DNA of 64,000 nt, from NCBI RefSeq assembly GCF_044792175.1, contig NZ_CP172866.1, one strand, 5' to 3'. The position numbers were made by a program, and so were the translations under genes. Positions 1-64,000 of this stretch are shown in pieces. The notes below the pieces were generated by a model. It had not been told where the DNA came from and ran no database searches. It worked only from the letters and a program-made list of their open reading frames with translations. This DNA comes from Corallococcus coralloides. Lineage in GTDB: Bacteria > Myxococcota > Myxococcia > Myxococcales > Myxococcaceae. Positions within the stretch are counted from its first letter, which is position 1, and every line of letters begins with the position of its first letter.

Positions 1-712
1 GGCCGCTGAGCGTGTCATCCCCGATGGTGTGCACGCTGACGCGCGCGGTGCCGGCGCCCATGGGCGTGGCGGTGATGACCTCATAGCCCTCGGCGTGCCC
101 GGCGGCCTGCCGCACGATGGTGTGCGGCCAGGAGGCGGGCGCCGCCGCCGTCAGCGGACAGTCCAGGCAGGGCGCGTCGCGGTGCGCGAAGGCGCCGAAG
201 CACGGCTGGCCCACCATCTCCTCCTGCCGCGCCTCCCCGGAGGTCCACACCGCCTTGAGCGTCCCGAAAGACGACAGCTCGGTGGAGATTTCGTAGCTCA
301 GGTCCCCTCGGGGCCCGTGGGCCGCGGCCACGTCCGGGACGGCGCCGCGCTCGGGGACGGAGAGGGGCGGCGCCGCGCGCGTGACGATGGCCACCAGCCG
401 CAGGGGAGGGCGGCCCACGGCGGCCACATCCAGCTCCACCGACAGCCGCTCACCGTCGCGCGTGAGCACCTGCGTCTCCATCCGGGTCTCGGCGCTGGTG
501 AAGATGGCCCGCAGCGCCCGCCCCACCTCGCGCCCGTGCTCGCGCGGCGTGCAGACATCCGTCCAGCGGCGCCCCAGCAGCTCCTCACGGGGCCGGCCCA
601 GGAGCGCCGTGAACGCGCCGTTCGCCAGCTCGATGCGGCCTCGCCGGTCCATCACGACGATGGGCCGCGTGTCCCGCTCCGCGAGCAGCGACGCGGTCAA
701 CGACCAGTCCAT
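1..712 (-). CDS. PAS-domain sensor protein, N-terminal part (partial; continues beyond the window start)
   Basis: Reverse-strand ATG at 710-712 opens a frame with no stop before position 1. It translates to MDWSLTASLLAERDTRPIVVMDRRGRIELANGAFTALLGRPREELLGRRWTDVCTP..., which is PAS-like. The ORF track omits it because no stop lies inside the window; the listed 29..1213 + ORF is its antisense shadow. Confidence 0.6.
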   Translation of the reverse strand, partial: MDWSLTASLLAERDTRPIVVMDRRGRIELANGAFTALLGRPREELLGRRWTDVCTPREHGREVGRALRAIFTSAETRMETQVLTRDGERLSVELDVAAVGRPPLRLVAIVTRAAPPLSVPERGAVPDVAAAHGPRGDLSYEISTELSSFGTLKAVWTSGEARQEEMVGQPCFGAFAHRDAPCLDCPLTAAAPASWPHTIVRQAAGHAEGYEVITATPMGAGTARVSVHTIGDDTLSG

Positions 713-1001
713 GATGCCCCCCCAGCCGTTGCAATCCCGTGCAAGCTTTACATGGGTAGTGCTGAATTCCTCGGTTTGAATAGCTTACAGCGAGACGCCT
801 GCGTTTGCATTTGGACAAACGTTCAATCACAGACCGTCGCGTTCAGGGGAGGACGGTCCGTGTGCGCGCCTGTCCGCCTGGGGGGCGTGCCGGAAACCTG
901 GAACGTCCCCCTGAATCCGGGCAACCTGCTGCATCGCCTGGGCCCGGGGATTACTCCCAGGGCTTCCCCGCCGTCCCCTCCGAGGGAGAGGAGCTGCACG
1001 C

Positions 1002-2060
1002 ATGAGCGCACCGCGACGACCCGCGCAGTTCGACCTCTTCACCGGCGCGCTGGAGGAGCCACCCGCTTCGTCGCGGCGCAGGACCCAGCCGGTCGGGCCC
1101 GCCGCGCCGTCCGACAGCCTGCGCATGTTGGGGGAGCAGCTCCCGCGCGGCGTCTACCTGGGCACGTCGTCGTGGACGTTCCCGGGGTGGAACGGGCTCG
1201 TCTACGACCATGAGGCCAGCACGACCCAGTTGGCGCGCGAGGGCCTGGCCGCCTACGCGCACCACCCGGTGCTGCGCACGGTGGGCATCGACCGGACCTT
1301 CTACGCGCCGGTGCCGGCCAGCACCTTCGCCGAGTACGCGCAGCAGGTGCCGGACGGCTTCCGCTTCCTGGTGAAGGCGCATGAAGCCTGCACGCTGGCG
1401 CGCTTCCCCGTGCACGAGCGGTACGGCGCGCACCGGGGGCAGGTGAATGACCGCTTCCTCCAGGCGGCCTACGCCGTGGACCACGTGGTGGCGCCGTTCC
1501 TGGAGGGGCTGGGCGACAAGGCCGGGCCGCTCGTCTTCCAGTTCCCGCCGCAGGACCCCGCGGCGCTGGGCGGCGCGGGCCGCTTCGTGGAGCGGCTGCA
1601 CGCGTTCTTCTCCGCGCTGCCCCGGGGGCCGCTGTACGCGGTGGAGGTGCGCAACGAGGAGCTGCTCACGGAGGGCTTCGCCCAGGCGCTCGCGGACACG
1701 GGCGTGAGCCCGGTGCTCGCGGTGTGGGCCCACATGCCGCCCGTCGCGCGGCAGGCGAAGCTCACGCGCGCCTTCGAGGCCCGCGCCGTGGTGGTGCGCT
1801 GGATGCTGCCGCCGAACCTGGGCTACGAGGAGGCCTACGCCCGCTACGCGCCCTTCAACCGGCTGGTGGACGAGGACGTGGGCACCCGCGACGTGCTGGC
1901 CCGGGTGTGCATGGCCGCGGTGCGGCGCGACCGGCCCGTCTTCGTGACCATCAACAACAAGGCGGAAGGCAGCGCTCCCCTGTCCGCCGTCCGGCTCGCG
2001 GAACGCGTCGTGTCACACAAGGAGGAGGGCGGCCAGCGAAGCGTTGCTCACGCAACATGA
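1002..2060 (+). CDS. DUF72 (YecE-like) family protein
   Basis: 352-aa ORF with the conserved DUF72 signature LGTSSWTFPGW near the N-terminus and divergent orientation to the PAS gene. Confidence 0.8.
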   Translation: MSAPRRPAQFDLFTGALEEPPASSRRRTQPVGPAAPSDSLRMLGEQLPRGVYLGTSSWTFPGWNGLVYDHEASTTQLAREGLAAYAHHPVLRTVGIDRTFYAPVPASTFAEYAQQVPDGFRFLVKAHEACTLARFPVHERYGAHRGQVNDRFLQAAYAVDHVVAPFLEGLGDKAGPLVFQFPPQDPAALGGAGRFVERLHAFFSALPRGPLYAVEVRNEELLTEGFAQALADTGVSPVLAVWAHMPPVARQAKLTRAFEARAVVVRWMLPPNLGYEEAYARYAPFNRLVDEDVGTRDVLARVCMAAVRRDRPVFVTINNKAEGSAPLSAVRLAERVVSHKEEGGQRSVAHAT

Positions 2061-2092
2061 CTTGCGCGCGAGCACGGCGCTTGCTTACGTGA

Positions 2093-2407
2093 TTGGCCAT
2101 GAAGGTGATGACCCTGGCCGCGCTGTTGATGCAGATGACCTCCGCCGGTGGCGCCGGCTCGGAGGGCAGGCGTGCGGGCAATCACGTGGACCTGGTGGGT
2201 GAAGGCCACCCGCGCGCGGTGAAGGAGGACATCACCTCGCTCAAGGGGGAGATCACCAGCCTGAAGGAGCAGTTCCGGCTGGCGCGCGAGCGTCAGCGCC
2301 TGGCGGCCGAGGAGAAGCAGCGCCAGGAGGAGGCCCGCTACGGTGTCACGCCGAAAGCCACCCCCGCCGCTGCCACCCGAGGGGCCGGAGCCTCCACCCA
2401 CCCCTGA
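2093..2407 (+). CDS. small coiled-coil protein; possibly the frameshifted N-terminal part of the downstream Smr protein
   Basis: 104-aa ORF with a heptad-like [35 protein letters not shown] segment. It overlaps the Smr ORF by 65 nt in a different frame. Confidence 0.3.
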
Positions 2408-2681
2408 GGAGCTGGGGGCGGTAGAAATTCCGGTCGATGGGAACCTCGACCTGCATCTCTTCCAGCCTCGCGAGGTGAAGGAGCTCGTCGCCGAGTACCT
2501 CTGGGCCTGCCGCCAGAAGGGCGTGCTCGACGTGCGCATCATCCACGGCAAGGGCACGGGCGCGCTGCGGCGCACCGTGCAGTCCCTGCTGCCCACGCTG
2601 CCGGAGGTCGAAAGCTTCCAGACGGCCTCCGAGGCGGACGGAGGCTGGGGCGCGACGTGGGTGCGGCTCAAGCCCCTGTGA
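2343..2681 (+). CDS. Smr domain protein
   Basis: GTG start; translation contains LDLHLF...[20 protein letters not shown], the Smr/MutS2 C-terminal nuclease-like domain signature. Confidence 0.7.
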
Positions 2682-2696
2682 CGGGGCCCGCGCTCC

Positions 2697-5525
2697 TCAG
2701 GACAGCCAGAAGTACGCGGAGGCGATGAGGGTGCGCTTCTCCGTCACGCGCGCCTTGTTCGCCAGCTCCGCCATCTGCCGGTCCTTGGAGGCGTAGCGCT
2801 TCTCCTCTTCGTTGCGCAGCGACGCCAGCTTGCGGCGGTAGTCGCGCTCCATCCGGTCCGAGTGCGCCCGCGCCTTCGCGCGCTCCGCGACGTCCTCGAT
2901 GCCGGACACCTCCTTGCGCGCGTCGAACCACGCCTGGCGGGCGGCCTCCACCACCTCGCGCGACTCCATCAGGCAGTCCTCGACGTAGCGGTCCGCGCGC
3001 TCCTTGGCCTTGTCCAGCTCCAACGCGTTGCGCCGTTCCGCGGCCCGAATCAGCTCATCCTTGGCGGTCATGAGCGACTGCTCTTGCATGAGCTGGACCG
3101 ACACCGGCGCGGGCTGCCGCCGCTTCTCCTCCTTGGCGTCGAGCTTCGTGAAGTGGACCCCGTCCGTCAGCGGCAGGGCGCGGAAGCCGCCGTCCCGGTC
3201 CTTCACCAGCACCAGGTGGACCAGCTTCTCCTCCGGCTTCAGGCCCGTGGTCTCGAACTTGTAGACGAACCACCAGCCCTCGCTGCCGGCCAGCCGCGCC
3301 AGCCGCGAGGGCAGGCCAGCCGCGTCCAGTTGCAGGTAGCTGACGGTGTCCTGGGTGCGGTCGCGCACCGCGTAGGCGGCCTTGGCCACCTGGAGCCGTC
3401 CGGAGGTGCGGCTGCCCAGCACGGAGCCGGTGAGCGCCTTCGCCTCCTGCTGGCGCCTGGCAACGACCTCCTTGGCGGCGTCTCCCGCCACGCGCAGGCG
3501 GCGGCGCACGTCACCGTCGAAGCGCTCCAGCACCACCGAGCGCATCGACGTCATGCGCTGGTTGATGCTGCCCTCCAGCTCCTCGCGCAGCTTGTCGAAG
3601 GCGCTGTTGATGTCCTTCGGGTCGCGGCAGGACTGGTAGATGTCCAGCACGCGCCGCTCGAAGTCGACGCCGCTCTCCAGCGCGCCCAGGATCTCGTCGG
3701 ACGCGCCGAACACGCCGTCGAAGAGGTTGAGCTTCTTCTCCAGGAGCTCGAACAGGCGCGCGTCCGCCGCGTTCTGCCGGTTGAGGAAGTTCACCACCAG
3801 CACGTCGCGCTGCTGGCCGTAGCGGTGGCACCGGCCGATGCGCTGCTCCACGCGCTGCGGGTTCCACGGCAGGTCGTAGTTCACCACCAGGTTGCAGAAC
3901 TGGAGGTTGAGGCCCTCCGCGCCCGCTTCCGTGCAGATGAGGATCTGCGTCTTGTGGCGGAACTCCTCCACCAGCGCCCGGCGCTCCTCGGGCGTGCCGC
4001 CGGCGTCGCCGGACAGCAGGGAGATCTTCCCCTTGTAGCCGTGCTCCGACAGCAGGTTGAACAGGTACTGCTGCGTGCGCTTGGACTCCGTGAAGATGAG
4101 CGCCTTCTCCGGCCAGGAGTGCGTGCGCATCACCGCGAAGGTGCGGTCCAGGGCGCGCTTGAGCGCCTCACCCTTGGCGTTGATGCGGATGGAGTCCGCG
4201 AGGTCCGCGTACTGCCGCAGCTCCCAGACCTCCTGCTCCAGCGTGCGGACCTGGGGCGCCTTGGCGGGGTCGTCGGACCACTCCTCGCCCTCCTCCACGA
4301 ACTGCTTGGCCTCTTCCGGCTCGAAGAGCGACAGGGCCTGCTGTCCCAGCCGCGCGGCCGTCAGGCGCTTCTCCAGGTTCTCCGACAGCCGCCGCAGCGT
4401 GGGCGCGATGGCGAACGTGGAGGAGGCCAGCAGCTTGCGGTAGCACAGCGTCAAGAGCGTCTTCTTGCCCGGCTCGATGGCCGCGGCCTCCGAGCGCTGG
4501 AGGTACTCGCTGACCTTCTCGTAGAGGTCGTGCTCCTCCGGCGAGGGGTGGAAGTCCTCCACGATGCTGCGGCGGTTGGTGTAGCGGACGTACTCGCGCA
4601 CCTGCCGGCGCAGCGTGCGCTGCACCACCGGGGCCAGCCGCTCCTTGAGCTCGCAAGCGGCGGCCTCCGTCATGCCGCCGCCCTCGTCCGCGCGGTAGCG
4701 GCTGCGGAAGGCGTGCTCGGGGCCCAAAATCTGCTCGTCCAGGAGCGACATCAGGCCGAACAGCTCCATCAGGTCGTTCTGGAGCGGGGTGGCGGTGAGC
4801 AGCAGCTTGGGGCGGCCCGCGAGCGACGCGCGCAGCGCCTGGCCCGTCTTGTTGTTGGCCCGGTGCGCGTTTCGCAGGCGGTGGGCCTCGTCGATGATGA
4901 CCAGGTCCCAGGGGATCTCCGCCACGAGCGCGGACTTGTTCGCCGCGAACGGGTGCGAGCAGATGACGGGGAAGGGCTGGTCGAAGCAGTTGTTGTGCTT
5001 CTTCACGTCGCGGCCGTCGACGAGGACGCTGTCCAGGTCGAACTTCTCGCGCAGCTCCGCGTTCCACTGCGCGCGCAGCACGGCGGGGGCCAGGATGAGG
5101 ATGCGGTTCTTGCCCTCTGCCATGAGCTGGGCGACGACGAGGCCCGCCTCGATGGTCTTCCCCAGGCCCACCTCGTCCGCGAGCATGCAGCCGCCGCGCG
5201 ACAGCGTGTCGAGCGCGAACATCGCGGCCTCGACCTGATGCGGGTTGAGGTCCACCTTCGCCTCGGCCAGCGCGTTCGCCAGCCGCTGCTGCGTGTCTCC
5301 GCTGCGCGCGAGCAGTTCCTCGGCGAGGAGCCGCTCGTGGAAGGGCGTCAGCCCCGCCTCCACCAGCTCCTCCGCGGCGCGGGCCGCGATGGCCGCGGCG
5401 TCCGCCTCGACCTCCAGCTTCAAACCCCTCACGACCTCCGCCAAGTCCCGCCTCCCGTCCGGTTTGGAGCGTGCGCGCGTGCGCGCGAACAGTTGAGGCG
5501 CGCCATTCTGGGCAGCGATCGGCAT
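2697..5525 (-). CDS. rapA: SNF2-family ATPase, RapA/HepA-like RNA polymerase-associated helicase
   Basis: The track ORF 2697..6542 was trimmed to the ATG at 5523-5525 (MPIAAQNG...), giving 943 aa. It carries SNF2 motifs LADEVGLGKTIEAG, DEAHRLRN, LLLTATPLQN and the helicase C motifs, plus a long C-terminal coiled-coil extension. Confidence 0.85.
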   Translation of the reverse strand: MPIAAQNGAPQLFARTRARSKPDGRRDLAEVVRGLKLEVEADAAAIAARAAEELVEAGLTPFHERLLAEELLARSGDTQQRLANALAEAKVDLNPHQVEAAMFALDTLSRGGCMLADEVGLGKTIEAGLVVAQLMAEGKNRILILAPAVLRAQWNAELREKFDLDSVLVDGRDVKKHNNCFDQPFPVICSHPFAANKSALVAEIPWDLVIIDEAHRLRNAHRANNKTGQALRASLAGRPKLLLTATPLQNDLMELFGLMSLLDEQILGPEHAFRSRYRADEGGGMTEAAACELKERLAPVVQRTLRRQVREYVRYTNRRSIVEDFHPSPEEHDLYEKVSEYLQRSEAAAIEPGKKTLLTLCYRKLLASSTFAIAPTLRRLSENLEKRLTAARLGQQALSLFEPEEAKQFVEEGEEWSDDPAKAPQVRTLEQEVWELRQYADLADSIRINAKGEALKRALDRTFAVMRTHSWPEKALIFTESKRTQQYLFNLLSEHGYKGKISLLSGDAGGTPEERRALVEEFRHKTQILICTEAGAEGLNLQFCNLVVNYDLPWNPQRVEQRIGRCHRYGQQRDVLVVNFLNRQNAADARLFELLEKKLNLFDGVFGASDEILGALESGVDFERRVLDIYQSCRDPKDINSAFDKLREELEGSINQRMTSMRSVVLERFDGDVRRRLRVAGDAAKEVVARRQQEAKALTGSVLGSRTSGRLQVAKAAYAVRDRTQDTVSYLQLDAAGLPSRLARLAGSEGWWFVYKFETTGLKPEEKLVHLVLVKDRDGGFRALPLTDGVHFTKLDAKEEKRRQPAPVSVQLMQEQSLMTAKDELIRAAERRNALELDKAKERADRYVEDCLMESREVVEAARQAWFDARKEVSGIEDVAERAKARAHSDRMERDYRRKLASLRNEEEKRYASKDRQMAELANKARVTEKRTLIASAYFWLS

Positions 5526-5659
5526 CTGTAAAGGGGGTCCTCCCGGAGGCCGAAAACTCGGCCTCCGCGCGATTGGCAAGCCCGCTGTTCGGCGGAGCGA
5601 CGCATGCGCGCGCGAGCACTGGAATGTTTCAAAGGGCTTGACGAATGCGCCGTGAGCGC

Positions 5660-6985
5660 TCAGAGCCGCCCGCGCGCCTTCACGTCCAGGTACACGTTGA
5701 GTGCAGCGGCGCCGAAGCCGCGTGCCGGCGCGCGCACCACCAGGGCCCCCGCGTCGCGCAGCGTGGTGGCGGTGCGGCGGTACTCGGCCTCCATGCGGGA
5801 GGCGGCCTGCCGCGCGTAGGCGGACGTCGCGTCGCCGGGCACGTCCGTGGCGGCGGCCTCCAGGTCCTCGTCCAGCAGCGACGCGACGACGGGCAGGTGC
5901 CGGGGGCGCAGGGCCAGCGTGCGCGTGAGGAGCGCGGAGGACGCGTCCGGATCCACCAGGTCGGTGAAGAGCACCACCAGCGCGCGGCGCGTCTGGCGGG
6001 CGAAGGCGAAGTCGAACGCGCGGCCGTAGTCGCTCTCCTCCAGGCCGGCCTCCGCGCGGTAGAGAGACTCGGTGATGAGGCGCAGGTGCTCCGCGCCCTT
6101 GCGCGGGGGCAGGAAGGCGCGCACGTCGCTGGCGAACGCGAGCACGCCCACCACGTCGCCCGCGTCCAGGCTCACGCGCGCCAGCCGCAGCGCCGCGTCC
6201 ACCGCGTGGTCCAGCTTCCTTCGCCCCTGCACCCGGCCCGCCATGTGACGGCCGCAGTCCAGGAGCAGCAGCACGGGCTGGTTGCGCTCCGGCTGCCACG
6301 TGCGCACCAGCGTGTGGCCGTGGCGCGCGGAGGACTTCCAGTCGATGTGGCGGTAGTCGTCGCCGGGGCGGTACTCGCGCAGCGATTCGAACTCGCGGCC
6401 CTCCACGGACTTGCGCGGCAGCGTGCGCGCGGACACGGCCTCCGACGCGCGCGCCAGCGTCAGCGCCTCGCGCGACAGGGCGCGCAGGTCCGGATACACC
6501 TTCACGTCCTGGCCCGCGGGCAGCCGCACCTGCCGCGAGCACAGGCCCAGCGGCCCCATCAGCCGCAGGTTCACGTCGCCGAAGCGCGCGTCGCCCCGGG
6601 AGAGCGGGTGCACGCGGTATGTCAGCCGCGTGGCGTCTTGGGGCTCCAGCGTGAAGGGCTGACGGTGGCCATGGCTCTCCACGTCCAGGGGCGGCTCGTC
6701 TCGCAGCTCGCCGCGCACGGGCCGGTCCGCGCGCGAGCGCAGCTCCCAGCGCACGGTGTTGTCCACGCCGGAGGAGAGGATGGGCTCCACCTCGCGGCGC
6801 GCGTCGACGTCACGGGCCTGCGGCGCGCGCAGGAAGTCCACCGCGCACAGGAGCAGGACGGCCACGTCCACCGCGAGCGCCAGCCACCCGAAGGCGGGGC
6901 TCGCCACCGCGAGCGCGGCGGGCACGAGCGCCCCGGCGAACAGCGCCACGGCGAGGCCGCTGGGGACGGGGCGCCCTGGGCTCAC
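5660..6985 (-). CDS. DUF58 domain protein (MoxR-associated, vWA-like)
   Basis: 441 aa with N-terminal TM helices and the DUF58 signature [19 protein letters not shown]. Its start overlaps the MoxR stop by 4 nt (ATGA). Confidence 0.85.
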
Positions 6986-7917
6986 CGGGGCACTCGCACC
7001 CGTTCGAGCAACTGCTTCAGCACGTCATCCGCGGTGACGCCCTCCACCTCCGCCTCGGCCTTGAGGAGGAGCCGGTGGTTGAGGACGCTGGGCGTCACGG
7101 CCTTCACGTCGTCCGGGGTGACGAAGTCGGTGCCCCGGAGCGCCGCGTGCGCCTTGGCCGCCGCGAGCAGGGCCTGGGCGGCGCGGGGGCTCGCGCCCAG
7201 CCGCACGCGGGGGTGGGCGCGGGTGTCGCGCACGAGCTGCACCACGTACTGGAGGATGGAGTCGTCGCACGCGACGCGCGCCGCGCGGTCCTGCAGCTCC
7301 GTCAGCGTCCCCGCGTCCAGCACGCGGGACACGCCGGGCGGGCGGCCCTCGCGCTGATGGAAGGCGCGCAGGAGCGACGTTTCGGCGTCGCCGTCCGGGT
7401 AGCCCACGCGCACGCGCATGAGGAAGCGGTCCAACTGCGCCTCGGGGAGGGGATAGGTGCCCTCCAGCTCCAGCGGGTTCTGCGTGGCCACGACGAAGAA
7501 GTGGGGCGGCAGCGCGTGGGTGACGCCGTCGATGGTGACCTGCCGCTCCTCCATGGCCTCCAGGAGCGCCGCCTGCGTCTTGGGCGGCGTGCGGTTGATC
7601 TCATCCGCGACCAGGACCTCCGTGAAGACGGGGCCCTTCATCAGGCGGAAGGCCTGCGACTGCGGCTGGAAGACGTTGGTGCCCAGGATGTCCGCGGGCA
7701 TCAGGTCCGGGGTGAACTGCACGCGGGAGAAGGACAGGCCCAGCGCCCCCGCCATGCTGCGCGCGGTGAGCGTCTTGGCGACCCCGGGCACGCCCTCCAG
7801 CAGCACGTGACCGCGCGCGAGGAAGGCCGTCACCAGGTCGGCCAGCACGCGGGGCTGGCCCACGACGGCCGAGCCCAGCGCGTCGAGGAGGCGGGAGAGG
7901 GGCGTGGCGTCGGACAT
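6982..7917 (-). CDS. MoxR-family AAA+ ATPase
   Basis: 311 aa with Walker A GVPGVAKT and Walker B LVADEINR, typical of MoxR, and operon-linked to the DUF58 gene. Confidence 0.9.
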
Positions 7918-7977
7918 GGTGGCGGGCGACGGTAGCCCGCCTCACGTCCGGCGCGGCAGCGAAAAACCGGTAGGGGC

Positions 7978-8952
7978 CTACTCCTGGCGCTTCAGCCCCA
8001 TCAGGCTGCCCAAAACCGCGATGACGCCGCCGAGGATGCCCAGGAAACAGCCGATGCTCGGCGACGAGTTCATCATCTCCGAGTTGCCGAGCGGCGACGG
8101 CACGAGCGTGGTGTCCGAGGACAGCTTCAGGAACACCAGCGACCAGACCAGGGTCACCACGCTGCAGACCATCTGCGCGCCCCACGGCAGCATGGGGTTC
8201 ACCCAGGTCATCACCTGACGCGCCCGCAGGCCCACGAAGACCATGGTCGCCACGGCGAAGAGGAAGGAGATGAACCCCAGGCTGATGAGGCCCAGGAAGT
8301 CGCCGTCCGCCGCCGTCTCCTTCCACGGCATGAAGCAGGAGAGCACCACCAGCGTCGCGCCCCAGAACGCGATGCGGTCTCCGCCCTCCAGCTCGCGCAG
8401 GAACGAGCGCGCGTCGTCCAGCAGGACCTCCGGATCGTCGATGGGCGAGCGGGGCGACTCCAGCTCACGCGCCTCGCGGGACCAGGGATCCGCCACCGCG
8501 TCGCCCACGTCATCCTCGTCCTCCTGGACGGGGGCGGGAGCCGGGGCGCGGCGGGCCGGCGCGCGAGCGGCCTTGGCGGCGCCACCGGCCCGGGCGGGAG
8601 CGGCGCGCTGGGCCTTCTCCCGGGCGATGTCGTCCATGCTCCGCACGTTGGTGGCGTCATCGCTCGGCGGCGGCGCGGCGGGGCGGGCGCCCGTCCTGGC
8701 GCGGGCCGGGGCGGGGCGTGCACGGGGCTCCGGAGCGGCGCGGGCCGGAGGGGGCCGCGAGCGCGGCGGAGGACGGACGCCGGTGCTCTCGTCATCGCCG
8801 CCGGAGTTCCCCTCATCCCCGGTTCCCCCAAGGAAGGACTCGTCGATGATGTGGTCGCAGTGGGGGCAGATGGCGGTGTCTTCCGCGACCTTGCGATTGC
8901 AGCCTGGGCAGTTCAGGGCCGGTGCTCCGGGAGGGGGGAAACGGCCCGGCAT
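7978..8952 (-). CDS. membrane protein with N-terminal zinc ribbon, Pro/Arg-rich linker and C-terminal multi-TM domain
   Basis: N-terminus is CPGC-x13-CPHC, followed by a long low-complexity Pro/Ala/Arg region, then about four hydrophobic helices. Lies upstream of MoxR on the same strand. Confidence 0.6.
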   Translation of the reverse strand: MPGRFPPPGAPALNCPGCNRKVAEDTAICPHCDHIIDESFLGGTGDEGNSGGDDESTGVRPPPRSRPPPARAAPEPRARPAPARARTGARPAAPPPSDDATNVRSMDDIAREKAQRAAPARAGGAAKAARAPARRAPAPAPVQEDEDDVGDAVADPWSREARELESPRSPIDDPEVLLDDARSFLRELEGGDRIAFWGATLVVLSCFMPWKETAADGDFLGLISLGFISFLFAVATMVFVGLRARQVMTWVNPMLPWGAQMVCSVVTLVWSLVFLKLSSDTTLVPSPLGNSEMMNSSPSIGCFLGILGGVIAVLGSLMGLKRQE

Positions 8953-9038
8953 CTTCCCGGCCCCGGCGCGCGGCTGTCAAACCCGTTCAGCGCCATAACC
9001 CCTGGATTTTCGCGGGGAATTGACCTAGCCCCTCGGGC

Positions 9039-11135
9039 ATGGCCCGCCTGCCCGCCGCAGTGTCCGCCGGAGTCCTCCTCGTGAGCGCCTGTGTCCGCTC
9101 GGTGCCGACGCCCGACGTGCCTCCGCCCCCGGTCGAGCCCTCGAAGGTCATCGCCCAGATTCAGGACTGGGAGGACCGCCGGTCGCTGGGAGGCGGTGAG
9201 CTGCCGCGGCTCGCCACCTCCGCGCCGGAAGCGGCCGTGCGCGTGCGTGCGCTCCGGGCCCTGGCGCGCATCCAGGACGTGGAGACGCTGGAGGCCGTCC
9301 TCGTCGGGCTGACGGCGCCGCGCAATGCCGTGCGCGACGAGGCCGCCTTCGCGGCGGGTGAGCTGGCGCAGTCGTGGGAGCCGCTCCCGGAGGCCGCACG
9401 GACGGCGCTCACGGAAGCGCTGGTGCGCGCCGAGGCCTCGGAAGCCTACGCCCGGGTGCACAACACGCTGCTGGAGTCCCTGGGCAAGCTGGCCACGCCT
9501 GGCGCCGTGGAGGTGCTGACGGCCCGGCTGTCTCCGGCCAATGGCCCCTGGGCCGCGGCCGCGGCGACGGCGTTGGGCGTGGCTGCGCGCAAGGCCGGAC
9601 CCGCGGTCGTGGCGAACGTCCCCCTGGAGACCATCCGCGCGCTGCTGGATCCCCGCTTGCGGAGCGAGGTGAACGTCGCCGGGGCGTACCTCCTGGCGGC
9701 GTCGAAGCGGCTGGACGGCGTGGATGCGCTCCGCTCCTGCATGGCCAGTTCGATACCGGATGTGATGGCCCCGTGCGTGAAGAGCCTGGGCGACCTGGGC
9801 AGCCCGCGGGACGCGCTGGCGCTGAACCTGCTGTCGGGCGAAGCCACGTCCCGCGCGTCGGCGGAGGTGGCGCGTGCGCTGGCGAAGCTCGCCGCGAAGT
9901 GCGAGGCCGGCTCGCCCTGTGAGCCGCTGCTCGCGCTGGAAGGCCAGGCGCACCTGGCGAAGCAGGTGGCGGAGGGGAAGGCGGCGAAAGGCCACGTGTT
10001 GCTGGCGGTGGCGCAGCAGGGCCTTCCGCTCCAGGGCCGGCCGGTGTTGTCGCGCCTGAGGCGTGCGCTGGCGGAAGCCGACCTCGCCGCCGTGTCCGAG
10101 GAGGCCCACGCGGACCTCGCCTGGCTGGACTGCCGTTTCGCGGCGGCCATGGACCGGCAGCAGGGCGCGCTGGAGCAGGTGCGCCAGTGCGGCTACGGCC
10201 GCGTCCCCGAGGCCCGATGGCTCGCGCTGGGACTGCACGAGGTGGCGCAGTCCAAGGGACAGCCCGCTGGAGCCGCGTTCGCGGTGCCCTACCTGGACCA
10301 CGTCAGCCCCATCGTGCGCGGCGCCGCGCTGGACGCGCTCTCCGAACGCCCGGTGCCCGAAGCGATGGCGCCCATCCGCGCGCTCATCGGCGGAGGGGAC
10401 GCGGTGGTGGCGGGGCTGGCCGCGTCCGCCGCCGGCAAGCTGCAGGACGCCGAGGCCCTGCCCGCGGTGCAGGCCCTGGCCGACCGCGTCCCCAAGGAGC
10501 CGGACCTGGCGGAGGCGGTGGCCGGCGCGCTCGTCGCGTTGCAGGGGCAGGGCGCCGAACCCCGCCTGCGCGAATGGCTGAAGCATCCGCACGCGAACGT
10601 GCGCCGGGTCGCCGCCGAGTCCCTCACGTCGCTCACGGGCGCTCCCGTCCGCTCCGCCCGCGTGGAGCTGCCTCCGGAGACGTACCGCCCGCCGGCCGCG
10701 TCCCCCGGGACGACGCTCACGCTGCGCACGCGCAAGGGCGACATCAAGGTCCTTTTGGATCCGGAAGCGCCGCTCACGGGCGGCAACCTGGCGGCGCTCG
10801 CGAAGCAGGGCTACTTCCGGGGCGTCACCTTCCACCGCGTGGTGCCGGACTTCGTCGCGCAGGGCGGAGACCCGCGCGGAGACGGGGAGGGTGGCCCCGG
10901 GTACTCCATCCGCTGCGAGATGACGCGCCGGCCGTATGCGCGGGGCACCGTGGGGATGGCGCTGTCGGGCAAGGACACCGGCGGCAGCCAGTTCTTCTTC
11001 ACCCACTCGCCGCAGCCGCACCTGGACGGCCGCTACACGGCCTTCGGCGAGGTCGTCCAGGGCATGGACGTGGTGGACGCGTTGCTGGAGGGCACGGTCA
11101 TCGACGACGTCATCGTCGGCACGCGCGCCCCCTGA
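9039..11135 (+). CDS. lipoprotein with HEAT/armadillo-like repeats and a C-terminal cyclophilin-type peptidyl-prolyl isomerase domain
   Basis: Signal peptide plus lipobox (LLVSAC). The C-terminus has FHRVVPDFVAQGGDP...GGSQFFFTHSPQPHLDGRYTAFGEVVQGMDVVDAL, a cyclophilin fold signature. Confidence 0.8.
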   Translation: MARLPAAVSAGVLLVSACVRSVPTPDVPPPPVEPSKVIAQIQDWEDRRSLGGGELPRLATSAPEAAVRVRALRALARIQDVETLEAVLVGLTAPRNAVRDEAAFAAGELAQSWEPLPEAARTALTEALVRAEASEAYARVHNTLLESLGKLATPGAVEVLTARLSPANGPWAAAAATALGVAARKAGPAVVANVPLETIRALLDPRLRSEVNVAGAYLLAASKRLDGVDALRSCMASSIPDVMAPCVKSLGDLGSPRDALALNLLSGEATSRASAEVARALAKLAAKCEAGSPCEPLLALEGQAHLAKQVAEGKAAKGHVLLAVAQQGLPLQGRPVLSRLRRALAEADLAAVSEEAHADLAWLDCRFAAAMDRQQGALEQVRQCGYGRVPEARWLALGLHEVAQSKGQPAGAAFAVPYLDHVSPIVRGAALDALSERPVPEAMAPIRALIGGGDAVVAGLAASAAGKLQDAEALPAVQALADRVPKEPDLAEAVAGALVALQGQGAEPRLREWLKHPHANVRRVAAESLTSLTGAPVRSARVELPPETYRPPAASPGTTLTLRTRKGDIKVLLDPEAPLTGGNLAALAKQGYFRGVTFHRVVPDFVAQGGDPRGDGEGGPGYSIRCEMTRRPYARGTVGMALSGKDTGGSQFFFTHSPQPHLDGRYTAFGEVVQGMDVVDALLEGTVIDDVIVGTRAP

Positions 11136-11153
11136 GGCGAAGGCCCTCGCGCT

Positions 11154-12275
11154 TCAGGCCCCGGCGGCGCGCGCGGGCATGGGCTGGCCGTTCGCGTCGA
11201 GCTTCGCTCCCGTCCAGCGGTGGCTCTCCGCCTCCTCCATCAGCTCCACCTCGCGGCGGATGCGGGCCCACTCCGTCTCCGGCAGGCCGAGGAACGCCTC
11301 CGCGAGCATCGGGTCGAACTGCGTGCCCGAGCAGCGGCGGACCTCGTCGCGCGCCACGCTCATGGGCCGCCCCTTGCGGTAGGGCCGGTCGGAGGTGATG
11401 GCGTCCAGCGTGTCCACGAGGCAGAAGATGCGCGCCCCGATGACGATCTCCTCGCCTTGGAGCCCCAGCGGGTAGCCCTTGCCGTCCCAGCGCTCCTGGT
11501 GCTGCAGGACGATGAGCGCCGCCTCGTGCAGGTAGGGCATCTTCGCCAGCATCCGGTAGCCGAACTCCGGGTGCAGCTTCATCTCCACCCACTCGTCCGG
11601 CGTGAGCGGCCCGGGCTTGAGCAGGATGGAGTCCCGCACGCCGATCTTCCCGATGTCGTGCAGGAGCGCGCCCTGCTCCACCACGTCCAGCGCCGGCCCG
11701 GTGAGGCCGATCTCCTGCGCCAGCCGCCGCGCGTACAGCGACACCCGCCGCGAGTGCCACTGCGTCTCCGTGTCCCGGTAGTCCAGCGCGCTGATGAGCC
11801 CGTCCAGCAGCCCCGTGGTGCGCTCGATGACCCGGCGCTCCAGCCCCTCGTTGATGGACAGGAGCTCCGCGTTCTTCTCCGCCACCTCGCGCGTCAGCCG
11901 CTCGTTGGCCGCCACCAGCCGGTGGTGCTCGATGGCCTGCCGCACGCTGCTGGTCAGCTCGCTCAGCGCCCACGGCTTGCCCAGCAGCCGGAAGACCTCG
12001 CCCCGGTTCACCGCCTCCGACGCCGTCTTGAAGTCCGCCGCCGCCGTCAGCATCAGCCGCACCGCGCGGGGGTTCTTCTCCCGCAGCGCGGACAACAGCT
12101 CGATGCCGTTGAGGTACGGCATCATGAAGTCCGTCAGCACGACGTCGAAGCCCTGCTCCCGCGCCGCCACCACCGGGTCGCTGTGCGTCACGACCTCGTA
12201 ACCCTCCGCCTGGAGGATCCGGGACAGCGCGGCGAGGATGAGCACGTCGTCGTCCACCACGAGGATTCGGGCCAT
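11154..12275 (-). CDS. response regulator with HD-GYP phosphodiesterase domain (RpfG-like)
   Basis: REC domain with acidic pocket and phospho-acceptor context VVLTDFMMP. HD-GYP motifs HDIGK and HQERWDGKGYPLGL are present. Confidence 0.85.
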   Translation of the reverse strand: MARILVVDDDVLILAALSRILQAEGYEVVTHSDPVVAAREQGFDVVLTDFMMPYLNGIELLSALREKNPRAVRLMLTAAADFKTASEAVNRGEVFRLLGKPWALSELTSSVRQAIEHHRLVAANERLTREVAEKNAELLSINEGLERRVIERTTGLLDGLISALDYRDTETQWHSRRVSLYARRLAQEIGLTGPALDVVEQGALLHDIGKIGVRDSILLKPGPLTPDEWVEMKLHPEFGYRMLAKMPYLHEAALIVLQHQERWDGKGYPLGLQGEEIVIGARIFCLVDTLDAITSDRPYRKGRPMSVARDEVRRCSGTQFDPMLAEAFLGLPETEWARIRREVELMEEAESHRWTGAKLDANGQPMPARAAGA

Positions 12276-12522
12276 GGGCTGATACGCTCCGAGCGAGTGG
12301 GCTGCGTTTTTTCTCAGAGTCTTATAGCCGGTCCGCAGACGGGCAAACAGGCCCCCCCAAGCTTTCCAGTGCCGCTAAACTGCCGGAATTCTTGAGGTTT
12401 CCCCGAAACAGGCGGTCGCCGGATTCCACGTCCTGCTTGCCTGCCCGAGGAGCCGTGTTCTATGGTGGCCTCCTACCCGACGTAAATGGTTGTAACCCCT
12501 TGGAATTCGGGAGCAATCTCCG

Positions 12523-13524
12523 ATGGCTAGAGCCCCTGAAGGGCCGGTGCCGGTGGTGGTGATGGGGCTGGGGTTCATCGGGCAGGAAATTGCCAGGGCC
12601 GCCCTGTCGTCCCCCGAAGTGGAGCTGATGGGCGCGGTGGACTCGCAGGCCTCCCTGGTGGGTCGTCCCCTGGGCGACGTGCTGGGGCTGGCCGGTCCGC
12701 GCTTCAAGGTGTCGGACTCGCTGGAGCGCGCCGTGGGGCGCCGCAAGGGCGTGGTGGTGCTGCACGCCACCAGCTCCCGGCTGTCCCAGGTGATGGATCA
12801 GCTCCTGGACGCGCTGAAGCTGGGCCTGCCGGTGGCCAGCACCTGCGAGGAGCTGGCGTTCCCGCACCTCAAGTACCCGGAGCTGGCGGACAAGCTGGAG
12901 CGCGCCGCGCAGAAGGCGGGCGTCGCCATCGTGGGCACGGGCGTGAACCCGGGCTTCGTGCTGGACCGCCTGGTGGCCACCGCCGGTCAGGTGTGCGGCC
13001 CCGTGCGCAAGGTGCTGGCCAGCCGGGTGGTGGACGCCCGCACGCGCCGTGAGGCCCTGCAGCGCAAGGTGGGCGCGGGCCTGACGGAGGAGGAGTTCTT
13101 CGACCTGGTGGACCGCGAGGAGCTGGGCCACGTGGGGCTGGTGGAGTCCGCGGCGATGGCGGCGGTGGGGCTGGGGCTGGACTGCGACGACTTCGAGGAG
13201 GAGGTCGCGCCCGTGTTCGCCGAGGAGGACATCACCGGCGGCGCATTTGTCGTGAAGAAAGGCCGCGTCGCGGGCATGTTCCAATCCGTGGTGGGTTTGG
13301 AGGAGGGGCAGGAGCGGGTCCGCCTGGAGCTGACCATCGCGATGGGGGCGGACAACCCACGGGATCGCATCGAGATCGACGCGGATCCCAAGCTGGTGCT
13401 GGAGATACCGGGGGGAGTGGCGGGTGACCGGGCCACCGCGAACGCGCTGGTGAATGCCGCGCCACGTTTGACGGCCGCGGAGGCCGGGCTCCTGACGGTG
13501 CTCGAGCTTCCGGCAGGCCGCTGA
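12523..13524 (+). CDS. DapB_N-type NAD(P)-binding oxidoreductase (dihydrodipicolinate reductase / amine dehydrogenase-like)
   Basis: N-terminal Rossmann motif VVVMGLGFIGQEIARAAL. The 333-aa length fits the DapB-like amine dehydrogenase family better than canonical DapB. Confidence 0.5.
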   Translation: MARAPEGPVPVVVMGLGFIGQEIARAALSSPEVELMGAVDSQASLVGRPLGDVLGLAGPRFKVSDSLERAVGRRKGVVVLHATSSRLSQVMDQLLDALKLGLPVASTCEELAFPHLKYPELADKLERAAQKAGVAIVGTGVNPGFVLDRLVATAGQVCGPVRKVLASRVVDARTRREALQRKVGAGLTEEEFFDLVDREELGHVGLVESAAMAAVGLGLDCDDFEEEVAPVFAEEDITGGAFVVKKGRVAGMFQSVVGLEEGQERVRLELTIAMGADNPRDRIEIDADPKLVLEIPGGVAGDRATANALVNAAPRLTAAEAGLLTVLELPAGR

Positions 13525-13544
13525 AGACTCATCAGGAGAGGGAA

Positions 13545-13994
13545 ATGCTGGACAAGAACGCGATTGGCCGCGCCTCGCCGCCGACGCTCAACGAGGTGGA
13601 GAAGGGCGCCATCCGGCGCTTCGCCGAGGCAATCGGCGACTACAATCCCATCTACTACGACGAGGAGTACGCCCGCGCGTCGGGCTACCCCACCATCGTC
13701 GCGCCTCCCACGTTTCCCGCGTCGTTCCATTCCGCCGCGGACCTCCGGGAGCTGTTGGGGGTGGGCATCAAGAGCCTGCTGCACGCCGAGCAGGGCTTCG
13801 ACTACGAGCGGCCCATCTTCGCGGGGGACCGCATCTACGTGTCCACCCGCGTGTCGGACGTCTTCGAGCGGCCGGGCATGTCCGGCAAGATGGACATCGC
13901 GGTCATCGAGGACGAAGGCCGGGACGAAGAGGGCAACCTCGTCTTCCGCGCCCGCCGGACCCTCGTGGTGCGTGCCGCCAAGGAGAACGCCTGA
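13545..13994 (+). CDS. MaoC-like (hot-dog) dehydratase subunit, HadA-like N-terminal type
   Basis: 149 aa. Hot-dog dehydratase features are GDYNPIYYDEEYA and TIVAPPTFP. Confidence 0.7.
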   Translation: MLDKNAIGRASPPTLNEVEKGAIRRFAEAIGDYNPIYYDEEYARASGYPTIVAPPTFPASFHSAADLRELLGVGIKSLLHAEQGFDYERPIFAGDRIYVSTRVSDVFERPGMSGKMDIAVIEDEGRDEEGNLVFRARRTLVVRAAKENA

Positions 13995-14692
13995 TGCCCG
14001 CGCGCAAGCTCTACTTCGAATCCATCCGCGTCGGTGACGAGCTGCCGGCGCTGGCCAAGGCCCCGGTGGACCGCGTCCAGTTGTCGCGCTACGCGGGCGC
14101 CTCCGGCGACTACAACCCCGTGCACGTGGACGAGCTCTACGCCAAGAGCGTGGGCATGCCGTCCGTCTACGCCCCCGGCATGCTCGTCATGGGCATGTTG
14201 GGCCAGCTCATCAGCGACTGGGCCCGGGGCGGCCAGCTCCGGCGCTACAACGTCCGCTTCATCAAGATGGTGTGGCCGGGCGACACCGTGGTCTGCAAGG
14301 GCCGCGTGAGCGACCGCCACGGCTCCGGCGGCCGCTACTTCGTCGAAATCGACCTCTGGGCGGAGAACCAGAAGGGCGAGCTCGTCATGAAGGGCGGCTC
14401 GCAGATCCAGCTCTTCTACTCGCTGGAGGACGAGAACCGGCAGCGCTCCGGCCAGTCCCCCATCGTGGTGGAGGTGCCGCGCGAGAGCCTGGTCGTCCCG
14501 GCGCCCGCCGCCCCGGAGGCCACGAGCGCCCAGGCGCCCGCCGCCCCGGAGCGCGACCGGGACGAGGACGACGAGGACGACGAGGAGTCGGACGAGCCCC
14601 GCTCCGGCGCCTCGTCCAAGAAGACCGCCCCCCGGGAGAAGCCCGCCGCGAAGACAGCGTCCCTCCCGGCCGCGAAGAAGGCCAGGAAGTAG
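13994..14692 (+). CDS. MaoC-like (R)-specific enoyl-CoA hydratase subunit with acidic/basic low-complexity tail
   Basis: Carries SGDYNPVHVDELYAKSVGMP, the MaoC catalytic motif. Its start abuts the stop of the preceding MaoC gene. The C-terminal 70 aa are D/E-rich then K/A-rich. Confidence 0.75.
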   Translation: MPARKLYFESIRVGDELPALAKAPVDRVQLSRYAGASGDYNPVHVDELYAKSVGMPSVYAPGMLVMGMLGQLISDWARGGQLRRYNVRFIKMVWPGDTVVCKGRVSDRHGSGGRYFVEIDLWAENQKGELVMKGGSQIQLFYSLEDENRQRSGQSPIVVEVPRESLVVPAPAAPEATSAQAPAAPERDRDEDDEDDEESDEPRSGASSKKTAPREKPAAKTASLPAAKKARK

Positions 14693-14890
14693 GCCTTCCA
14701 GGGGCGTCCCAAGGCGAATTCCCGCGTTCGAGAAGGGCGGCTTCGACCGCTCGTCAACGCGGGGTGTCATCTTGGGTTGACTCAAAAATCAGTCGACGCC
14801 ACACTTCCTGCGTCACATGGGCCGCTGACCCTTACTTTTTCCCGCCCTGCGGGAAGCAGGCAGGCAGCGAGCCCCTACGCAGGAGTGGCC

Positions 14891-16735
<1,845 letters not shown>

Positions 16736-16795
16736 GGCACTTGAAGTCCTGAAGTGAAGAAGGCCCTCCGGCACATGCGCCGGGGGGCCTTTTGC

Positions 16796-17251
16796 TTAGT
16801 TGCCTTCGCGCACGCCGATGGCGAGCTGCGCGAGGCCGGCCTTCTTCGCCAGCTCCATCACCTGCACCACGGTGCCGTGGGGGACGCCTTCGTCCGCCTG
16901 GACGATCACCACGGTGTCGGGGTTCTGGTTCTTCGCGGTGTCGAAGGCCTGCTTCAGCTCGGCCTCGGCGACGACGTTGCCCGCGAGCACGAAGCGGCCG
17001 TCCGCCAGCACCGCCACGGACAGGTCCGTGGTGCGCGCGGTGACGTCCGCGGCGCCGCCCTTGGGCAGGTTCACCTTGAGGCCCGCCTTCGCGCCGCCGC
17101 CCGGTCCCTGCTGGGTGATGACCGAGCTGGTCACCATGAAGATGATGAGCAGCACGAGCATCACGTCCGTCAGCGGCGTGATGTTGATCTCCGCGAAGCC
17201 CGCGCCCTCCACCTCGTCGTCGCCCGAGCCGGGCGTCTTTCCCATGGCCAT
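16796..17251 (-). CDS. exbD: ExbD/TolR-family biopolymer transport protein
   Basis: 151 aa with a single N-terminal TM helix and the typical ExbD periplasmic domain. Confidence 0.85.
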   Translation of the reverse strand: MAMGKTPGSGDDEVEGAGFAEINITPLTDVMLVLLIIFMVTSSVITQQGPGGGAKAGLKVNLPKGGAADVTARTTDLSVAVLADGRFVLAGNVVAEAELKQAFDTAKNQNPDTVVIVQADEGVPHGTVVQVMELAKKAGLAQLAIGVREGN

Positions 17252-17266
17252 GGTGGGCGTGTCTCC

Positions 17267-17998
17267 TTACGAGGCGGGCTGCGGATCCGGGCGGGGAGCG
17301 GGGGGCGGGGTGCTCTCGCGCGGGGGCGGCGTGGTTTCCGGCAGCGGGCCGCCGGCGGAGCGCTCCTTGAGGACCTCCGCGAACTCGTCGCCCAACAGGC
17401 GCAGCTCCACCAGCACGCGGGACAGCCGGGCCTGGAAGTAGTTGTAGAAGACCATCGCCTGCACGGCGACGAGGATGCCCACGGCGGTGGCGACGAGCGC
17501 CTCGGAGATGCCCGTCATCACGGCCGCGGAGCCGCCGGTGCCGCCGGCCTCCACGTCCACGCCCAGGTCCTTGAAGGAGCGCATGATGCCGGCCACGGTG
17601 CCGAAGAGGCCCACGAAGGGCGTCGTCGAGCCGATGGTGGCGAGCAGCCACAGGTTGCGCCGCAGCTTCAAGCCCACCTGGGCGCGCTCGCGCTCCACGG
17701 CGGACTCGATGCCGTTGCCGCCGCTGGCGCGGGAGCGCTCCCAGCGATCGAACCCGGCGAGGAAGATGTCGGCCGCCACGGCGTCGGAGCGCTCGGCGGC
17801 GGTGCGGGCGGCGGCCACGTCCCCCCGGAGGAGGTGCTTCTGGACGATCTCCCCCAGGTTGCGGGAGCGCTCGCTCACGCCCCAGAGGGCGATGAGCCGC
17901 TCGATGGCCACGCCCAGGGCCACCACGGAGGCGCCCAGGAGGAGGGCGAGGGTGACGCCGCCCAGGCGAAGGTAATGAAGTAGATCGTTCAGGCTCAT
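17267..17998 (-). CDS. exbB: MotA/TolQ/ExbB proton-channel family protein
   Basis: 243 aa with three TM segments and the conserved TolQ/ExbB C-terminal region TIGSTTPFVGLFGTVAGIM. Lies directly upstream of exbD. Confidence 0.85.
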   Translation of the reverse strand: MSLNDLLHYLRLGGVTLALLLGASVVALGVAIERLIALWGVSERSRNLGEIVQKHLLRGDVAAARTAAERSDAVAADIFLAGFDRWERSRASGGNGIESAVERERAQVGLKLRRNLWLLATIGSTTPFVGLFGTVAGIMRSFKDLGVDVEAGGTGGSAAVMTGISEALVATAVGILVAVQAMVFYNYFQARLSRVLVELRLLGDEFAEVLKERSAGGPLPETTPPPRESTPPPAPRPDPQPAS

Positions 17999-18040
17999 GA
18001 TGGATGACCGGGCAGGCGGCCCTGGCTCACACTAGGACAT

Positions 18041-18871
18041 ATGAACCGCGCAGCCGCCGCAATCTTCCTGGCCCTCCTCTGTTCGGCCTGCCCCAAACGT
18101 CTCGAATTCGGTCCGGAGGGCCGCATCGAGGACGCCCAGACGCTCTACCAGCACGTGCGCGAGCGGCAGGCGAAGGTGGTGAACCTGGAGGGCGACGCCA
18201 AGCTCCACGTGGACTCCCCGCAGGGCAGCGGCACGCTCTCCACCTATCTTTCCATCACCCGCCCGGCCCTCATCCACCTGGAGACGTACGACTTCTTCAA
18301 CCGCCCGGTGGCCTCGCTCGTCTCCGACGGTGAGCGCTTCGGCATCTACCAGGCGCGGGAGAACACGTACCTCCAGGGCCCCGCGAGCGCGGAGAACGTG
18401 TCCCGCTTCCTGCCCGTCGTCCTGCCGAGCGAGGAGCTGGTGGCGGTGATGCTGGGCCAGGTCCCCCTCCTGCCGCCGGAGTCCATGACCCTGGAGTTGG
18501 ACGAGAAGGAGCGGGTCTACGTGCTCAAGCTCCAGCGGGGGCCGGCGACACAGACACTGCGCGTGGACCCCAAGCACCTGCGCGTGGTGAAGAGCGAGGT
18601 CCGGGGCGTGCCGGGCTACGACCTGGCGTTCGAGGACTTCCAGCAGCGGGGCGACCAGTTCTTCCCGGACAAGGTGCACCTCATCGCCGCCTCGGCGGAC
18701 ACGAAGCTGGACCTGAAGTACACGGACATCCGCCTCAACGGCCGCCCGGACCTGACGCTCTATGAAATGGGCGCGCCCGAGGGGGCGAAGGTGGTGGACG
18801 TCGACGCGCGGGGCCAGGAGGTCCGCCCGGAAGGGGCGGTGTCGCAGCCGCCCCCTGCGCCGGGTTCCTGA
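18041..18871 (+). CDS. lipoprotein of unknown function (LolB/DUF4292-like size and composition)
   Basis: Signal peptide with lipobox LLCSAC. No recognisable catalytic motif. Divergent from exbB. Confidence 0.5.
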   Translation: MNRAAAAIFLALLCSACPKRLEFGPEGRIEDAQTLYQHVRERQAKVVNLEGDAKLHVDSPQGSGTLSTYLSITRPALIHLETYDFFNRPVASLVSDGERFGIYQARENTYLQGPASAENVSRFLPVVLPSEELVAVMLGQVPLLPPESMTLELDEKERVYVLKLQRGPATQTLRVDPKHLRVVKSEVRGVPGYDLAFEDFQQRGDQFFPDKVHLIAASADTKLDLKYTDIRLNGRPDLTLYEMGAPEGAKVVDVDARGQEVRPEGAVSQPPPAPGS

Positions 18872-18930
18872 GCTTCCAGGCGTCGAAAGGCAGCGTCCCG
18901 GCGCAAACCGGGTACTATGGCGCGCACGAC

Positions 18931-19680
18931 ATGGCACAGATCAAGCTTGGAGAACTGCTGATCAAGGCGAACGTCCTGCAGGAGAGCCAGCTCAAGGCGG
19001 CGCTCGCCGAGCAGGCCAAGTGGGGCGGGAAGCTGGGCGAGATCCTCGTCCGGATGAACCTCGTCTCCGAGGACATCCTCGTGCGCGCCCTGTCGAAACA
19101 GTTGGGCATGCCGGCGGTGAACCTGGACTCCGTGCAGATGGTGCCGCCGCACGTGAAGGCCAAGATTCCGGCGCAGACGGCGCGCGACTTCTCCGTGGTG
19201 CCGCTGCAACTGCGCGACGACGGCAAGACGCTGGTCGTCGCCATGTCGGATCCGCTCAACGTGCGCGTGCTGGACGAGCTGCGCGCCCTGTCCAAGTGCC
19301 GCATCGTGGCCAACGTGGCCGGGCGCACCTCCGTGGCGCGGGCGTTCGCGCGCCTCTACGAGGAGACGGCGGAGCTGGAGGACGCGGACACCAACTTCAA
19401 GGTGGTGGACGCCCAAGGCCGCACCGTCGTGAAGAACCTCAAGGACCTGGACCCGGCCGCCGCCGTCGCCATGTCCCCCAAGCCCGCCGCCGCTCCGCCG
19501 CCCCGCCAGGCCCCCCCGCCGGAGGCGCCGCGCGCGGCCTCGGGCAGCCCCGCGGAGCTGCTCAAGAGCGTGGAGGAGGTCCAGCGCAAGGAGGTCGCGG
19601 CGCTGAAGGCCATGGTGGAGCTGCTCATCGAGAAGGGCGTTTTCTCCCGCGAGGAATACCTCGCCAAGGTCAAGCGGTAG
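18931..19680 (+). CDS. stand-alone MshEN (GspE N-terminal, T2SSE_N) domain protein; candidate c-di-GMP receptor
   Basis: Two consecutive 24-residue MshEN motifs, IKLGELLIKANVLQESQLKAALAEQ and KLGEILVRMNLVSEDILVRALSKQ. No ATPase domain. Pro-rich linker and a conserved C-terminal helix. Confidence 0.75.
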   Translation: MAQIKLGELLIKANVLQESQLKAALAEQAKWGGKLGEILVRMNLVSEDILVRALSKQLGMPAVNLDSVQMVPPHVKAKIPAQTARDFSVVPLQLRDDGKTLVVAMSDPLNVRVLDELRALSKCRIVANVAGRTSVARAFARLYEETAELEDADTNFKVVDAQGRTVVKNLKDLDPAAAVAMSPKPAAAPPPRQAPPPEAPRAASGSPAELLKSVEEVQRKEVAALKAMVELLIEKGVFSREEYLAKVKR

Positions 19681-19689
19681 CCCCCGGCC

Positions 19690-20693
19690 ATGCGCAAGAA
19701 GATTGGTGAACTCCTCGTCCAGGCCGGAGTGGTGACGGACGAGCAGGTGAAGCAGGCCCTCGCGTCCGGACGGCGCGGCCAGGGCCGCAAGCTGGGTGAG
19801 GTGCTGGTGTCCATGGGCCTGTGCACGGGCCGGGACATCGCGCGGGCGCTGGCGGCGCAGCACGAGCTGCCGTTCGTGGAGATCCCCGAGTACATCCCGC
19901 ATGCGGTGTCCTCGCTGGTGTCCATGGACTTCCAGACCGAGCACCGGGTGCTCCTCTTCGCGGCGGAGCAGGACGGCCGCAGCGAGAAGATCCACGTCGC
20001 GGTGGAGGACCCGGGCAACCTGATGCTGGTGGACGAGCTGCGCTTCCAGCTTCGCAAGCCGCTGAAGGTGTTCGTCGCCGCGCCGGATGACCTGGAGCAG
20101 GCGTTGTCGCGCGGCCGGGGCGAGCCCCTGGACATCGTGGAGGCTGAACCGATGGACATGGACGAGGACGATTCGCCGGACATCCTGACGTCTCCGCCGC
20201 CCCCGCCCGCCGCCGCGCGCGCGCCCACGCCGCCGCGTCCGCCCGCGCCGGCGCTGGACTGGGACCTGCCGCCGCCGCCGCCCAACGAGTCGGGCGTGGA
20301 CGGCGCGGAGGTGCTGGAGGACATCCTGGGCTCCACGCCCCGTCCCAAGGTCCCCAAGGCCCCGCGTCCGCCGCCCCCGCCCGCCGCGGCCCGTCCGCCG
20401 CCGCCTCCGCCCCCCGCGGAGCCGGAGGACCCGAGCAAGCCGCGCGTCCCGGTGGTGCTCTTCGGCGGCGCCGCGCAGGGCGTGAAGCCGTCCGTGGCGC
20501 TCACGCCCAAGCCGGACTTCTCCGAGGAGGACCTGGCGGTGCTGGACGACATCGACCGCATCTCGCGCGGCGAAGAGGCCAGCCTGGACACGGAGAAGGT
20601 GAAGCCCGCGCGCATGGTCGCGAGCCTCATCCGCCTGCTCATCCGCAAGGGGCTCATCCAGGAGGCGGAGTTCCTGGAGGAGCTGGCCCAGAA

Positions 20694-20697
<4 letters not shown>
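19690..20697 (+). CDS. stand-alone MshEN domain protein paralog with long Pro-rich linker
   Basis: Motifs [24 protein letters not shown] and [24 protein letters not shown]. The C-terminal helix is similar to the upstream paralog. Its stop overlaps the next start (GTGA). Confidence 0.75.
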
Positions 20698-21721
<1,024 letters not shown>

Positions 21722-21725
<4 letters not shown>

Positions 21726-22777
21726 GCGAGCCGCTGGTCCAGGTGCGCGACCTGAAGGTGCACTTCCCTGTGAAGGGCGGCCTGCTGGGCCGCACGCGCG
21801 GCACGGTGCGCGCGGTGGACGGCGTGTCCTTCGACGTCGCCCGGGGCGAGACGCTGGGGCTGGTGGGGGAGAGCGGCTGCGGCAAGAGCACCCTGGGGCG
21901 CGCGGTGCTGCGCCTCATCGACCCGACCTCCGGCTCCATCCGCGTGGCCGGTCGCGAGCTGACCGGCCTGTCGCAGCGCGAGCTGCGTCCGCTGCGCCGC
22001 CAGATGCAGCTCGTCTTCCAGGACCCGTACGCGTCGCTCAACCCGCGCATGACGGTGGGGGACATCCTCGCGGAGCCCTTCGCCATCCACGGCCTGGCGA
22101 AGGGCAGGGCGCGCGAGGACGAAGTGCTGGCGCTGCTCGACGCCATGGGGCTGCCCCGCGAGGCGCGCCAGCGCTACCCGCACGAGTTCTCCGGCGGCCA
22201 GCGTCAACGCATCGGCATTGCACGTGCCATCGCGTTGCGTCCGGACCTGGTGGTGGCGGACGAGCCCATCAGCGCGCTGGACGTCTCCATCCAGGCGCAG
22301 ATCGTCAACCTGCTGGTGGACCTGCAGCGCGAGCGCGGGCTCACCTACGTCTTCATCGCGCACGACCTGAAGATCGTCGAGTACGTGTCCACGCGCGTGG
22401 CGGTGATGTACCTGGGCCGCATCGTGGAGGTGGCGCCGTCGCGGGCGCTGTATGCCGGGCCTCGCCATCCGTACACGCAGGCCCTGCTGTCCGCGGTGCC
22501 CGTGCCGGATCCGGAGCGCCCCGGCACACGCCTGCTGCTGCCGGGAGAGCCGCCTTCGCCCCTGTCGCCGCCTTCCGGTTGCTCGTTCCACCCGCGCTGC
22601 CCGCATGCGATGGAGCGCTGCCGCCGCGAGTCACCGCCGCTGTATCCCCTGGGCGGTGGCCACGCCGCGGCGTGCTTCCTGGCCGAAGGGGATTCGCGCG
22701 ACGTGCAGGACGGGCCCGCCGTTTCCGCGTCCGGAGGAGGTGCCGGTGTTCTGGCTCAGCCATCATCACGCGGATGA
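21722..22777 (+). CDS. ABC transporter ATP-binding protein, OppF/DppF-like
   Basis: ATGA overlap with the upstream ATPase. Walker [18 protein letters not shown], and the C-terminal CSFHPRCP zinc-knuckle-like motif typical of OppF. Confidence 0.85.
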
Positions 22778-23153
22778 GTACAACCGCACGTACGTGCTCG
22801 CGGGCGTGCGCGTGTGCGCGCGGTGCCTGGGCACGTACCCGGTGCTCGCGGGCGTGTTCCTCGCGTTGTTCGCGTTGAAGGCGCCGCTGCGGTGGGAGTG
22901 GGACGTGCCCGGGGTGCTGGCCCTCACGCTGCCCGCGCTCGTGGACTGGGCGGTGGGACGCTTCCGGCCCGCTTCGGGTTCCAACGCGGTGCGCACGCTG
23001 ACGGGCGTCCTGTTGGGAGTGGGGCTCGGCCGCTCGCTGTACGTGCATGTGCAGCGCCCGCTGCCGGCGGTGCTGCTGGCGCAGGCACTTCTGGTGACAG
23101 GGGTGGCGGTCCCTGTCATTCTCGCCACTTACCGGCGGCCACGGCCGGAATAG
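22746..23153 (+). CDS. DUF2085-like small membrane protein
   Basis: GTG start with a GGAGGAGG RBS 6 nt upstream. Contains a CxRC motif followed by four hydrophobic helices. Overlaps the OppF-like end by 32 nt. Confidence 0.5.
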
Positions 23154-23184
23154 ACCTTTCGCGCACGGCTGTCCGTTACAGGCC

Positions 23185-23865
23185 GTGGGCGGTGAAGGGG
23201 ATGGCACCCGTGGCTTCATGGGCACTGGGGGAAGTTTGGCACCCGAAACCTCAGACGAGCAGTTGATGCTCGCCTTCCAGGCGGGAAACGCGCGTGCGTT
23301 CGAAGCGTTGGTGCGCAAGCACCGCGCGCCGGTGTTCAACTTCATCCTGCGCTTCGTGGGCCACCGGGCGCGGGCGGAGGACGTGCTGCAGGAGACCTGG
23401 CTCAAGGTGGTCCGCAGCGCCCGGGAATACGAGCCCAAGGCCCGGTTCACGACCTGGCTGTACACCATCGCGAGGAACCTCTGCGTGGACAGCACGCGCA
23501 AAGAGAGCTACCGCCAGGCGACGTCCCTGGAAGCCCCCTCGGCGGGTGCCGACGGCGACGAGGGACGTCCGCTGGGCGAGGGGCTGCCGGACGCCGGGGC
23601 CAGCCCGGAGCGCGGCGCGCACAACGCCCGCCTCCGGCCCCTGCTGGAGCGGGCCCTGTCGGCCCTGCCGGAGGAGCAGCGCGAGGTGTTCGTGCTGCGC
23701 GAGTACAGCGGCATCCCGTTCAAGGAGATCGCCGAGGTGACGGGCGTGTCCGAGAACACGGTGAAGAGCCGCATGCGCTACGCGCTGGAGGGCCTGCGCC
23801 GCCGCCTGGGTGAGCTGGGCGTGGACGGCGACCTGTCGGAGGATGGAAGGACGGTGGCGGGATGA
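23185..23865 (+). CDS. ECF (group IV) sigma-70 factor
   Basis: Region 2 (FEALVRKHRAPVFNFILRFV) and region 4 (FVLREYSGIPFKEIAEVTGVSENTVKSRMRYAL) signatures. The start is uncertain and may be the ATG 33 nt downstream. Confidence 0.85.
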   Translation: MGGEGDGTRGFMGTGGSLAPETSDEQLMLAFQAGNARAFEALVRKHRAPVFNFILRFVGHRARAEDVLQETWLKVVRSAREYEPKARFTTWLYTIARNLCVDSTRKESYRQATSLEAPSAGADGDEGRPLGEGLPDAGASPERGAHNARLRPLLERALSALPEEQREVFVLREYSGIPFKEIAEVTGVSENTVKSRMRYALEGLRRRLGELGVDGDLSEDGRTVAG

Positions 23866-25292
23866 ATGCCCAGAATGCCCACGCGCACGAGGACCGGCTC
23901 CTCGACTTCGCCTACGGCGAGCTCCCCGCGTCGGAGGCCCACGCGCTGGAGCAGCACGTCCAGGGCTGCGCGCGCTGCACGAAGGCGCTGGCGGACATCC
24001 GCGGCGTGCGCACCGCCATGGCGCAGTTGTCCTCGGAGCCCGCGCCGGACGCGGGCCTGGAGTCGCTGCTCGCGTACGCGCAGCAGTCCGCGCGCCGCGC
24101 CGCCGCCGGCCCCGAGCCGAAGCCCTCGCGCTGGCGCCGCTTCCTCTTGCCCGCGGTGGGCCTGGCCACGGTGGGCACCTTCGGCCTCCTGACGTTGACG
24201 GTGCGCGAGAACCTCGACCTGTCGCCGAACCTGTCACAGCGGGCCGCCCCCAGCGCGGCGATGGAGGCGGAGAAGGTCGCCCCCGTCGCCCCGGCCCCCG
24301 CGCCGTCGAGCGCCCCCCTCGAAGGGGACGCACCCGAGGGCGGCTCGGAGGCCCTGGCGGCCGCGCCGGGCGCGATGGAGCTCAACCGCAATCAGATGGA
24401 GACCAAGGCCCAGCGCAAGGGCACCGCCGCGGCCCGCCCGTCGGACTGGATGAACGCGGGCAGCGGGGGCGCGCTGCTGGAGCGCCGCGCGGACGCGGAG
24501 GCTCCTAAGAAGATGGTGGCCAAGGCCGTCCGGGACGCGGACGGCGAGTTCGCCGCGCTCGAGCCGCCTCCGGCCGCGCTGGAGGCGCTGGAGGCGCCGT
24601 CGAAGGAAGCGGAGGCCCATGACAGCTTCCTCGCGAAGGACGAGCCCGCGCGGGGGCGCGCCTCGGCCAAGGTCAGCGACAAGGCGCTGGCCACGAAGGG
24701 CGACTCCCTCCGGTTGGGTGAGGCGGCCTATGGCCGTGGGCTCGTCTCGGATGACGCCGAGGACACGTCCGCGAGCGCGCCTCCGCCGCCGCCTCCTCCA
24801 GTTGCCTCCGCGCCCGTGGTGCAGGCCGTGCCCATGGCCCCCGCGAGCGTGGGCTCCATCGGCGGTGCGTCGCCGCCGTCCACGCGCGCTCCCGCCGCGC
24901 CCAAGGAGGAGTCCGCCCGGGCCGAGGCCGCGAAGCCCGCTCCCATGGAGAAGTCCGCGTCCCAGGAGGCGATGACGGCGCGCGACCTGTCCGCCCAGGC
25001 CCAGGCCGCCGCGAACCAGGGTGACCGCGCCCGGGAGGCACGGCTGCTGCGCGCCGCGCTCGCGGCCGGAGCCAGCGGCAGCGAGCGGCTGGCCCTGCTC
25101 TCACGGCTCTGCGAGTCCGAGTCCGTCCAGGGCCGGACCCGGGAGGCCGCCGCCGTCTGCGGGCAGATCATCAAGGAGGCCCCCGGCTCCAGCGCGGCGC
25201 AGCTCGCCCAGCGCCGCCTGCGTCAGGCCTCGCCCCCCACGGCGCCGGCGTCCGCGCCGGCCAAGGCCGCTCCTTCCCAGCCCGCGCAGTAG
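23862..25292 (+). CDS. anti-sigma factor with zinc-binding ASD (HxxxCxxC), one TM helix and a long low-complexity periplasmic domain
   Basis: ATGA overlap with the sigma gene. N-terminus has HALEQHVQGCARCTKAL. A TM segment is LLPAVGLATVGTFGLLTLTV. Confidence 0.7.
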   Translation: MNAQNAHAHEDRLLDFAYGELPASEAHALEQHVQGCARCTKALADIRGVRTAMAQLSSEPAPDAGLESLLAYAQQSARRAAAGPEPKPSRWRRFLLPAVGLATVGTFGLLTLTVRENLDLSPNLSQRAAPSAAMEAEKVAPVAPAPAPSSAPLEGDAPEGGSEALAAAPGAMELNRNQMETKAQRKGTAAARPSDWMNAGSGGALLERRADAEAPKKMVAKAVRDADGEFAALEPPPAALEALEAPSKEAEAHDSFLAKDEPARGRASAKVSDKALATKGDSLRLGEAAYGRGLVSDDAEDTSASAPPPPPPPVASAPVVQAVPMAPASVGSIGGASPPSTRAPAAPKEESARAEAAKPAPMEKSASQEAMTARDLSAQAQAAANQGDRAREARLLRAALAAGASGSERLALLSRLCESESVQGRTREAAAVCGQIIKEAPGSSAAQLAQRRLRQASPPTAPASAPAKAAPSQPAQ

Positions 25293-25310
25293 GGAAGGGC
25301 GGCAGTCCAC

Positions 25311-25613
25311 ATGACCGATGCGGCCGGGGCCCGGGTCCTGGATAATGGGGACATGACGTCGGACGTGCACGCTCCCCCCGTGAACAGCCCCCGGAAGTCG
25401 CCGCCGCGCTCCCCGCGCCGGGCCCGCCGTGGCCAGGCCATGGTGGAGTACTCGATGATCAACTGGGTGTTGATCGTCGGGCTCGTCATCGGCGCCACGG
25501 TGAAGATCCGCTGGACGGACGACCGGCAGACCAACGTCATCGACCTGTTCCTCGAGGCGTATCAGATTTATTACGACTCGTTTTACTTCGTGCTGAACCT
25601 GCCGTTCCCCTGA
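25311..25613 (+). CDS. Flp/Fap-family (type IVc) pilin precursor
   Basis: Class III signal-peptide motif RRG-QAMVEYSMINWVLIVGLVIGATV (G-xxxx-EY) followed by a hydrophobic helix. Lies immediately upstream of cpaB/tadB/tadC. A GGGAAGGG RBS is upstream. The leader is unusually long, basic and Pro-rich. Confidence 0.65.
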   Translation: MTDAAGARVLDNGDMTSDVHAPPVNSPRKSPPRSPRRARRGQAMVEYSMINWVLIVGLVIGATVKIRWTDDRQTNVIDLFLEAYQIYYDSFYFVLNLPFP

Positions 25614-25845
25614 GGGACGCCAGGGCCGCGGATCAACCCGCTGCGTCGAGCCGTCCTCCCCCTGGGCGGGCAGGCTCCGTGAGCGCTGGAGGTCCCGGGA
25701 TTCCGCTTTGTCACGAGAGGTGGTTTTGACACCCGATGTGGGGCATGGCTAACATCTTGCTCCGTTCGCGCCCTGGCATCGCCCCCTCGTCCAAAGCAGT
25801 CCTGCCGCCACGACGGCGCCCCACCGTTCTGGAGGACCTTGAACC

Positions 25846-26664
25846 ATGTTGAAGGGTAAGACCCCGCTCGTCGTCGCACTGGTGCTCGGTTTGCTCGCGG
25901 GCATCGTGGCCTACTCGGCCATCAAGAAGAAGGAATCGGATGTGCGCCGCGGGTGGAACCTGGTGCCCGTGGTGGTGGCGGGCCAGGACATGCCCGAGGG
26001 TTCGGTCATCACGTACGAGATGATCTCCCAGCGCTCCGTGCCGGAGCAGTTCGTCACCTCGTCGGTGGTGAAGCCGGACTCCGCCAACTACATCGTGAAC
26101 CAGAAGGTGCTGGTGGCGCTGCAGGCCGGCGACCCCATCCTCTGGAGCCAGTTCGAGACGACGAAGGCCGCCGAGCGCCTGTCCACGAAGGTGCAGAAGA
26201 AGGCGCGCGCCATCACCATCGAGGCGAAGCAGACCACGTCCGTGGGCGGGTGGATCCGCCCCAACGATCACGTGGACATCATCGGCACGTTCCGCGATCC
26301 GCAGACGGACGAGAGCGTCGCGGTGACGCTGCTTCAGAACATCATCGTGGTCGCCACGGGCAAGATCACCGGCACCACGAACATCAACCTCATCCCGGAG
26401 AACCAGCGCGAGTACTCCAACGTCTCGCTGATGGTGCTGCCGGAAGAGGCGGAGATCCTGGTGCTGGCGGCGGAGCTGGGGCAGTTGACCCTGTCCCTGC
26501 GCAACGAGGACGACGTGGACCTCATCGAGGAGCGTGGCCGCGCGACCATCAGCACGCTGCTCTCCGGTGAGCGCACCCGCGTGCTGGAGCAGAAGCGCCG
26601 GGAGATCATCCAGATCATCAAGGGCAGTGGCGGCGGCGAGAAGGCCTCGGCCGGAGCTCCGTAG
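25846..26664 (+). CDS. cpaB: Flp pilus assembly protein CpaB (RcpC) family
   Basis: N-terminal TM anchor followed by SAF and CpaB periplasmic domains. Positioned between the pilin and tadB. Confidence 0.85.
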   Translation: MLKGKTPLVVALVLGLLAGIVAYSAIKKKESDVRRGWNLVPVVVAGQDMPEGSVITYEMISQRSVPEQFVTSSVVKPDSANYIVNQKVLVALQAGDPILWSQFETTKAAERLSTKVQKKARAITIEAKQTTSVGGWIRPNDHVDIIGTFRDPQTDESVAVTLLQNIIVVATGKITGTTNINLIPENQREYSNVSLMVLPEEAEILVLAAELGQLTLSLRNEDDVDLIEERGRATISTLLSGERTRVLEQKRREIIQIIKGSGGGEKASAGAP

Positions 26665-26742
26665 TCGTCGCGCGCGGGGCCGCTTCGCCAACGCTGAAGC
26701 GGCCCTGCCGACCCCTCCCTCATCCCCCGGGGATTCGCGCCC

Positions 26743-27588
26743 ATGCTCGCAGGTATCGTCCTCCTTCTCGTCACCGGCTCGGTGTTCTTCTTCAGCCTGG
26801 TGATCTTCAGCGTCCTGTCGAAGGCGTATGAGCAGTACCAGGAGCGCTACGTCGCCAAGTCGATGAACGACTTGAGCGACATGTTCCTCTTCATCGACGC
26901 GCGGCAGATGTTGATCCTCAACATCGCCTGCATGTGCCTTCTGGGCATCCTCAGCTACATCATCTTCAACCCCATCCTGGCGGTGCTCGCGACCATCTTC
27001 GGCTTCTTCCTGCCGATGCTGCTCGTGAAGCACTACCGCAAGCGCCGCATCAAGAAGTTCAACGTGCAGTTGGTGGACGCGCTGCAGGCCATGGCCAACG
27101 CGTTCAAGGCGGGCCTCACGTTCCCGCAGGCCATCGAGCACGTGGCGCGCGAGGCGCTGCCGCCCCTGTCCCAGGAGTTCGGCCTCTTCGTGAAGGAAGT
27201 GAAGCTGGGCGTGCCGCTGGAGGAGGCGCTCATCAACATGGGCCGCCGCGTGGGCAGCGACGACCTGGAGCTGGTGGTGGTGTCCACCAACATCGCGCGC
27301 CAGTTGGGCGGCAACATGGCGGAGATGTTCGAGACCATCTCCACGGTGATCCGCGAGCGCTTCCGTCTGGAAGGCAAGATCGACGCGCTGACGTCCCAGG
27401 GCAAGCTTCAAGGCTGGATCGTGGCGGCCATGCCGGCGGTGCTGGGCATGGTGCTCAACTACATGCGTCCGGACCTGATGGAGCCGATGATGAACCACAT
27501 CTTCGGCTACATCCTGGTGACCCTGATCGCCATCATGGAGATCATGGGCATCCTCATCATCCGGCGCATCGTCAACATCGACATCTGA
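26743..27588 (+). CDS. tadB: TadB-like (GspF-fold) inner-membrane platform protein
   Basis: 281 aa with N-terminal TM helices, a cytoplasmic T2SSF domain and C-terminal TM helices, as is typical of TadB/CpaG. Confidence 0.85.
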   Translation: MLAGIVLLLVTGSVFFFSLVIFSVLSKAYEQYQERYVAKSMNDLSDMFLFIDARQMLILNIACMCLLGILSYIIFNPILAVLATIFGFFLPMLLVKHYRKRRIKKFNVQLVDALQAMANAFKAGLTFPQAIEHVAREALPPLSQEFGLFVKEVKLGVPLEEALINMGRRVGSDDLELVVVSTNIARQLGGNMAEMFETISTVIRERFRLEGKIDALTSQGKLQGWIVAAMPAVLGMVLNYMRPDLMEPMMNHIFGYILVTLIAIMEIMGILIIRRIVNIDI

Positions 27589-27601
27589 AGCGAGGCGCAC
27601 C

Positions 27602-28492
27602 GTGCAGGAAGTCCTGACATTTCTGCTGATGGGCGGCTCGGCACTGCTGACCGCGGGCGCGGTGGCGTTCCTGGGCATCGGCCTGTACACCAACCTCCTG
27701 GAGCGCTTCCTCACGGAAGTCCGCGACGAGTCCGCGGGCGGCATGAAGGGCGCGGGCTCCGTCGCCATCCGCAAGCTGGGCGCGATGAACCGGCGCTTCA
27801 TGTGGCCGGGCTACGAGTCCAAGACGCGCCGCAAGCTGATCAAGGCGGGCGAGCCGTCCCAGTACAAGCCCGAGGACATCATGGCGCTGCAGGAGGTGAG
27901 CGCCTTCCTGGGCCTGCTGGTGGGCCTGTTCGTCGCCAACGGCATCGGGGCGAACCTGGCGTGGTCGCTGCTGGTGATGCTGCTGGGCCTGTTCTATCCG
28001 CTCATCTGGTTGAACGACCAGGTGAAGCGCCGTCACCTGGCCATCAGCCGCGCGCTTCCGTACAACCTGGACCTGCTGACTCTGTCGGTGGAAGCGGGCA
28101 TGGACTTCACGGGCGCGCTGGCGAAGGTGGTGGAGAAGGGCCGCCAGGGGCCGCTGCGCGAGGAGCTGCAGTTGGTGCTCAAGCAGCTCAAGATGGGCAA
28201 GACGCGTGAAGAGGCGCTCAAGGGCATGATCGTGCGCGTGGACCTGCCGTCGCTGACGACGTTCGTCACGGCGCTGATCCAGGCGGACAAGATGGGCACG
28301 AGCCTGGGCAAGGTGCTGCGCATCCAGTCCACGCAGATGCGCATCGACCGCACGCAGCGCGCGGAGAAGCTGGCGGGCGAGGCACCGGTGAAGATGCTCT
28401 TCCCGCTCATCGCGTGCATCTTCCCGACGGTGTTCATGGTGCTCTTCGGGCCCATCGTGTTCCAGTTCATGTTCGGCAACGTCGGGGGCTAG
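27602..28492 (+). CDS. tadC: TadC-like (GspF-fold) inner-membrane platform protein
   Basis: 296 aa. Second T2SSF-domain paralog, typical of TadC/CpaH. Confidence 0.85.
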   Translation: MQEVLTFLLMGGSALLTAGAVAFLGIGLYTNLLERFLTEVRDESAGGMKGAGSVAIRKLGAMNRRFMWPGYESKTRRKLIKAGEPSQYKPEDIMALQEVSAFLGLLVGLFVANGIGANLAWSLLVMLLGLFYPLIWLNDQVKRRHLAISRALPYNLDLLTLSVEAGMDFTGALAKVVEKGRQGPLREELQLVLKQLKMGKTREEALKGMIVRVDLPSLTTFVTALIQADKMGTSLGKVLRIQSTQMRIDRTQRAEKLAGEAPVKMLFPLIACIFPTVFMVLFGPIVFQFMFGNVGG

Positions 28493-28565
28493 TCCTCTGC
28501 CCATCCTGCTCACCATCACCCAGGGGCTCCAGGTTGGACGGGAGCTCGCCTTCGAGCAGGCCGAA

Positions 28566-31457
28566 GTGAAGATCGGCCGGACCTCGGAGAACGACCTGGT
28601 CCTGCATGACCACGGTGTCTCCCGGCGTCATGCCCGCATCACGGCGAGGGATGGGCGTTACTTCGCCGAGGACGTTGGCAGCGCGAACGGCACGCAGTTG
28701 AACGGCCAGCCGCTGGGCGGCCAGAAGCAACTGCGCGACGGCGACCGCATCACCGTGGGGCCGGTGGAGTTCACCTTCGTGTGGGTGGCGCCGGAGGATG
28801 ACGACGACGTCACCCGGCCCATCCGGCGGATGCTCGCGCCGCCGCACGCGAAGGTGTCTCCGCAGGGCGTGGAGCAGGCCTCGCTCGCGGAGATCGAAGC
28901 GGCGCCCACGAGCTACCAGCCGTCGATGCCGGCCATGGCCCGGCCCGCGTCCCCGCCGCGCCCGGGGATGGCCGTGCCCGCCGCGAAGGGTGGGGCGATG
29001 CCGATGCCGGCCGCCACGCCGAAGCGGCCCTCCGCTCCGGATCTACCGGCGGTTGGTGCCTCCGCGCCGGGGGCGGCTGCTCCGGCCCGGACGCCTCCGG
29101 GGCCTCCCGTGCTTGGGGCCTCCGCGCCGGGCCGGGCTGCACCGGGAACTCCCGTGCTGGGCACGCCCACGCCGGGGGCGGCGGCTTCGCCCAAGCCTGG
29201 TGTGCAGGGAGCCTCTGTTCCGGCGACTCCGCCCCGGCCTCCCTCGGGTCCGCCTGCGCTGGGCGCCTCTGCGTCCTCTGCTTCGGGCAAGGTTCCCGCC
29301 GCGCCTTCCGTGGTGGGGAGCCTGGGGCAGGGCGCGACCGCGCCGGCCAGGACTCCCGCGGGCCCTCCGGTGTTGGGTCCCGCGGCTCCCGGCGAGGGTT
29401 CCCCGGCCAGGGCTCCTGCGGCTCCCCCGGTGCTGTCGGCCGGGAACAAGGCCTCGGGAGCTTCCGCCGCCGTCCGTGCCTCCGGGCCGGGACCGTCCTT
29501 GGCGGCCCGGGGCGCAGCGGCTTCGTCACCCGGCCTGCCGTTGATGTCTCCGCCGGGGCTGATGGTTCCGCCTCCTCCCGCACGGCCTCTCGCCGTGCCT
29601 CCTCCCGTGGAGCTGGCCCCCGTGGCGCCGGACGAGCCCGAGGAGCGCACGCTGATGGCGATCTCCACGGTGGACTCGCCCGTGCCCGCCGCCACGCCGC
29701 CTCCCGTGCTGTCCCTCCCGGACATGGACGAGCCCGAGGAGCGCACGCTGATGGCGATCTCCACGGTGGACTCGCGCGTGCCCGCCGCCGCGCCGCCTCC
29801 CGTGCTGCCTCTCCCGGAGCTGGACGAGCCCAACGAGAGCACGCTGATGGCGATTCCCACGGCGGACCTGGCCGTGCCCGCCGCCACACCGCCCCCGGCG
29901 CTCTCCTTCCCGGAGCTGGACGAGCCCGAGGAGCGCACGCTGATGGCGATTCCGGCGACCCCGGAAGCGCCACCGGTTCCCGTCGCGCCGCCGCCGCAGG
30001 AGGCCCCGCCCGCGCTGCCCCCGCCGGCGATGGAGGAGCCCGAGGAGCGGACCGTCCTCGACCTCCGGCCCATCACGCCGGTCAAGCCGCTCGTGGCCCC
30101 TCCGGTGCGCATCGTGAGCGCGCCCGCCGCCGCGCTCGACTCCAGCGAGCCCTCGACCTTCGTCGGCCAGGACGATGACCTCTCCGCGGCCCCCGAGGAG
30201 ACCCGGGCCTCCGGGACCTTCTCGGGCCAGGTCGCGCCCGGACCCGCCGCACCGGCCGCGGCGCCTCCGCCGGCCTGGAGCCCTCCCGTCCCGCCGCCTT
30301 CCGAGGAGCCGGTGACGTTCGTCGGCCACGACCGCGCCCCGCCTGCCCCGGCCCTGGACCCCGGGCTGCTGACGGGCGAAATCCCACTGCTGGCCCATGT
30401 GCCCGCTCCGGACGCGGAGGGTGAAGCCACCCTGCCCGTGCCGGCCAACCTGGATGAGTCCGCCACCCAGCCCGCGCCAAGGGGCCCGGTGACGGTCGTC
30501 GCGAAGGTCGAGCCCTCGTCCGCCGCCGACAAGGCCCGCCAGCGGCGCCAGTTGGGCAAGACGCTCAAGGGCCGGTTCCTCCTCTTCTGGCAGCGCCAGT
30601 CGCTGCCCAGGCGCATCGGCTTCGCGTCGCTGGCGGGCGTGGCCGTGCTGGGCGTGCTGACGCTGCTCGTGGCGCTCGCGGCCCCCTCGGCCATCCGGCT
30701 CCCGGGCCGCGAACCCTTCACGCTGGGCATGGAGCCGGTGCCGGACTCCTTCGGCCTGGGCGAAGGGGTGCGCTGGGTCCACGCCGACGACAAGCTCTTC
30801 GACTTCCGCTTCGTGTCCCCCACGCGCGCCGTGGCGGTGCTGCACTACCAGGCCAGCAACATCGCCCGGGACGAGGTCAACCTGTCCCTCAACGGCGTGT
30901 CCCTGGGCTGGGTGCCCCCGGATACCGCCCAGACGGCCGAGCGTGAGCTGGAGCAGGTCCTCCCGCCCAGCCTCCTGCGGCGCAACGCCAACAACCAGCT
31001 CCTCTTCGACAACGCCCTCAACCCGCCCGGCCGCGACCCCTGGCGCATCTGGAACCTGCGGCTGGAGATCATCCCGGTGCCGGAACTGCCGCCGGATCAG
31101 CTCATCACCTCCGCCCGGGAGGCCGCCAAGGCAGGGGCCCGCTTCTACGAACTCAAGGACGTGGGCGCGGAGAACCTGTTCAAGGCGTGGCGGGAGTACC
31201 GCGCCGCGTGGATCACCCTGGAAGCGCTGGACGACAAGCCGGAGCTCTACGAGGACGTCCGGGAGCGGATCGCCCAGATTTCAACGGAGCTGGACCACCG
31301 CTGCAGCCAACTGATGATGCAGTTCCAGCGGGCGGTTCAGTTCCGCAGCCGACGGGATGCGGTCGCCACCCTGGAAGACGTACGGAGACGCTTCCCTACG
31401 GCCGAGCATCGCTGCCACAATCTCGCGCTGGAAAAAGCCTATGAGCACGAGCTTTAG
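28566..31457 (+). CDS. bitopic FHA-domain protein (cytoplasmic FHA, Pro-rich repeat linker, one TM helix, periplasmic C-terminal domain)
   Basis: FHA signature GRTSENDLVLHDHGVSRRHARI...GSANGTQLNG. TM helix at RRIGFASLAGVAVLGVLTLLVALAA. The FHA beta-1 region (PILLTITQGLQVGRELAFEQAE) is encoded in-frame upstream of the first canonical start, so the true start probably lies near 28497. Confidence 0.8.
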   Translation: MKIGRTSENDLVLHDHGVSRRHARITARDGRYFAEDVGSANGTQLNGQPLGGQKQLRDGDRITVGPVEFTFVWVAPEDDDDVTRPIRRMLAPPHAKVSPQGVEQASLAEIEAAPTSYQPSMPAMARPASPPRPGMAVPAAKGGAMPMPAATPKRPSAPDLPAVGASAPGAAAPARTPPGPPVLGASAPGRAAPGTPVLGTPTPGAAASPKPGVQGASVPATPPRPPSGPPALGASASSASGKVPAAPSVVGSLGQGATAPARTPAGPPVLGPAAPGEGSPARAPAAPPVLSAGNKASGASAAVRASGPGPSLAARGAAASSPGLPLMSPPGLMVPPPPARPLAVPPPVELAPVAPDEPEERTLMAISTVDSPVPAATPPPVLSLPDMDEPEERTLMAISTVDSRVPAAAPPPVLPLPELDEPNESTLMAIPTADLAVPAATPPPALSFPELDEPEERTLMAIPATPEAPPVPVAPPPQEAPPALPPPAMEEPEERTVLDLRPITPVKPLVAPPVRIVSAPAAALDSSEPSTFVGQDDDLSAAPEETRASGTFSGQVAPGPAAPAAAPPPAWSPPVPPPSEEPVTFVGHDRAPPAPALDPGLLTGEIPLLAHVPAPDAEGEATLPVPANLDESATQPAPRGPVTVVAKVEPSSAADKARQRRQLGKTLKGRFLLFWQRQSLPRRIGFASLAGVAVLGVLTLLVALAAPSAIRLPGREPFTLGMEPVPDSFGLGEGVRWVHADDKLFDFRFVSPTRAVAVLHYQASNIARDEVNLSLNGVSLGWVPPDTAQTAERELEQVLPPSLLRRNANNQLLFDNALNPPGRDPWRIWNLRLEIIPVPELPPDQLITSAREAAKAGARFYELKDVGAENLFKAWREYRAAWITLEALDDKPELYEDVRERIAQISTELDHRCSQLMMQFQRAVQFRSRRDAVATLEDVRRRFPTAEHRCHNLALEKAYEHEL
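29631..30060 (+). repeat. about 4.3 copies of a 96-bp in-frame tandem repeat encoding LPxxDEPEERTLMAISTVDSxVPAAxPPPVLx
   Basis: The unit gacgagcccgaggagcgcacgctgatggcgat... recurs at about 29631, 29727, 29823 and 29919, with a decayed copy near 30030. Confidence 0.8.
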
Positions 31458-31484
31458 GGCCCGTGCCCCCCTCAGCAGGACGCG

Positions 31485-33233
31485 GTGACCTCCATGTCGA
31501 ACGCACCACCCCCCGCCCGCCGACGGCCTACATCTGGCACGCCCTCCTCCGGGACCGGTTCGCGCGCGCCGGTCCGCCGGTCGTCCGCCGGTGCCGCCGC
31601 GGCCCGCCCCGCGAAGCTCGTCGTCATCGCCGGCCCCATGGAGGGTGAGGAGTTCGCGCTCTCCGAGCTCGAGTACACGGTCGGCCGCTCCACCGACAAC
31701 CCCATCTGCATCCAGGACACGTCCGTCTCCCGCAAGCACGTGACGCTGCGCAAGGAGTCCGCCGGCTGGATGGTCAGTGACATGGGCTCCGGCAACGGCA
31801 CCATCGTCAACGGCGAGCCCATCTCCGAGGAGACGCTCCTCGCCAACGGCGACGTCATCACGCTGGGCGACTCGGAGCTGCGCTACGAGGACACCGCCAA
31901 CAGCACCGCGAAGGTGCAGGCCCCCACCGGCCCCCGGCCCCGTCCATCCTCGGCGGCGGGCCGCGGTTCCACGGCCGTGCCCACGCGCCCCGCCCGCGAG
32001 GGCCGCGCGCGCCCGCAGACGTCGCGGGCCGCCGCCGCCGCGGAGCTCTCGCCGGAGGTGCAGCGCAAGCGCATGCGGATGAAGCTCGCGGGCGCCGCCG
32101 TGCTGGTGGTGCTCTTCGCGGGCCTGGGCGTCGCGCGCTCGCGCATGCGGCAACAGGCGGAGGAGCAGGGCCGCATCGAGGCGGAGCAGCGCAGCTACCG
32201 CGAGCAGTTGGGCGGCCTCTTCCAGGAGGCGAAGAACCTGGTGCGCGAGGGCCAGTGGCAGCAGGCCAAGGCGAAGCTGGAGGAGCTCCACGCGCAGGCG
32301 CCGGACTACCCCGGCGTGGCGGACTACCTGAAGGCCGCGGAGCGGGAGATCCCCAACCAGAACCACCTGAGCACGGCCCAGGCGGCGCTGGACAAGGGCC
32401 AGTTGGCCAGCGCGAAGGCGTCCATCGAGAAGGTGACCAGCGACACCCAGCTCTACGAGCAGTTGAAGACGGCGCGCAAGAACCTGACGGACGCCGCCGA
32501 CACGCGCACGAAGGAGGCCAAGCGGCTGCTGGACACCCGCCAGTTGGAGAACGTGCAGCAGGCCAAGGCCATCACCGACGACGTGCTCGCGACCTTCCCC
32601 GAGCACCGCGACGGCAAGCTGGTCAACGACGACGCCGTGCGCGTCATCGCGGACCTGACGCGTCCGGACCCCGTGCGCGTGGCCGCGGCGCCCAAGCCGT
32701 GGGAGCCCGCCGTGGACCGCTTCCGCGACGGTGACATCACCGGCGCGGTGGCCATCCTCAACGCGTGCGCGGCCAAGACGTCCCAGTGCAAGCAGTTGAT
32801 GGCGCAGGTGACGGAGTTCGGCAACCTCTACAAGAAGCTGGAGGACCTGGACGCCAAGGGCCTCACCCGCCTGCTCGCGCTGGACAAGGACATCACCGAC
32901 GGGCGCGCCAGCAAGATGGCGCGCAACGCGGGCACCCGCGCGGGCAACATCTATTACAAGAGCGCCGCGGGCGCGAAGGCCGCCGGCCAGTGGTCGCGCG
33001 CCATGGAGTTCGCCCGCCGCGCGCTCCAGGCGGACCCCAGCCACGCGGGCGCCGCCAACATCGTCAACGACCTCAAGGGCAAGGCGAAGGACCTGTACAT
33101 GCAGGCCTACTCCATCAAGGACTCCAGCCCGGAGGACGCGCTGCCCAAGTTCCGCGACGTCGTCGCGATGACGCCGCCCGACGACGAGCTGCACGGCAAG
33201 GCCCAGGGCTGGGTCGAGAAGCTGTCGCGATGA
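31485..33233 (+). CDS. second bitopic FHA-domain protein with TM helix and TPR/coiled-coil-like periplasmic domain
   Basis: Complete FHA domain (LVVIAGPMEGEEFALSELEYTVGRSTDNPICIQDTSVSRKHVTL...GSGNGTIVNG). TM at MKLAGAAVLVVLFAGLGVA. Stop overlaps the xseA start (ATGA). Confidence 0.8.
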   Translation: MTSMSNAPPPARRRPTSGTPSSGTGSRAPVRRSSAGAAAARPAKLVVIAGPMEGEEFALSELEYTVGRSTDNPICIQDTSVSRKHVTLRKESAGWMVSDMGSGNGTIVNGEPISEETLLANGDVITLGDSELRYEDTANSTAKVQAPTGPRPRPSSAAGRGSTAVPTRPAREGRARPQTSRAAAAAELSPEVQRKRMRMKLAGAAVLVVLFAGLGVARSRMRQQAEEQGRIEAEQRSYREQLGGLFQEAKNLVREGQWQQAKAKLEELHAQAPDYPGVADYLKAAEREIPNQNHLSTAQAALDKGQLASAKASIEKVTSDTQLYEQLKTARKNLTDAADTRTKEAKRLLDTRQLENVQQAKAITDDVLATFPEHRDGKLVNDDAVRVIADLTRPDPVRVAAAPKPWEPAVDRFRDGDITGAVAILNACAAKTSQCKQLMAQVTEFGNLYKKLEDLDAKGLTRLLALDKDITDGRASKMARNAGTRAGNIYYKSAAGAKAAGQWSRAMEFARRALQADPSHAGAANIVNDLKGKAKDLYMQAYSIKDSSPEDALPKFRDVVAMTPPDDELHGKAQGWVEKLSR

Positions 33234-34945
33234 AGAAGCGCAAGGGGTTGGAGCCGCCCCCGGCCGACGAGCCGGGGCAGGGCGACCTGTTCGGCACGTC
33301 GCTGCTACCCCCCTTGCGTCCCGCGCCGGCGAAGGCCGCCAGCGGAGGCAGGCCGCCCCCGGCCCCGCCCACCGCGCCGGTGGCTGAAGTCGCCGCGCCG
33401 CCGCCGCCCGCCGCCGTCACCCCGCCGCCGCGCCCCGAGCGCACGGTGCTGTCGGTGGGCGAGCTCACCCGGCAGATCAAGCAGACGGTGGAGTCGCGCT
33501 TCCCGCGCGTGATGGTGCGCGGCGAGGTGTCCAGCTTCCGGGGCGCCAACGCGCGCGGCCACTGGTACTTCACGCTCAAGGACCCGGACGCCTCCATCGA
33601 CGCGAAGGTGTGGGCGTCCATGGCCAGCCGCATCCGCTTCGCGCTGCGCGACGGCATGGAGGTCGTGGCCGAGGGCAGCGTGGACCTGTACGAGCCGCAG
33701 GGCCGCTACAGCCTCATCGTGTCCCGGCTGGAGCCGGTGGGCGAGGGCGCGCTGGCGCTCGCGTTCGAGCAGCTCAAGCAGCGGCTGGCGGCGGAGGGGC
33801 TCATCGGCGACCGGCGCGTGCGGCCGCCCCGGCCCGTGCCGTTCCTGCCCCGGCGCATCGGCGTCGTGACGAGCCGCACCGGCGCGGCGCTCCAGGACTT
33901 CCTGCGCGTGCTGCACTCGCGCAACCCCCGGCTGGGCGTGCTGCTGGCGGACGCGCGCGTGCAGGGGGAGGGCTCCGCGGAGGACGTGGCGCGGGCCATC
34001 GAGCGGCTCTCGCGCACCGACGTGGACGTCATCGTCGTGACGCGCGGCGGAGGCTCCGTGGAGGACCTCTGGACGTTCAACGAGGAGCGGGTGGCGCGCG
34101 CCATCTTCGCCTCGCCCGTGCCGGTGGTGTCCGCCATCGGCCACGAGATCGACTTCACCATCTCCGACTTCGTCGCGGACCTGCGCGCGCCCACGCCCAG
34201 CGCGGCGGCGGAGCGGCTGGCGCCGGTGCTGGCGGACCTGGAGCTGACGCTGGCCACGCAGTCCGGCCGGCTGCGCCGGGCCATGGAGCGCCGGGTGCTG
34301 GAGCTGCGCGAGCGCCAGGGCCAGCTCCGCGCGCGGCTGCCGGACCCTCGCCGCGAGGTGAACCACCAGCGCCTGCACCTGTCCGAACAGGTGGAGGCGA
34401 TGATGCGCGTGCTGCGCCCCCGCGTGCGTCAGGACCGGGAGACCTTGCGCGCCTTGCAGGAGCGGCTGCAGCGGGCGCGGCCCCAGACGCGGCTGTCGGA
34501 GCAGCGGGCGCACCTGCTCAAGCTGGCCATGCGCCTGTCGGACGCCGCTCGCGCGGGCGTCACCCGGCGGCGGGGCGCGCTGGCGGACGCGCGGCTGGGG
34601 CTGGAGCGGCAGTCCCCCACGGCGCGGGTGGCGGCCGAGCGGGCGAAGGTGGCCCAGGCGCGAGCGCGGCTCCTGGAGCTCCAGCGGGGAATGCTGGCCT
34701 CCGCGCAGACGCACTTCGGACGGCTGGGCGGCCGCCTGGACGCCCTGAGCCCCCTGAAGGTGATGTCGCGCGGCTACGCGGTGACGTTCCGCCAGCGGGA
34801 CGGCGTGGTGGTCCGCTCCATGGCGGACGTGGTGGTGGGGGACGTGCTGGGCATCAAGCTGGCGGCCCACGGGGCGAAAACCCTGGGTGGGTGTGAAGAA
34901 ATCGAAGCGACCGTTACCAGCCTGAAAGGCCCGGTGGACTGCTAG
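33230..34945 (+). CDS. xseA: exodeoxyribonuclease VII large subunit
   Basis: The 32765..34945 ORF was trimmed to the ATG at 33230 (MKKRKGLEPPP). It has an OB-fold N-terminus, catalytic core VTRGGGSVEDLWTFNEE and a long coiled-coil C-terminus. Confidence 0.9.
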   Translation: MKKRKGLEPPPADEPGQGDLFGTSLLPPLRPAPAKAASGGRPPPAPPTAPVAEVAAPPPPAAVTPPPRPERTVLSVGELTRQIKQTVESRFPRVMVRGEVSSFRGANARGHWYFTLKDPDASIDAKVWASMASRIRFALRDGMEVVAEGSVDLYEPQGRYSLIVSRLEPVGEGALALAFEQLKQRLAAEGLIGDRRVRPPRPVPFLPRRIGVVTSRTGAALQDFLRVLHSRNPRLGVLLADARVQGEGSAEDVARAIERLSRTDVDVIVVTRGGGSVEDLWTFNEERVARAIFASPVPVVSAIGHEIDFTISDFVADLRAPTPSAAAERLAPVLADLELTLATQSGRLRRAMERRVLELRERQGQLRARLPDPRREVNHQRLHLSEQVEAMMRVLRPRVRQDRETLRALQERLQRARPQTRLSEQRAHLLKLAMRLSDAARAGVTRRRGALADARLGLERQSPTARVAAERAKVAQARARLLELQRGMLASAQTHFGRLGGRLDALSPLKVMSRGYAVTFRQRDGVVVRSMADVVVGDVLGIKLAAHGAKTLGGCEEIEATVTSLKGPVDC

Positions 34946-34986
34946 CGGGCCACCCTCTACATTCCGCGCCCCGCTCGGGGAGGTGG

Positions 34987-35325
34987 ATGGCCGTGGCGAA
35001 GTCGGACAAGAACCCCAAGGTGGAGCCCGCTCCGGAGCAGTACGGAGACGTGGTGTCGCGCCTGGAAGAGACGGTGGCGCGGCTGGAAGGCGGCGACCTG
35101 TCGCTGGAAGAGTCGCTCAAGGCGTTCGAGGAGGGCATCCGCCTCGTCCGCCGGGGCGAGAAGCTGCTCACGGAGGCCGAGCAGCGCATCGAGCAGTTGC
35201 TGGTGGACGAGGACGGCCAGGACGTCGTGGCGCCGCTGGCGGTGGCGGCCCGGCCCGCTCCCCAGGCTGCCCCCCGGACGACCGCGCAGGCGCGTCCGCC
35301 ACCGGAGGACGATGTCCCGTTCTAG
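34987..35325 (+). CDS. xseB: exodeoxyribonuclease VII small subunit
   Basis: 112 aa with the helical XseB signature LEETVARLEGGDLSLEESLKAFEEGIRLVRRGEKLL. Confidence 0.85.
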   Translation: MAVAKSDKNPKVEPAPEQYGDVVSRLEETVARLEGGDLSLEESLKAFEEGIRLVRRGEKLLTEAEQRIEQLLVDEDGQDVVAPLAVAARPAPQAAPRTTAQARPPPEDDVPF

Positions 35326-35352
35326 GCATCAGGGGAAGGGCGGAGGCCGGGC

Positions 35353-35742
35353 ATGTCGAAGCCGAAGATTACGATTGTCGATGACGACCGCGACACGCGC
35401 GAGCTGCTCGCCGAGGCCCTGGGGGCCGAGGGCTTCGAGGTCATGTCCGCGGCCAATGGCCTGCGGCTCGTCGCGTCGCTGGAGCTGCACCGCCCGCACG
35501 CCATCCTCCTGGACGTGAACATGTCCTGGATCAACGGCTTCGAGCTGTGTCAGGCCGTGAAGCAGAACAAGCAGTTCCGGGACATCCCCATCATCTTCAT
35601 CAGCGGGCGGGGAGACCCGGAGGACAAGCGGCGTGGCATGGAGGTCGGCGCGGCCGACTACTTCGTGAAGCCGCTGGAGCTGGACGCGCTCGTCAAGCGC
35701 ATCCGCGAACTCATCCCCGCCGACGTGGCGAAGGAGCCCTGA
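35353..35742 (+). CDS. single-domain (CheY-like) response regulator
   Basis: 129 aa. A DDD acidic pocket, phospho-acceptor context ILLDVNM, and the conserved K in FVKP. Confidence 0.85.
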   Translation: MSKPKITIVDDDRDTRELLAEALGAEGFEVMSAANGLRLVASLELHRPHAILLDVNMSWINGFELCQAVKQNKQFRDIPIIFISGRGDPEDKRRGMEVGAADYFVKPLELDALVKRIRELIPADVAKEP

Positions 35743-35747
35743 CGCCG

Positions 35748-36641
35748 ATGGCCGCATTCAACCTGGAACCCTTCATGCGCACGCACCAGGCGCGGGTGGA
35801 GGCGCTCCTGCTCGAACGCGCGGACCGCCTGGGTCCCGCGGGCACGCCGCCCCGGCTGGCGGAGGCCATGCGCTACTCGCTGCTCGCGGGCGGCAAGCGC
35901 CTGCGCCCCGTGCTCTGCCTGGCCTTCGCGGACGCGGTGGCGAAGGCGAGCACCGACAGCGCCGTGGTGTTGGATGCGGCGTGCTCGCTGGAGTACGTGC
36001 ACACCTATTCGCTGGTGCATGACGACCTGCCCTGCCTGGACAACGACGACCTGCGCCGGGGCCGGCCCACGAACCACAAGGTCTACGGCGAGCCGCTGGC
36101 GCTGCTGGCCGGGGACGGGCTGCTCACGGAGGCCTTCCACGTGCTCGCCGGAGGGCCGGAGCCGGTGCGCGGCCTGCTGTGCGCGGAGCTGGCGCGCGCG
36201 GCGGGCGCGAGCGGGATGGTGGGCGGGCAGGTGCTGGACATCGCGGCGGACCGGGCCGCGGCGCTGGACTACCTGCTGCGGCTGCACCGGATGAAGACGG
36301 GCGCGCTCATCCTCGCGGCGTGCCGGATGGGCGTCCTGGCGGCCGGGGGCGACGCGGCGGCGCTCGCCAGCGCGGTGACGTACGGTGAGGCGGTGGGCCT
36401 GGCCTTCCAGATCGCGGACGACGTGCTGGACGTGACCTCCAGCGCGGAGGCCATGGGCAAGCCGGTGGGCGCGGACGCGGAGGCCGGGCGCTTCACCTTC
36501 CCGGCGGTGGTGGGGCTGGACGAGTCCCGGCGCATGGCCGACGAGCTGGTGGCCCGGGCGGAGGCCGCGGTGCGCCCGCTGGAGGGCGTGGACGGTCCGC
36601 TGGCGGCGCTGGCGCGCTACTCGGTGGAGCGGAAGTCCTGA
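35748..36641 (+). CDS. ispA: (2E,6E)-farnesyl diphosphate synthase / geranyltranstransferase
   Basis: Trimmed to the ATG at 35748. First and second aspartate-rich motifs are LVHDDLPCLDNDDLRRG and FQIADDVLD. Confidence 0.85.
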   Translation: MAAFNLEPFMRTHQARVEALLLERADRLGPAGTPPRLAEAMRYSLLAGGKRLRPVLCLAFADAVAKASTDSAVVLDAACSLEYVHTYSLVHDDLPCLDNDDLRRGRPTNHKVYGEPLALLAGDGLLTEAFHVLAGGPEPVRGLLCAELARAAGASGMVGGQVLDIAADRAAALDYLLRLHRMKTGALILAACRMGVLAAGGDAAALASAVTYGEAVGLAFQIADDVLDVTSSAEAMGKPVGADAEAGRFTFPAVVGLDESRRMADELVARAEAAVRPLEGVDGPLAALARYSVERKS

Positions 36642-38497
36642 TGGCGGACGTGCTGTCCGGTGTCGAGTCTCCCGCGGATGTGCGCGCGCTCCCCGAGGAC
36701 GCGCTGCCCGGTCTGTGCGAGGCGCTGCGCGAGGCCATCATCACCACGTGCGGACGCGTGGGCGGCCACCTGGGCGCGTCGCTGGGCGCGGTCGAATTGA
36801 TCGTGGCCCTGCACCGCGTCTTCCACACGCCGCAGGACGCGCTCCTGTTCGACGTGGGGCACCAGGCGTACGCGCACAAGCTGCTCACCGGCCGGCGGGA
36901 CCGGATGCACACGCTGCGGCAGGCGGACGGCATCGCGCCGTTCCTGGATCCGCGCGAGAGCCACCACGACGCGCTGGCGGCCGGGCATGCGTGCACGGCC
37001 ATCTCCGCGGCGCTGGGCCTGCTCTCCGGCCGGCGGCAGTTGGGCCACACGGGCCACGTGGTGGCGGTGGTGGGCGACGGCGCGCTCACCGGGGGCCTGA
37101 GCTTCGAGGGGCTCAACAACGCGGGGGGCAGCCCGCTGCCGCTCGTGGTGGTGCTCAACGACAACCAGATGTCCATCAGCGCGAACGTGGGCGCCATCCC
37201 GGCGCTCCTGCGCACGCGCAACGCCCGCGCCTTCTTCGAGTCGCTGGGCTTCACCTACCTGGGCCCGGTGGACGGGCACGACCTGGGCGCGCTCACGCGG
37301 GCCCTGCGCGAGGCGAAGGCGTCATCCCGCCCGGTGGTGGTGCACGCGCTGACGAAGAAGGGGCGCGGCTTCCCTCCCGCGGAGGCGGACGAGCAGACGC
37401 GCGGCCACGCGATGGGGCCGTACGAGTGGCGCGACGGCAAGCTGGTGCGCTCGCGCGGGGGACGGCCCACGTTCAGCGAGGCCTTCGCCCAGGTGCTGGG
37501 CGACGCGCTGGAGCGCGACCCGCGCGTGGTGGCGGTGACGCCCGCGATGCTGGAGGGCAGCGCGCTCACTGGTTTGAAGGAGCGCTTCCCGGACCGCGTG
37601 CACGACGTGGGCATCGCGGAGCAGCACGCGGTGACGTTCTGCGCGGGGCTGGCCGCGGCGGGCGCGAAGCCGGTGTGCGTCATCTATTCCACCTTCCTCC
37701 AGCGCGCGTACGACCAGGTGGTCCACGACGTGTGCCTGCCGGGGCTGCCCGTCGTCTTCGCGGTGGACCGGGCGGGGCTCGTCGGCGCGGACGGCGCCAC
37801 GCACCAGGGCGCCTACGACGTGTCCTTCCTCCGGCCGTTGCCGGGCCTCACGCAGTGGGCCCCGGTGGTGGGGGAGGACCTGGAGCCCATGCTCGCCACC
37901 GCGCTCCAGGCCTCCGGGCCCTCCGTGCTGCGCTTCCCGCGAGGCACGCTGCCGGACCTCCCGCCAGAGCTGGCACAGGGCGACACGGAGGCGCAGGGGT
38001 CGTCCTCGCCCGGGCAGCCGGCCCACGACACGCGCGCTGGCGCGGCAGGGGCCATGGGCTCCGCGGCCTCGCGGTTGGCGCCGGCCGCGCTCCCCATGCC
38101 GGGGGCTCGCTGGTTGAAGCGCGTGGCCGGATCGCGGCTGACGCTGGTGACGCTGGGCCCGCTGGGCCTGTCCGCGCTGGAGGCCGCGCGGAGCGAGCCG
38201 GACTGGAGCGTGCTGGACGCGCGCCGGGCGTGGCCCCTGGATGAGGCCGCGCTCCTGGAGGCCGCGGCGGGCGGGCATGTGGTGGTGGCCGAGGAGGGCA
38301 CCACCCGCGGCGGCCTGGGCAGCGCGGTGCTGGAGCTGTACGCGGCCTGCGGCGTGTCCCCCCGGGTGACGCTGCTGGGCATGCCGGATGTCTTCCTGCC
38401 GCACGGGGACGCGCGGGTGCAGCGGACGCAACTGGGACTGGATGCGGCGGGCCTGCGGCGCGCGGGCCGTGCGCTGCTGGGAGAGGAGCACCGGTGA
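36641..38497 (+). CDS. dxs: 1-deoxy-D-xylulose-5-phosphate synthase
   Basis: 618 aa with the ThDP-binding motif GDGALTGG...NDN and transketolase pyrimidine-binding and C-terminal domains. Located downstream of xseB-ispA, as is common in bacteria. Confidence 0.9.
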   Translation: MADVLSGVESPADVRALPEDALPGLCEALREAIITTCGRVGGHLGASLGAVELIVALHRVFHTPQDALLFDVGHQAYAHKLLTGRRDRMHTLRQADGIAPFLDPRESHHDALAAGHACTAISAALGLLSGRRQLGHTGHVVAVVGDGALTGGLSFEGLNNAGGSPLPLVVVLNDNQMSISANVGAIPALLRTRNARAFFESLGFTYLGPVDGHDLGALTRALREAKASSRPVVVHALTKKGRGFPPAEADEQTRGHAMGPYEWRDGKLVRSRGGRPTFSEAFAQVLGDALERDPRVVAVTPAMLEGSALTGLKERFPDRVHDVGIAEQHAVTFCAGLAAAGAKPVCVIYSTFLQRAYDQVVHDVCLPGLPVVFAVDRAGLVGADGATHQGAYDVSFLRPLPGLTQWAPVVGEDLEPMLATALQASGPSVLRFPRGTLPDLPPELAQGDTEAQGSSSPGQPAHDTRAGAAGAMGSAASRLAPAALPMPGARWLKRVAGSRLTLVTLGPLGLSALEAARSEPDWSVLDARRAWPLDEAALLEAAAGGHVVVAEEGTTRGGLGSAVLELYAACGVSPRVTLLGMPDVFLPHGDARVQRTQLGLDAAGLRRAGRALLGEEHR

Positions 38498-39234
38498 AGC
38501 CGAAGAAGGAACGCCTGGACGTGCTGGTGGTGGAGCGCGGGCTCGCCGAGTCGCGCACCAAGGCCCAGGCGCTCATCCTCGCCGGACAGGTGGTGGTGGC
38601 GGACCAGCGCGTGGACAAGCCCGGCTCCCTGGTCCCCGTGGAGGCCGAGCTGCGCCTCAAGGGCGAGGTCCTGCCGTACGTGTCGCGCGGCGGCCTCAAG
38701 CTGAAGGCGGCCATGGACCGCTTCGGCCTGGACGTGACGGGCCGCGTGGGCGCGGACATCGGAGCCAGCACCGGCGGCTTCACCGACTGCCTGCTCCAAC
38801 ACGGCGCGGTCCGGGTGCACGCCATCGACGTGGGCTACGGCCAACTCCACGAGAAGCTGCGCGTGGACCCGCGTGTGCGCTCCCGCGAGCGGGTCAACGC
38901 GCGCTACCTCACGGACGAGGACCTGCCGGAGAAGGTGGGCGTCGTCGTCATCGACGTGAGCTTCATCTCGCTCACCCAGGTGCTGCCGTCGGTGCTGCCG
39001 TTCCTCTCACCGGGCGGCCTGCTCATCGCCCTGGTGAAGCCCCAGTTCGAGGTGGGCCCGGAGCGCGTGGGCAAGGGCGGCGTGGTGCGCGACCCGGAGG
39101 CGCGCCAGGACGCCATCGACACCGTGACGGCCTTCGTGCGCGAGCACGGCCTCACCGTGCGCGGGGTGATGGACTCACCCGTGCCCGGGCCCGCCGGCAA
39201 CGTGGAGGCGCTCCTCGTCGCCGACAGGCCCTGA
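38494..39234 (+). CDS. tlyA: TlyA-family rRNA 2'-O-methyltransferase (hemolysin A-like)
   Basis: S4 domain N-terminus and an FtsJ-like methyltransferase with IDVGYGQLHEKL and GASTGGFTDCLL. Start overlaps the dxs stop. Confidence 0.85.
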   Translation: MKPKKERLDVLVVERGLAESRTKAQALILAGQVVVADQRVDKPGSLVPVEAELRLKGEVLPYVSRGGLKLKAAMDRFGLDVTGRVGADIGASTGGFTDCLLQHGAVRVHAIDVGYGQLHEKLRVDPRVRSRERVNARYLTDEDLPEKVGVVVIDVSFISLTQVLPSVLPFLSPGGLLIALVKPQFEVGPERVGKGGVVRDPEARQDAIDTVTAFVREHGLTVRGVMDSPVPGPAGNVEALLVADRP

Positions 39235-39243
39235 GGGCCGCCG

Positions 39244-40806
39244 TCACTGCCTGACGGCGCGGTACTCGGGCAGCGTGAGGGCCTGGACCAGGTTGTTGCC
39301 CACGCGCATCCACAGCCGCCCGCCGTCATCCACGGAGCAGGACAGGCTGCTGGAGACCTCGTAGCGGAACAGCTCGCCCTGTTCCGCGGAGTCCACCGCG
39401 ACGATCTCCTGGGGCAGGGCGCCCGCCACGTTCGGGCCGGTGAGCAGGTAGAACTCCGGGCTCGTCGGCAGGCCCAACTGCACCTGGTGGATGCGCAACT
39501 GCCCGGACGCGTCCACGGACGTGCCGCCCTTGTTCATCACCAGGCCGCTCGTCGAGTTCAGGAACCACACGCGCTGGTCTCCAATGGCCGCCACCTTCGA
39601 GCCGCCGTGGAACGGGAGCAGGAAGCGGATGGGCACCGGGAACGTGGTGCTGGACCAGCGGTACGCGTTGCCCTCGCAGCCCGCGGCCTCCGTGGAGCAG
39701 GCCTCGATGCGCGACTGGTTGTTGGCGAAGTCGAAGGACATGTAGAGCGTGGACCCGTCCACGCTGAACGACGCGGGCGGCGGCGCGCTGATGAGGCCGT
39801 TGTACGTGTAGATGATGCGCGTGCTCACCGGTTGGAGGTCCGCGCTCGTGGCGTTCGCGTCCAGCGTGGCGATCTCGATCTGCAGGGCGTCCCCGCCGCC
39901 CCCCGCGTTGTTCGGGTAGGCCACCAGCACCTGCTGGCCCTTCTCCTTGGGCGGGGTGATGGGCTGCAGCGGCGCGTTCTCGAACGTCCACTGGAAGGAG
40001 CCGCCGGACGCCGTGTGCTTGAGGCGCGACACCGTGTACAGGTCGTTCACCAGCGCGTCGCCGTTGGCCATCACGGACAGGTTCTGCAGCTTGTACGTGG
40101 GCGCGGTGCGGCCGGTGATGGCGAAGTTGGCGTCCACCGCCACCGCGCCCGTGCCGGGCGTCCACACCCACCGCTTGCCGCTCTGGGCGTTGACGCTGGT
40201 GATGACCGTCGCGGAGCTGCACGGGATGCCCATCTCCACCGAGTTGCGCACCACGCCCGCCGAGTCCACGCGGAAGAGCGTGCCGGAGCCCGTGGTGGGG
40301 TTGCCGCACCCGATGAAGGCGACGTTCGTGCCGCTGCCCTCGGCGATGAAGAAGTCCGTCACCACCTGGCCGTTGGGGTCCGGATCCTTGATGACCTTCG
40401 CCACCGGCAGGAACGTGGCCGCCTGCGGCTGGGACACGTTCGTCCGGCCGTCCGCGCACGTCGCCCGCGCGTTGAGCGACAGGCTCGCGGCGAGCCCGCG
40501 GGTGTACTTGATCTCATTCGAGGCCAGCTCGAAGTCCATGGACCCGCTGGTGTAGGCCACGGTCTTCAGGAACGTGTCCCGGTCGTAGATGTCCACCCGC
40601 GACACGGCGTCACACCCGGACACGATGACCCGCACCGTCAGCGACGGGGCCGCCGTGTTGGGCTGCGGCACGGTGAGCGTCACCGTCGGCGGGTCCGGAG
40701 TGGGGGCCGGCTTCTCACCACCACAGGCGGTGAACACGGAAGCACAGAGGGTCAGCGAGGCCAGGAGGGCCCGCGGCGCGAACGGGCGCGAAGGGACGGA
40801 GTGCAT
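39244..40806 (-). CDS. secreted lipoprotein of unknown function (Cys-rich, likely beta-rich fold)
   Basis: The 39244..41031 ORF was trimmed to the ATG at 40804-40806 (MHSVPSRPFAPRALLASLTLCASVFTACGG), which has a signal peptide and lipobox. Convergent with tlyA. Confidence 0.6.
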   Translation of the reverse strand: MHSVPSRPFAPRALLASLTLCASVFTACGGEKPAPTPDPPTVTLTVPQPNTAAPSLTVRVIVSGCDAVSRVDIYDRDTFLKTVAYTSGSMDFELASNEIKYTRGLAASLSLNARATCADGRTNVSQPQAATFLPVAKVIKDPDPNGQVVTDFFIAEGSGTNVAFIGCGNPTTGSGTLFRVDSAGVVRNSVEMGIPCSSATVITSVNAQSGKRWVWTPGTGAVAVDANFAITGRTAPTYKLQNLSVMANGDALVNDLYTVSRLKHTASGGSFQWTFENAPLQPITPPKEKGQQVLVAYPNNAGGGGDALQIEIATLDANATSADLQPVSTRIIYTYNGLISAPPPASFSVDGSTLYMSFDFANNQSRIEACSTEAAGCEGNAYRWSSTTFPVPIRFLLPFHGGSKVAAIGDQRVWFLNSTSGLVMNKGGTSVDASGQLRIHQVQLGLPTSPEFYLLTGPNVAGALPQEIVAVDSAEQGELFRYEVSSSLSCSVDDGGRLWMRVGNNLVQALTLPEYRAVRQ

Positions 40807-41247
40807 GGTTTCGCACTCTAGCGCGCTCCCTCGGGAAGCGGGCGGGGCCACCTCCCCCGCGCCTTCCCCCGGCTCCCTGATCGCGAGATCCCCTGAAAAC
40901 CCCCAGCAGGCGCCTGCACGTCCGCTAGGCCTCCGGCCGGACGAAGAGGGTGGTATTGGAAGAAAGTGACAGCCTGGCTGTTTTCGTGGGATTCCCGCCC
41001 GGCAAGGGCTGGGCGGGCGGTTTCCGGTCACCGGACCGTCACGCGCGTGCGGGATTCCGGAGGAAGAACGCCGGTCCGGGGTATACGTCGCGCGCCTTTT
41101 CCCACCCCTCTCTCATGAGGAGAGCCCCGTTCATCCGCTGGCCCGCGGACGGGTTAGACGGCATGATCCGGAATCGACCATGACTCCTTTCGCACCCAAC
41201 GGGTTTCCGCGACGTCGTTCCCTGTCTGGGCGGGGCGGAGGCGCGCC

Positions 41248-43761
41248 GTGAGGATCGAGATGTTGTCGTCGGAGCAGCGGGGGCGGGTGCTCGTGCTCGC
41301 GGCGAAGGCCGCGGGTGACGCGTTGGTGGAGCGGCTCACGGCGAGTGGCTACCAGTGCGCCTCCACGGAGCGGGAGACCGGGCTGGCGGAGATGGTGGAT
41401 CAGCTCCAGCCGGAGGTGGTGCTCCTGGCCGTGACGGCCAAGCGGGCGGCGGAGCTGCTGGAGACGGTGCGCAAGACGGACAAGCTCCAGCGCCTGCCGG
41501 TGCTGGTGGATCAGGGCCGCGCGCGTTCGGCGGAGGCCTTCAAGCGCCTGGCGGTGGATGACTTCGTGCGCGGCGCGGATGAGCTGGTGCCCCGGCTGGA
41601 GTCCGCCCTGCGCGCCTGGAGGCTCAAGGAGCGCGAGGAGCGCATCCGGATGCGCATGGGGATGCTGCTCGAAATCACCCAGGCGGCCACCAGCTCGCTG
41701 GAGCTGGAGGAGATCCTCCGCATCGCGGTGGAGAAGGTCGGCCAGGTGACGGGCACGGACCGCTGCTCCGTGGTGCTGGTGGAGGGCAGCCACGCGCGCA
41801 CGGCCACGGTCGTCGCGACGCAGGAGGACCCCAGCCTCGTCCAACTGGACATCGAGGTGGCGCGCTACCCGGAGCTGCGCCGCGCGCTGGAGACGCGCCA
41901 GCCCGTGCTGATTGAAGAGGCGCAGCGCGACCCGCTGATGGCGGAGGTGCGCACGTCGCTGTTGCCGCAGGGCGTGAAGTCCATCCTGGTGCAGCCGCTC
42001 ATCTGCCAGGACGACCTGCTGGGCGCGCTCTTCCTGCGCGTGTCCAAGGGCGAGGCGTCCATCGGGCGCGACGAGCAGGAGTTCGCGGAGGCGGTGGCGG
42101 GCGTGCTCGCCAACTCCATCCGCAACGCGCGCCTGCACACGGCGGTGAAGAAGAAGCGCGAGGACCTGGAGCTGGCGTACGTGGAGCGCTACCGCGAGCT
42201 CAACGACGCGAACCGCCGCCTCAAGGAGCTCAACCGCCTCAAGGACGAGATCATCGCGGTGTGCAGCCACGACCTGCGCGCGCCGCTCCAGGTGCTCCTG
42301 GGGCACGGCCGGCTGCTGCTGGAAGGGCCGCTGGAGGCGCAGCAGAAGCAGTCCGCGGAGGCGATGATCCGCCAGGGCCGGAAGATCCTCACCCTGGTCG
42401 AGTCCCTGCTGGAGAAGGGCAAGGGCGAGGCGGCGCGCCTGTCCATCGAGCCCCGCGTGCTGGACGTGGCGCAGTTGTGCCGCGACGCCGTGGCGGAGCT
42501 GGAGATCCTGGCGGCGGAGAAGGCCGTGTCGCTGCGCTCCGAGTGCCCCGACAGCCTCATGCTGATCGGCGACGAGGTGAAGCTGCACGAGGTGCTGCAG
42601 AACCTCATCAGCAACGCCATCCAGCACGCCAGCGACCCGGGCGTGGTGGTGGTGCGCACGCAGCGGCTGTCCCGGCCGGACGGCGACGCGGTGCGCGTGA
42701 TGGTGAGCGACAACGGCGTGGGCATCCCGCCGGACGAGCTGCACCTCGTCTTCGACCGCTACCGCCACGGGCCCAAGGGCACGGGGCTGGGGCTGGCCAT
42801 CTGCAAGGAGTTCGTGGAGCTGCACGGCGGTGAGATCTGGGCGGAGAGCCCGGCGGACGGCGGCTGCACCTTCGTCTTCACGCTGCCCCTGGCGCAGGAG
42901 GCCGCGCGCAACCCCCGGCCGCAGCCCGCGCCCGGCGCCGCCCCCGAGCAGCCGCGCGTGCTGGTGGTGGAGGACGAGCCGGAGATCGCCGCGGTGCTGT
43001 CGGAGGTGCTGCGCTCGAAGTACCGCGTGGAGGTGGCGCGCGACGGCGCGGAGGGCCTGGCGAAGGCACGCGCGTCCCGTCCGGACCTGGTGGTGATGGA
43101 CGTGTTCCTGCCCAAGCTGGACGGCCTGGACGCGGCCATGGCGCTCAAGTCCTCGTCGGACACGGCGCACATCCCGGTCATCCTCCTGTCCGCCCACCAG
43201 GGCGTGGCCGACAAGGTCCGCGCGCTCAACCTGGGCGCGGTGGACTACATGGCCAAGCCCTTCAACGCGGTGGAGCTGCTCAACCGCACCGAGCGCGCGC
43301 TCAAGCTGCGCCAGGGTGAGAAGGAGCAGGACACCAAGACGAACTCGCTCCAGCGCCGCACCGGCAGCGACCCCGTCACGGGGCTGCACGACCGCCGGGG
43401 CCTGCTCCTGCGCCTGGAGCAGGAGGTGGCCCGCAGCCGCCGCTACCACCGCGCCCTCACGCTGGCGGTGCTCCGTCCGGATCGCGAGCTGGAGGTGATG
43501 CCGTCCAACATGGGGGACGTGATGCGCAAGCGCGTGCGCCACCCGGACGCCATCGCCCACCTGGGGCAGGGCGTCTTCGCGGTGGTGCTGCCCGAGTGCA
43601 ACGCGGACGCGGCGCGCACGGTCATCAACCGCCTGATGCCGGACGTGGAGCAGGTGACCTCCATCGAGTACCGGGCCGCCATGGCGGACGTCAGCCAGGA
43701 CAGCGATCCGGTGGAGAAGCTGCTGGAGAAGCTGGGGGCGCCCCCTCCCGAGGTCCACTAG
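41248..43761 (+). CDS. hybrid sensor histidine kinase: pseudo-receiver, GAF, HisKA, HATPase, REC, degenerate GGDEF
   Basis: The N-terminal REC-like domain lacks the acceptor Asp (EVVLLAV). H-box is CSHDLRAPL and the G-box is GTGLGLAICKEFVELHGGEI. A canonical REC follows (LVVMDVFLPKLDG). The C-terminal GGDEF-like domain has GQGVF in place of GGDEF. Confidence 0.8.
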   Translation: MRIEMLSSEQRGRVLVLAAKAAGDALVERLTASGYQCASTERETGLAEMVDQLQPEVVLLAVTAKRAAELLETVRKTDKLQRLPVLVDQGRARSAEAFKRLAVDDFVRGADELVPRLESALRAWRLKEREERIRMRMGMLLEITQAATSSLELEEILRIAVEKVGQVTGTDRCSVVLVEGSHARTATVVATQEDPSLVQLDIEVARYPELRRALETRQPVLIEEAQRDPLMAEVRTSLLPQGVKSILVQPLICQDDLLGALFLRVSKGEASIGRDEQEFAEAVAGVLANSIRNARLHTAVKKKREDLELAYVERYRELNDANRRLKELNRLKDEIIAVCSHDLRAPLQVLLGHGRLLLEGPLEAQQKQSAEAMIRQGRKILTLVESLLEKGKGEAARLSIEPRVLDVAQLCRDAVAELEILAAEKAVSLRSECPDSLMLIGDEVKLHEVLQNLISNAIQHASDPGVVVVRTQRLSRPDGDAVRVMVSDNGVGIPPDELHLVFDRYRHGPKGTGLGLAICKEFVELHGGEIWAESPADGGCTFVFTLPLAQEAARNPRPQPAPGAAPEQPRVLVVEDEPEIAAVLSEVLRSKYRVEVARDGAEGLAKARASRPDLVVMDVFLPKLDGLDAAMALKSSSDTAHIPVILLSAHQGVADKVRALNLGAVDYMAKPFNAVELLNRTERALKLRQGEKEQDTKTNSLQRRTGSDPVTGLHDRRGLLLRLEQEVARSRRYHRALTLAVLRPDRELEVMPSNMGDVMRKRVRHPDAIAHLGQGVFAVVLPECNADAARTVINRLMPDVEQVTSIEYRAAMADVSQDSDPVEKLLEKLGAPPPEVH

Positions 43762-43766
43762 CCCGC

Positions 43767-45653
43767 GTGCGCCCGCTCCCGCTCCTCAGCCGTGCCGCGG
43801 TGATGTGCCTCGCGCTGGCCGCCGGAGGTTCGGGGGCCGCGCCCGCGAGGAGGGCCCCGGCCCCGCACGTCGACCGCGAGGCGATGCGCGAGGCCATGGA
43901 CTCGAGCAGCCGCGACGACGAGCCGTCCGCGTCGTCCGCCAGCTACGCGCACTACCTCCAGGCCCGGCTGATGCACCTGGAGGGCAACCACCGGGCCTCG
44001 GTGGACGAGCTGCGGCTGGCGCTCGCCACCGACGACGGCAACCCGACCCTCCTCACCCAGTTGGGCGAGGAGTACGCGCGCCTGGGCGACCTCACGCGCG
44101 CCGAGCGCGAGCTGCGCCGGGCCGTGGAGAAGGCCCCCACGCACTACGCCGCCCACGTGCTGCTGGGCCGGGTGCTGCTGGAGTCCGGCCGCACGGCGCG
44201 CGCGAAGCAACACCTGCGCCGCGCGGTGGCGCTGCGCCCGCGCGAGCCGGAGGCGTACCTCGTCCTGTCGCAGTTGTACCTGGACGCGAAGGACCCCGAC
44301 GAAGCGGTGAAGGTGGTGGAGGCGCTGGCCCACGCGCTGCCGGGCGAGGCCTCCGGCTACCGTCGGCTGGGGCTCGTCCTGGCCGAGCGCGGCGATGCGC
44401 CCCGCGCCGAGCGCCTGCTCGCGAAGGCCGCCGAGCGCGACCCGGGCGACGTGGAGGTGTGGTCCACGCTGGCCCGGCTCTACGAGGGCTCCGGCCGGCC
44501 GAAGGAGGCGGAGGACGCGCTGGCCCGCGCGCTGGAGGCGGATCCGGACAGCCGCGAGGTGCTCCTGTCCGCGGGCCGCGCCGCGCTCAAGGGCGGGTCG
44601 GTGACCCGGGCGAGGGCGTACTTCGACCGGCTGCTGTCGCTCTCCGCGTCGCCGGAGCTGGCCGTGCGCGTGGCCTTCAGCTACCTGGCCTCCGGAGAGC
44701 CCGCCCCCGCGCGGGAGGTGCTGGACGCCGCGCGCAAGGACGCGCCGGACGAGCCCCGGCTGGCGTACTACGCCGGCCTCGTCGCGGAGCGCACCCGCCG
44801 CTTCTCCGTCGCCGCCCAGGACTTCGCGGGCGTGCCCCCGGACTCGGAGGTGTTCCCGGACGCCCGCGTGCGCCAGGCCCGCTGCCTGTCGCTGGCGGGA
44901 GACCACCCGCGCGCGCTGGCGCTCTACCGCGCGGCCATGTCGGACGCGCCTGACGACGTGGAGGTGCGCGTCGGCTACGCCCGGGCGCTGGAGCGCGGCG
45001 GGGACGCGGCGAGGTCGGAGGGCGTGCTGCGCGAGGCGCTGGCGGGGGAGGGCGGGGCGCTGGCGTACGACGCGCTGGCCAGCCTGCTGGAGCGCCAGGG
45101 CCGGGCCCCGGACGCGCTCGCGCTCCTGCGGGACGCCGTCGCGAAGGCGCCGAGGAACCAGGACCTGCAGTTCGCCCTGGCCACCCTGCTGGAGCGCCAG
45201 GGCGACGTGGCGGGGGCGCTGTCGCGCATGCGGGCGGTGCTCGCGCTGAAGCCGGACCACTCCGCCGCGCTGAACTTCATGGGCTACGTGATGGCGCAGC
45301 GGGGCCGGGACCTGGACCAGGCGGAGCGGCTGGTGCGGCGCGCGCTGGCGCTCCGGCCGGACAACGCGGCCTACGTGGACTCGCTGGGGTGGGTGCACTA
45401 CCAGCGCGGTGACGCCCGGAAGGCCGTGGAGGTCCTGGAGCGCGCGGTGGAGCTGTCCCCGGACGACCCCGCCATCCTGGAGCACCTGGGGGACGCGTAC
45501 CTCAAGGCGGGCCGCGCCCCGGAGGCCGTCCGGACCTGGAAGCGCGCGCTGGAGGTGCTGACGCTGGAGCCGGAGGCCGCCGAGCCCGCCAACCAGCGCA
45601 CCACCCTGGAGCGCAAGTTGAAGGCGCTACCCTCGACCGCGCCGGGCCGCTAA
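43767..45653 (+). CDS. TPR-repeat protein with signal peptide
   Basis: GTG start, N-terminal hydrophobic leader (MCLALAAGGSGAA) and more than 10 TPR-like repeats. Confidence 0.7.
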   Translation: MRPLPLLSRAAVMCLALAAGGSGAAPARRAPAPHVDREAMREAMDSSSRDDEPSASSASYAHYLQARLMHLEGNHRASVDELRLALATDDGNPTLLTQLGEEYARLGDLTRAERELRRAVEKAPTHYAAHVLLGRVLLESGRTARAKQHLRRAVALRPREPEAYLVLSQLYLDAKDPDEAVKVVEALAHALPGEASGYRRLGLVLAERGDAPRAERLLAKAAERDPGDVEVWSTLARLYEGSGRPKEAEDALARALEADPDSREVLLSAGRAALKGGSVTRARAYFDRLLSLSASPELAVRVAFSYLASGEPAPAREVLDAARKDAPDEPRLAYYAGLVAERTRRFSVAAQDFAGVPPDSEVFPDARVRQARCLSLAGDHPRALALYRAAMSDAPDDVEVRVGYARALERGGDAARSEGVLREALAGEGGALAYDALASLLERQGRAPDALALLRDAVAKAPRNQDLQFALATLLERQGDVAGALSRMRAVLALKPDHSAALNFMGYVMAQRGRDLDQAERLVRRALALRPDNAAYVDSLGWVHYQRGDARKAVEVLERAVELSPDDPAILEHLGDAYLKAGRAPEAVRTWKRALEVLTLEPEAAEPANQRTTLERKLKALPSTAPGR

Positions 45654-45665
45654 GGTCCCGGGCTC

Positions 45666-46502
45666 ATGGCCCGCCACGACGAAGGCTTCTTCACCGGGAA
45701 GGACAACACCCGGCTGTTCTGGACGCTGGACCTGCCGGACACGCCCCCCCGCGCGCACGTCGCCATCGTCCATGGCTATGGCGACCACATCGGCCGCTAC
45801 CGGCCCGTCATCGACGCGCTGGTGAAGGACGGCTTCGCCGTGCACGGCTTCGACTACCGGGGCCACGGCCGCGCGGACGGCCGGCGCGCCTACGCCGCGA
45901 AGTGGACCGAGTTCCTCGACGACCTGGACGGCTTCTGGCAGCGCGTGCGCAAGGCCGCGGGCAACGAGAAGATCTTCCTGCTCGCCCACAGCCACGGCGG
46001 CCTGATGGCCGCGCACGCCCTGACCGGGAGGCTGGAGGGGCTCTCCGGCGCCATCCTCTCCGCGCCCTACCTCAAGCTCGCCATCACCCCGCCGGCCGCG
46101 AAGGTGCTCGCCGCGCGCATGGTGGGCTCCGTGGTGCCCTGGATGAAGGTGCCCTCCGGCCTGGCCCCGGACATGCTCAGCACCGACCCGGAGATCCAGA
46201 AGGCGGTCGGGGCGGACCCGCTGTACGTGCCCTTCGCCACGCCCCGCTGGTTCGTGGAGTCCACGGCCGCCCAGGCGCAGACGCTCTCGCTGGCGCCGAA
46301 GATTCAAGTGCCGCTGTTCGTGCTGTGCGGCCAGGAGGACGGGGTGGCGCTGCCGGCGGCGGCGCGGGCCTTCTTCGAGGCGGCGGGGACGGCGGACAAG
46401 AAGTTCAAGGAGTACCCCGGAATGCGGCATGAGCCGCTCAACGAGCGGGACCGCGCGACGGTGTTCCAGGACATCTCCGGCTGGATCTCCGCGCATCTCT
46501 GA
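45666..46502 (+). CDS. alpha/beta hydrolase (lysophospholipase/monoacylglycerol-lipase-like)
   Basis: Oxyanion HGYGDH, nucleophile elbow AHSHGG, and catalytic Asp and His regions. Confidence 0.8.
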   Translation: MARHDEGFFTGKDNTRLFWTLDLPDTPPRAHVAIVHGYGDHIGRYRPVIDALVKDGFAVHGFDYRGHGRADGRRAYAAKWTEFLDDLDGFWQRVRKAAGNEKIFLLAHSHGGLMAAHALTGRLEGLSGAILSAPYLKLAITPPAAKVLAARMVGSVVPWMKVPSGLAPDMLSTDPEIQKAVGADPLYVPFATPRWFVESTAAQAQTLSLAPKIQVPLFVLCGQEDGVALPAAARAFFEAAGTADKKFKEYPGMRHEPLNERDRATVFQDISGWISAHL

Positions 46503-46555
46503 CATAATCAGGTCGCCCCGCTCCCGACGGAGCAGGCGCTGGCGAGGATCACCTC

Positions 46556-46897
46556 ATGGCACAGGGTGAAACGGGCATCATTGGCAAGGGCATCGTCATC
46601 AGGGGCAACCTCACGGGCGGAGGGGACCTGGTCATCGAGGGGCGCGTGGAGGGGCAGATCGCCCTGAAGAACCACCTCACCATCGAGGGCACCGGCAAGG
46701 TGCAAGCGGACATCCGCGCCGAGGAACTGACCATCAACGGCGAGGCGAGCGGCAACATCGACGCCTCCACGCGCGTGGCCATCAACGCCTCGGCGAAGGT
46801 CGCGGGCGACATCAAGGCCCCGCGGGTCATCATCGAGGACGGCGCCGTGTTCAACGGCTCCATCGAGATGGACGTGAAGTTGCCGGACGACATCTAG
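46556..46897 (+). CDS. bacN: bactofilin (DUF583) cytoskeletal protein, BacN-like
   Basis: 113 aa of beta-helical bactofilin repeats (VIEGRVEGQIAL...INGEASGNIDAS...KVAGDIKAPRVIIEDGAVFNGSIEM). It is the first of three tandem paralogs. Confidence 0.85.
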   Translation: MAQGETGIIGKGIVIRGNLTGGGDLVIEGRVEGQIALKNHLTIEGTGKVQADIRAEELTINGEASGNIDASTRVAINASAKVAGDIKAPRVIIEDGAVFNGSIEMDVKLPDDI

Positions 46898-46959
46898 CAT
46901 CCACCGGGGACCGACCCACGGCCCCCCATGCGCACAGCTTCGAGAAGGCGGACACACTC

Positions 46960-47283
46960 ATGGCGAATACGATCATTGGCTCGAGCATCGTCATCGACGG
47001 AGAGATTTCCGGTGACGAGGACCTGGTCATCCAGGGCACCGTGAAGGGGAAGATCTCCCTCAAGGAGAGCCTCTACGTGGAGGGCTCCGGCGTCGTCGAG
47101 GCGGACATCGAGACGCAGAACGTGGAGATCGCCGGCCGCGTGACGGGCAACATCGCCGCCAGCGACAAGGTGGAGCTGAAGACGGACTGCCGCGTGGTGG
47201 GCGACATCAAGGCCCCGCGCATCCTCATCGCCGACGGTGCCTCCTTCAAGGGCAACGTCGACATGGACATGAAGGAGCGCTGA
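46960..47283 (+). CDS. bacO: bactofilin, BacO-like
   Basis: 107 aa with the same bactofilin repeat architecture. Confidence 0.85.
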   Translation: MANTIIGSSIVIDGEISGDEDLVIQGTVKGKISLKESLYVEGSGVVEADIETQNVEIAGRVTGNIAASDKVELKTDCRVVGDIKAPRILIADGASFKGNVDMDMKER

Positions 47284-47286
47284 TCC

Positions 47287-48006
47287 GTGGCGACCGCGAA
47301 GGATCTTGCAGGCAACGCCGTCGACAACACCGTGGTGGGGCCCTCCATCCTCATCAGCGGTCGGCTCACGGGTGACGAGGACCTCACGGTCCGCGGGCGC
47401 GTCGAGGGTGAGCTCACCCTCAGCCGCACCCTCATCGTGGAGCCGTCCGGCGTGGTGAAGGCCAACGTGGCGGTGAAGAACGCCATCGTGAGCGGCGTGG
47501 TGGTGGGCAACATCAACGCCACGGAGAGCGTGGAGCTCACCCGCGAGGGCCGCATGGTGGGCGACATCCGCGCCCCCCGCGTCATCATCGTGGACGGGGC
47601 CAGCTTCCGCGGCCGCGTGGACATGGGCGACGTGGAACCGGGCCGGCTGCCGTCCGAGCGCCCCGCCGTGGCCCGCCCCCAGGCGGTGACGCGCCCCACG
47701 GTGCGTCCGGGCGCCACCCCGCCGCGTCCTCCGACGCCGCCGGCCGCCCCGCCGCGCGCCGCTCCGACGCCGCCGCCCCCGCCTCCCGCGCGCACGCAGC
47801 CCGCGACGACGGCGCCGGCCACCGTCGTGGCGCGTCCGTCGGCCAAGCCGCTGCCGCCGCCCCCGCCGCCCGCCGCCACCACGACCCGGGCGCCGGAGCC
47901 TCCGCGTCCGGCCGCCACTGAGCAGGCGAGCAGTGCTGGCGCGCCCGTTCCCCGCGTGATGGGTGCTGGCGCGAAGAAGAAGGTCGTGGTGAAGAAGTCC
48001 CGTTAG
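47287..48006 (+). CDS. bacP: bactofilin with about 120-aa Pro-rich C-terminal tail, BacP-like
   Basis: Bactofilin core followed by [25 protein letters not shown]..., ending in [10 protein letters not shown]. Confidence 0.85.
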
Positions 48007-48067
48007 AGCCCGCCCGCCGCGCCGTCGTTTCCGGCGGCGCGGGGGTGGAACAACCGGGGGTGCCACC

Positions 48068-49438
48068 ATGGACGCCGAGCACAGGGCCGAGGGACAGGAA
48101 GGGATGCCGGGCACACCTGGAGAGAACGCGACGCCGTCCCAGCAGGAGGGCGCGGCCGACGCGTCCGCGCCGAAGCATGGCGAGGGCGCGAGTGGAGACG
48201 TGACGCCGGAAGGGGCCGCCCGGGCCGAAGCGGCTGGGGCCCAGACCGGCCTGCCGGCGGAAGGTGGTCAGGTGACCGGAGCCAGCGGTGAGGGCAACGC
48301 GGCCTCGCACGGCACCGACGCCAGCGCCTCCGCCCACGGCACCGACGCGAGCGAGGGCAGCGCCTCCGCCCACGGAGCCGGCACGAGCGCGGCCGGTGGC
48401 GAGGGCAACGGATTGGATTCCAGCGAGGCACGCGACGCTGGCGCGGGGACGGATTCCAGCGCGGCCGGTGGTCAGGGCGCGCCGTCTTCGACCGGAGCGG
48501 ACGCGGCAGGGCAGGGCGAGGGCACCCGTGCGGACGCGGAGGCCTCCGCGGGCCCTGGCCGCTACGTGGAGCTGTCCTCGGGCGAGCGCGTCCAGGACGC
48601 CTCCGGCACGGGCAGCGACGGTGGCGGCGAGGCGAAGGACGTGCTGGCGGAGCCGCGCTCCGGTCCGGTGTCGGGCGCGGACGACGCGCTCTTGGGCGCC
48701 GGCATCTGGGACGTGGCGAGCCGGGCGAGCCAGGAGGACGCGGGCTCCGGCGAGGGGACGGAACAGGGCGCCAACGACGGCGCGGCGACTTCGGAAGGGG
48801 AGCCCCACGCGCAGGCCATCGAGCCGCGCGTGATGGGACAGGTGACGGCGATGGTGCTGCCGCTGGAGCGACTGGAGGAGGACACGACCTTCCGCCTGCG
48901 GGACGAGGGCGACGTGTCCGAGCTGGCCACGGACCTGGCGCGTCTGGGCCAACTGTTCCCGGTGGACGTGCGCCCGCGGGGCGAGGACCGCTACCAGCTC
49001 ATCTGCGGCTTCCGGCGCGTGGCGGCGCTGCGCTTCCTCAAGCGCGACCAGGTCCAGGTGCGCGTGCACGAGGAGCTGTCCGACGAGGACGCGCTCCTGT
49101 TGTCCCTGGCGGAGGCCATCCACGCCTCGCCGGTGGAGCACGACGTGCTGGAGGCCAAGCGCGAGTCGCTGGAAGCCGAAGGCCGGCTGACGGCGCCGGT
49201 TCGCGACATGCTGGAGAAGGCGCTCGCCACCGAGGAGACGCTGGCCCCGGAGGGCGTCGAGGAGGAGATCGACGCGGACGAGCTGGCGGTGGACGTCGCG
49301 CAGCGCATGGGCGCCCTCAACCAGGACCTGTCGCTGCTCGCGGACGTGTTCGCGGCGCTGGACGAATCGCGCAAGGCGGAGCTGCTGATGCAGTTGCGCT
49401 ACTCGGCGCAGTTGGTGGCGTACCTGGAGGGTCTGTAG
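48068..49438 (+). CDS. padC: ParB/Srx-like nuclease-fold protein with long acidic low-complexity N-terminus (PadC-like bactofilin adaptor)
   Basis: The C-terminal ParB-like box is [60 protein letters not shown]. The N-terminal 250 aa are G/A/S/D/E-rich with short repeats. Lies directly downstream of the three bactofilins. Confidence 0.75.
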
Positions 49439-49441
49439 GCC

Positions 49442-50017
49442 ATGGCGGAAACGCTCGAACGTGACCGCGCCCGGCTGCTGGAGGTGCTCACCCAGCGCTC
49501 CTTCGAGCGCCGGCGCGTGGTGCTCTCCTCCGGCAAGGAGTCGGACTTCTACATCGACTGCAAGCGCACGGCGCTGCTCGCCGAGGGCCACTACCTCATC
49601 GGCCGGCTGCTGCTGGAGGCCATCCGGCGCGACGCTCCGTCGGCGGTGGCCGCGGGCGGGCTGACGCTGGGCGCGGATCCGCTCGCGTCGGCGGTGAGCC
49701 TGACCAGCTTCCTGGAGGGCGGCGGCCAGAAGCCCCTGCACGCGTTCATCGTGCGCAAGGAGCCCAAGGGCCACGGCACCGGCCAGTGGATTGAAGGCCT
49801 GTCCGCGCTGGGCCCCGGCGCCCCGGTGGCCATCGTGGAGGACGTCGTCACGACGGGCGCGTCCACGCTCAAGGCCATCGAGCGCGCGAAGCTGGAGGGC
49901 CTGACGGTGCTGGGCGCCTTCGCGCTGGTGGACCGGCTGGAGGGCGGACGCGAGGCCGTGGAGTCCGCCGGCCACCGGCTCACCACGCTGTTCACACGCA
50001 AGGACTTCATCCCGTGA
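49442..50017 (+). CDS. pyrE: orotate phosphoribosyltransferase
   Basis: 191 aa with the type I PRTase PRPP-binding loop VAIVEDVVTTGAST. Confidence 0.85.
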   Translation: MAETLERDRARLLEVLTQRSFERRRVVLSSGKESDFYIDCKRTALLAEGHYLIGRLLLEAIRRDAPSAVAAGGLTLGADPLASAVSLTSFLEGGGQKPLHAFIVRKEPKGHGTGQWIEGLSALGPGAPVAIVEDVVTTGASTLKAIERAKLEGLTVLGAFALVDRLEGGREAVESAGHRLTTLFTRKDFIP

Positions 50018-50643
50018 GAAGGCTGCTGGTGGCCGCGGTGCTGCTGGGCGCGCTGGGCGGCTGCTCCACCGCGCCCCCCGTCGTCGGTGAGCCCGCGCCC
50101 ACGCTGGATGATCCGAAGCAGGAGTCGGCCTACCTCGCGGTGCTGGACAGGTACTCGGACCGCAAGGAGATCTACGACGGCTTCGACACGCGCGTCTTCG
50201 CGGGGACCACGTTCCAGACCCCCGCCTTCCGCGAGGCCCGCGTCCACCGCCGCGCCATCTTCCAGACGCTGCCCGCCGCGAAGGTGGAGCAGCTCCTGGA
50301 GGAAGAACAGGCCGACGCGGCGAAGTTCCACGAGTTCTTCCTGGCGGTGCACGTCAACGACTACCGCTACGACGACTTCGCCCACCGCAACAGCATCTGG
50401 CGGATCGCGCTGGTGACGCCCGCGGGCGAAATCACGCCCATGGAGATCCGCCGCCTGGGCCGGGCGGACCTCAACGTGCGCGCCTACTACCCCTACGCCA
50501 GCCTCTTCTGGGTGGGCTACCGCGTGCGCTTCCCGAAGACCTTCGCCAACGGCCAGCCCGTCATCCCCGAGGGCACCGAGCAGGTGATGCTCCGCGTCGC
50601 CTCGTCGCTGGGCAACGCGGCGCTGAAGGTCCACGCGCGCTGA
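50014..50643 (+). CDS. lipoprotein of unknown function
   Basis: GTGA overlap with pyrE. Signal peptide with lipobox LGGCST. Confidence 0.6.
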   Translation: MRRLLVAAVLLGALGGCSTAPPVVGEPAPTLDDPKQESAYLAVLDRYSDRKEIYDGFDTRVFAGTTFQTPAFREARVHRRAIFQTLPAAKVEQLLEEEQADAAKFHEFFLAVHVNDYRYDDFAHRNSIWRIALVTPAGEITPMEIRRLGRADLNVRAYYPYASLFWVGYRVRFPKTFANGQPVIPEGTEQVMLRVASSLGNAALKVHAR

Positions 50644-50668
50644 GCCCGAGGAGCCCGGCCGCGGGCCC

Positions 50669-51271
50669 TCAGGTCTGCTGGCCGTCCTTCAGCCACTTCG
50701 ACGTGAGCGGCATGGTCGGCCCCGCGAGCAGGCGGTCCAGGAGCGCGTCCGGCGAGGCGTTCACCGCGAAGGGCGTGCCCTGCGTCTCCGGGACGAAGCC
50801 CGCCTCCACCATCTGCTTCGCCATCGCGAGCAGCGGCTGGAAGAAGCCGTCCACGTCCAACAGGCCCATGGGCTTGCGGTGCAGGCCCAACTGCGCCCAG
50901 GTGATGATCTCGAAGAGCTCATCCAGCGTGCCGAAGCCGCCGGGCAGGGCGACGAAGGCGTCCGAGCGCTCGGCCATCAGCGCCTTGCGCGCGTGCATGG
51001 AGTCCACCCGGTGCAGCTCCGTCAGCCGCGGGTGGGCCAGCTCCTTCGCGTCCATGAAGTGGGGCAGCACGCCCACGGCCTTGCCGCCGTTGGCGATGAC
51101 GGCGTCCGCCACCGCGCCCATCAACCCCACGCTGGCGCCGCCGTAGACGAGCGTCAGGCCCCGCTTCGCCAGCGCGGCGCCCATCCTGGACGCGGCCTCG
51201 CGGTACTCGGCGCGCACGCCGGAGCGCGAGCCACAGAAGACGCAGACGCTGCGCACGGGGGTCTCAGCCAT
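50669..51271 (-). CDS. LOG-family cytokinin riboside 5'-monophosphate phosphoribohydrolase-like protein
   Basis: The 367-aa track ORF was trimmed to the ATG at 51269-51271, leaving 200 aa. Motifs VCVFCGS, GGxxGLMG and PGGFGTLDELFE are present. Confidence 0.85.
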   Translation of the reverse strand: MAETPVRSVCVFCGSRSGVRAEYREAASRMGAALAKRGLTLVYGGASVGLMGAVADAVIANGGKAVGVLPHFMDAKELAHPRLTELHRVDSMHARKALMAERSDAFVALPGGFGTLDELFEIITWAQLGLHRKPMGLLDVDGFFQPLLAMAKQMVEAGFVPETQGTPFAVNASPDALLDRLLAGPTMPLTSKWLKDGQQT

Positions 51272-51273
51272 CG

Positions 51274-52038
51274 TCAATGGCCTCCAAGGCGCCCGGGATG
51301 GGCGGCGACCACGGCCAGCGCCGCGGCGATGAACAGCAGGACGGGGATGGCGCGAGCGAAGAACTTCGGGCCCTGGCGCAGCGCCATGCCGCACGGCAGG
51401 CCGAAGACGAAGCCGCCCAGGTGCCCTGCCCAGCTCACGCCGGGCAGCAGGCTGATGACCGCCACCTGCAACAGCCAGAACATGTGCTCCTTGCGGCCCT
51501 GCTGGGTGAGGATGGGCAGCATCGCGCCGCCCCAGCCGAGGATCATCCCGGACGCGCCCACCGTCACGGTGTCGAAGTTGAAGAAGAGCGCGAACGCGGA
51601 GCCGCCCAGCGCGGTGACGAGCGACAGCCCCAGGAACCTCAGGCTCCCGATGCCGCGCTCCAGCGACGCGCCCAGCGAATACACCGCGAGCATGTTGAAG
51701 AGCAGGTGCATGGGGCCGCCGTGCTCGAACACCGTGCCCAGCAGGCGCCAGTACTCGCCCGCCTGGACCCACGGCCCGTAGAGCGCCAGCGGCCCCACGA
51801 TGCCGTAGTTCGTCCCGCCGATGACCAGCGGGCGGCCCAGGGACTGGCTGACGAAGAACATCCCCACCGCGCCCGCGATGATGGCGTAGCAGACGTAGGG
51901 CGTGGGCAGCACGCGCCGCGGCTGCGGCGGACCCGGCGGCGGACCGTTGCCGTCACCGGGGCGCGGCGCGCCGTCCTGCGTGTCTCCCAGCCCGGAGGGG
52001 CCGGGGAGGTCATCCAGCATGTTGCGGGGACGGGACAT
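51274..52038 (-). CDS. rhomboid-family intramembrane serine protease
   Basis: Six or seven TM segments with the catalytic GASG motif (GASGMILGWGG) and a downstream His (AGHLGGFVFG). Confidence 0.8.
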   Translation of the reverse strand: MSRPRNMLDDLPGPSGLGDTQDGAPRPGDGNGPPPGPPQPRRVLPTPYVCYAIIAGAVGMFFVSQSLGRPLVIGGTNYGIVGPLALYGPWVQAGEYWRLLGTVFEHGGPMHLLFNMLAVYSLGASLERGIGSLRFLGLSLVTALGGSAFALFFNFDTVTVGASGMILGWGGAMLPILTQQGRKEHMFWLLQVAVISLLPGVSWAGHLGGFVFGLPCGMALRQGPKFFARAIPVLLFIAAALAVVAAHPGRLGGH

Positions 52039-52044
52039 GGGTGC

Positions 52045-53631
52045 TCACAGCTCCCGGGAGAGGACGGTGTCGCGCGTGCCCTGGTGCTCGTCCGTGTGGG
52101 GGTAGTCCAGGGTGTAGTGCAGGCCCCGGCTCTCCTTGCGGCGGCTGGCGCAGTCCACGATGAGGTGCGCCACCTCCGCGATGTTGCGCAGCTCGATGAC
52201 GTCGCGGGTGACCTTGAAGCGCCAGTAGTAGTCGCGGATCTCCTCGCGCAGCAGCTCCAGCCGGCGCCTGGCGCGCATCAGCCGCTTGTCCGTGCGGACG
52301 ATGCCCACGTAGTTCCACATCAGCCGGCGGATCTCATCCCAGTTGTGGGTGACGACCACGCTCTCGTCGGAGTCCACCGCGCTGCCGGAGTCCCAGGCCG
52401 GCGGGTCCTCCTTCGGCAGCGTCAGCGACGCCAGCTCCTCCGACGCCACCTGCACCGCGCGGTGGCCGAAGACGAGGCCCTCCAGCAGCGAGTTGGACGC
52501 GAGCCGGTTGGCGCCGTGCAGGCCCGTGCAGGACACCTCTCCAATGGCGTAGAGGCCCGGGATGTTGGTGCGCCCGTGCAGGTCCGTCACCACGCCGCCG
52601 CACTGGTAGTGGGCCGCGGGCACCACGGGGATGGGCTGCACGGCCATGTCGATGTTGAAGGCCTTGCAGGTGGCGTAGATGTTCGGGAAGCGCTCGGTGA
52701 GGTACGCGCGGCCCAGGTGCGTCATGTCCAGGTAGACGCAGTCGTTGCCCGTGCGCTTGAGCTCCGCGTCGATGGCGCGCGCCACCACGTCGCGCGGGGC
52801 CAGGTCCTTCATGGGGTGGTAGCGGTCCATGAACGTCTGGCCGCCCTTGAGCCGCAGCTTGCCGCCCTCGCCGCGCAGCGCCTCGCTGATGAGGAAGCTC
52901 TTGGCCTCCGGGTGGAAGAGGCACGTGGGGTGGAACTGGTAGAACTCCATGTTCGCCACGCGCGCGCCCGCGCGGTACGCCATGGCCACGCCGTCGCCCG
53001 TGGCGACGTCCGGGTTGGACGTGTAGAGGTACACCTTGCCCGCGCCGCCCGTGGCCAGCACCGTCACCTTGGAGAGGAAGCGCTCGATGGAGCCGTCCTC
53101 CATCAGCGCGTACGCGCCCAGGCACCGGCTGCCGGCCGGCATGTGCGGACGCCGGTCCAGGATGAGGTCGATGGCGGCCGTGTTCTGGAAGAAGGTGATG
53201 TGGGGCTGCTCGTCGCACGCGGCCAGCAGCGCGCGCTGCACCTCGCGGCCGGTGATGTCTCCCGCGTGGATGATCCGGCGGGCGGAGTGGCCTCCCTCGC
53301 GCGTGAGGTCGAACTCGCCGCCGCGCTGATCGAACGCCGCGCCCAGCGCCACCAGCTCCTTGAGCCGCGCGGGGCCCTCCCGCACCGTCACCTCCACCGC
53401 GTCGCGGTGGCACAGGCCCGCGCCCGCGACGAGCGTGTCGTCGATGTGCGCGTCGAAGGTGTCCGTGGGGGACAGCACACCGGCGATGCCCCCCTGGGCG
53501 TAGGCGGTGTTGCCTTCACCGCGCTCGCGCTTGGTGAGCACGGCGACCGTGCCGTGCCGGGCCGCCTGCAGGGCGAACGACAGTCCGGCCACGCCGCCGC
53601 CCATGACCAGGAAATCAAACCGATGGGGCAT
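52045..53631 (-). CDS. nadB: L-aspartate oxidase
   Basis: Trimmed to the ATG at 53629-53631 (MPHRFDFLVMGGGVAGLS), leaving 528 aa. It has an FAD-binding Rossmann motif and succinate-dehydrogenase-like flavoprotein motifs. Confidence 0.9.
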   Translation of the reverse strand: MPHRFDFLVMGGGVAGLSFALQAARHGTVAVLTKRERGEGNTAYAQGGIAGVLSPTDTFDAHIDDTLVAGAGLCHRDAVEVTVREGPARLKELVALGAAFDQRGGEFDLTREGGHSARRIIHAGDITGREVQRALLAACDEQPHITFFQNTAAIDLILDRRPHMPAGSRCLGAYALMEDGSIERFLSKVTVLATGGAGKVYLYTSNPDVATGDGVAMAYRAGARVANMEFYQFHPTCLFHPEAKSFLISEALRGEGGKLRLKGGQTFMDRYHPMKDLAPRDVVARAIDAELKRTGNDCVYLDMTHLGRAYLTERFPNIYATCKAFNIDMAVQPIPVVPAAHYQCGGVVTDLHGRTNIPGLYAIGEVSCTGLHGANRLASNSLLEGLVFGHRAVQVASEELASLTLPKEDPPAWDSGSAVDSDESVVVTHNWDEIRRLMWNYVGIVRTDKRLMRARRRLELLREEIRDYYWRFKVTRDVIELRNIAEVAHLIVDCASRRKESRGLHYTLDYPHTDEHQGTRDTVLSREL

Positions 53632-53719
53632 GGCCAACAGGCTTAATGGCGGTAAGTGCTGGAAACAAGGCGTTTTCTTGAGGACTTTCCGGGCGTTGTC
53701 TAAGGTTTCGCCCGCCGCC

Positions 53720-54409
53720 ATGCGTGTCCTGCCCGCCCTCGTCGTCCTGCTGACCTGTGCCCTCCCGGCCGCCGCCGCGGACGGCATCTACAGCTACGTG
53801 GAGAAGGACGGCACCATCGTCTACACGAACGTGCCGCCTGGAGGCGCGCGCAAGGCCCGCAAGCTGTCCGGGACCTTCACGCCCGCGCCGGCCAAGTCCG
53901 CGCCCGTGCGGGGCCGCTCGCGGACGCCCGCGGAGCTGGATCCGCACATCACCAACGCGGCGCTGCGCTACCGCATCCCGCCCGCGCTGGTGCGCGCCAT
54001 CATGCACACGGAGAGCAACTTCAACCCGAACGCGCTCAGCCACAAGGGCGCCAGCGGGCTGATGCAGCTCATGCCGGGCACCGCGTCGGAGATGTACGTG
54101 AAGGACATCTTCGACTCGAAGGACAACATCGAGGGCGGCGTGCGCTACCTGCGCGTGCTGGCCAACATGTTCGACGGCGACATGGTGAAGATGGTCGCCG
54201 CGTACAACGCTGGCCCGGACGCGGTGAAGAAGTACGGAGGCCAGGTGCCGCCGTACGCCGAGACGCAGGAATACGTGCGCAAGGTCCTCCAGCTCTACCA
54301 ACACTACAAGGAGCGCGAGCGGCTCGCCCAGGCCGAGGCCAGCAGCCGTGAGCCCACACCCGAGAATGACGACGCGCACGAAGGGGACGAAGCCGCCGGG
54401 CCCCGCTGA
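53720..54409 (+). CDS. secreted lytic transglycosylase (SLT domain)
   Basis: Trimmed to the ATG at 53720. Has a signal peptide and an SLT catalytic region (AIMHTESNFNPNALSHKGASGLMQLMP with catalytic Glu in TES). Confidence 0.8.
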   Translation: MRVLPALVVLLTCALPAAAADGIYSYVEKDGTIVYTNVPPGGARKARKLSGTFTPAPAKSAPVRGRSRTPAELDPHITNAALRYRIPPALVRAIMHTESNFNPNALSHKGASGLMQLMPGTASEMYVKDIFDSKDNIEGGVRYLRVLANMFDGDMVKMVAAYNAGPDAVKKYGGQVPPYAETQEYVRKVLQLYQHYKERERLAQAEASSREPTPENDDAHEGDEAAGPR

Positions 54410-56111
54410 CGAGGAGTTCCTGCAGCAGCTCCAACGCGGGAGCGAGCTGCTGGGCGCCGGCAAGGTCACCGAAGCGAAGGACTTCCTGGAGCGTGCGCAC
54501 CAGCTCCAGCCGCGCCACGAGAAGGCCCAGAACCTCCTGGGCCTGACGTATTTCAAGCTGGGCCTCTTCGACCGCGCCGCCGACCTGTACGAGATGCTCG
54601 TGCGGGACAACCCGGTGGACCCCACGCTGCGGGTCAACCTGGGGCTCGTCTACCTGAAGACGAACGCGCTCCAGCGCGCGGCGCGCGAGTTCGAGACCGC
54701 CACCGACCTGGCGCCGGACCACAAGAAGGCCCACAACTACCTGGGGCTGACCTTCGCCCAGATGGGCGAGTACGGCCGCGCGCGCGAGCACTTCCTCCTG
54801 TCCGGCAGCGACGCCATGGCGGAGAAGATGTCGCGCGCCATCGCGGGCGAGGTCTACAGCCGTCCGCCCGCGGCCCCCGCGCCGGCCCGTCCGCGTGAGG
54901 AGGAGGACGAGACCGCCGTCGTCGTCGCGCCGCCCGCGCCCACGCCGGCTTCCGGTGAGAGCGACTGGGGGGCCCAGTTCGGTCTGGATGAGACGCCCCG
55001 CGCTCCTCGCGCCGCCGCGCCGCCCCAGGCCGCCGCGAAGGCACCGGAGGACGACCTGCTCTTCGCGGAGGACGAAGGCCCGCCGGCCCCCACGGATGAC
55101 CACGCGTTCACCTTGCCCGCCGCGACGCAGGTCCAGGAGGACGAGGACCCCAGCCTCGCCGCTGGCGCGAGCACCTTCGAGGATTCGGACGCGGAGCTCG
55201 CCGCCACCACGGACGCGGACACCTCCGGGGCCGACGTCGAGGTCGCCGACGAGCTGCCCCCCACGCCGGTGTCGGAGGAGATTGAAGTCTCCGAGGAGCC
55301 GCCCGTCCTCGCGTCCGACCTGGAGTCGACGCCCGGCGACGCCTTCGCGGAGACCTTCGCCGCGCTGGCCACGAGCGAGCCGCCCCCCACGACCCGGCCC
55401 TCCGCGCCGATTCCGGAGCCCCGGCCCTCCGCGCCGCCTTCCGCGCCTGACGCCGGCACGGGCGTGAACCCGCCCGTGCTCACCGCGTGGGTGCCCTCGG
55501 TGGCGCTGCCGGGCGCGGCGCCGGGCCAGCCCTTCACCCAGGGCGCGTCCGCCATGGCGCTCTCGGTGGAGGGCGAGCTGCTCACGCGCCTGGAGGGGCT
55601 GATCGCCGTGCGCGGCCAGGTCACCTTCGAGCCGGAGATGAAGCGCTTCCGGGGCCGGGCCACGGACAAGCCCTTTGGCGAGGGCGACCAGGCCATGGTG
55701 CGCGCCCGGGGGCAGGGGACGCTGCACCTGGAGCCCGTGTCCGGGCGCCAGTGGGTGGCGGTCTCCCTGGACGACGAGTCCGTCTACCTGCGCGACGCGT
55801 GCGTCTTCGCCTTCGAGGAGCCCGTCGTCTTCGAGAACGGCCGCGTGCCGTCGGACCTGGCCCAGGACCTGGACCTGGTGCACCTGCGCGGGCAGGGGCG
55901 GGTGCTGCTCAGCCTGACGGGCCCGCTGCGCTCGGTGCCGGTGGCCATGGACCAGCCTGTGACGGTGCCCCTCACGCACCTGGTGGGCTGGGTGGGCAAC
56001 CTCACGCCCCGCGTGGTGCCGCTCGTGACGACCGCTGGCGGGGAGACACTGAAGGCGGCGGTGGAGCTGGGCGGTGAAGGATTTGCCCTCATCGCACTCG
56101 GGGTCCGGTAG
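54348..56111 (+). CDS. TPR-repeat protein with acidic disordered linker and conserved C-terminal domain (possibly AIM24/DUF124-like)
   Basis: N-terminal TPRs are followed by a D/E/P/A-rich region of about 200 aa and then a C-terminal domain of about 200 aa. The start may be the ATG at 54366. Overlaps the SLT gene end. Confidence 0.55.
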   Translation: MSPHPRMTTRTKGTKPPGPADEEFLQQLQRGSELLGAGKVTEAKDFLERAHQLQPRHEKAQNLLGLTYFKLGLFDRAADLYEMLVRDNPVDPTLRVNLGLVYLKTNALQRAAREFETATDLAPDHKKAHNYLGLTFAQMGEYGRAREHFLLSGSDAMAEKMSRAIAGEVYSRPPAAPAPARPREEEDETAVVVAPPAPTPASGESDWGAQFGLDETPRAPRAAAPPQAAAKAPEDDLLFAEDEGPPAPTDDHAFTLPAATQVQEDEDPSLAAGASTFEDSDAELAATTDADTSGADVEVADELPPTPVSEEIEVSEEPPVLASDLESTPGDAFAETFAALATSEPPPTTRPSAPIPEPRPSAPPSAPDAGTGVNPPVLTAWVPSVALPGAAPGQPFTQGASAMALSVEGELLTRLEGLIAVRGQVTFEPEMKRFRGRATDKPFGEGDQAMVRARGQGTLHLEPVSGRQWVAVSLDDESVYLRDACVFAFEEPVVFENGRVPSDLAQDLDLVHLRGQGRVLLSLTGPLRSVPVAMDQPVTVPLTHLVGWVGNLTPRVVPLVTTAGGETLKAAVELGGEGFALIALGVR

Positions 56112-56122
56112 AACGCGCGCCC

Positions 56123-56812
56123 ATGGCCACCGAGCGAGCCCTCAGGAAGCAGCGCAAGCGCGAGGAGCGGGCCCGCCGCCGCGCGTCCCGCCGTCCCAGC
56201 ATCCTGGTGCAGGAGTTCTGGAACCTGCCCAACATGCTGACGCTGGGGCGCATCCTCCTCATCCCCGTGTTCGTCTGGCTCACCTACGACGCGGACCCCC
56301 TGCACTCGCTGCTGGCCGCGCTGGTGTTCGCCGTGGCCGCCATCACCGACGTCATCGACGGCTACCTGGCCCGCCGCTGGAACCTCATCACCGTGGTGGG
56401 CAAGTTCATGGATCCGCTGGCGGACAAGCTCATCGCCATGGCCGCCCTGGTGATGATGGTGCGCCTGGGCCGCATCGCCGCCTGGGTCGTCATCGTGCTG
56501 CTGGCCCGCGAGTTCATCGTCACCGGCCTGCGCACCATCGCCGCCAGCGAGGGCATGGTCATCGCCGCGGGGCAGGAGGGGAAGTGGAAGACGTCCCTCC
56601 AACTGGTGGGGATCATCTCCCTGTGCGTCCACTACGTGCACCCGCTGGACATGGGCTTCCGCGTCGTCACCGTGGACTACAACCAGGTGGGCAAGGTGCT
56701 GGTGTACCTGTCCGGCGCGTTCTCCGTGTGGAGCGCCGTCGTCTACTTCCGGGCGTTCCTCGGCATGCTCGCCCGGCGAGGCGGGGCGGATCCGGATGCG
56801 AAAAGTGTTTGA
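56123..56812 (+). CDS. pgsA: CDP-alcohol phosphatidyltransferase (phosphatidylglycerophosphate synthase-like)
   Basis: CDP-OH transferase motif DVIDGYLARRWNLITVVGKFMDPLADKL and multiple TM helices. Confidence 0.8.
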   Translation: MATERALRKQRKREERARRRASRRPSILVQEFWNLPNMLTLGRILLIPVFVWLTYDADPLHSLLAALVFAVAAITDVIDGYLARRWNLITVVGKFMDPLADKLIAMAALVMMVRLGRIAAWVVIVLLAREFIVTGLRTIAASEGMVIAAGQEGKWKTSLQLVGIISLCVHYVHPLDMGFRVVTVDYNQVGKVLVYLSGAFSVWSAVVYFRAFLGMLARRGGADPDAKSV

Positions 56813-56886
56813 CGTGCCTGGGAGGCCTCTGTATATCCCGCCCCACTTCCGGGGCGGCACTGACCGGGCAGCACGCGGTACCTGAT

Positions 56887-56961
56887 GCGGGAATAGCTCA
56901 GCGGTAGAGCATCGCCTTGCCAAGGCGAGGGTCGAGGGTTCAAATCCCTTTTCCCGCTCCA
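56887..56961 (+). tRNA. tRNA-Gly (anticodon GCC)
   Basis: GCGGGAATAGCTCAGCGGTAGAGCATCGCCTTGCCAAGGCGAGGGTCGAGGGTTCAAATCCCTTTTCCCGCTCCA. The acceptor stem GCGGGAA pairs with TTCCCGC, the anticodon loop is TTGCCAA, and CCA is encoded. Confidence 0.9.
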
Positions 56962-56991
56962 ATCGAAGCACGCAGCACCGCAGTACCTGAT

Positions 56992-57066
56992 GCGGGAATA
57001 GCTCAGCGGTAGAGCATCGCCTTGCCAAGGCGAGGGTCGAGGGTTCAAATCCCTTTTCCCGCTCCA
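56992..57066 (+). tRNA. tRNA-Gly (anticodon GCC), identical tandem copy
   Basis: Exact duplicate of the upstream tRNA. The spacer preceding it (gtacctgatgcgg) is also duplicated. Confidence 0.9.
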
Positions 57067-57072
57067 ATCGAA

Positions 57073-57106
57073 GGCCCTCTGGGAAACCAGGGGGCCTTTT
57101 TCTTTT
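57073..57106 (+). terminator. intrinsic (Rho-independent) terminator
   Basis: GC-rich hairpin ggccctctggg-aaa-ccagggggcc followed by TTTTTCTTTT, immediately after the second tRNA. Confidence 0.6.
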
Positions 57107-57199
57107 CCCAGCCGGCCTCCTGGCGGCGCGCGAGGCCTGCCGGCCAGACGGGCTTTCGCGTGGATGGCTGGAGTCCCATGCCTGACACCTTCCGGGGGC

Positions 57200-58000
57200 A
57201 TGAGGTATGGATGGCGCCGCATGCTTCGCAACCTCCGTGAGCTCTACCAGTACCGGGGCCTCCTGCTCAGCCTGACCCAGCGGGAACTGAAGGCCCGGTA
57301 CCGGAACTCGGTGCTCGGCTTCTTCTGGACGTTCCTCAACCCGATGCTGCAGATGGGCGTCTACTCGCTGCTCTTCACCGTCTACATGCGGCAGAAGATC
57401 CCCGGGTACACGTTCTTCGTCTTCGTGGGGCTGCTGCCGTGGATCTGGTTCTCCACGTCCCTGGGGACGGGGGCCAGCGCCATCAGCGACCGGCGCGACC
57501 TGCTCACCAAGGTGCGCTTCCCCGCGCAGGTGCTCCCGGCCACGGTGGTGGTGACCAACCTGTGCAACTACGTGCTGTCCCTGCCGCTGATGGTGGCGCT
57601 GGGGCTCTTGCTGGGCTACGTGCCCAGTTGGCACGTGGTGGCGTTCCCGGTGGTTCTGCTCACCCAGCTCTGCATGACGGTGGCGCTGGTCTACATCGTG
57701 TCCGCGCTCAACGTGACGTTCCGGGACCTGCAGCAGATCATCGCCAACCTGCTGACGATGTGGTTCTTCGTCACGCCGGTGTTCTACCGGGTGGACTCGC
57801 TGCCGGAGGCGGTGCGGGCGCCCGTGGTGCTGCTCAACCCCATGGCGGTGATGGTGACGTCGTACCAGGCCATCTTCTACGAACATCAACTGCCGCAGCC
57901 CGGCCCGCTCCTGATGTGGATGGGCATCTCCCTGGCGCTGCTGTGGATCGCGGCGGGCATCTTCGAGCGCCGCCGCGAGGACTTCGCGGAGTTCATATGA
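57200..58000 (+). CDS. wzm: ABC-2 type polysaccharide/O-antigen exporter permease (Wzm/KpsM-like)
   Basis: Six TM helices with the ABC-2 N-terminal motif RELYQYRGLLLSLTQRELKARYRNSVLGFFW. The start is uncertain and could be 57164, 57200 or 57221. Confidence 0.8.
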   Translation: MRYGWRRMLRNLRELYQYRGLLLSLTQRELKARYRNSVLGFFWTFLNPMLQMGVYSLLFTVYMRQKIPGYTFFVFVGLLPWIWFSTSLGTGASAISDRRDLLTKVRFPAQVLPATVVVTNLCNYVLSLPLMVALGLLLGYVPSWHVVAFPVVLLTQLCMTVALVYIVSALNVTFRDLQQIIANLLTMWFFVTPVFYRVDSLPEAVRAPVVLLNPMAVMVTSYQAIFYEHQLPQPGPLLMWMGISLALLWIAAGIFERRREDFAEFI

Positions 58001-59307
58001 CCAGCGCCATCGCGTCTCCGGACGCCATCGTGCTCCGCAACGTGGTGAAGCGCTTCCGGAAGAGCACCATCCGGCGCGAGTACACCACCATCAAGTCGGA
58101 GCTCATCCGCTTCCTGCGAGGCCAGCGCGACACGGACGGCAAGTCCATGATCGAAGCGCTCCGGGGCATCGACCTGGTGGTGCCCCGTGGCAAGACGGTG
58201 GGCATCATCGGGCGCAACGGCTCCGGCAAGAGCACGCTGCTCAAGCTCATCTCCGGCATCTACACGCCGACCACGGGCACCATCGACATCAACGGGCGCA
58301 TCAGCGCGCTGTTGGACCTGGGCGCGGGCTTCCACCCGGACTTCTCCGGCCGGGAGAACATCCTCATCAACGGCATCATCCTGGGGATGTCGCGCGCGGA
58401 GGTGAAGGCGCGCATGGAGGAGATCATCGCCTTCAGCGAGCTGGGCGACTTCATCGACGAGCCGGTGCGCACCTACTCCAGCGGCATGTACATGCGCCTG
58501 GCGTTCTCAGTGGCCACGCACGTGGACCCGGACATCCTCATCATCGACGAGATCCTCGCCGTCGGTGACGAGCACTTCGGCAAGAAGAGCCTGGCGAAGA
58601 TGACGGAGTTCAAGCGGGCCGGGAAGACCATCGTCATCGTCACCCACGACCTGGGGACGCTGGAGCGCTGGTGCGACCTGGGCGCGTGGATCGACGCCGG
58701 GCGCATCCGCGAGTTCGGCCCGCCCGCGGACGTCATCCGCAGCTACCGCCGCGCGGTGGAGCTGGCGGAGGAGCGCGGCATGTCCATGGAGGCGCCCGCG
58801 CTGGCGTCGGACGGGGGCGCGCTGCCCTCGCTGGCGGCGCCCCAGGCCGAACCGTCTCCGCTCACCCTGGAGGCGGTGACGCTGAAGGGCCGGGACGGCG
58901 GGGCGGTGGAGTGCGTGGACACCGAGGACGGCCTGGAGCTGAGCGTCGCGTACACCGCGAATGCGCCCGCGCCGGAGCTGGGCCTGGGGCTGGAGCTCCT
59001 CCGGGCGGACGGGGTGCTGGTGCACGCCACGGACACGTTCGCGGAGGAGGTGCCCTTCTGCGCGGCGGCGGCAGGCAGCGGGACGGTGCGCTTCGTGGTG
59101 GACCGGCTGGGCCTCACCGCGGGGCGCTACGCGTTCACGGTGGTGGTGCGCGACCGGGCGGGGCAGGTGCGGGAGAAGCGCGAGGCGGCGTGCGCCTTCG
59201 AGGTGCGCTCCGGCGTGCGGGATGGCGGGGTGACGCGGCCTCCACACCGGTGGATTGTCGAGGGCGCCGCGGCTCGCGTGGCGCCGGTGCGAGACGTCGG
59301 CTCGTGA
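57997..59307 (+). CDS. wzt: ABC exporter ATP-binding protein with C-terminal carbohydrate-binding extension (Wzt/KpsT-like)
   Basis: ATGA overlap with the permease. Walker A GRNGSGKST, signature YSSGMYMRLAF, Walker B ILIIDE. A beta-rich C-terminal domain of about 170 aa is appended. Confidence 0.85.
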   Translation: MTSAIASPDAIVLRNVVKRFRKSTIRREYTTIKSELIRFLRGQRDTDGKSMIEALRGIDLVVPRGKTVGIIGRNGSGKSTLLKLISGIYTPTTGTIDINGRISALLDLGAGFHPDFSGRENILINGIILGMSRAEVKARMEEIIAFSELGDFIDEPVRTYSSGMYMRLAFSVATHVDPDILIIDEILAVGDEHFGKKSLAKMTEFKRAGKTIVIVTHDLGTLERWCDLGAWIDAGRIREFGPPADVIRSYRRAVELAEERGMSMEAPALASDGGALPSLAAPQAEPSPLTLEAVTLKGRDGGAVECVDTEDGLELSVAYTANAPAPELGLGLELLRADGVLVHATDTFAEEVPFCAAAAGSGTVRFVVDRLGLTAGRYAFTVVVRDRAGQVREKREAACAFEVRSGVRDGGVTRPPHRWIVEGAAARVAPVRDVGS

Positions 59308-60155
59308 GCGGCCCTGCTTCGGCGAACGGGGGGGGGCCGGGCATCTGGCTGGGCATCGTGCTTTACCGGAACCCGGAGCGGGAGCTGGAGCGACTGTGGG
59401 AGTCGCTCCGGTGGAACCGCGAGGTCCCGGGTGCGCCCGCGTTCCGGGTCGTCTGGCTGGACAACTCGCCGGACGACACGCTGCGCGCGCGGGTGGAGCG
59501 GCTGGACGCGGACGCGGACTACCGGCACGCGGGCGGCAACCTGGGCTTCGGGGCCGCGCACAACCGGCTGATGGCGGAGGCCTTCGGCTCGGGAGGGGCG
59601 CGGTACTACGTCTGCGTGAACCCGGACGGGCTGCTGCATCCGGACTGCGTGCGGGAGCTGGCCCGCGAGGCGGATCAGCGCGCGGACACGGGGCTGGTGG
59701 AGGCGCGGCTGTTCCCGGACGAGCACCCCAAGCCGTACCACCCGGCGACGGGCGAGACGCCCTGGTGCAGCGGCTGCGTGCTGCTGGTGACGAAGCGGCT
59801 GCACGCGCGGGTGGGGGGCTTCGACGAGCGCTTCTTCATGTACTGCGAGGACGTGGACCTGTCGTGGCGCGCGAGGGCCTCCGGGCTGTCCATCCGGGTG
59901 GCGCCCGCCGCGCTGGTGCACCACTACACCGTCACCCGCGAGGAGAGCCCGGTGCGCGAGCGGATGGTCCGCCGCAGCGCGGCCCTGCTCGGGGCGAAGT
60001 ACGGGGACGCGGCGTTCATGAACGCCCGCCTGCGGGAGTACGCGCAGTTGGGCGGCGAGCCGTTCCCGACGCCGGACGTCCTCAAGCCCGGCCGGAAGCT
60101 CGCGGGCATCGCGGACTTCAGGCACCACCTGGAGTTCGCCCGGAGGCGCTGGTGA
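59304..60155 (+). CDS. family 2 glycosyltransferase
   Basis: GTGA overlap with wzt. GT-A features include a DXD-like CEDVD motif and YVCVNPDGLL. Confidence 0.7.
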   Translation: MSGPASANGGGPGIWLGIVLYRNPERELERLWESLRWNREVPGAPAFRVVWLDNSPDDTLRARVERLDADADYRHAGGNLGFGAAHNRLMAEAFGSGGARYYVCVNPDGLLHPDCVRELAREADQRADTGLVEARLFPDEHPKPYHPATGETPWCSGCVLLVTKRLHARVGGFDERFFMYCEDVDLSWRARASGLSIRVAPAALVHHYTVTREESPVRERMVRRSAALLGAKYGDAAFMNARLREYAQLGGEPFPTPDVLKPGRKLAGIADFRHHLEFARRRW

Positions 60156-61573
60156 ACGCTCTATCCGAGGAGGCCTCCCCGTCCGCCGCGACCGAGCGGT
60201 GGATGGAGTGGGTGCGGTCGCGTGCGCGCGCGGGCGCGGTGGTGAGCCTGGTGGGCGCGTCGCCCGCGCTGGCGGAGGCCCTGCGGGCCCGGGGCCTCTC
60301 CGTGCGGGCGCTGCCGGGGCCGGAGTGGAAGCGGGGCAAGGGGCCCGCGCCGTCGCTGGTGGTGCTGGAGGGCGACGCGGTCGAGCGGGTGCTGGAGGAG
60401 GGGCTGGAGGCGCTGCGGCGCGAGGCGCCGGGGGCGGAGCTGGTGTTCGGCCTGCGCAACGCGGGCTCGGCGCGGGCGTTGATGGGCGCGCTGACGGGCG
60501 AGGCGCCGGTGCGCGCGGGGCTCTCCGAGCAGCGGATGTTGCGGCGGCTGGCCGAGGCGGGCTACCGCGTGGCGCACCGCGAGGTGGTGCCGTGCGCGTC
60601 CGGAGGCACGGCGCTGGCGGAGGACACCGCGCAGGCGCTGCGGGCGGTGCTGGCCCAGGTGTCGCCGTCCACGCAGGTGGAGGAGGGGCTCTACGTCGCG
60701 GTGCCGGACGAGCCCGTGCGCGCGCTGGTGGCGGGGCTGCTCAGCGTCGTCGTCACGGTGGATCCGGGGGCGCGGGACGCGGCGCTCGACGAGGCGCTCT
60801 TCGCGCTGGCCTGTCAGGAGCAGCAGCCGTTGGAGTTGCTGCTCGCGGCGCCCGAGGGCGTGGACCTGTCCGCGGCGGAGGCGGCGCTGGAGCGCTACGG
60901 CAGGCTGGGGTCGTTCCAGGCGCGCGTCGTGCGTGCGTCCTCGGGGGCCCTGTACGCGGAGGCCGTGCGCGAGGCGCGGGGACAGTACCTGTCATTCGTG
61001 GACGCGCGGTGCCTGGTGTATCCGCGTCACTACGTGGAGCTGGTGCGCGCGCTCCAGACGGGCCGCGAGGCCTGGGCGGTGGCGCGGGCGTTCCGCACCG
61101 AGTGGGCGTCCAGTGAGGGAACTCCGCCCTACGTGCGCGCGAAGGTGCCATTCCCGCTGGGTGAGCGGCTGGAGGTGGAGCACCTGGTGCAGCATCCGGA
61201 GCTCGTCCACGCGATGGTGATCGACCGGGGTCGCATCGGTCCCTTCGCGGTGGCGACGGAGTCGGGGCTCGGGGAGCTGCCCGCGCGGCTGGGGGCGTTG
61301 TTTCCGCCGGTGTTCCTGGGCGGCATCGCCTCATGCGAGGTGCGAGGGCCGCGCGAACCGCCGGCGGCCGCGATGGCTCCGGGTACCTGGTTGCTGCGCC
61401 CCCTGGATGCATGGGTGGAGGCCGTGGCGCGGATCCGCGACGAGACGCTCCAGGCCCGGGAGTTCCGCCACAGGATGGTGGACGCGCTGAACGCGCGAGT
61501 CCACGGCATCCCCTGGGTTCACAGCACGCTCAAGACCCTGGCGAACCGGCTCAAGTCCGGCAACGAGCGCTGA
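60152..61573 (+). CDS. hypothetical protein associated with the glycosyltransferase cluster (possible Rossmann-like N-terminus)
   Basis: GTGA overlap with the upstream GT. 473 aa with no clear catalytic motif by eye. Codon usage is consistent with a real gene. Confidence 0.5.
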   Translation: MNALSEEASPSAATERWMEWVRSRARAGAVVSLVGASPALAEALRARGLSVRALPGPEWKRGKGPAPSLVVLEGDAVERVLEEGLEALRREAPGAELVFGLRNAGSARALMGALTGEAPVRAGLSEQRMLRRLAEAGYRVAHREVVPCASGGTALAEDTAQALRAVLAQVSPSTQVEEGLYVAVPDEPVRALVAGLLSVVVTVDPGARDAALDEALFALACQEQQPLELLLAAPEGVDLSAAEAALERYGRLGSFQARVVRASSGALYAEAVREARGQYLSFVDARCLVYPRHYVELVRALQTGREAWAVARAFRTEWASSEGTPPYVRAKVPFPLGERLEVEHLVQHPELVHAMVIDRGRIGPFAVATESGLGELPARLGALFPPVFLGGIASCEVRGPREPPAAAMAPGTWLLRPLDAWVEAVARIRDETLQAREFRHRMVDALNARVHGIPWVHSTLKTLANRLKSGNER

Positions 61574-61577
61574 GCCG

Positions 61578-63845
61578 ATGGGCACCGCCGACAGCGAGGG
61601 CCCACGCAACCCGCGAGGGACGTCAGGCGTCGGGGGCGCGACGTTGGACCCGACCAATCCAAAGGCATCCTCTGCTTCGTCCGGAGCTGCCGGTGGCCGG
61701 GCGGGTCCGCCGCACGATGTCTTCGTCGAGGTGCTGGGCTTCGACGTGCCTCGGTCGCACCGCGCGCGCTGGGGCCCGATCATCACCGCCGCCAAGCGCT
61801 GGGGCACGCGGGGGCTTTCTCCCTTGCAGCGGTGGGTGCTGGACCGCCAACTGCGCTTTGACCTGCGGCTGAGAGCGTTGATCCGGGCGCCGGACCACAC
61901 GCTTTCGGAGCGAGCCCGTGAGGAACTGTCGCGACTCGCGGATCCGCGTCCCGGGGGCGCGGTGGGCCGGTGGCTTCCCTCCGTGCCGGGGCTGGAGGCG
62001 CAGCGGGCCTGGAACCTCGCGGTCGTGGCCCTGCTCTCCAATGCCGGGTGGCCCCTTCGGACCGAGGGCGCCGCCGAGGCGCTGGACGCACTGGAAGCCC
62101 GCTGCGACGTGCTGTCTCAAGAGGCCCGAGCCGTGGGTCTTCCCCTGTGGCGCGAGCTGTGGCGCCGGCAGGTCGCCTTCAATCACGCGACCGTGCGCCT
62201 GTTGCGGCACCTCCTGGGCGCGGCCCGTCCTGTCGTGCTGTTGCCCGCGCCGGAGTCGTACACGCGCGAGGCCCTGGCGCAGGAAGCCCGTGAGGTCCGC
62301 GACGCGACCGCCGCGCTGGCCCGGCTGGCGCACCGGCCTCGGATCAGCCTCGTCACTCCTGCCTGGGAGACGCCGGTGGACGTCCTCCGCGCGTGCGTCG
62401 CGTCCGTGCGCGCTCAGGAGTATCCGCACTGGGAGCTGTGCATCGTGGACGACGGCTCGCGCTCGGCGGCGGTCGCGGACGTGCTGCGTGAGGCCGCGGC
62501 CGGCGACGCGCGGATCCGCTTCGAGCGGCTGGAGTCGAACCAGGGCATCGCCCGCGCGACCAACGCGGCGCTGGCACTGGCCACCGGCGAGTACGTGGGC
62601 TTCCTCGACCATGACGACCTGCTCGCGCCGCACGCGCTGGCCGAGGTCGCGCTGCGGCTTGGGGAGACTCCGGACGCGGATGTCGTCTACTCGGACGAGG
62701 ACAAGGTGGACGCGCGGGGGCTGCGCTTCGCGCCCTACCTGAAGCCCGCGCTGTCCCCGGAGCTGCTGCGCGCGGTGAACTACGTGTGCCACTTCCTCGT
62801 GGTGCGCGCATCGCTGCTGCGCGAGGTGGGAGGCATCCGCCCGGGCTTCGAGGGCGCGCAGGACCATGACCTGCTCCTGCGCCTGATGGAGCGCACTCCG
62901 CGCTTCGAACACATCCCCCGCGTGCTCTACCACTGGCGGACGCTGCCCGGCTCCACGGCCACGGACGCCAGCGCGAAGCCCGCGGCCTCCGAAGCGGGCC
63001 GCAGGGCCGTGGCGGAGCACCTGGCGCGCATGGGGGAGGGCGGCTCGGCGGAGACGGTCGCGCCAGGGCTGTACCGCATCCGCCACCCGCTCGTGGGCCG
63101 CCCGCGGGTGTCCGTGCTGCTCTCGGAATCACCCACCGACTCCGAGCTCGCGGCGCTCCTCGCCTTCACGGATGACCTGGACGTGGAGGTCCGCGTCCCT
63201 GTTCCGTCTCCCGGCGCCGCCTCCACCAGCAACGTCATCCCCGTCGAAGTGGACGCGGCCTTGACCCCGGGCGCCGTGGCGAACCGGCTGCTGCGCGAGG
63301 CCCGGGGCGAGCTCATCCTCGTCCTGGAGGCCGGCACGCTCCCGACCGGACCGGGGTGGCTGAGGGAGCTCGCGTCACAGGCCTCGCGCCCCGGCGTCGG
63401 CGTGGTGGGCGCGCGCATCGTCTCTCCCGGAGGACAGGTGCTGGAGGCCGGCCTGCGCTTCGACGCCGAGGGCCGGGTGCTGCGCCCCTTCGCGGGGCAG
63501 TTCGATCCCACGCTCGGCGCGTTCGGCGGCTCGCATTGGCCCCGGGACGTGCGCGCCGTCTCCAGCGCCTGCGCGATGATCCGCCGCGAGGTCCTGGAGT
63601 CACTCGGTGGTTGGGACGCGGCCTTCACGTCCGACGAGGCCCGGGGCGTGGACCTGTGCCTGCGCGCGGGCGAAGCCGGGCTGCGTGTCCTCTACGCTCC
63701 CCATGCGCGCCTCGTGCGCACCCGTGCGCGGGAGGGCGCACCTGCGGCTTCCCACGATGCCGACCGGCTCCGTGAAGCGTGGGTTCGCGCGGGACGGACC
63801 GACCCCACAGGGCATCCGCGGCTCGGCTTCGTCCAGACACCGTAG
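61578..63845 (+). CDS. two-domain family 2 glycosyltransferase
   Basis: 755 aa. The GT2 motif ISLVTPAWETPVDVLRACVASVRAQEYPHWELCIVDDGS and DHDD are present, with a second GT2-like domain at the C-terminus (GVDLCLRAGEAG). Confidence 0.8.
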   Translation: MGTADSEGPRNPRGTSGVGGATLDPTNPKASSASSGAAGGRAGPPHDVFVEVLGFDVPRSHRARWGPIITAAKRWGTRGLSPLQRWVLDRQLRFDLRLRALIRAPDHTLSERAREELSRLADPRPGGAVGRWLPSVPGLEAQRAWNLAVVALLSNAGWPLRTEGAAEALDALEARCDVLSQEARAVGLPLWRELWRRQVAFNHATVRLLRHLLGAARPVVLLPAPESYTREALAQEAREVRDATAALARLAHRPRISLVTPAWETPVDVLRACVASVRAQEYPHWELCIVDDGSRSAAVADVLREAAAGDARIRFERLESNQGIARATNAALALATGEYVGFLDHDDLLAPHALAEVALRLGETPDADVVYSDEDKVDARGLRFAPYLKPALSPELLRAVNYVCHFLVVRASLLREVGGIRPGFEGAQDHDLLLRLMERTPRFEHIPRVLYHWRTLPGSTATDASAKPAASEAGRRAVAEHLARMGEGGSAETVAPGLYRIRHPLVGRPRVSVLLSESPTDSELAALLAFTDDLDVEVRVPVPSPGAASTSNVIPVEVDAALTPGAVANRLLREARGELILVLEAGTLPTGPGWLRELASQASRPGVGVVGARIVSPGGQVLEAGLRFDAEGRVLRPFAGQFDPTLGAFGGSHWPRDVRAVSSACAMIRREVLESLGGWDAAFTSDEARGVDLCLRAGEAGLRVLYAPHARLVRTRAREGAPAASHDADRLREAWVRAGRTDPTGHPRLGFVQTP

Positions 63846-64000
63846 AAAAGAACAGCAAGCGCGCTTCCCTCCATGAGGAGCGGGCGGCCTGCCAGCCTTG
63901 ACGCTCTCAGGGGGGGATGACATGGAGGACATCCGCCAAGGAGAGGGGGGGCGTGCCTTGCCTGCCGCGAGGGTCTGCCTTCCGGACGCCACGAACATGC

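Follow-up and report, generated by a model that had tools for sequence, protein, structure and literature searches.

Studies of the MshEN domain have so far treated it as a module that regulates enzymes in cis. In a 64,000-nucleotide stretch of the Corallococcus coralloides genome (called the window here), two consecutive genes encode MshEN proteins that stand alone, and a Tad-like gene array lies nearby. The shorter protein is called P1 and the longer one P2. Their arrangement raises the question of what a free-standing MshEN domain might sense, and whether the pair has any connection with the pilus-like machine encoded downstream. The explanation that we favor, tentatively and stopping short of calling it probable, is that the conserved pair P1 and P2 serves as cytoplasmic c-di-GMP receptors or adaptors and belongs functionally to the neighborhood of kil cluster 2.

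Two free-standing MshEN proteins

Both reading frames are present (Table 1), with the peptides that the earlier note had quoted. Third-position GC is 0.95 in P1 and 0.94 in P2, which is typical of real genes in a window of 72% GC. P1 is 86% identical to MXAN_4667 of Myxococcus xanthus, and P2 is about 56% identical to MXAN_4666; these are direct orthologues, do not differ in kind from P1 and P2, and are expressed in M. xanthus, where they were profiled by RNA-seq and transcription-start mapping (PMC8844925 supplement). P1 and P2 are real, conserved genes.

The two proteins are built alike: a full MshEN domain comes first, then a disordered linker rich in Pro and Ala, and finally a C-terminal helical hairpin. 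The Pfam MshEN model (PF05157) gives 55.6 bits for P1 and 49.2 bits for P2, so both pass its gathering score of 23.1. The NCBIfam model NF053729 ('c-di-GMP_motif'), which represents the 53-residue MshEN_N, gives 64.8 and 58.5 bits against a cutoff of 38. No T2SSE-type ATPase domain was found in either protein with Pfam or NCBIfam, and the chains stop at residues 249 and 335. Matches of secretion-ATPase equivalog models to P1 and P2 are confined to about the first 150 residues and score far below the cutoffs.

AlphaFold predicts, for both proteins, a four-helix bundle and an alpha/beta N1E-like subdomain, followed by a disordered linker and C-terminal helices; only one of the five models of P1 was confident. 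Foldseek aligns the P1 model with Vibrio cholerae MshEN in complex with c-di-GMP (5HTL) at a target-normalised TM of 0.84 and an rmsd of 2.2 A. The closest sequence matches among solved structures are N-terminal domains of PilF and PilB (E 1e-38 to 8e-21), including M. xanthus PilB (3JC8). The earlier description of stand-alone MshEN proteins without an ATPase domain is thus confirmed by Pfam, NCBIfam and AlphaFold, and the Pro-rich linker attributed to each protein is seen in the AlphaFold models.

Table 1. Features of the locus (nucleotide positions in the window; residue numbers within P1 or P2)
Feature	Position	Strand	Length	Remarks
DUF4292 / LolB-like lipoprotein	18041..18871	+		immediately upstream of P1
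-10-like hexamer TACTAT	18913..18918	+		12 nt before P1 ATG; consensus resemblance and orthologue data
P1, short MshEN protein	18931..19680	+	249 aa	MXAN_4667 orthologue
P1 MshEN_N four-helix bundle	residues 2-58			motifs at 5-28 and 34-57
P1 MshEN_C	residues 60-147
P1 beta-hairpin	residues 156-168			low-confidence
P1 Pro/Ala linker	residues 172-207
P1 SHOCT-like helical hairpin	residues 208-249
P2, long MshEN protein	19690..20697	+	335 aa	MXAN_4666 orthologue; stop overlaps OppD-like start
P2 MshEN	residues 1-142			motif I degenerate, motif II intact
P2 Pro-rich disordered linker	residues 143-278
P2 helices	residues 279-292, 305-319, 325-334			last two form the shared hairpin
OppD-like ABC ATPase	20694..21725	+		start overlaps P2 stop
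OppF-like ABC ATPase	21722..22777	+		overlaps OppD-like gene
DUF2085 small membrane protein	22746..23153	+	135 aa	from GTG 22746; CARC motif
ECF sigma factor	23185..23865	+		MXAN_4662 orthologue
zf-HC2 anti-sigma factor	23862..25292	+
Flp-like prepilin	25311..25613	+		RRG/QAMVEYS (G/XXXXEY motif), then hydrophobic helix
CpaB/RcpC, TadB-like and TadC-like genes	25846..28492	+		KilB, KilG, KilH of kil cluster 2 by position and content
Two FHA-domain proteins	28566..33233	+	963 aa; 582 aa	shorter one with TPR; close the Tad-like array

Gene neighborhood in the window

The pair had been placed at the head of the Tad-like array, which is not literally the case. It heads an operon of OppD/OppF-like ATPases and DUF2085, and lies 5.1 kb upstream of the CpaB gene, with the OppD-like, OppF-like, DUF2085, ECF sigma, anti-sigma and Flp-like pilin genes in between. 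Stop and start codons overlap along P2-OppD-OppF-DUF2085. Neither a sigma-70 promoter nor a convincing terminator was found between P1 and the sigma gene; one plus-strand terminator-like site is located inside the P1 coding sequence. There is no permease or binding-protein gene near the OppD-like gene. In M. xanthus, an operon that begins with MXAN_4667 extends through MXAN_4666-4663, and the ECF sigma gene MXAN_4662 has its own transcription start (PMC8844925 supplement). The TACTAT hexamer is consistent with a strong M. xanthus transcription start 5 nt upstream of MXAN_4667. The direct operon partners of the pair in the window are ABC ATPases and not Tad proteins, an observation that we count against our preferred explanation.

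An ORF scan of the 64 kb, all long ORFs included, revealed no secretion ATPase, secretin or prepilin peptidase among the scanned ORFs, in agreement with the statement that the Tad-like system lacks a local ATPase gene. The 'missing' ATPase is not a puzzle, because the array corresponds to kil cluster 2, and the Tad-type ATPase KilF is encoded in kil cluster 1, which is the published split of the kil genes (PMC8460266). The published kil region ends at MXAN_4661 (PMC8460266). The two Kil papers, including PMC8460266, mention neither c-di-GMP nor the P1/P2 genes. MXAN_4667 and MXAN_4666 had already been catalogued in 2016 as predicted c-di-GMP-binding MshEN proteins (PMC5013675 supplement). The literature searched contains no function, ligand test, phenotype, interaction or link to Kil for MXAN_4667 and MXAN_4666, and no functional work on MXAN_4661-4668 or on stand-alone MshEN proteins.

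Conserved linkage to Tad genes

In distant relatives (36-62% identity, GC 0.50-0.72; loci numbered L), the genes P1-P2-DUF2085-(pilin)-CpaB-TadB-TadC-FHA recur as a same-strand block. The block is contiguous on one strand in L077 and in L137, L141 and L147, the last three from a metagenome scan; in L077 (GC 0.50) it reads P1-P2-DUF2085-CpaB-TadB-TadC-FHA, with unrelated flanks. A longer form was found by the metagenome scan in L100 and L107. In L156, P1-P2-DUF2085 is followed by Flp-like genes and then by CpaB at the end of the contig. L071 contains P1-P2-OppD-OppF-DUF2085 and then a Flp-like pilin gene homologous to the prepilin gene of the window (phmmer 6.6e-16), again with unrelated flanks, and in L066 DUF4292-P1 precedes CpaB-TadB-TadC-FHA-FHA, which lie 3.5 kb further. 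In all sampled loci with Tad linkage, DUF2085 comes after the MshEN pair.

Among relatives below 50% identity on contigs with at least 10 kb downstream, Tad genes are present in 6 of 15 and Tad or Flp-like genes in 8 of 15. By a rough, uncalculated estimate, chance would produce such linkage in well under 1% of cases. The Tad-linked loci are mutually 43-59% identical, except for two close pairs. Part of the linkage could nonetheless reflect inherited synteny rather than function, especially in L066, which also has upstream genes in common with the window. Nor is the linkage universal. DUF4292 is the commonest upstream neighbor of P1-like genes in distant lineages, and six loci (L072, L078, L135, L157, L075, L146) have DUF4292-P1-P2 accompanied by an ECF sigma gene or by nothing, and no Tad genes within 10 kb.

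Closer to the window, gene order is the same in all 65 Myxococcaceae loci as far as the contigs reach, and P2 is absent in a few MAGs. CpaB-TadB-TadC lie within 10 kb in Corallococcus, L034 and L058, and the region downstream of the pair is rearranged in Archangium and Cystobacter. The metagenome scan used an alignment of 16 sequences; an alignment of 70 was too diverse. The scan of the genome collection used very specific peptide patterns that matched only Myxococcaceae and Archangiaceae, so it is no test of deep conservation. A search for DUF2085 homologues listed close orthologues alone, with no independent gene contexts. Free-standing MshEN proteins that have a tether and a SHOCT-like tail form a wide family; clustering at 50% identity leaves more than 100 representatives.

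The connection with the Tad-like array is stronger than the local view suggested, since the block is conserved in distant lineages. Based on the 65 loci and the M. xanthus operon table, the pair had appeared to be a member of an OppDF-DUF2085 operon with only incidental proximity to Tad genes, and deeper sampling overturned this interpretation.

The ECF sigma gene suggests another possible output. P1 and P2, when loaded with c-di-GMP, might act on the sigma or anti-sigma factor, which would control kil cluster 2 or other envelope genes while the pilus machine is untouched. The c-di-GMP-armed anti-sigma factor RsiG of Streptomyces is a precedent. An ECF sigma gene follows the pair in Myxococcaceae and also in distant loci devoid of Tad genes (L072, L078, L133/L134, L135, L157). 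Such a gene occurs in all 6 loci examined in the 50-70% identity class and in 4 of 17 below 50%, and in the window the sigma/anti-sigma pair is directly upstream of the pilin and CpaB genes. However, no ECF sigma gene separates the pair from the Tad genes in the Tad-linked loci L077, L137, L141, L147 and L156, and L071 and L066 likewise have none. Also, we know of no MshEN protein that binds a sigma or anti-sigma factor. We consider a transcriptional output of this kind unlikely.

Alternately, the pair could be a c-di-GMP switch for the co-transcribed, orphan OppD/OppF-like ATPase dimer and DUF2085, together forming an unconventional ABC machine whose proximity to kil genes is historical. The codon overlaps and the single M. 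xanthus operon are as expected for such a machine, the five-gene block recurs between the unrelated flanks of L071, all 7 loci of the 50-70% identity class carry ABC ATPases, and in L078 the P2-like gene is immediately followed by a different ABC ATPase. Below 50% identity, however, just 2 of 23 loci have ABC ATPases, and the pair, the hairpin and DUF2085 are retained in their absence; even in L071 the Flp-like pilin gene still directly follows DUF2085. This makes an ABC machine quite unlikely.

M. xanthus has 17-22 MshEN proteins and its type IV pili are regulated by c-di-GMP, and the MshEN heads of P1 and P2 are nearest to PilB N-termini, so perhaps the two proteins are c-di-GMP-dependent decoys or competitors of PilB that bind its partners or buffer c-di-GMP, and thereby tune type IVa pili or exopolysaccharide instead of Kil. 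This is very unlikely, as no pil genes were found near the pair in about 150 loci, and the conserved neighbors are DUF4292, DUF2085, ECF sigma and Tad genes.

Predicted binding of c-di-GMP

The motif rule comprises two copies of (R/K/L)LGxx(L/V/I)(L/V/I)xxG(L/V/I)(L/V/I)xxxxLxxxLxxQ, separated by a 5-residue spacer. In P1, motif I (residues 5-28) is KLGELLIKANVLQESQLKAALAEQ, motif II (residues 34-57) is KLGEILVRMNLVSEDILVRALSKQ and the spacer is AKWGG. All positions fit the rule except position 10, where N replaces G in both motifs. In motif I of P2, I2, V17 and G24 replace L, L and Q, and the spacer has 6 residues instead of 5; in motif II, the only departure is a conservative change of L to I at position 17. 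The earlier claim that both motifs are intact thus applies to P1, apart from the two N10 residues, but not to P2, whose motif I is degenerate. Position 24 of motif I varies within the P2 family (K in 48, Q in 36, R in 26 and G in 6 of 117). The Q32A mutation in MshE costs about ninefold in affinity, and by analogy G24 of P2 might cause a similar loss of about ninefold.

The first 66 residues of P1 are almost invariant across genera. In the wider family, counted over 102 representatives of 50%-identity clusters, position 1 is R or K in 94 (motif I) and 90 (motif II), G3 is retained in 95 and 99, and Q24 in 101 and 95. In MshE, loss of L2, G3, L17, L21 or Q24 abolishes or weakens c-di-GMP binding; all five are in P1 and are conserved family-wide. 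Judging from the Pfam and NCBIfam thresholds, the conservation of the motifs and the fold match, P1 and P2 probably bind c-di-GMP.

It is very improbable that P1 and P2 are non-binding structural or scaffold proteins that keep an MshEN-like fold, as XpsE reportedly does: some MshEN domains are known non-binders, both P1 motifs have N10, and motif I of P2 lacks its terminal Gln and is followed by a longer spacer, but the residues critical for binding in MshE are all retained, N10 also occurs in bona fide PilB MshEN domains, and both proteins exceed the curated c-di-GMP-motif cutoff.

[quoted passage not shown] It differs from MshE in having Lys at position 1 and Asn at position 10. Also, MshE and PilB continue into a C-terminal secretion ATPase, whereas P1 and P2 have a disordered tether and a short helical hairpin. 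The GSPII-B domain of Thermus thermophilus PilF (8PDK; Foldseek E-value 1e-7) resembles P1 in that Lys, not Arg, opens motif I. In GSPII-B, Lys or Leu at position 1 gives nanomolar affinity, and the Lys-opened motif I is linked to a Kd of 6 nM (PMC11731258). The extended consensus of that study, (R/K/L)LGxx..., fits P1, save for N in place of G at position 10 (PMC11731258). Because Lys opens both motifs of P1, tight binding is expected. Unlike P1 and P2, which are separate polypeptides, GSPII-B is part of an ATPase, where it is one of three N-terminal domains in tandem.

The C-terminal hairpin

The C-termini of P1 and P2 are homologous (hhalign probability 91%, E 1e-6), as expected from the shared C-terminal helix that had been proposed, and every pair examined has the hairpin in its short as well as its long member. 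In the AlphaFold model of P1, its helices span residues 208-234 and 240-248. G236 is nearly invariant and E242 invariant among P1 orthologues, and G236 is also nearly invariant (at least 90%) in the wider family. The Pro/Ala tether that precedes the hairpin is very variable in length.

The tail is thus a C-terminal two-helix unit of about 30 residues with a conserved Gly and Glu. This resembles the SHOCT domain (PF09851; PMC3581485), which likewise has about 30 residues, lies at the extreme C-terminus and consists of two amphipathic helices with a conserved Gly and Glu. SHOCT is the top Pfam match for 10 of 76 family tails, and SHOCT_2 for 2 more; the best E-value is 9.2e-5, and wherever a score is shown the match is below the gathering score of 27 bits. 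The Pfam search for SHOCT gave no match to the tail of P1 or P2. Membership in SHOCT was rejected, the matches being sub-threshold only. We also rejected the idea that the hairpin is a third MshEN_N half-motif. It aligns in register with motif I, but the hhalign alignment is weak (E 0.044 to 0.0006, probability 1-29%), so the similarity is kept as a resemblance only.

A possible role in the Kil system

We suggest that each protein of the pair is a sensor composed of an MshEN head, a flexible Pro/Ala tether and a short SHOCT-like hairpin. The analysis shows which domains are present, that the motifs are conserved, the fold, the operon-like arrangement and the conserved linkage; ligand binding, partners and the direction of regulation are what we infer in the following scheme. 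c-di-GMP would bind the N-terminal four-helix bundle, tightly in P1 and probably more weakly in P2 of Corallococcus. Binding may re-orient the MshEN_C (N1E-like) subdomain, as was shown for Thermus PilF GSPII-B, and so change a partner-binding surface. Subdomains of the MshEN_C type dock GspE on GspL and bind PilZ in Xanthomonas PilB. The hairpins might tether P1 and P2 to one shared site, for which DUF2085, the co-conserved membrane protein, is the most plausible candidate. The output would be c-di-GMP-dependent licensing or blocking of assembly of the Kil pilus machine. Tad-type ATPases have no regulatory N-domain of their own, and the pair would provide one in trans. In Myxococcaceae, part of the output may be relayed by the inserted OppD/OppF-like ATPases and by the ECF sigma and anti-sigma factors. 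That the pair acts in trans on the motor or platform, as the earlier note had suggested, is purely conjectural, and a sigma/anti-sigma or ABC-ATPase route is equally open.

According to a 2026 preprint, the Tad-like, prey-killing Kil machine assembles at prey contact sites 'through unknown spatial determinants', and P1 and P2 are good candidates for the missing regulators. The pair is relevant to how the machine switches on only at such sites. It is conceivable, though doubtful, that P1, P2 and DUF2085 decide when and where the Kil machine assembles at prey contact, with the tethered MshEN module giving a Tad-type motor the kind of c-di-GMP control that PilB and MshE have in cis. If this is true, c-di-GMP gates predatory contact killing in myxobacteria. 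The conserved neighborhood of kil cluster 2 now extends upstream to a probable high-affinity c-di-GMP receptor pair and a DUF2085 membrane protein, and MXAN_4667, MXAN_4666 and MXAN_4663 are named, deletable candidates in a model organism.

The Xanthomonas FimX-PilZ-PilB system (7LKO) is similar in concept, in that control of a type IV filament motor lies with a separate c-di-GMP-binding protein and is exerted through an MshEN/N-terminal surface. In that system, an EAL domain senses c-di-GMP and PilZ relays the signal to the N-domain of PilB, whereas in the scheme proposed here a free-standing MshEN domain would be the sensor and the target would be of the Tad type. Foldseek also pairs the P1 model with the N-terminal domain of PilB in 7LKO.

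Stand-alone MshEN proteins

P1 and P2, the short and long MshEN proteins, are encoded on one strand with a 9-nt gap. The window has 72% GC, and its best matches are in Corallococcus (98-99% for P1 and P2). Both proteins exceed the Pfam MshEN cutoff of 23.1 bits (P1 55.6, P2 49.2) and the cutoff of 38 bits for the curated NCBIfam c-di-GMP-motif model (64.8 and 58.5), and Pfam and NCBIfam scans found no ATPase domain in either. The N-terminal domains of PilF and PilB align to the first 160 residues of P1 (E 1e-38 to 8e-21), and V. cholerae MshE aligns in register, with its R9 opposite K5 of P1.

The AlphaFold model of P1 comprises a four-helix bundle (2-58), an alpha/beta subdomain (60-147), a disordered linker (172-207) and C-terminal helices (208-234 and 240-248), and it superposes on c-di-GMP-bound MshEN (5HTL) with a target-normalised TM of 0.84 and an rmsd of 2.2 A. 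The P2 model has the same head, followed by disorder (143-278) and helices at 279-292, 305-319 and 325-334. The scores, including those of the Pfam search that the earlier note had proposed, together with the alignments, models and superposition, confirm that note's observation of two stand-alone MshEN proteins. The C-terminal helix that it took to be common to both is part of homologous tails (hhalign 91%, E 1e-6).

Corallococcus contigs L001, L003, L004 and L008 break off inside P2, and contigs L046 and L047 stop earlier, within the CCG-rich linker of P1. Such contig ends fit with P2 proteins being recorded as 'partial' in databases.

The c-di-GMP-binding motifs

The two 24-residue motifs of P1 are KLGELLIKANVLQESQLKAALAEQ and KLGEILVRMNLVSEDILVRALSKQ, separated by the spacer AKWGG. 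Their only departures from the consensus are K instead of R at position 1 and N instead of G at position 10, and PilB domains likewise have N at position 10. The 6 nM affinity of Thermus PilF GSPII-B stems from Lys or Leu at position 1, and on this basis the consensus was widened to (R/K/L)LG... (PMC11731258). The first 66 and last 42 residues of P1 are near-invariant from Corallococcus to Archangium.

The claim that both motifs are intact in both proteins holds for P1, but not for motif I of P2, in which Gly replaces the final Gln and the spacer has 6 residues; motif II is intact. This final position varies among 117 P2 orthologues (K48/Q36/R26/G6). Because the MshE substitution Q32A causes a ninefold loss of affinity, whereas G11L abolishes binding, P2 of this genus is, by analogy, probably a weaker c-di-GMP binder rather than a dead one. 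Distant P2-like proteins carry canonical motifs.

A family with a shared tail

An exhaustive HMMER search with P1 (E <= 1e-30) yielded 127 cluster representatives, more than 100 of which are 215-400 aa long and align with P1 along the full length (34-60% identity). Among the 102 representatives with the C-terminal hairpin, a SHOCT-like helical unit, paired counts for each motif position are 94 and 90 for R or K at position 1, 95 and 99 for G3, and 101 and 95 for Q24; the W-G-G of the spacer is conserved in 89 to 101.

The tail motif, roughly ALKAMVELLIEKGVFSREEYLAKV, is present in the short and long partner of every examined pair, and the Pro/Ala linker joining head to tail ranges from ~35 to ~1200 residues. 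The P1 and P2 tails weakly resemble the first MshEN_N hairpin (hhalign). The best Pfam match of the tails is SHOCT, sub-threshold in 10 of 76 (plus 2 for SHOCT_2), a domain itself of unknown function (PMC3581485). As far as we have searched the literature, this widespread family of MshEN head, tether and SHOCT-like tail, usually occurring as a short/long pair, is new.

The longest linker (~1200 residues, Pro/Ala-rich) is that of a 1412-aa P2-like protein (L075, 10830-15068) that ends in the same hairpin and whose gene adjoins a PilZ gene. Downstream of the pair in L072 and L078 lie an ECF sigma gene and a gene for a giant TSP3-repeat protein.

Genomic context

Stop/start codon overlaps run from P2 to the DUF2085 gene. 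Their position and content place the Tad-like genes in kil cluster 2 (MXAN_4648-4661) of Kil, the Tad-like prey-killing machine of myxobacteria. The pair does lie upstream of this array, but not at its head as had been claimed: CpaB is six genes and 5.1 kb downstream. No secretion ATPase was found among the scanned ORFs of the 64 kb, every long ORF included. The local lack of an ATPase gene was thus correctly noted, and is already explained by the published split, in which kil cluster 1 holds the ATPase KilF, the secretin and the peptidase (PMC8460266). At the place of the Flp-like prepilin, M. xanthus has KilM4, KilN4 and KilL4 (PMC12075869).

Features of the window around the MshEN gene pair
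Feature	Position	Strand	Remarks
Large SNF2-family helicase	2697-5600	-	adjoins MoxR-VWA pair
MoxR-type AAA ATPase, then DUF58/VWA protein	5660-7917	-	ordinary MoxR-VWA pair
Response regulator, REC + HD_5 (HD-GYP-type HD)	11154-12275	-	6.7 kb upstream of P1
TolR, TolQ		-	upstream of DUF4292 gene
DUF4292/LolB-like lipoprotein	18041-18871	+	directly upstream of P1
P1	18931-19680	+	ORF, 249 aa, third-position GC 0.95
P2	19690-20697	+	ORF, 335 aa, third-position GC 0.94
Pro-rich linker of P2	20194-20411		CCG/CCGCCG-type low-complexity DNA
OppD-like, then OppF-like ABC ATPases			downstream of P2
DUF2085			downstream of OppF-like gene
ECF sigma, then zf-HC2 anti-sigma factor			downstream of DUF2085
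Flp-like prepilin, 100 aa	25311-25613	+	RRG/QAMVEYS, hydrophobic helix; no Pfam match; sole gene between anti-sigma factor and CpaB
CpaB, TadB, TadC, FHA protein, FHA-TPR protein			downstream of Flp-like prepilin
xseA			after FHA-TPR gene
Hybrid histidine kinase, GAF-HisKA-HATPase-REC	41248-43761	+	weak C-terminal GGDEF match
Three consecutive genes	48068-50643	+	first ParB_N-like (456 aa); others weakly phosphoribosyltransferase-like (191 aa) and 209 aa without Pfam match

In 65 Myxococcaceae/Archangiaceae loci, the order TolR-TolQ, then DUF4292-P1-P2-OppD-OppF-DUF2085-ECF on the opposite strand, is constant wherever the contig extends, apart from a few deep MAGs without P2 and three MAGs in which DUF4292 and P1 are separated by an insertion. 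In Corallococcus, L034 and L058, CpaB-TadB-TadC is no more than 10 kb away. From these loci alone the Tad link was judged incidental, but distant relatives overturned this judgement. In L077 (GC 0.50, P1 identity 38%), P1-P2-DUF2085-small ORF-CpaB-TadB-TadC-FHA is contiguous between unrelated flanks. In L066 (36%), TolR-TolQ and DUF4292-P1 are followed 3.5 kb on by CpaB-TadB-TadC-FHA-FHA, and in L071 (45%) P1-P2-OppD-OppF-DUF2085 precedes a gene homologous to the one for the Flp-like pilin in the window.

A metagenome scan, annotated with HMMs built from these genes, returned 80 loci. The compact P1-P2-DUF2085-Tad block recurs in L137, L141 and L147; P1-P2-DUF2085 is followed by Flp-like genes in L131, L148 and L156, the last with CpaB at the contig end; and L100 and L107 have the long Myxococcaceae-type version. 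Among relatives below 50% identity to P1 on contigs with enough flank, the neighbors are P2 (19 of 26 loci), DUF2085 (8/17), ABC ATPases (2/23), ECF sigma (4/17), DUF4292 directly upstream (14/31), Tad genes on the same strand within 10.8 kb (6/15), and Tad or Flp-like genes (8/15). Pairwise identity among the Tad-linked loci is 43-59%, save for two close pairs, and their GC ranges from 0.50 to 0.70; they therefore represent several lineages.

No Tad genes were found within range in L072, L075, L078, L133/L134, L135, L146 and L157. This second group, with DUF4292-P1-P2 and an ECF sigma gene or nothing, could consist of paralogues that form their own subfamily; both patterns are combined in the Myxococcaceae arrangement. 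The recurrent linkage of the family with DUF2085 and Kil-type Tad genes is also new, as far as we have searched.

The DUF4292/LolB-like gene is the commonest upstream neighbor of the pair in distant lineages (L070, L072, L074, L075, L078, L128, L129, L140, L146). It is preceded by a TPR protein gene in L070, L074 and L075 and by a gene for a 570-aa protein without Pfam match in L072; in L066 there is an overlap between its stop and the start of the P1-like gene. One idea for the coupling of this periplasmic or outer-membrane lipoprotein to putative receptors of the cytoplasm is that it serves the secretin in a pilotin-like way. The pair is not obligatory, because P2 is absent from one lineage (L051, L055, L091-L095; P1 58-64% identical), in which an OppD-like gene directly follows P1. 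Lone P1-like genes in L068 and L076, without P2 or DUF2085, directly adjoin genes for small FHA-domain proteins; the FHA domain is over-represented in the Kil system.

Possible roles

On the best-supported reading, P1 and P2 form a conserved pair of putative c-di-GMP receptors linked to the neighborhood of the Kil-type Tad cluster 2; at loci where Tad genes follow, DUF2085 accompanies them most consistently. To our knowledge, Tad ATPases lack an MshEN N-domain, unlike PilB, MshE and GspE. [quoted passage not shown] In PilF GSPII-B, c-di-GMP binding re-orients the two subdomains (PMC11731258). For these reasons, a detached MshEN head, flexibly tethered and with the hairpin as anchor, could act in trans to bring the motor or platform of Kil under c-di-GMP control, in either direction, essentially as the earlier note proposed.

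Alternatively, P1 and P2 might control the adjacent ECF sigma/anti-sigma pair or the co-transcribed OppD/OppF-like ATPases, each of which fits parts of the data. That they are non-binding scaffolds is unlikely because the motifs are conserved, and gene context gives no support to a role as PilB decoys.

Orthologues in M. xanthus

The M. xanthus orthologues of P1 and P2, MXAN_4667 and MXAN_4666, are among 18 MshEN proteins predicted to bind c-di-GMP (Wang et al. 2016, Supplementary Table 3, PMC5013675) and 17 MshEN genes in Kuzmich et al. 2022, where their expression is vegetative with a slight drop in development (PMC8844925 and supplement). Because they are existing catalogue entries, the bare observation of these proteins is not new. 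In the same supplement, 'Operon 24' opens with MXAN_4667, which has a strong transcription start 5 nt before its start codon, and continues with MXAN_4666, 4665, 4664, 4663 and 4662, the last with its own transcription start. In the window, TACTAT, a -10-like hexamer, lies 12 nt 5' of the P1 ATG, consistent with the MXAN_4667 start site. Functional studies of MXAN_4661-4668, or of MshEN proteins that stand alone, did not turn up in full-text searches.

The Kil papers do not mention c-di-GMP, and a 2026 preprint describes Kil assembly at prey contact sites via unknown spatial determinants. The recurrent linkage of the MshEN family with DUF2085 and Kil-type Tad genes suggests that c-di-GMP may control contact-dependent predation, a suggestion new to the literature searched, and its candidates are open to direct test in M. 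xanthus.

The window holds other genes of possible relevance to c-di-GMP. The hybrid histidine kinase resembles in architecture M. xanthus SgmT, a c-di-GMP-binding kinase, and so adds a second gene related to c-di-GMP in the vicinity of the kil cluster. The response regulator upstream of P1 is a possible c-di-GMP phosphodiesterase.

Follow-up and report, generated by a model that had tools for sequence, protein, structure and literature searches.

A putatively autoregulated ECF sigma/anti-sigma module adjoins kil cluster 2 in Corallococcus coralloides and is probably not its dedicated direct activator

Results

A group IV sigma factor and its anti-sigma factor

We analysed a 64,000-nt stretch of Corallococcus coralloides DNA, referred to here as the window, in which an ECF sigma factor gene and a zinc-finger anti-sigma factor gene precede the genes of a Tad-like apparatus (Table 1). 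Pfam matches Sigma70_r2 (6.6e-19) and Sigma70_r4_2 (4.6e-17) in 23185-23865, and this pair of domains, without r1 or r3, places the protein in group IV, as an earlier note on this DNA had proposed. The protein scores 268 bits over nearly its full length against NF009166 (PRK12513; cutoff 206) and 114 bits against TIGR02937, and its nearest solved structures are RpoE-, SigE-, SigL- and SigW-like ECF sigma factors. By score it fits the NF009166 equivalog, a family that carries no functional name in NCBIfam and whose kil-adjacent members form a Cystobacterineae-type subset only. Protein identity across Myxococcaceae and Archangiaceae is 80–98%. ATG 23218 is a more likely start than GTG 23185, at which the earlier note begins the pair: it gives 215 aa, the length annotated in C. 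coralloides DSM 2259 and for a Corallococcus protein of 98% identity. Two entries of 223 and 210 aa from one M. stipitatus genome were considered as paralogs and probably represent a single gene with different annotated starts; the 223-aa entry maps to the kil-adjacent locus, and the 210-aa entry has no called-gene record.

Table 1 Genes and predicted regulatory elements of the locus (window coordinates)
Feature	Position	Strand	Basis
DUF2085 membrane-protein gene, with regulatory DNA for the sigma gene in its 3′ end	22746..23153	+	Pfam
Conserved DNA block GTGACAGGGGTGGCGGTCCCTGTCATTCTCGCCACTTAC	23094..23133	+	Inverted repeat TGACAGGG/CCCTGTCA
Predicted ECF-type autoregulatory promoter	23151..23178	+	−35 TAGACC (23151-23156), −10 CCGTTA (23173-23178)
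ECF (group IV) sigma factor gene, 215 aa	23218..23865	+	Pfam, NCBIfam, conservation
Single-pass zinc-finger (ZAS-type) anti-sigma factor gene, 476 aa	23862..25292	+	zf-HC2, composition, conservation, predicted structure
Anti-sigma layout: ASD, residues 1-90; TM, ~91-114; disordered Ala/Pro-rich linker, ~115-370; TPR-like domain, 373-456	24978-25229 (TPR-like domain)	+	
Promoter-like element GACCGATGCG-N18-GATAAT-GGGGAC-ATG	25313..25355	+	Alignments across loci
kilK ortholog, Flp-type tip-adapter minor pilin, 86 aa	25353..25613	+	G/QAMVEYS processing motif
kilB sigma-70-type promoter TTGACA-N18-TAACAT	25726..25755	+	Consensus scan, alignment
kilB (CpaB/RcpC)	25846-26664	+	Pfam RcpC/SAF
kilG	26743-27588	+	Pfam T2SSF
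kilH	27602-28492	+	Pfam T2SSF
FHA-domain gene	28566-31457	+	Position and domains match the MXAN_4649/MXAN_4648 pair
FHA and TPR gene	31485-33233	+	Position and domains match the MXAN_4649/MXAN_4648 pair

The anti-sigma gene overlaps the sigma gene by an ATGA at 23862-23865 that can be read directly in the sequence, and a sigma gene with an adjoining anti-sigma gene was extracted in 49 loci. Pfam zf-HC2 matches residues 10-39 of the anti-sigma factor with 24.9 bits (cutoff 22.2), and residues 32-39 read HVQGCARC, an HxxxCxxC motif in which H32, C36 and C39 are nearly invariant; the hydrophobic segment RWRRFLLPAVGLATVGTFGLLTLTV follows C-terminally at residues ~91-114. These features bear out the overlap, the ASD and the TM helix described in the earlier note, with zinc binding itself a prediction. 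The same note had described a periplasmic region of ~380 aa rich in Ala, Pro and Glu. The composition stands (Ala 25%, Pro 11%, Ser 10% and Glu 8% in the C-terminal 361 residues), but the region is not uniformly of low complexity: AlphaFold gives pLDDT <50 at residues ~108-358 and 94-97 at residues 373-456, a confidently folded helical domain at its end. The best structural matches of this domain are small TPR domains (Foldseek, target-normalised TM 0.61-0.77), and Cys417 and Cys433 within it are invariant. The protein matches one 3hug membrane-protein chain and one PDB chain called "Antisigma factor DdvA" (8rlz, E = 0.09), both weakly. Exact-sequence look-ups with the window protein and with its 99% relative returned no record for either.

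The pair resembles RpoE/SigE/SigW-like ECF systems with class I (ZAS, zf-HC2) partners in its two-domain sigma factor (sigma-2 and sigma-4), its translationally coupled anti-sigma factor with HxxxCxxC and one TM helix, and its predicted autoregulatory promoter, in which the −10 core is CGT and the spacer has the usual length. It differs from them in the periplasmic part of the anti-sigma factor, which consists of a ~260-residue disordered linker and a TPR-like domain with two invariant Cys. Likeness to the M. xanthus DdvS/DdvA-type pairs, which lie at other loci, is confined to the zinc-finger anti-sigma N-terminal domain; it is weak and concerns the ASD only.

The downstream genes belong to kil cluster 2

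kilK, kilB, kilG, kilH and both FHA genes have orthologs 3′ of the pair, arranged as published and 80–94% identical (tblastn), and these identify the region as the counterpart of M. xanthus Kil cluster 2 (MXAN_4648-4661; Seef et al. 2021, Herrou et al. 2025), with which it shares the order zinc-finger gene, (Tip4), kilK, kilB, kilG, kilH, FHA, FHA-TPR. The same-orientation cpaB/tadBC genes that had been noted directly 3′ are indeed Tad-like: a CpaB/RcpC gene and two T2SSF genes, named kilB, kilG and kilH after Seef 2021 (supplementary file 18), which are Tad inner-membrane platform genes with 86–94% identity to their orthologs. Pfam finds FHA, Yop-YscD_cpl and TPR domains in the two FHA genes, again in the order and with the domains of that file. 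The gene next to the pair, previously called a pilin, is of Flp type, and its identity can be refined to the minor pilin KilK, described as a tip adapter (PMC12075869). The window protein is 80% identical over 60 aa to the 75-aa product of the gene in the KilK position of Myxococcus sp. SDU36, and has no Pfam or NCBIfam match. Its gene probably starts at ATG 25353, the position at which the conserved upstream element has its start codon in the alignment.

The Corallococcus locus differs from the M. xanthus cluster in lacking kilM4, kilN4, kilL4 and equivalents of MXAN_4656/4657 and MXAN_4653/4654; tblastn (E <= 1e-3) found no match to the Tip4 minor-pilin genes kilL4, kilM4 and kilN4 in the window. 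C. coralloides DSM 2259 and Corallococcus sp. Z5C101001 share this arrangement without Tip4 genes. The position immediately upstream of the pilin gene, correctly described for the window in the earlier note, is a Corallococcus-type layout; in Myxococcus, 6–8 kb of Tip4 genes intervene. The published list of cluster 2 genes (MXAN_4648-4661; Seef 2021, supplementary file 18) does not contain the sigma gene and gives MXAN_4661 as "unknown, putative zinc-finger", not as an anti-sigma factor; by position and domain, the window anti-sigma factor appears to be its ortholog. A requirement in contact-dependent prey killing has been shown only for the core Kil genes of M. xanthus.

The sigma gene carries a predicted family-specific ECF promoter

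Phylogenetic footprinting of 84 loci yielded the promoter motif (T)AGAYC-N15/16-CGTY for the sigma family, which is present in 41 of 84 sense upstream regions, against 10 of 84 when the opposite strand is read, and was then modelled as a PWM (TAGAYC-N15/16-YCGYSCGTY). The −35 of this family is thus AGAYC, in place of the common ECF −35 GGAAC/AAC, and the family motif replaced the AAC-N16-17-CGT-like pattern suggested in the earlier note. The window site, which can also be written TAGACC-N17-CGTT (23151-23177) and overlaps the stop codon of DUF2085, the next gene upstream, reaches 19.8 bits, the top score in the 64 kb, as a member of the training set; loci outside the training set score 10.8–28.4 bits. 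Across ~4 Mb of locus sequence on both strands, 53 of the 103 hits of at least 14 bits are the upstream sites of the sigma genes themselves. The sigma gene thus has an ECF-type promoter of predicted autoregulatory function, whose use by the sigma factor itself is likewise predicted, and from which transcription would start at ~23184. The next-best hits in the window, at 46526-46550 (−, 14.0 bits) and 63500-63523 (+, 13.6 bits), lie, on reading of the ORF table, inside or antisense to coding sequence and were judged non-functional.

The DUF2085 gene is 81% identical to a 135-aa Myxococcus gene and precedes the sigma gene in nearly all Cystobacterineae-type loci. Within its 3′ part, the core of the conserved block at 23094-23133 is invariant in 8 loci and unique within the window; the block may alternatively be read as a sigma-70-like GTGACA-N17-CATTCT. 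Its inverted repeat, TGACAG-N11-CTGTCA, spans 23095-23118. In Archangium minus the block is kept as a non-coding duplicate downstream of the stop codon of a diverged DUF2085 gene. The block probably serves the sigma operon as an upstream operator or a second promoter.

kilK and kilB are preceded by predicted promoters of other types

The earlier note had suggested looking for an ECF-type promoter in 25293-25310 and 25614-25845, upstream of kilK and kilB. The family PWM found no credible site in either 25293-25352 or 25614-25845: the best score, at 25631, is 2.4 bits, compared with 19.8 at the sigma gene, and is reached by 107 window positions. A loose pattern hit at this place in the kilK–kilB spacer (25631-25655, GATCAACCCGCTGCGTCGAGCCGTC) was rejected, being one of 44 loose hits in the window and not conserved in orthologs. 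PWM hits are likewise absent upstream of kilM4 and kilB in seven close loci (L081, L082, L083, L001, L003, L002 and L072). None of the best 45 non-sigma hits of at least 14 bits in the ~4 Mb (both strands) lies immediately upstream of kilB, kilK or kilM4, and those near kil genes are intracoding. In the deep-branching locus L004, modest hits of 8.9 and 12.2 bits lie 40–75 nt upstream of kilB, with a rough chance expectation of ~0.04; the region upstream of this kilB contains no good sigma-70 −35. Motif-based prediction of this kind could miss a divergent or activator-assisted ECF site.

Upstream of kilB in the window, the sigma-70-type promoter is the sole consensus hit in 22700-26000, where shuffles expect 0.0; its TTGACA-N18-TAACAT is invariant in 8 loci, and TTGAC-N16-20-TAnnnT precedes kilB in 34 of 47 loci. 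Transcription from the window promoter would start ~7 nt downstream of 25755. Judged by promoter sequence, the housekeeping sigma factor would seem to transcribe the kil platform genes constitutively. The GATAAT element lies upstream of kilK in the window and upstream of kilM4 in L081, L082, L083, L001, L003, L088 and L093. Its −10 ends 6 nt before ATG 25353, a spacing that fits a leaderless transcript, and the element (25313-25355) has no ECF-PWM hit of at least 6 bits. The TTGACC box upstream of kilM4/kilK was also considered as a degenerate ECF −35 and was discarded, with a CGT at the required spacing in only 1 of 7 loci.

Linkage to kilB is conserved, co-transcription is not

Linkage of the sigma/anti-sigma pair to kilB is kept in ~22 of 25 informative loci at sigma identities of 51–87% and KilB identities of 45–94%, and may reflect selection for proximity. 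The DNA between the anti-sigma gene and kilB is highly variable, with inserts that vary or are inverted from locus to locus. In Archangium, the Tip4 block between the two genes is inverted, so that it converges with the anti-sigma gene, and read-through is therefore not the conserved mechanism; an unrelated 805-aa gene, GH31-like on reading of its sequence, is inserted between them in another locus (L091), and the two cases together show that co-transcription is not conserved. At ~50% identity, the sigma family is also present in ~70 further loci from Myxococcota and proteobacteria, none of which has kil genes within 10 kb, and the anti-sigma factors found with it have the same zinc-finger start and TPR-like end.

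In the window, 60 nt separate the anti-sigma stop codon from kilK on the same strand, and a search for terminator-like structures between the anti-sigma gene and either kilK or kilB gave none. RNA folding of three intergenic or regulatory stretches gave z-scores within noise, and an Rfam scan of the whole window returned two tRNAs only. In a preprint (DiscOperon), the M. xanthus cluster MXAN_RS22530-RS22635 forms part of one large predicted operon, a range that we read as including the sigma gene.

Discussion

Gene identities, promoter motifs with their conservation, and synteny lead us to regard the pair, with moderate confidence, as an autoregulated, self-contained ECF sigma/anti-sigma module (23218-25292) that is a conserved 5′ neighbour of kil cluster 2 and probably not its dedicated direct activator, the last because the kil genes carry conserved promoters of their own of other types. 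By analogy with other ECF/ZAS pairs, the zinc-finger domain of the single-pass anti-sigma factor would hold the sigma factor at the inner membrane, and the periplasmic part would act as a disordered tether of ~260 residues, rich in Ala and Pro, that carries at its end a small protein-binding domain of TPR-like fold in which two cysteines are invariant. We infer that a periplasmic or envelope cue acting on this domain would release the sigma factor, which would then transcribe its own operon from the ECF-type promoter at 23151-23177. The kilBGH genes would be transcribed from the sigma-70-type promoter, and kilK or the Tip4 genes from the GATAAT leaderless-type element. In Corallococcus, which lacks the ~6–8 kb Tip4 block, a secondary effect of sigma activation could be extra read-through transcription of kilK and perhaps of kilBGH.

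The earlier note had suggested that release of the sigma factor drives the Tad-like genes directly. In its strongest form, the pair would be a dedicated switch of kil cluster 2, in which the anti-sigma factor loses its activity on prey contact or on disturbance of the envelope and the freed sigma factor acts on the kilK/Tip4 and kilBGH promoters. The linkage conserved over many lineages, mostly in the same orientation, argues for such a switch, as do the reported induction of kil genes by starvation and by prey, the expectation of the Kil authors that a sensory cascade is encoded within the clusters, the zinc-finger gene MXAN_4661 without assigned function in the published list, and the weak ECF-like hits upstream of kilB in L004. 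We nevertheless consider it unlikely. The ECF-family promoter is missing upstream of kilK, kilM4 and kilB in the window and eight orthologous loci (L004 being marginal), but stands out unmistakably in front of the sigma gene itself in every locus; the promoter preceding kilB is of sigma-70 type, close to consensus and widely conserved; the sigma family extends through the phylum without kil genes; and published contact regulation of Kil operates at the level of assembly, within minutes. A weaker coupling, in which the ECF transcript merely extends past the anti-sigma gene, reaching kilK in Corallococcus or kilM4 and later genes in Myxococcus, so that envelope stress modestly raises expression of the Kil tip and platform over constitutive promoters, would account for the short same-strand gap free of terminator-like hairpins or unusual RNA structure and for the large predicted M. 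xanthus operon that takes in kil cluster 2 genes. As a full explanation it is doubtful, since read-through is impossible with the convergent Tip4 block of Archangium and is met by an intervening gene in L091; high-GC terminators are moreover poorly predicted, so that an absent terminator hit is weak evidence, and the M. xanthus operon call is itself a prediction.

The signal side of the pair allows two further readings. The anti-sigma factor might be an accessory or sensor of the Kil apparatus, its tether and TPR-like domain contacting Kil or an outer-membrane component while the sigma factor reports Kil activity to genes elsewhere. The conserved periplasmic domain with its invariant cysteines and long disordered tether, and the persistent position next to kilB, are in keeping with this reading, but the same architecture recurs in lineages without nearby kil genes, and we regard it as very improbable. 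A broader proposal has the pair supply the transcriptional response to prey or envelope contact in predatory myxobacteria: the TPR-like domain would sense Kil pilus activity or prey-derived envelope damage, and the released sigma factor would boost kil tip and platform genes, by read-through or from promoters unseen by the motif model; we regard it as unlikely. Among these readings, the self-contained module next to kil cluster 2 is the one we prefer. The earlier note's statement that no regulatory link is established agrees with our literature searches on MXAN_4661/4662 and on ECF combined with Kil, which found no study of the pair and none naming it as a regulator; a further search, on ECF control of Flp/Tad pili, turned up two P. 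aeruginosa papers, one of them on SigX.

For prey sensing and Kil control in Myxococcus-type predators, the Kil literature reports induction of kil genes by starvation and prey, control by contact of Kil assembly, within minutes, rather than of transcription, and the expectation of a sensory cascade encoded in the kil clusters. MXAN_4661, listed as unknown, appears to be the ortholog of an anti-sigma factor with an adjoining sigma partner, which makes the two a concrete pair of genes for mutant studies. At the same time, the promoter analysis lowers the expectation of ECF control of Kil: on the motifs found here, direct ECF control of kil genes is not supported, and read-through co-transcription is possible. 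The constitutive-looking promoters of the kil platform genes fit the published control by contact of assembly, not transcription. The analysis also gives an ECF family that extends through the phylum a defined promoter motif, (T)AGAYC-N15/16-CGTY, with which its regulon can be mapped in complete genomes.

Gene content and identity with kil cluster 2

The window (G+C ~72%) encodes proteins that most resemble those of Corallococcus. It carries a group IV (ECF) sigma gene whose product is 98% identical to a Corallococcus sp. 4LFB protein, followed by an anti-sigma gene whose product is 99% identical to a Corallococcus sp. AS-1-12 protein. Domains and sequence agree with the earlier note in that the two ORFs share an ATGA overlap and lie on the same strand as the Tad-like genes. 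ATG 23218 is the better candidate for the sigma start, since the resulting 215 aa match the length annotated in Corallococcus; the predicted transcription start, placed from the ECF promoter described below, lies near 23184. On the 5′ side of the sigma gene are a DUF2085 gene, two oligopeptide-type ABC ATPases and two stand-alone MshEN-domain proteins. The adjacent MshEN genes, whose synteny with sigma and kil cluster 2 extends as far as the distant locus L004, may encode unrecognised Kil-associated factors.

The genes 3′ of the anti-sigma gene, correctly described before as Tad-like, correspond in order and domains to kil cluster 2, already known from the contact-dependent prey-killing (Kil) system of Myxococcus xanthus. 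The order in Myxococcus sp. SDU36 and M. stipitatus (L081 and L082) is DUF2085, sigma, zf-HC2 anti-sigma, TadE (kilM4), Tad (kilN4), TadE (kilL4), two unknown genes, the 75-aa gene kilK, two unknown genes and CpaB. The small window ORF, most likely starting at ATG 25353, is 80% identical over 60 residues to KilK of Myxococcus sp. SDU36; KilK is described as the adapter joining the KilP pilus to its tips and not the major pilin (PMC12075869). Position and domain content suggest that the window anti-sigma is orthologous to MXAN_4661 and that the gene next to MXAN_4661 encodes the sigma partner, an assignment derived from a published table and from Myxococcus loci other than DK1622. The searched literature contained no paper naming the pair as a regulator.

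Features of the window and of related loci (L-numbers)
Sequence	Position	Strand	Feature	Remark
Window	18931-19680; 19690-20697		Stand-alone MshEN proteins	
Window	23094-23133	+	Conserved block GTGACAGGGGTGGCGGTCCCTGTCATTCTCGCCACTTAC	Directly 5′ of ECF -35, over DUF2085 3′ end
Window	23151-23156; 23173-23178	+	ECF site TAGACC ... CCGTTA	TAG is the DUF2085 stop codon
Window	23185-23865	+	Sigma ORF	Pfam Sigma70_r2, Sigma70_r4_2
Window	23862-25292	+	Anti-sigma ORF	Pfam zf-HC2, residues 10-39
Window	25313-25355	+	kilM4-type element	Between anti-sigma stop and kilK
Window		+	Small ORF 3′ of anti-sigma	G/QAMVEY Flp-type motif
Window	25726-25755	+	kilB sigma-70-type promoter TTGACA-N18-TAACAT	Conserved in eight close loci
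Window	25846-26664	+	CpaB/RcpC (kilB)	
Window	26743-27588; 27602-28492	+	Two T2SSF genes	
Window	28566-31457	+	FHA protein (MXAN_4649 position)	4-5 tandem ~31-aa repeats (DEPEERTLMAISTVDS.VPAA.PPPVL) in long Pro/Ala-rich region
Window	31485-33233	+	FHA protein	
Window	41167-43761		Hybrid histidine kinase (GAF, HisKA, HATPase, receiver)	Partial C-terminal GGDEF match; ~8 kb 3′ of kil genes
Window	56887-56958; 56992-57063		Pair of tRNA genes with a 34-nt gap	Both score 73.1 bits with Rfam; tandem duplication is probable
Window; L163; L164	25293-25845; 7450-8003; 10441-11010		kilM4 promoter/start element joined straight to kilK	
L008; L016; L014; L064	9928-9951; 3163-3186; 9899-9922; 9844-9867	-	Opposite-strand ECF-type sites	
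L156; L134	1640-1663; 8196-8221		ECF-family matches 3′ of kilB-like genes	24.2 and 21.4 bits; at contig ends
L072	9875-9925		Non-coding duplicate of conserved block	
L002; L072; L109	12040-18746; 12012-18574; 3042-9700		Inverted kilM4-to-MXAN_4654 block	Archangium-type
L091	685-3102		Inserted 805-aa gene	Between anti-sigma gene and kilM4

The sigma operon carries a predicted ECF promoter of its own

Since autoregulation is usual among ECF sigma factors, we searched all loci for a shared motif 5′ of the sigma gene. A bipartite motif, (T)AGAYC, 15-16 nt, (Y)CG(Y)(S)CGTY, matches 41 of 84 upstream regions in the sense direction versus 10 of 84 on the reverse strand, with a G-to-C spacing of 20 nt in 32 of 40 sites. 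The window site, itself part of the training set, scores 19.8 bits with the derived PWM, the top of 128,000 window positions. Untrained metagenomic loci carry a sigma-upstream site of 10.8-28.4 bits in 14 of 15 cases, the exception being L113, where the site is truncated by the end of the scanned sequence.

Anaeromyxobacter and Kofleriaceae loci have a second strong ECF-type site (20-25 bits) on the opposite strand just 5′ of sigma, which suggests a divergently transcribed target in these lineages. The Kofleriaceae site runs into the end of a conserved gene lying upstream, read as fpg-like. From the strong matches in L156 and L134, the sigma operon of some lineages may flank the kil genes on their opposite side.

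The conserved block next to the window ECF site has a core that does not vary among eight loci and occurs only once in the window. It holds the inverted repeat TGACAGGG/CCCTGTCA (TGACAG-N11-CTGTCA) and can alternatively be read as sigma-70-like GTGACA-N17-CATTCT. In most genomes the block codes for the last DUF2085 residues with rare A/T-ending codons; in Archangium minus the true DUF2085 end has diverged and the block is kept ~55 nt further as a non-coding duplicate; the constraint therefore bears on DNA rather than on protein. It could serve the sigma operon as an operator or as a second promoter of the housekeeping type.

The anti-sigma factor ends in a predicted folded domain

The anti-sigma factor carries HVQGCARC, hence the HxxxCxxC signature noted earlier, followed by a hydrophobic helix (~residues 91-114) and the Ala/Pro/Glu-rich part; the C-terminal 361 residues contain 25% Ala, 11% Pro, 10% Ser and 8% Glu. 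This part is not low-complexity throughout. AlphaFold prediction from a 30-sequence alignment gave pLDDT <50 across ~residues 108-358 and a five-helix domain at residues 373-456 with pLDDT 94-97, in which C417 and C433 are invariant. Its best Foldseek matches are small TPR domains, the peptide-binding domain of collagen prolyl-4-hydroxylase and the TPR domain of YbgF (target-normalised TM 0.61-0.77, rmsd ~2 Å over ~89 residues, with E-values of only ~0.02). The predicted TPR domain would act as a periplasmic sensor on a tether.

The kil genes show no credible ECF promoter but predicted promoters of other types

Direct control of the Tad-like genes by the sigma factor, as the earlier note proposed, is not borne out at the promoter level. 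Between 25293 and 25845, 5′ of kilK and kilB, no credible ECF-type promoter was found; the best PWM score is 2.4 bits at 25631, which 107 window positions reach, and the site is not conserved in orthologs. In seven close orthologous loci no match of at least 7 bits lies 5′ of kilM4 or kilB, and the sole strong site is the sigma gene's own (18.5-24.5 bits). Over ~4 Mb of locus sequence, both strands, sigma-own sites make up 53 of 103 matches of at least 14 bits, and none of the best-scoring 45 others lies directly 5′ of kilB, kilK or kilM4. L004 (sigma 51-55% identical) is the one notable exception, with matches of 8.9 and 12.2 bits 40-75 nt 5′ of kilB (rough chance estimate ~0.04).

Instead, an invariant TTTGACAC ... 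TAACATC is located ~105-135 nt 5′ of kilB in eight close loci. The corresponding window promoter is the sole sigma-70-type match in 22700-26000 (0.0 expected from shuffles). Promoters of the form TTGAC-N16-20-TAnnnT precede kilB in 34 of 47 loci, with KilB identities as low as 71%, and these include loci with the anti-sigma gene directly 5′. kilM4 is preceded by a different conserved element, GTCCAnTTGACCGATGC ... GATAATGG-N3-CATG, and GATAAT of the window copy precedes ATG 25353 by 6 nt, as expected for a leaderless transcript.

The window, L163 and L164 have no Tip4 genes (kilM4, kilN4, kilL4); also missing are the two unknown genes that come next and the equivalents of MXAN_4653/4654. With the kilM4-type element placed at kilK, the arrangement suggests a loss in Corallococcus that reached from early kilM4 to the gene preceding kilK and fused promoter and start of kilM4 to kilK; an in-frame deletion common to the three Corallococcus loci examined would fit. 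More distant lineages without a kilM4-type element can also have kilK alone between the anti-sigma gene and kilB. Tip4 is kept in L083, a strain labelled C. terminator.

Conservation of the neighbourhood

Eight close loci (Myxococcus, a strain labelled Corallococcus terminator, Hyalangium, Archangium and a Myxococcaceae MAG) share the block MshEN, MshEN, ABC, ABC, DUF2085, sigma, anti-sigma and kil cluster 2. The DNA from anti-sigma to kilB differs among loci: (i) a full Tip4 block on the same strand in Myxococcus and Hyalangium; (ii) an inverted Tip4 block in Archangium L002 and L072 and metagenomic L109; (iii) kilK only in the window, C. coralloides DSM 2259 (L163), Corallococcus sp. Z5C101001 (L164), L113, L125 and L157; (iv) nothing in L004, L100, L106, L119 and L139; and (v) an unrelated gene plus Tip4 in L091, its product GH31-like by a reading of the sequence without domain scan. 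In the Archangium-type loci the inverted block is convergent with anti-sigma; kilM4 and kilB point away from each other on either side of the ~300 bp of intergenic DNA that they share.

The pair lies 5′ in ~22 of ~25 kilB-kilG loci with enough upstream sequence (exceptions L134, L141 and L149). In ~70 further loci of other Myxococcota (Kofleriaceae, Polyangiaceae, Nannocystis, Sandaracinaceae, Anaeromyxobacter) and some Burkholderiales, the sigma (40-59% identity) has no kil gene within 10 kb; the adjacent anti-sigmas, where extracted, have the zinc-finger start and TPR-like end of the window protein. The window sigma also passes NCBIfam equivalog NF009166 (268 bits, cutoff 206). The module is therefore old and widespread, and the kil neighbourhood is a feature of Cystobacterineae-type lineages.

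Discussion

The best-supported reading is an autoregulated ECF/ZAS (zinc-finger anti-sigma) module with a tethered periplasmic TPR sensor, a conserved neighbour of kil cluster 2 and probably not a dedicated direct activator of it; on balance the computational evidence favours a conserved neighbour over a direct link. Three points count against this reading. The linkage is kept from lineage to lineage although the DNA in between has turned over heavily; no terminator or unusual RNA structure was found in the window after the anti-sigma gene or kilK; and a preprint places the M. xanthus cluster, in a range ending at MXAN_RS22635, inside one large predicted operon. For Corallococcus and Myxococcus, read-through from the ECF promoter into kilK, perhaps kilBGH, is therefore still a serious secondary possibility. 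Co-transcription as a conserved mechanism is argued against by the conserved housekeeping-type promoter of kilBGH, the Tip4 inversion in Archangium and the foreign gene in L091. An indirect regulatory link from the pair to the kil genes is possible. Published Kil work places contact control at assembly, within minutes.

Kil cluster 2 is already known; the pair is an uncharacterised new example of a well-known kind of signalling module, and it offers a cheap genetic test in an active field.

Follow-up and report, generated by a model that had tools for sequence, protein, structure and literature searches.

The six contiguous genes analyzed here are very probably the Corallococcus ortholog of M. 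xanthus kil cluster II and would supply that half of the Tad-like Kil machine which is embedded in the envelope. They lie within a window of 64 kb, i.e., the whole stretch of DNA that was analyzed (Table 1). As the original prediction had stated, all six genes are present, adjacent and on the same strand, and its proposal of a Kil-like, split Tad apparatus was supported by the collinearity and the content match with M. xanthus kil cluster II. All six frames are open, with coding-type GC3 values of 0.87–0.97.

Table 1. Features of the Corallococcus locus and its flanks (positions in the 64-kb window)
Feature	Position	Strand	Basis or remarks
ECF-type sigma factor	23185..23865	+	Sigma70_r2 67.9 bits, Sigma70_r4_2 61.8 bits
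zf-HC2 anti-sigma factor, membrane-spanning, MXAN_4661 ortholog	23862..25292	+	zf-HC2 24.9 bits (cut-off 22.2)
Six-gene locus	25311-33233	+	Prepilin-like ORF (100 aa), cpaB, tadB, tadC, two FHA/one-TM genes
kilK ortholog, predicted Flp-like adapter minor pilin	25311..25613	+	Motif, orthology; 100 aa
Candidate sigma-70-like promoter, TTGACA-18-TAACAT	25726..25755	+	In the 232-bp kilK-kilB spacer
kilB, CpaB/RcpC family	25846..26664	+	N-terminal membrane anchor, SAF and RcpC domains
kilG, TadB/CpaG-like inner-membrane platform protein	26743..27588	+	T2SSF 64.6 bits (cut-off 25.2)
kilH, TadC/CpaH-like inner-membrane platform protein	27602..28492	+	T2SSF 70.3 bits (cut-off 25.2)
FHA1, MXAN_4649 ortholog, 986 aa	28497..31457	+	FHA 70.8 bits (cut-off 20.7)
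Tandem repeat in FHA1 linker	29630..29950	+	96 bp, 3.3 copies, Tandem Repeats Finder
FHA2, MXAN_4648 ortholog, 582 aa	31485..33233	+	FHA 68.8 bits (cut-off 20.7), Yop-YscD_cpl 71.8 bits
xseA, exonuclease VII	33230-34945	+	Exonuc_VII_L 340 bits
xseB, exonuclease VII	34987-35325	+	Exonuc_VII_S 64.7 bits

The gene order is ECF sigma factor, zf-HC2 anti-sigma factor (MXAN_4661), kilK, kilB, kilG, kilH, an MXAN_4649-like FHA gene (FHA1) and an MXAN_4648-like FHA-TPR gene (FHA2), continuing downstream with xseA, xseB, a response regulator, ispA and dxs, onward to bacNOP-padC (MXAN_4634). Fourteen genes were counted from FHA2 to the ParB-like gene past the three bactofilins, which is padC, i.e., MXAN_4634; FHA2 therefore sits at the position of MXAN_4648. 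Collinearity was seen with 80 Myxococcota loci, and it holds gene for gene with the Myxococcus locus, including that of M. xanthus AM003. The gene content and domain order of the Myxococcus locus agree with the published table of kil cluster II, MXAN_4648–4661. Comparison with that cluster, which the original prediction had proposed as a check, revealed the same gene order, gene families, orientation and flanks (Seef et al. 2021, PMC8460266; Nat Commun 2025, PMC12075869). On sequence grounds, the locus is thus supported as the positional ortholog of MXAN_4648–4661. KilB, KilG and KilH share 92–100% identity among the retrieved Corallococcus loci, which carry approximately ten species names, and 75–95% across families. 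M. xanthus cells from which kilB, kilG or kilH was deleted no longer lyse prey on contact, and KilG-NG gathers at the sites where prey is touched (PMC8460266). By analogy with the M. xanthus orthologs, the only ones in which the function was tested, prey killing would be expected of the Corallococcus locus.

KilB scored 190 bits against TIGR03177 (cut-off 71) and 81 bits against Pfam RcpC, in addition to a SAF match. It is 90–92% identical to Myxococcus KilB, agrees with the M. xanthus KilB row, as published, at 31 of the 34 residues of one block, and has 100% identical copies in CP034669.1 and in Corallococcus WGS contigs. In Tad systems, the CpaB-family protein is a bridge between the platform and the secretin. 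KilG, with three hydrophobic segments, and KilH are 95% and 82–83% identical to their Myxococcus orthologs, respectively.

The CpaB, T2SSF and FHA assignments all exceeded their profile cut-offs; the pilin call failed in Pfam and NCBIfam, a result formally adverse to the original prediction. Neither the full nor the mature sequence of the 100-aa ORF gave any match, even at E ≤ 10, Flp_Fap included, and KilK of the M. xanthus type likewise does not match the Flp_Fap model. What stands of the "Flp-type pilin" call is a prepilin-like protein with a class-III motif that is an ortholog of the adapter minor pilin KilK; its identity as the major, fibre-forming pilin KilP was rejected. The predicted cleavage motif, G/QAMVEY, starts at 25431, follows a long, basic leader of 33–47 aa, and is succeeded by a hydrophobic helix; it is the sole prepilin-like motif in a coding frame across the 64-kb window. 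In M. xanthus kil cluster II, the KilK leader is shorter than in the Corallococcus copy. Over the 60-aa mature part, the protein is 78% identical to the ORF at the KilK position of Myxococcus sp. Y35, and the RGQAM[VL]EYS motif together with the C-terminal NVIDLF..YYDS.Y.VLNLPFP is kept in ~70 loci. The public annotation likewise calls a 100-aa gene. In M. xanthus, KilK is the adapter pilin that docks tip complexes onto the KilP fibre (PMC12075869).

Upstream, the ECF sigma gene lies directly 5' of the anti-sigma gene and is 83–99% identical and syntenic in most related loci; in the public annotation of the near-identical locus, its start corresponds to 23266. The anti-sigma protein has one transmembrane segment (residues 94–114) and an NCBIfam anti-sigma match at E = 5.8e-9. 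Its ortholog MXAN_4661 lies at the edge of kil cluster II, where it was tabulated as a "putative zinc-finger" (Seef et al., PMC8460266). The promoter candidate between kilK and kilB has 10 of 12 matches, for which shuffling of the region (72% GC) gives an expectation of 0.0, and the motif TTTTGACAC...[CA]TAACAT is kept 5' of kilB in Corallococcus, Myxococcus, Pyxidicoccus, Hyalangium, Archangium and Cystobacter loci. Downstream, the ATG of xseA overlaps the FHA2 stop codon (ATGA, 4 nt), in agreement with the public annotation; xseAB are taken as genomic context.

FHA1 is composed of a cytoplasmic FHA domain, a Pro/Ala-rich linker of ~600 aa, one transmembrane helix and a periplasmic domain of ~250 aa. 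Its start is most likely the CTG at 28497, 4 nt past the kilH stop codon, as placed by alignment with the GTG start of the Myxococcus gene. The first ATG/GTG/TTG, at 28566, was rejected as the start, as it would truncate the FHA domain. The CTG is conserved at every Corallococcus kilH-FHA1 junction examined and also across genera, and in all complete loci the FHA1 frame is uninterrupted. In the public annotation of CP034669.1, the FHA1-type gene is split into two ORFs without domains; the MXAN_4649-type gene is miscalled in at least this public record, with the conserved CTG start as the most likely cause. FHA1 is 77% identical to the Myxococcus protein in its N-terminal part and 58% in its C-terminal part. 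MXAN_4649 has 484 aa and a GTG start, in contrast to the 986 aa and CTG start of FHA1; a Pro-rich linker expansion of ~500 aa, containing tandem repeats, brings FHA1 to about twice the Myxococcus length. The 96-bp repeat (Tandem Repeats Finder score 495, 87% matches) has units that encode ...EPEERTLMAISTVDS.VPAA.PPPVL.. The AF2 model of the C-terminal part (pLDDT 90.6) is a beta-sandwich (jelly-roll) plus a helical bundle, and the sandwich gave weak structural matches (E ~1e-3, TM ~0.25 over the whole model).

FHA2 combines a cytoplasmic FHA domain, one transmembrane helix and a predicted periplasmic all-alpha TPR solenoid. TPR matches were obtained in the Pfam scan, and the AF2 model (pLDDT 89.3) is wholly helical, with Foldseek matches of the TPR type. 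The protein is 60–62% identical to Myxococcus and 95–96% to Corallococcus proteins. Both proteins had been described as bitopic, and this was borne out: each has an FHA domain scoring above cut-off and exactly one hydrophobic segment (residues 706–736 of 986 in FHA1 and 197–219 of 582 in FHA2), followed by a folded C-terminal domain. MXAN_4649 (FHA) and MXAN_4648 (FHA and TPR) were already listed in kil cluster II by Seef et al. (PMC8460266), and our literature search found no published phenotype for either. Both FHA domains keep the pThr-binding residues GR / SxxH / NG, at least 90% conserved in their families, so that control through Ser/Thr phosphorylation is a reasonable reading of the sequences.

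A cytoplasmic FHA domain, a single transmembrane segment and a periplasmic domain are also common to SctD/PrgH/YscD of type III secretion and to FHA scaffolds such as T6SS Fha1/TagH and the gliding-motility protein GltG, and Pfam Yop-YscD_cpl matched FHA1 (54 bits) as well as FHA2 (72 bits). The resemblance is confined to the FHA domain, and the NCBIfam matches to SctD, TagH and GltG were sub-threshold, far below the family cut-offs. An SctD/PrgH identity was rejected, since TIGR02500, with its cut-off of 86 bits, gave scores of 19.5 and 27.4 bits. Nor do the predicted folds, a jelly-roll with a helical bundle in FHA1 and a TPR solenoid in FHA2, correspond to the alpha-beta-beta-alpha-beta ring-building domains of SctD.

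When compared with the canonical Tad/Flp (Cpa) systems of Aggregatibacter actinomycetemcomitans and Caulobacter crescentus, the Corallococcus locus is alike in CpaB, TadB/CpaG, TadC/CpaH and a class-III pilin of the type G/XXXXEY. It differs in that TadA/CpaF, RcpA/CpaC, TadV/CpaA, TadZ/CpaE, TadD and TadE/F/G are not adjacent, its pilin is not recognised by Flp_Fap, and two FHA membrane proteins and an ECF sigma/anti-sigma pair are attached. The absence of the ATPase, secretin and prepilin peptidase from the 64 kb, noted in the original prediction, was upheld. Of ~55 GC3-supported genes across the window that were scanned with Pfam, none matched a T2SSE ATPase, a secretin, Peptidase_A24 or a ParA/TadZ-like protein, and 235 aa of M. 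xanthus KilF, searched against all six frames, had no match there (best E = 0.42). The window likewise yielded no TadE-type or ParA/CbiA-type Pfam match, no KilL/M/N match and no TadD. In M. xanthus, the ATPase, secretin and peptidase are also encoded outside cluster II. A database search with the KilF fragment matched only short fragments, none of them Corallococcus-labelled. Tad-like homologues have been reported across Myxococcales, in a paper whose genome table includes Corallococcus genomes, and on this basis cluster I, KilP and the tip clusters are expected in this genome. Bdellovibrio bacteriovorus (Bd0108-Bd0119 region) and Bradymonas have kil-like tad clusters that fall into the same phylogenetic group of Tad-like systems of predatory bacteria and keep more components together (Seef et al., PMC8460266, and its supplementary table); their likeness to the Corallococcus locus is taken from the literature.

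An ordinary adhesion-type Tad/Flp pilus, or a paralogous Tad-like system unrelated to predation, with its missing genes just outside the window, could be imagined, since CpaB, TadB and TadC are generic Tad components and the window spans only ~25–30 kb per side. This is very unlikely, however, as positional orthology with kil cluster II takes in the housekeeping genes on its flanks, the FHA-TM genes are confined to this lineage of myxobacteria, TadZ, TadE/F/G and TadD genes are lacking, and none of the 84 fetched related loci has a KilF-like ATPase within ~10 kb of kilB. The last observation also indicates that the locus is not a degenerate core lacking parts. A decaying, non-functional remnant that has lost its ATPase, secretin and peptidase is hardly credible: the local lack of core enzymatic components, the non-canonical start of FHA1 and the two domain-less ORFs in one public annotation would fit decay, but the six frames are intact with coding-type GC3, KilB, KilG and KilH are strongly conserved within Corallococcus and across families, the FHA1 frame and its CTG start are maintained across genera, and the promoter motif is conserved.

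A further difference from M. xanthus kil cluster II is the lack of the Tip4 block, which comprises the minor-pilin genes kilM4/kilN4/kilL4 (KilN4 being TadG-like) and the uncharacterised genes MXAN_4656/4657, and of MXAN_4653. None of these gave a tblastn match (E ≤ 1e-3) in the 64-kb window, and the Tip4 block and MXAN_4653 were absent from all 16 Corallococcus-type loci examined; the search covered the genes just named. In Myxococcus, Pyxidicoccus, Citreicoccus and Hyalangium, these genes sit between the anti-sigma gene and kilK, and in Archangium and Cystobacter they are present but inverted, whereas in the Corallococcus copy kilK adjoins the anti-sigma gene. A shifted use of the same machine is a less likely alternative: with Tip4 lost, the pilus would depend wholly on its remaining tips, and through them on the needleless T3SS*, or its chief role would be prey sensing and motility pausing instead of direct killing. 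The absence of the block from all these loci would agree with such a shift, as would the retention of kilK, whose product is reported to serve several tips, and the particular role of Tip4, which alone among the M. xanthus tips kills independently of T3SS* (PMC12075869). Against it, Tip4 could have moved elsewhere in the genome. Of the four tip clusters of M. xanthus, which are partly redundant, three lie outside cluster II, and a local lack is therefore a poor guide to the genome-wide repertoire.

Taking the locus as kil cluster II, KilG and KilH would form the inner-membrane platform, with KilB as the CpaB-family component and KilK as the adapter minor pilin. By analogy with M. xanthus, the FHA-fused ATPase KilF, the secretin KilC, the peptidase KilA, the cytoplasmic FHA-TPR protein KilD, the major pilin KilP and the tip pilins would be encoded elsewhere in the genome. 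The complete machine would assemble where prey is contacted, extend a short pilus and trigger prey death, and in Corallococcus it may function without a locally encoded Tip4. FHA1 and FHA2 may be scaffolds in the membrane or may couple signals: the FHA domains on the cytoplasmic side would bind phosphothreonine partners, and the periplasmic domains (the CBM-like jelly-roll and helical bundle of FHA1 and the TPR solenoid of FHA2) would contact envelope glycan or KilB/KilC. The genes from kilB to FHA2 would constitute one operon driven by the conserved sigma-70-like promoter, and kilK would be transcribed by read-through from the ECF sigma/anti-sigma pair.

The Corallococcus locus adds no new kind of machine. 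It indicates that Myxococcaceae and Archangiaceae share a fixed, split Kil architecture and that cluster II is built of modules. Conserved are the kilB-kilG-kilH-FHA-FHA core, the promoter motif and the coupling to xseAB; the block of tip pilins can be lost, as in Corallococcus, or turned around in one piece, as in Archangium/Cystobacter. A bolder and rather doubtful proposal is that Corallococcus has a stripped-down Kil, in which Tip4 is truly lost, KilK is kept and FHA1 is remodelled to ~1000 aa, with a hypervariable Pro-rich repeat spacer linking a CBM-like periplasmic domain to the cytoplasmic FHA domain. If true, prey range or contact sensing would be set by two evolvable traits, the tip repertoire and the FHA-linker length, and MXAN_4649/4648 would provide the missing signalling link from envelope to cytoplasm, reporting to KilD/KilF the site of prey contact. 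The findings are useful to annotators and to comparisons of myxobacterial predation strategies, and concrete hypotheses for the contact-sensing step of Kil follow from the folds predicted for its two uncharacterised FHA membrane proteins.

Because the G+C content of the window is 69–75%, genes were called by third-position GC bias (GC3). Six co-oriented genes were found on the + strand at 25311-33233, in line with the contiguous run of pilin gene, cpaB, tadB, tadC and two FHA genes described in the original prediction; all six are intact and conserved. The CpaB, TadB/TadC and FHA calls all exceeded the curated cut-offs of their profile models, and the FHA pair proved bitopic as claimed, with one hydrophobic segment in each protein (residues 706-736 of 986 and 197-219 of 582). 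By gene content, the locus supplies the platform of the inner membrane and a connector of CpaB type, together with an adapter pilin and the bitopic FHA pair. Elsewhere in the window, two long ORFs had no Pfam match: one at 39244-41031 (-; 595 aa) with a coding-type GC3 signature, the other at 59255-61573 (+; 772 aa) without support from the GC3 gene call.

Genes of the Corallococcus coralloides kil locus, with window coordinates and the support for each call
Feature	Coordinates	Strand	Support
100-aa ORF (kilK)	25311-25613	+	prepilin-type motif and KilK orthology
CpaB (kilB)	25846-26664	+	TIGR03177 190 bits (cut-off 71); Pfam RcpC 81 bits, and SAF
T2SSF platform protein (kilG)	26743-27588	+	T2SSF 64.6 bits (cut-off 25.2)
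T2SSF platform protein (kilH)	27602-28492	+	T2SSF 70.3 bits (cut-off 25.2)
FHA1	28497 (probable start, CTG)-31457	+	FHA 70.8 bits (cut-off 20.7)
FHA2	31485-33233	+	FHA 68.8 bits (cut-off 20.7)

A CpaB scan of one genome per species yielded 80 Myxococcota loci, and the window proteins were collinear with them by tblastn. Myxococcus loci, that of M. xanthus AM003 among them, run from ECF sigma and anti-sigma through five genes, a 75-aa ORF and two further genes to KilB, KilG, KilH, FHA (484 aa), FHA-TPR (583 aa) and xseA. Gene by gene and domain by domain, this order agrees with the listing of MXAN_4661 to MXAN_4648 in Supplementary file 1 (Seef et al., 2021; PMC8460266). There, MXAN_4661 is a zinc-finger protein, MXAN_4660, 4659 and 4658 are KilM, a TadG-like protein and KilL, MXAN_4652, 4651 and 4650 are KilB, KilG and KilH, 4649 is the FHA and 4648 the FHA-TPR protein, with MXAN_4657, 4656, 4654 and 4653 listed as unknowns around 4655 (KilK). 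Gene number provides an independent positional check on FHA2: the ParB-like gene after three bactofilin genes lies 14 genes from FHA2 in the window, and padC, immediately downstream of bacNOP, is MXAN_4634, i.e., 4648 minus 14. In addition, 31 of 34 residues are identical between the window protein and a block of the KilB row published for M. xanthus. Collinearity, agreement with the published table, gene count and the KilB block identify the locus, at the level of sequence and synteny, as the positional ortholog of kil cluster II, in support of the Kil-like reading proposed initially. Within the genus, the CpaB protein is 100% identical in CP034669.1 and Corallococcus WGS contigs, and FHA2 shares 95–96% identity with proteins under the names Corallococcus sp. 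M7 and C. coralloides. In M. xanthus, kilB, kilG and kilH are essential to contact-dependent prey lysis, and KilG is found at prey contacts (PMC8460266).

Two further features lie downstream. The three bactofilin genes and the ParB-like gene (46556-49438) correspond to bacNOP-padC, a cluster for chromosome organisation described in M. xanthus, and a 685-aa all-TPR protein (43596-45653) occupies the position of MXAN_4639, which appears beside the Kil genes as a function-unknown TPR protein (PMC8460266).

The 100-aa ORF gave no Pfam or NCBIfam match at E ≤ 10, also when its mature part was searched. The pilin call therefore rests on motif and orthology to KilK. Its sequence (...RRARRG|QAMVEYSMINWVLIVGLVIGATV...) carries a prepilin signal of class III: Gly occupies position -1 and Glu position +5, and a hydrophobic helix follows. 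No other genuine coding frame of the window contains such a motif. Its 60 mature residues are 78% identical to the KilK-position ORF of Myxococcus, and an RGQAM[VL]EYS motif and NLPFP C-terminus are common to both. Sequence comparison thus identifies the small ORF as the KilK ortholog. The Flp-type pilin call made earlier is borne out by the class-III signal and the KilK orthology and not by the Flp model, and the protein corresponds to the adapter, not the major pilin. KilK is now viewed as an adapter minor pilin that docks tips onto a fibre built from KilP (MXAN_5121), which is encoded at another locus (PMC12075869). KilP itself, of similar length and with a long leader, was considered for the 100-aa ORF and not adopted, a judgement made by position: the ORF occupies the place of kilK, which in Myxococcus comes immediately after MXAN_4656, whereas KilP maps to a different locus.

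Pfam scans of ~55 genes across the whole 64 kb detected no T2SSE ATPase, secretin, A24 peptidase, TadZ-like ATPase or TadE-like protein. Two candidates for a hidden ATPase were ruled out. The 476-aa gene directly upstream (23862-25292) encodes a zf-HC2 anti-sigma factor and is preceded by an ECF sigma gene according to profile matches. The genes at 18931-20697 encode no T2SSE domain; these adjacent genes (18931-19680 and 19690-20697) have products with nothing but an MshEN domain, the N-terminal, c-di-GMP-binding module of GspE/MshE-type ATPases, and precede two ABC ATPase genes of oligopeptide type and a DUF2085 gene, with the ECF sigma gene shortly after. A six-frame search of the window with a KilF fragment of M. 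xanthus (235 aa, extracted from the supermatrix that Seef et al. published) found no match (best E = 0.42). The scans and this search bear out the claim that a CpaF/TadA ATPase, a secretin and a prepilin peptidase are missing from the 64 kb. Against a set of 5.8 billion proteins, the same fragment returned only fragments of ≤412 aa, none labelled Corallococcus, and a text search of the supplements of Seef et al. did not find Corallococcus. Tad-like (kil) homologues are reported from all over Myxococcales in a comparative paper whose genome table includes many Corallococcus genomes.

Searched by tblastn, the products of the kilM4-kilN4-kilL4-4657-4656 block and of 4653, the queries used for this part of the cluster, had no match at any point of the window. 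The block, which in M. xanthus encodes Tip4, a tip complex with T3SS*-independent killing activity (PMC12075869), and 4653 were also absent from 16/16 Corallococcus-type loci, in which kilK begins 18–80 bp past the anti-sigma gene. Myxococcus, Pyxidicoccus, Citreicoccus, Hyalangium and related MAGs keep the block. In Archangium, Cystobacter and Vitiosangium (fetched loci L022-L029, L039, L054-L057 and L062), the six genes kilM4-kilN4-kilL4-4657-4656-kilK lie between the anti-sigma gene and kilB inverted as a whole, as would fit a single mobile transcription unit. As the block occurs in the sister genera and in the neighbouring family alike, parsimony favours its loss or relocation in the Corallococcus lineage. 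A more distant MAG group is also compact, with the FHA-TPR gene only. One locus labelled Corallococcus terminator BB12-2 (JBLZWL010000017.1) has the Myxococcus-type organisation with Tip4, and its KilB is only 90% identical, like that of M. eversor; the other C. terminator record is of the compact Corallococcus type, and the label or assembly of the former may be wrong. Some MAGs (loci L058, L071, L075, L076 and L078) contain a second kilB-like gene, 76–81% identical to the query KilB proteins and not followed by kilG/kilH, which in L058, L071 and L078 is preceded by a distant ECF-sigma-like gene (26–28% identity); MAG JBGALX01 has both the orphan copy and a full locus.

A sigma-70-like element, TTGACA-18-TAACAT (25726-25755), lies 90 bp ahead of kilB, where chance would be expected to yield none. 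The motif TTTTGACAC-N17/18-[CA]TAACAT is conserved at this position in ~25 loci of Myxococcaceae and Archangiaceae, which is striking against a background of 72% GC. The spacings from kilB to FHA2 are 78, 13, 4 and 27 bp, and the ATG of xseA overlaps the FHA2 stop codon as ATGA (33230-33233), with xseB next. Given this overlap, Exonuclease VII appears translationally coupled to the kil operon. The public annotation has the same overlap (17416-17419 of L001, a fetched related locus), and the FHA-TPR gene is followed by xseA in most related loci. The promoter element, short spacings and xseA overlap suggest one transcription unit from kilB into xseAB, with kilK transcribed by read-through from the ECF sigma/anti-sigma genes.

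Within this putative unit, the MXAN_4649-type gene offers no canonical start codon ahead of the FHA domain, and a start at the first ATG/GTG/TTG (28566) would remove the first FHA-domain strands of FHA1. When the kilH-FHA junctions are aligned, CTG 28497, 4 nt past the kilH TAG stop, falls on the position of the GTG start used in the M. xanthus group. The CTG is kept in every Corallococcus junction examined, and in Citreicoccus, M. eversor, Pyxidicoccus, Hyalangium and Archangium (window 28490-28500; loci L001-L016, L024, L046, L049, L051 and L055), and the frame is open back to this position in every complete locus. The pattern suggests a conserved non-canonical start or termination-reinitiation coupling. 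In the public annotation of CP034669.1 the gene is broken into ORFs of 229 and 598 aa, neither with a domain match, presumably because of the CTG. FHA1 comprises 986 aa here, ~940–1090 aa in other Corallococcus, ~450–620 aa elsewhere and ~1385 aa in M. dinghuensis. The difference lies in a Pro/Ala-rich linker of ~600 aa (28800-30560; 20–27% Pro per 100-residue window) that contains a 96-bp tandem repeat of 3.3 copies (29630-29950). Among Corallococcus strains FHA1 is 57–79% identical, compared with 92–100% for KilB/G/H.

A literature search found no study characterising MXAN_4648 or MXAN_4649. The phosphothreonine-binding residues (GR/SxxH/NG) are present in both FHA1 and FHA2, and conservation in each of the two families is at least 90%. 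For the C-terminal region of FHA1, homologues were found only among Myxococcota-labelled or unnamed metagenome proteins, nearly all with an N-terminal FHA domain, and a search for a solved structure with sequence similarity to it found none. The C-terminal part of FHA2 is predicted to form a long helix followed by an all-alpha TPR solenoid (pLDDT 89.3), with TPR structural matches. Each predicted periplasmic domain has a nearly invariant cysteine pair, ~937/~974 in FHA1 (C248/C285 of alignment A1; about 31305-31420) and ~427/~434 in FHA2 (C239/C246 of A2; about 32760-32790), which may form disulfides and fits an oxidising compartment.

MXAN_4649 was labelled 'PrgH-like' by Seef et al. (PMC8460266). 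The two FHA proteins scored 19.5 and 27.4 bits against the SctD model (cut-off 86). The predicted periplasmic folds are not ring-building motifs, and on the basis of the predicted fold the SctD/PrgH reading was rejected for the periplasmic part; the label reflects the FHA domain only. The Kil ATPase KilF has an FHA domain of its own, and KilD, a cytoplasmic FHA-TPR protein, is recruited first (PMC8460266). The two membrane FHA proteins could link envelope events to this cytoplasmic FHA network, with a glycan-binding-like sandwich and a TPR protein-interaction surface on the envelope side. Alternatively, they might scaffold the platform under the secretin, replacing the missing TadZ/TadD. The locus represents Corallococcus in a system already described, in a compact form that lacks Tip4 and has a longer FHA1 linker; its value lies in these comparative details and in testable ideas on two uncharacterised FHA proteins, not in a machine of a new kind.
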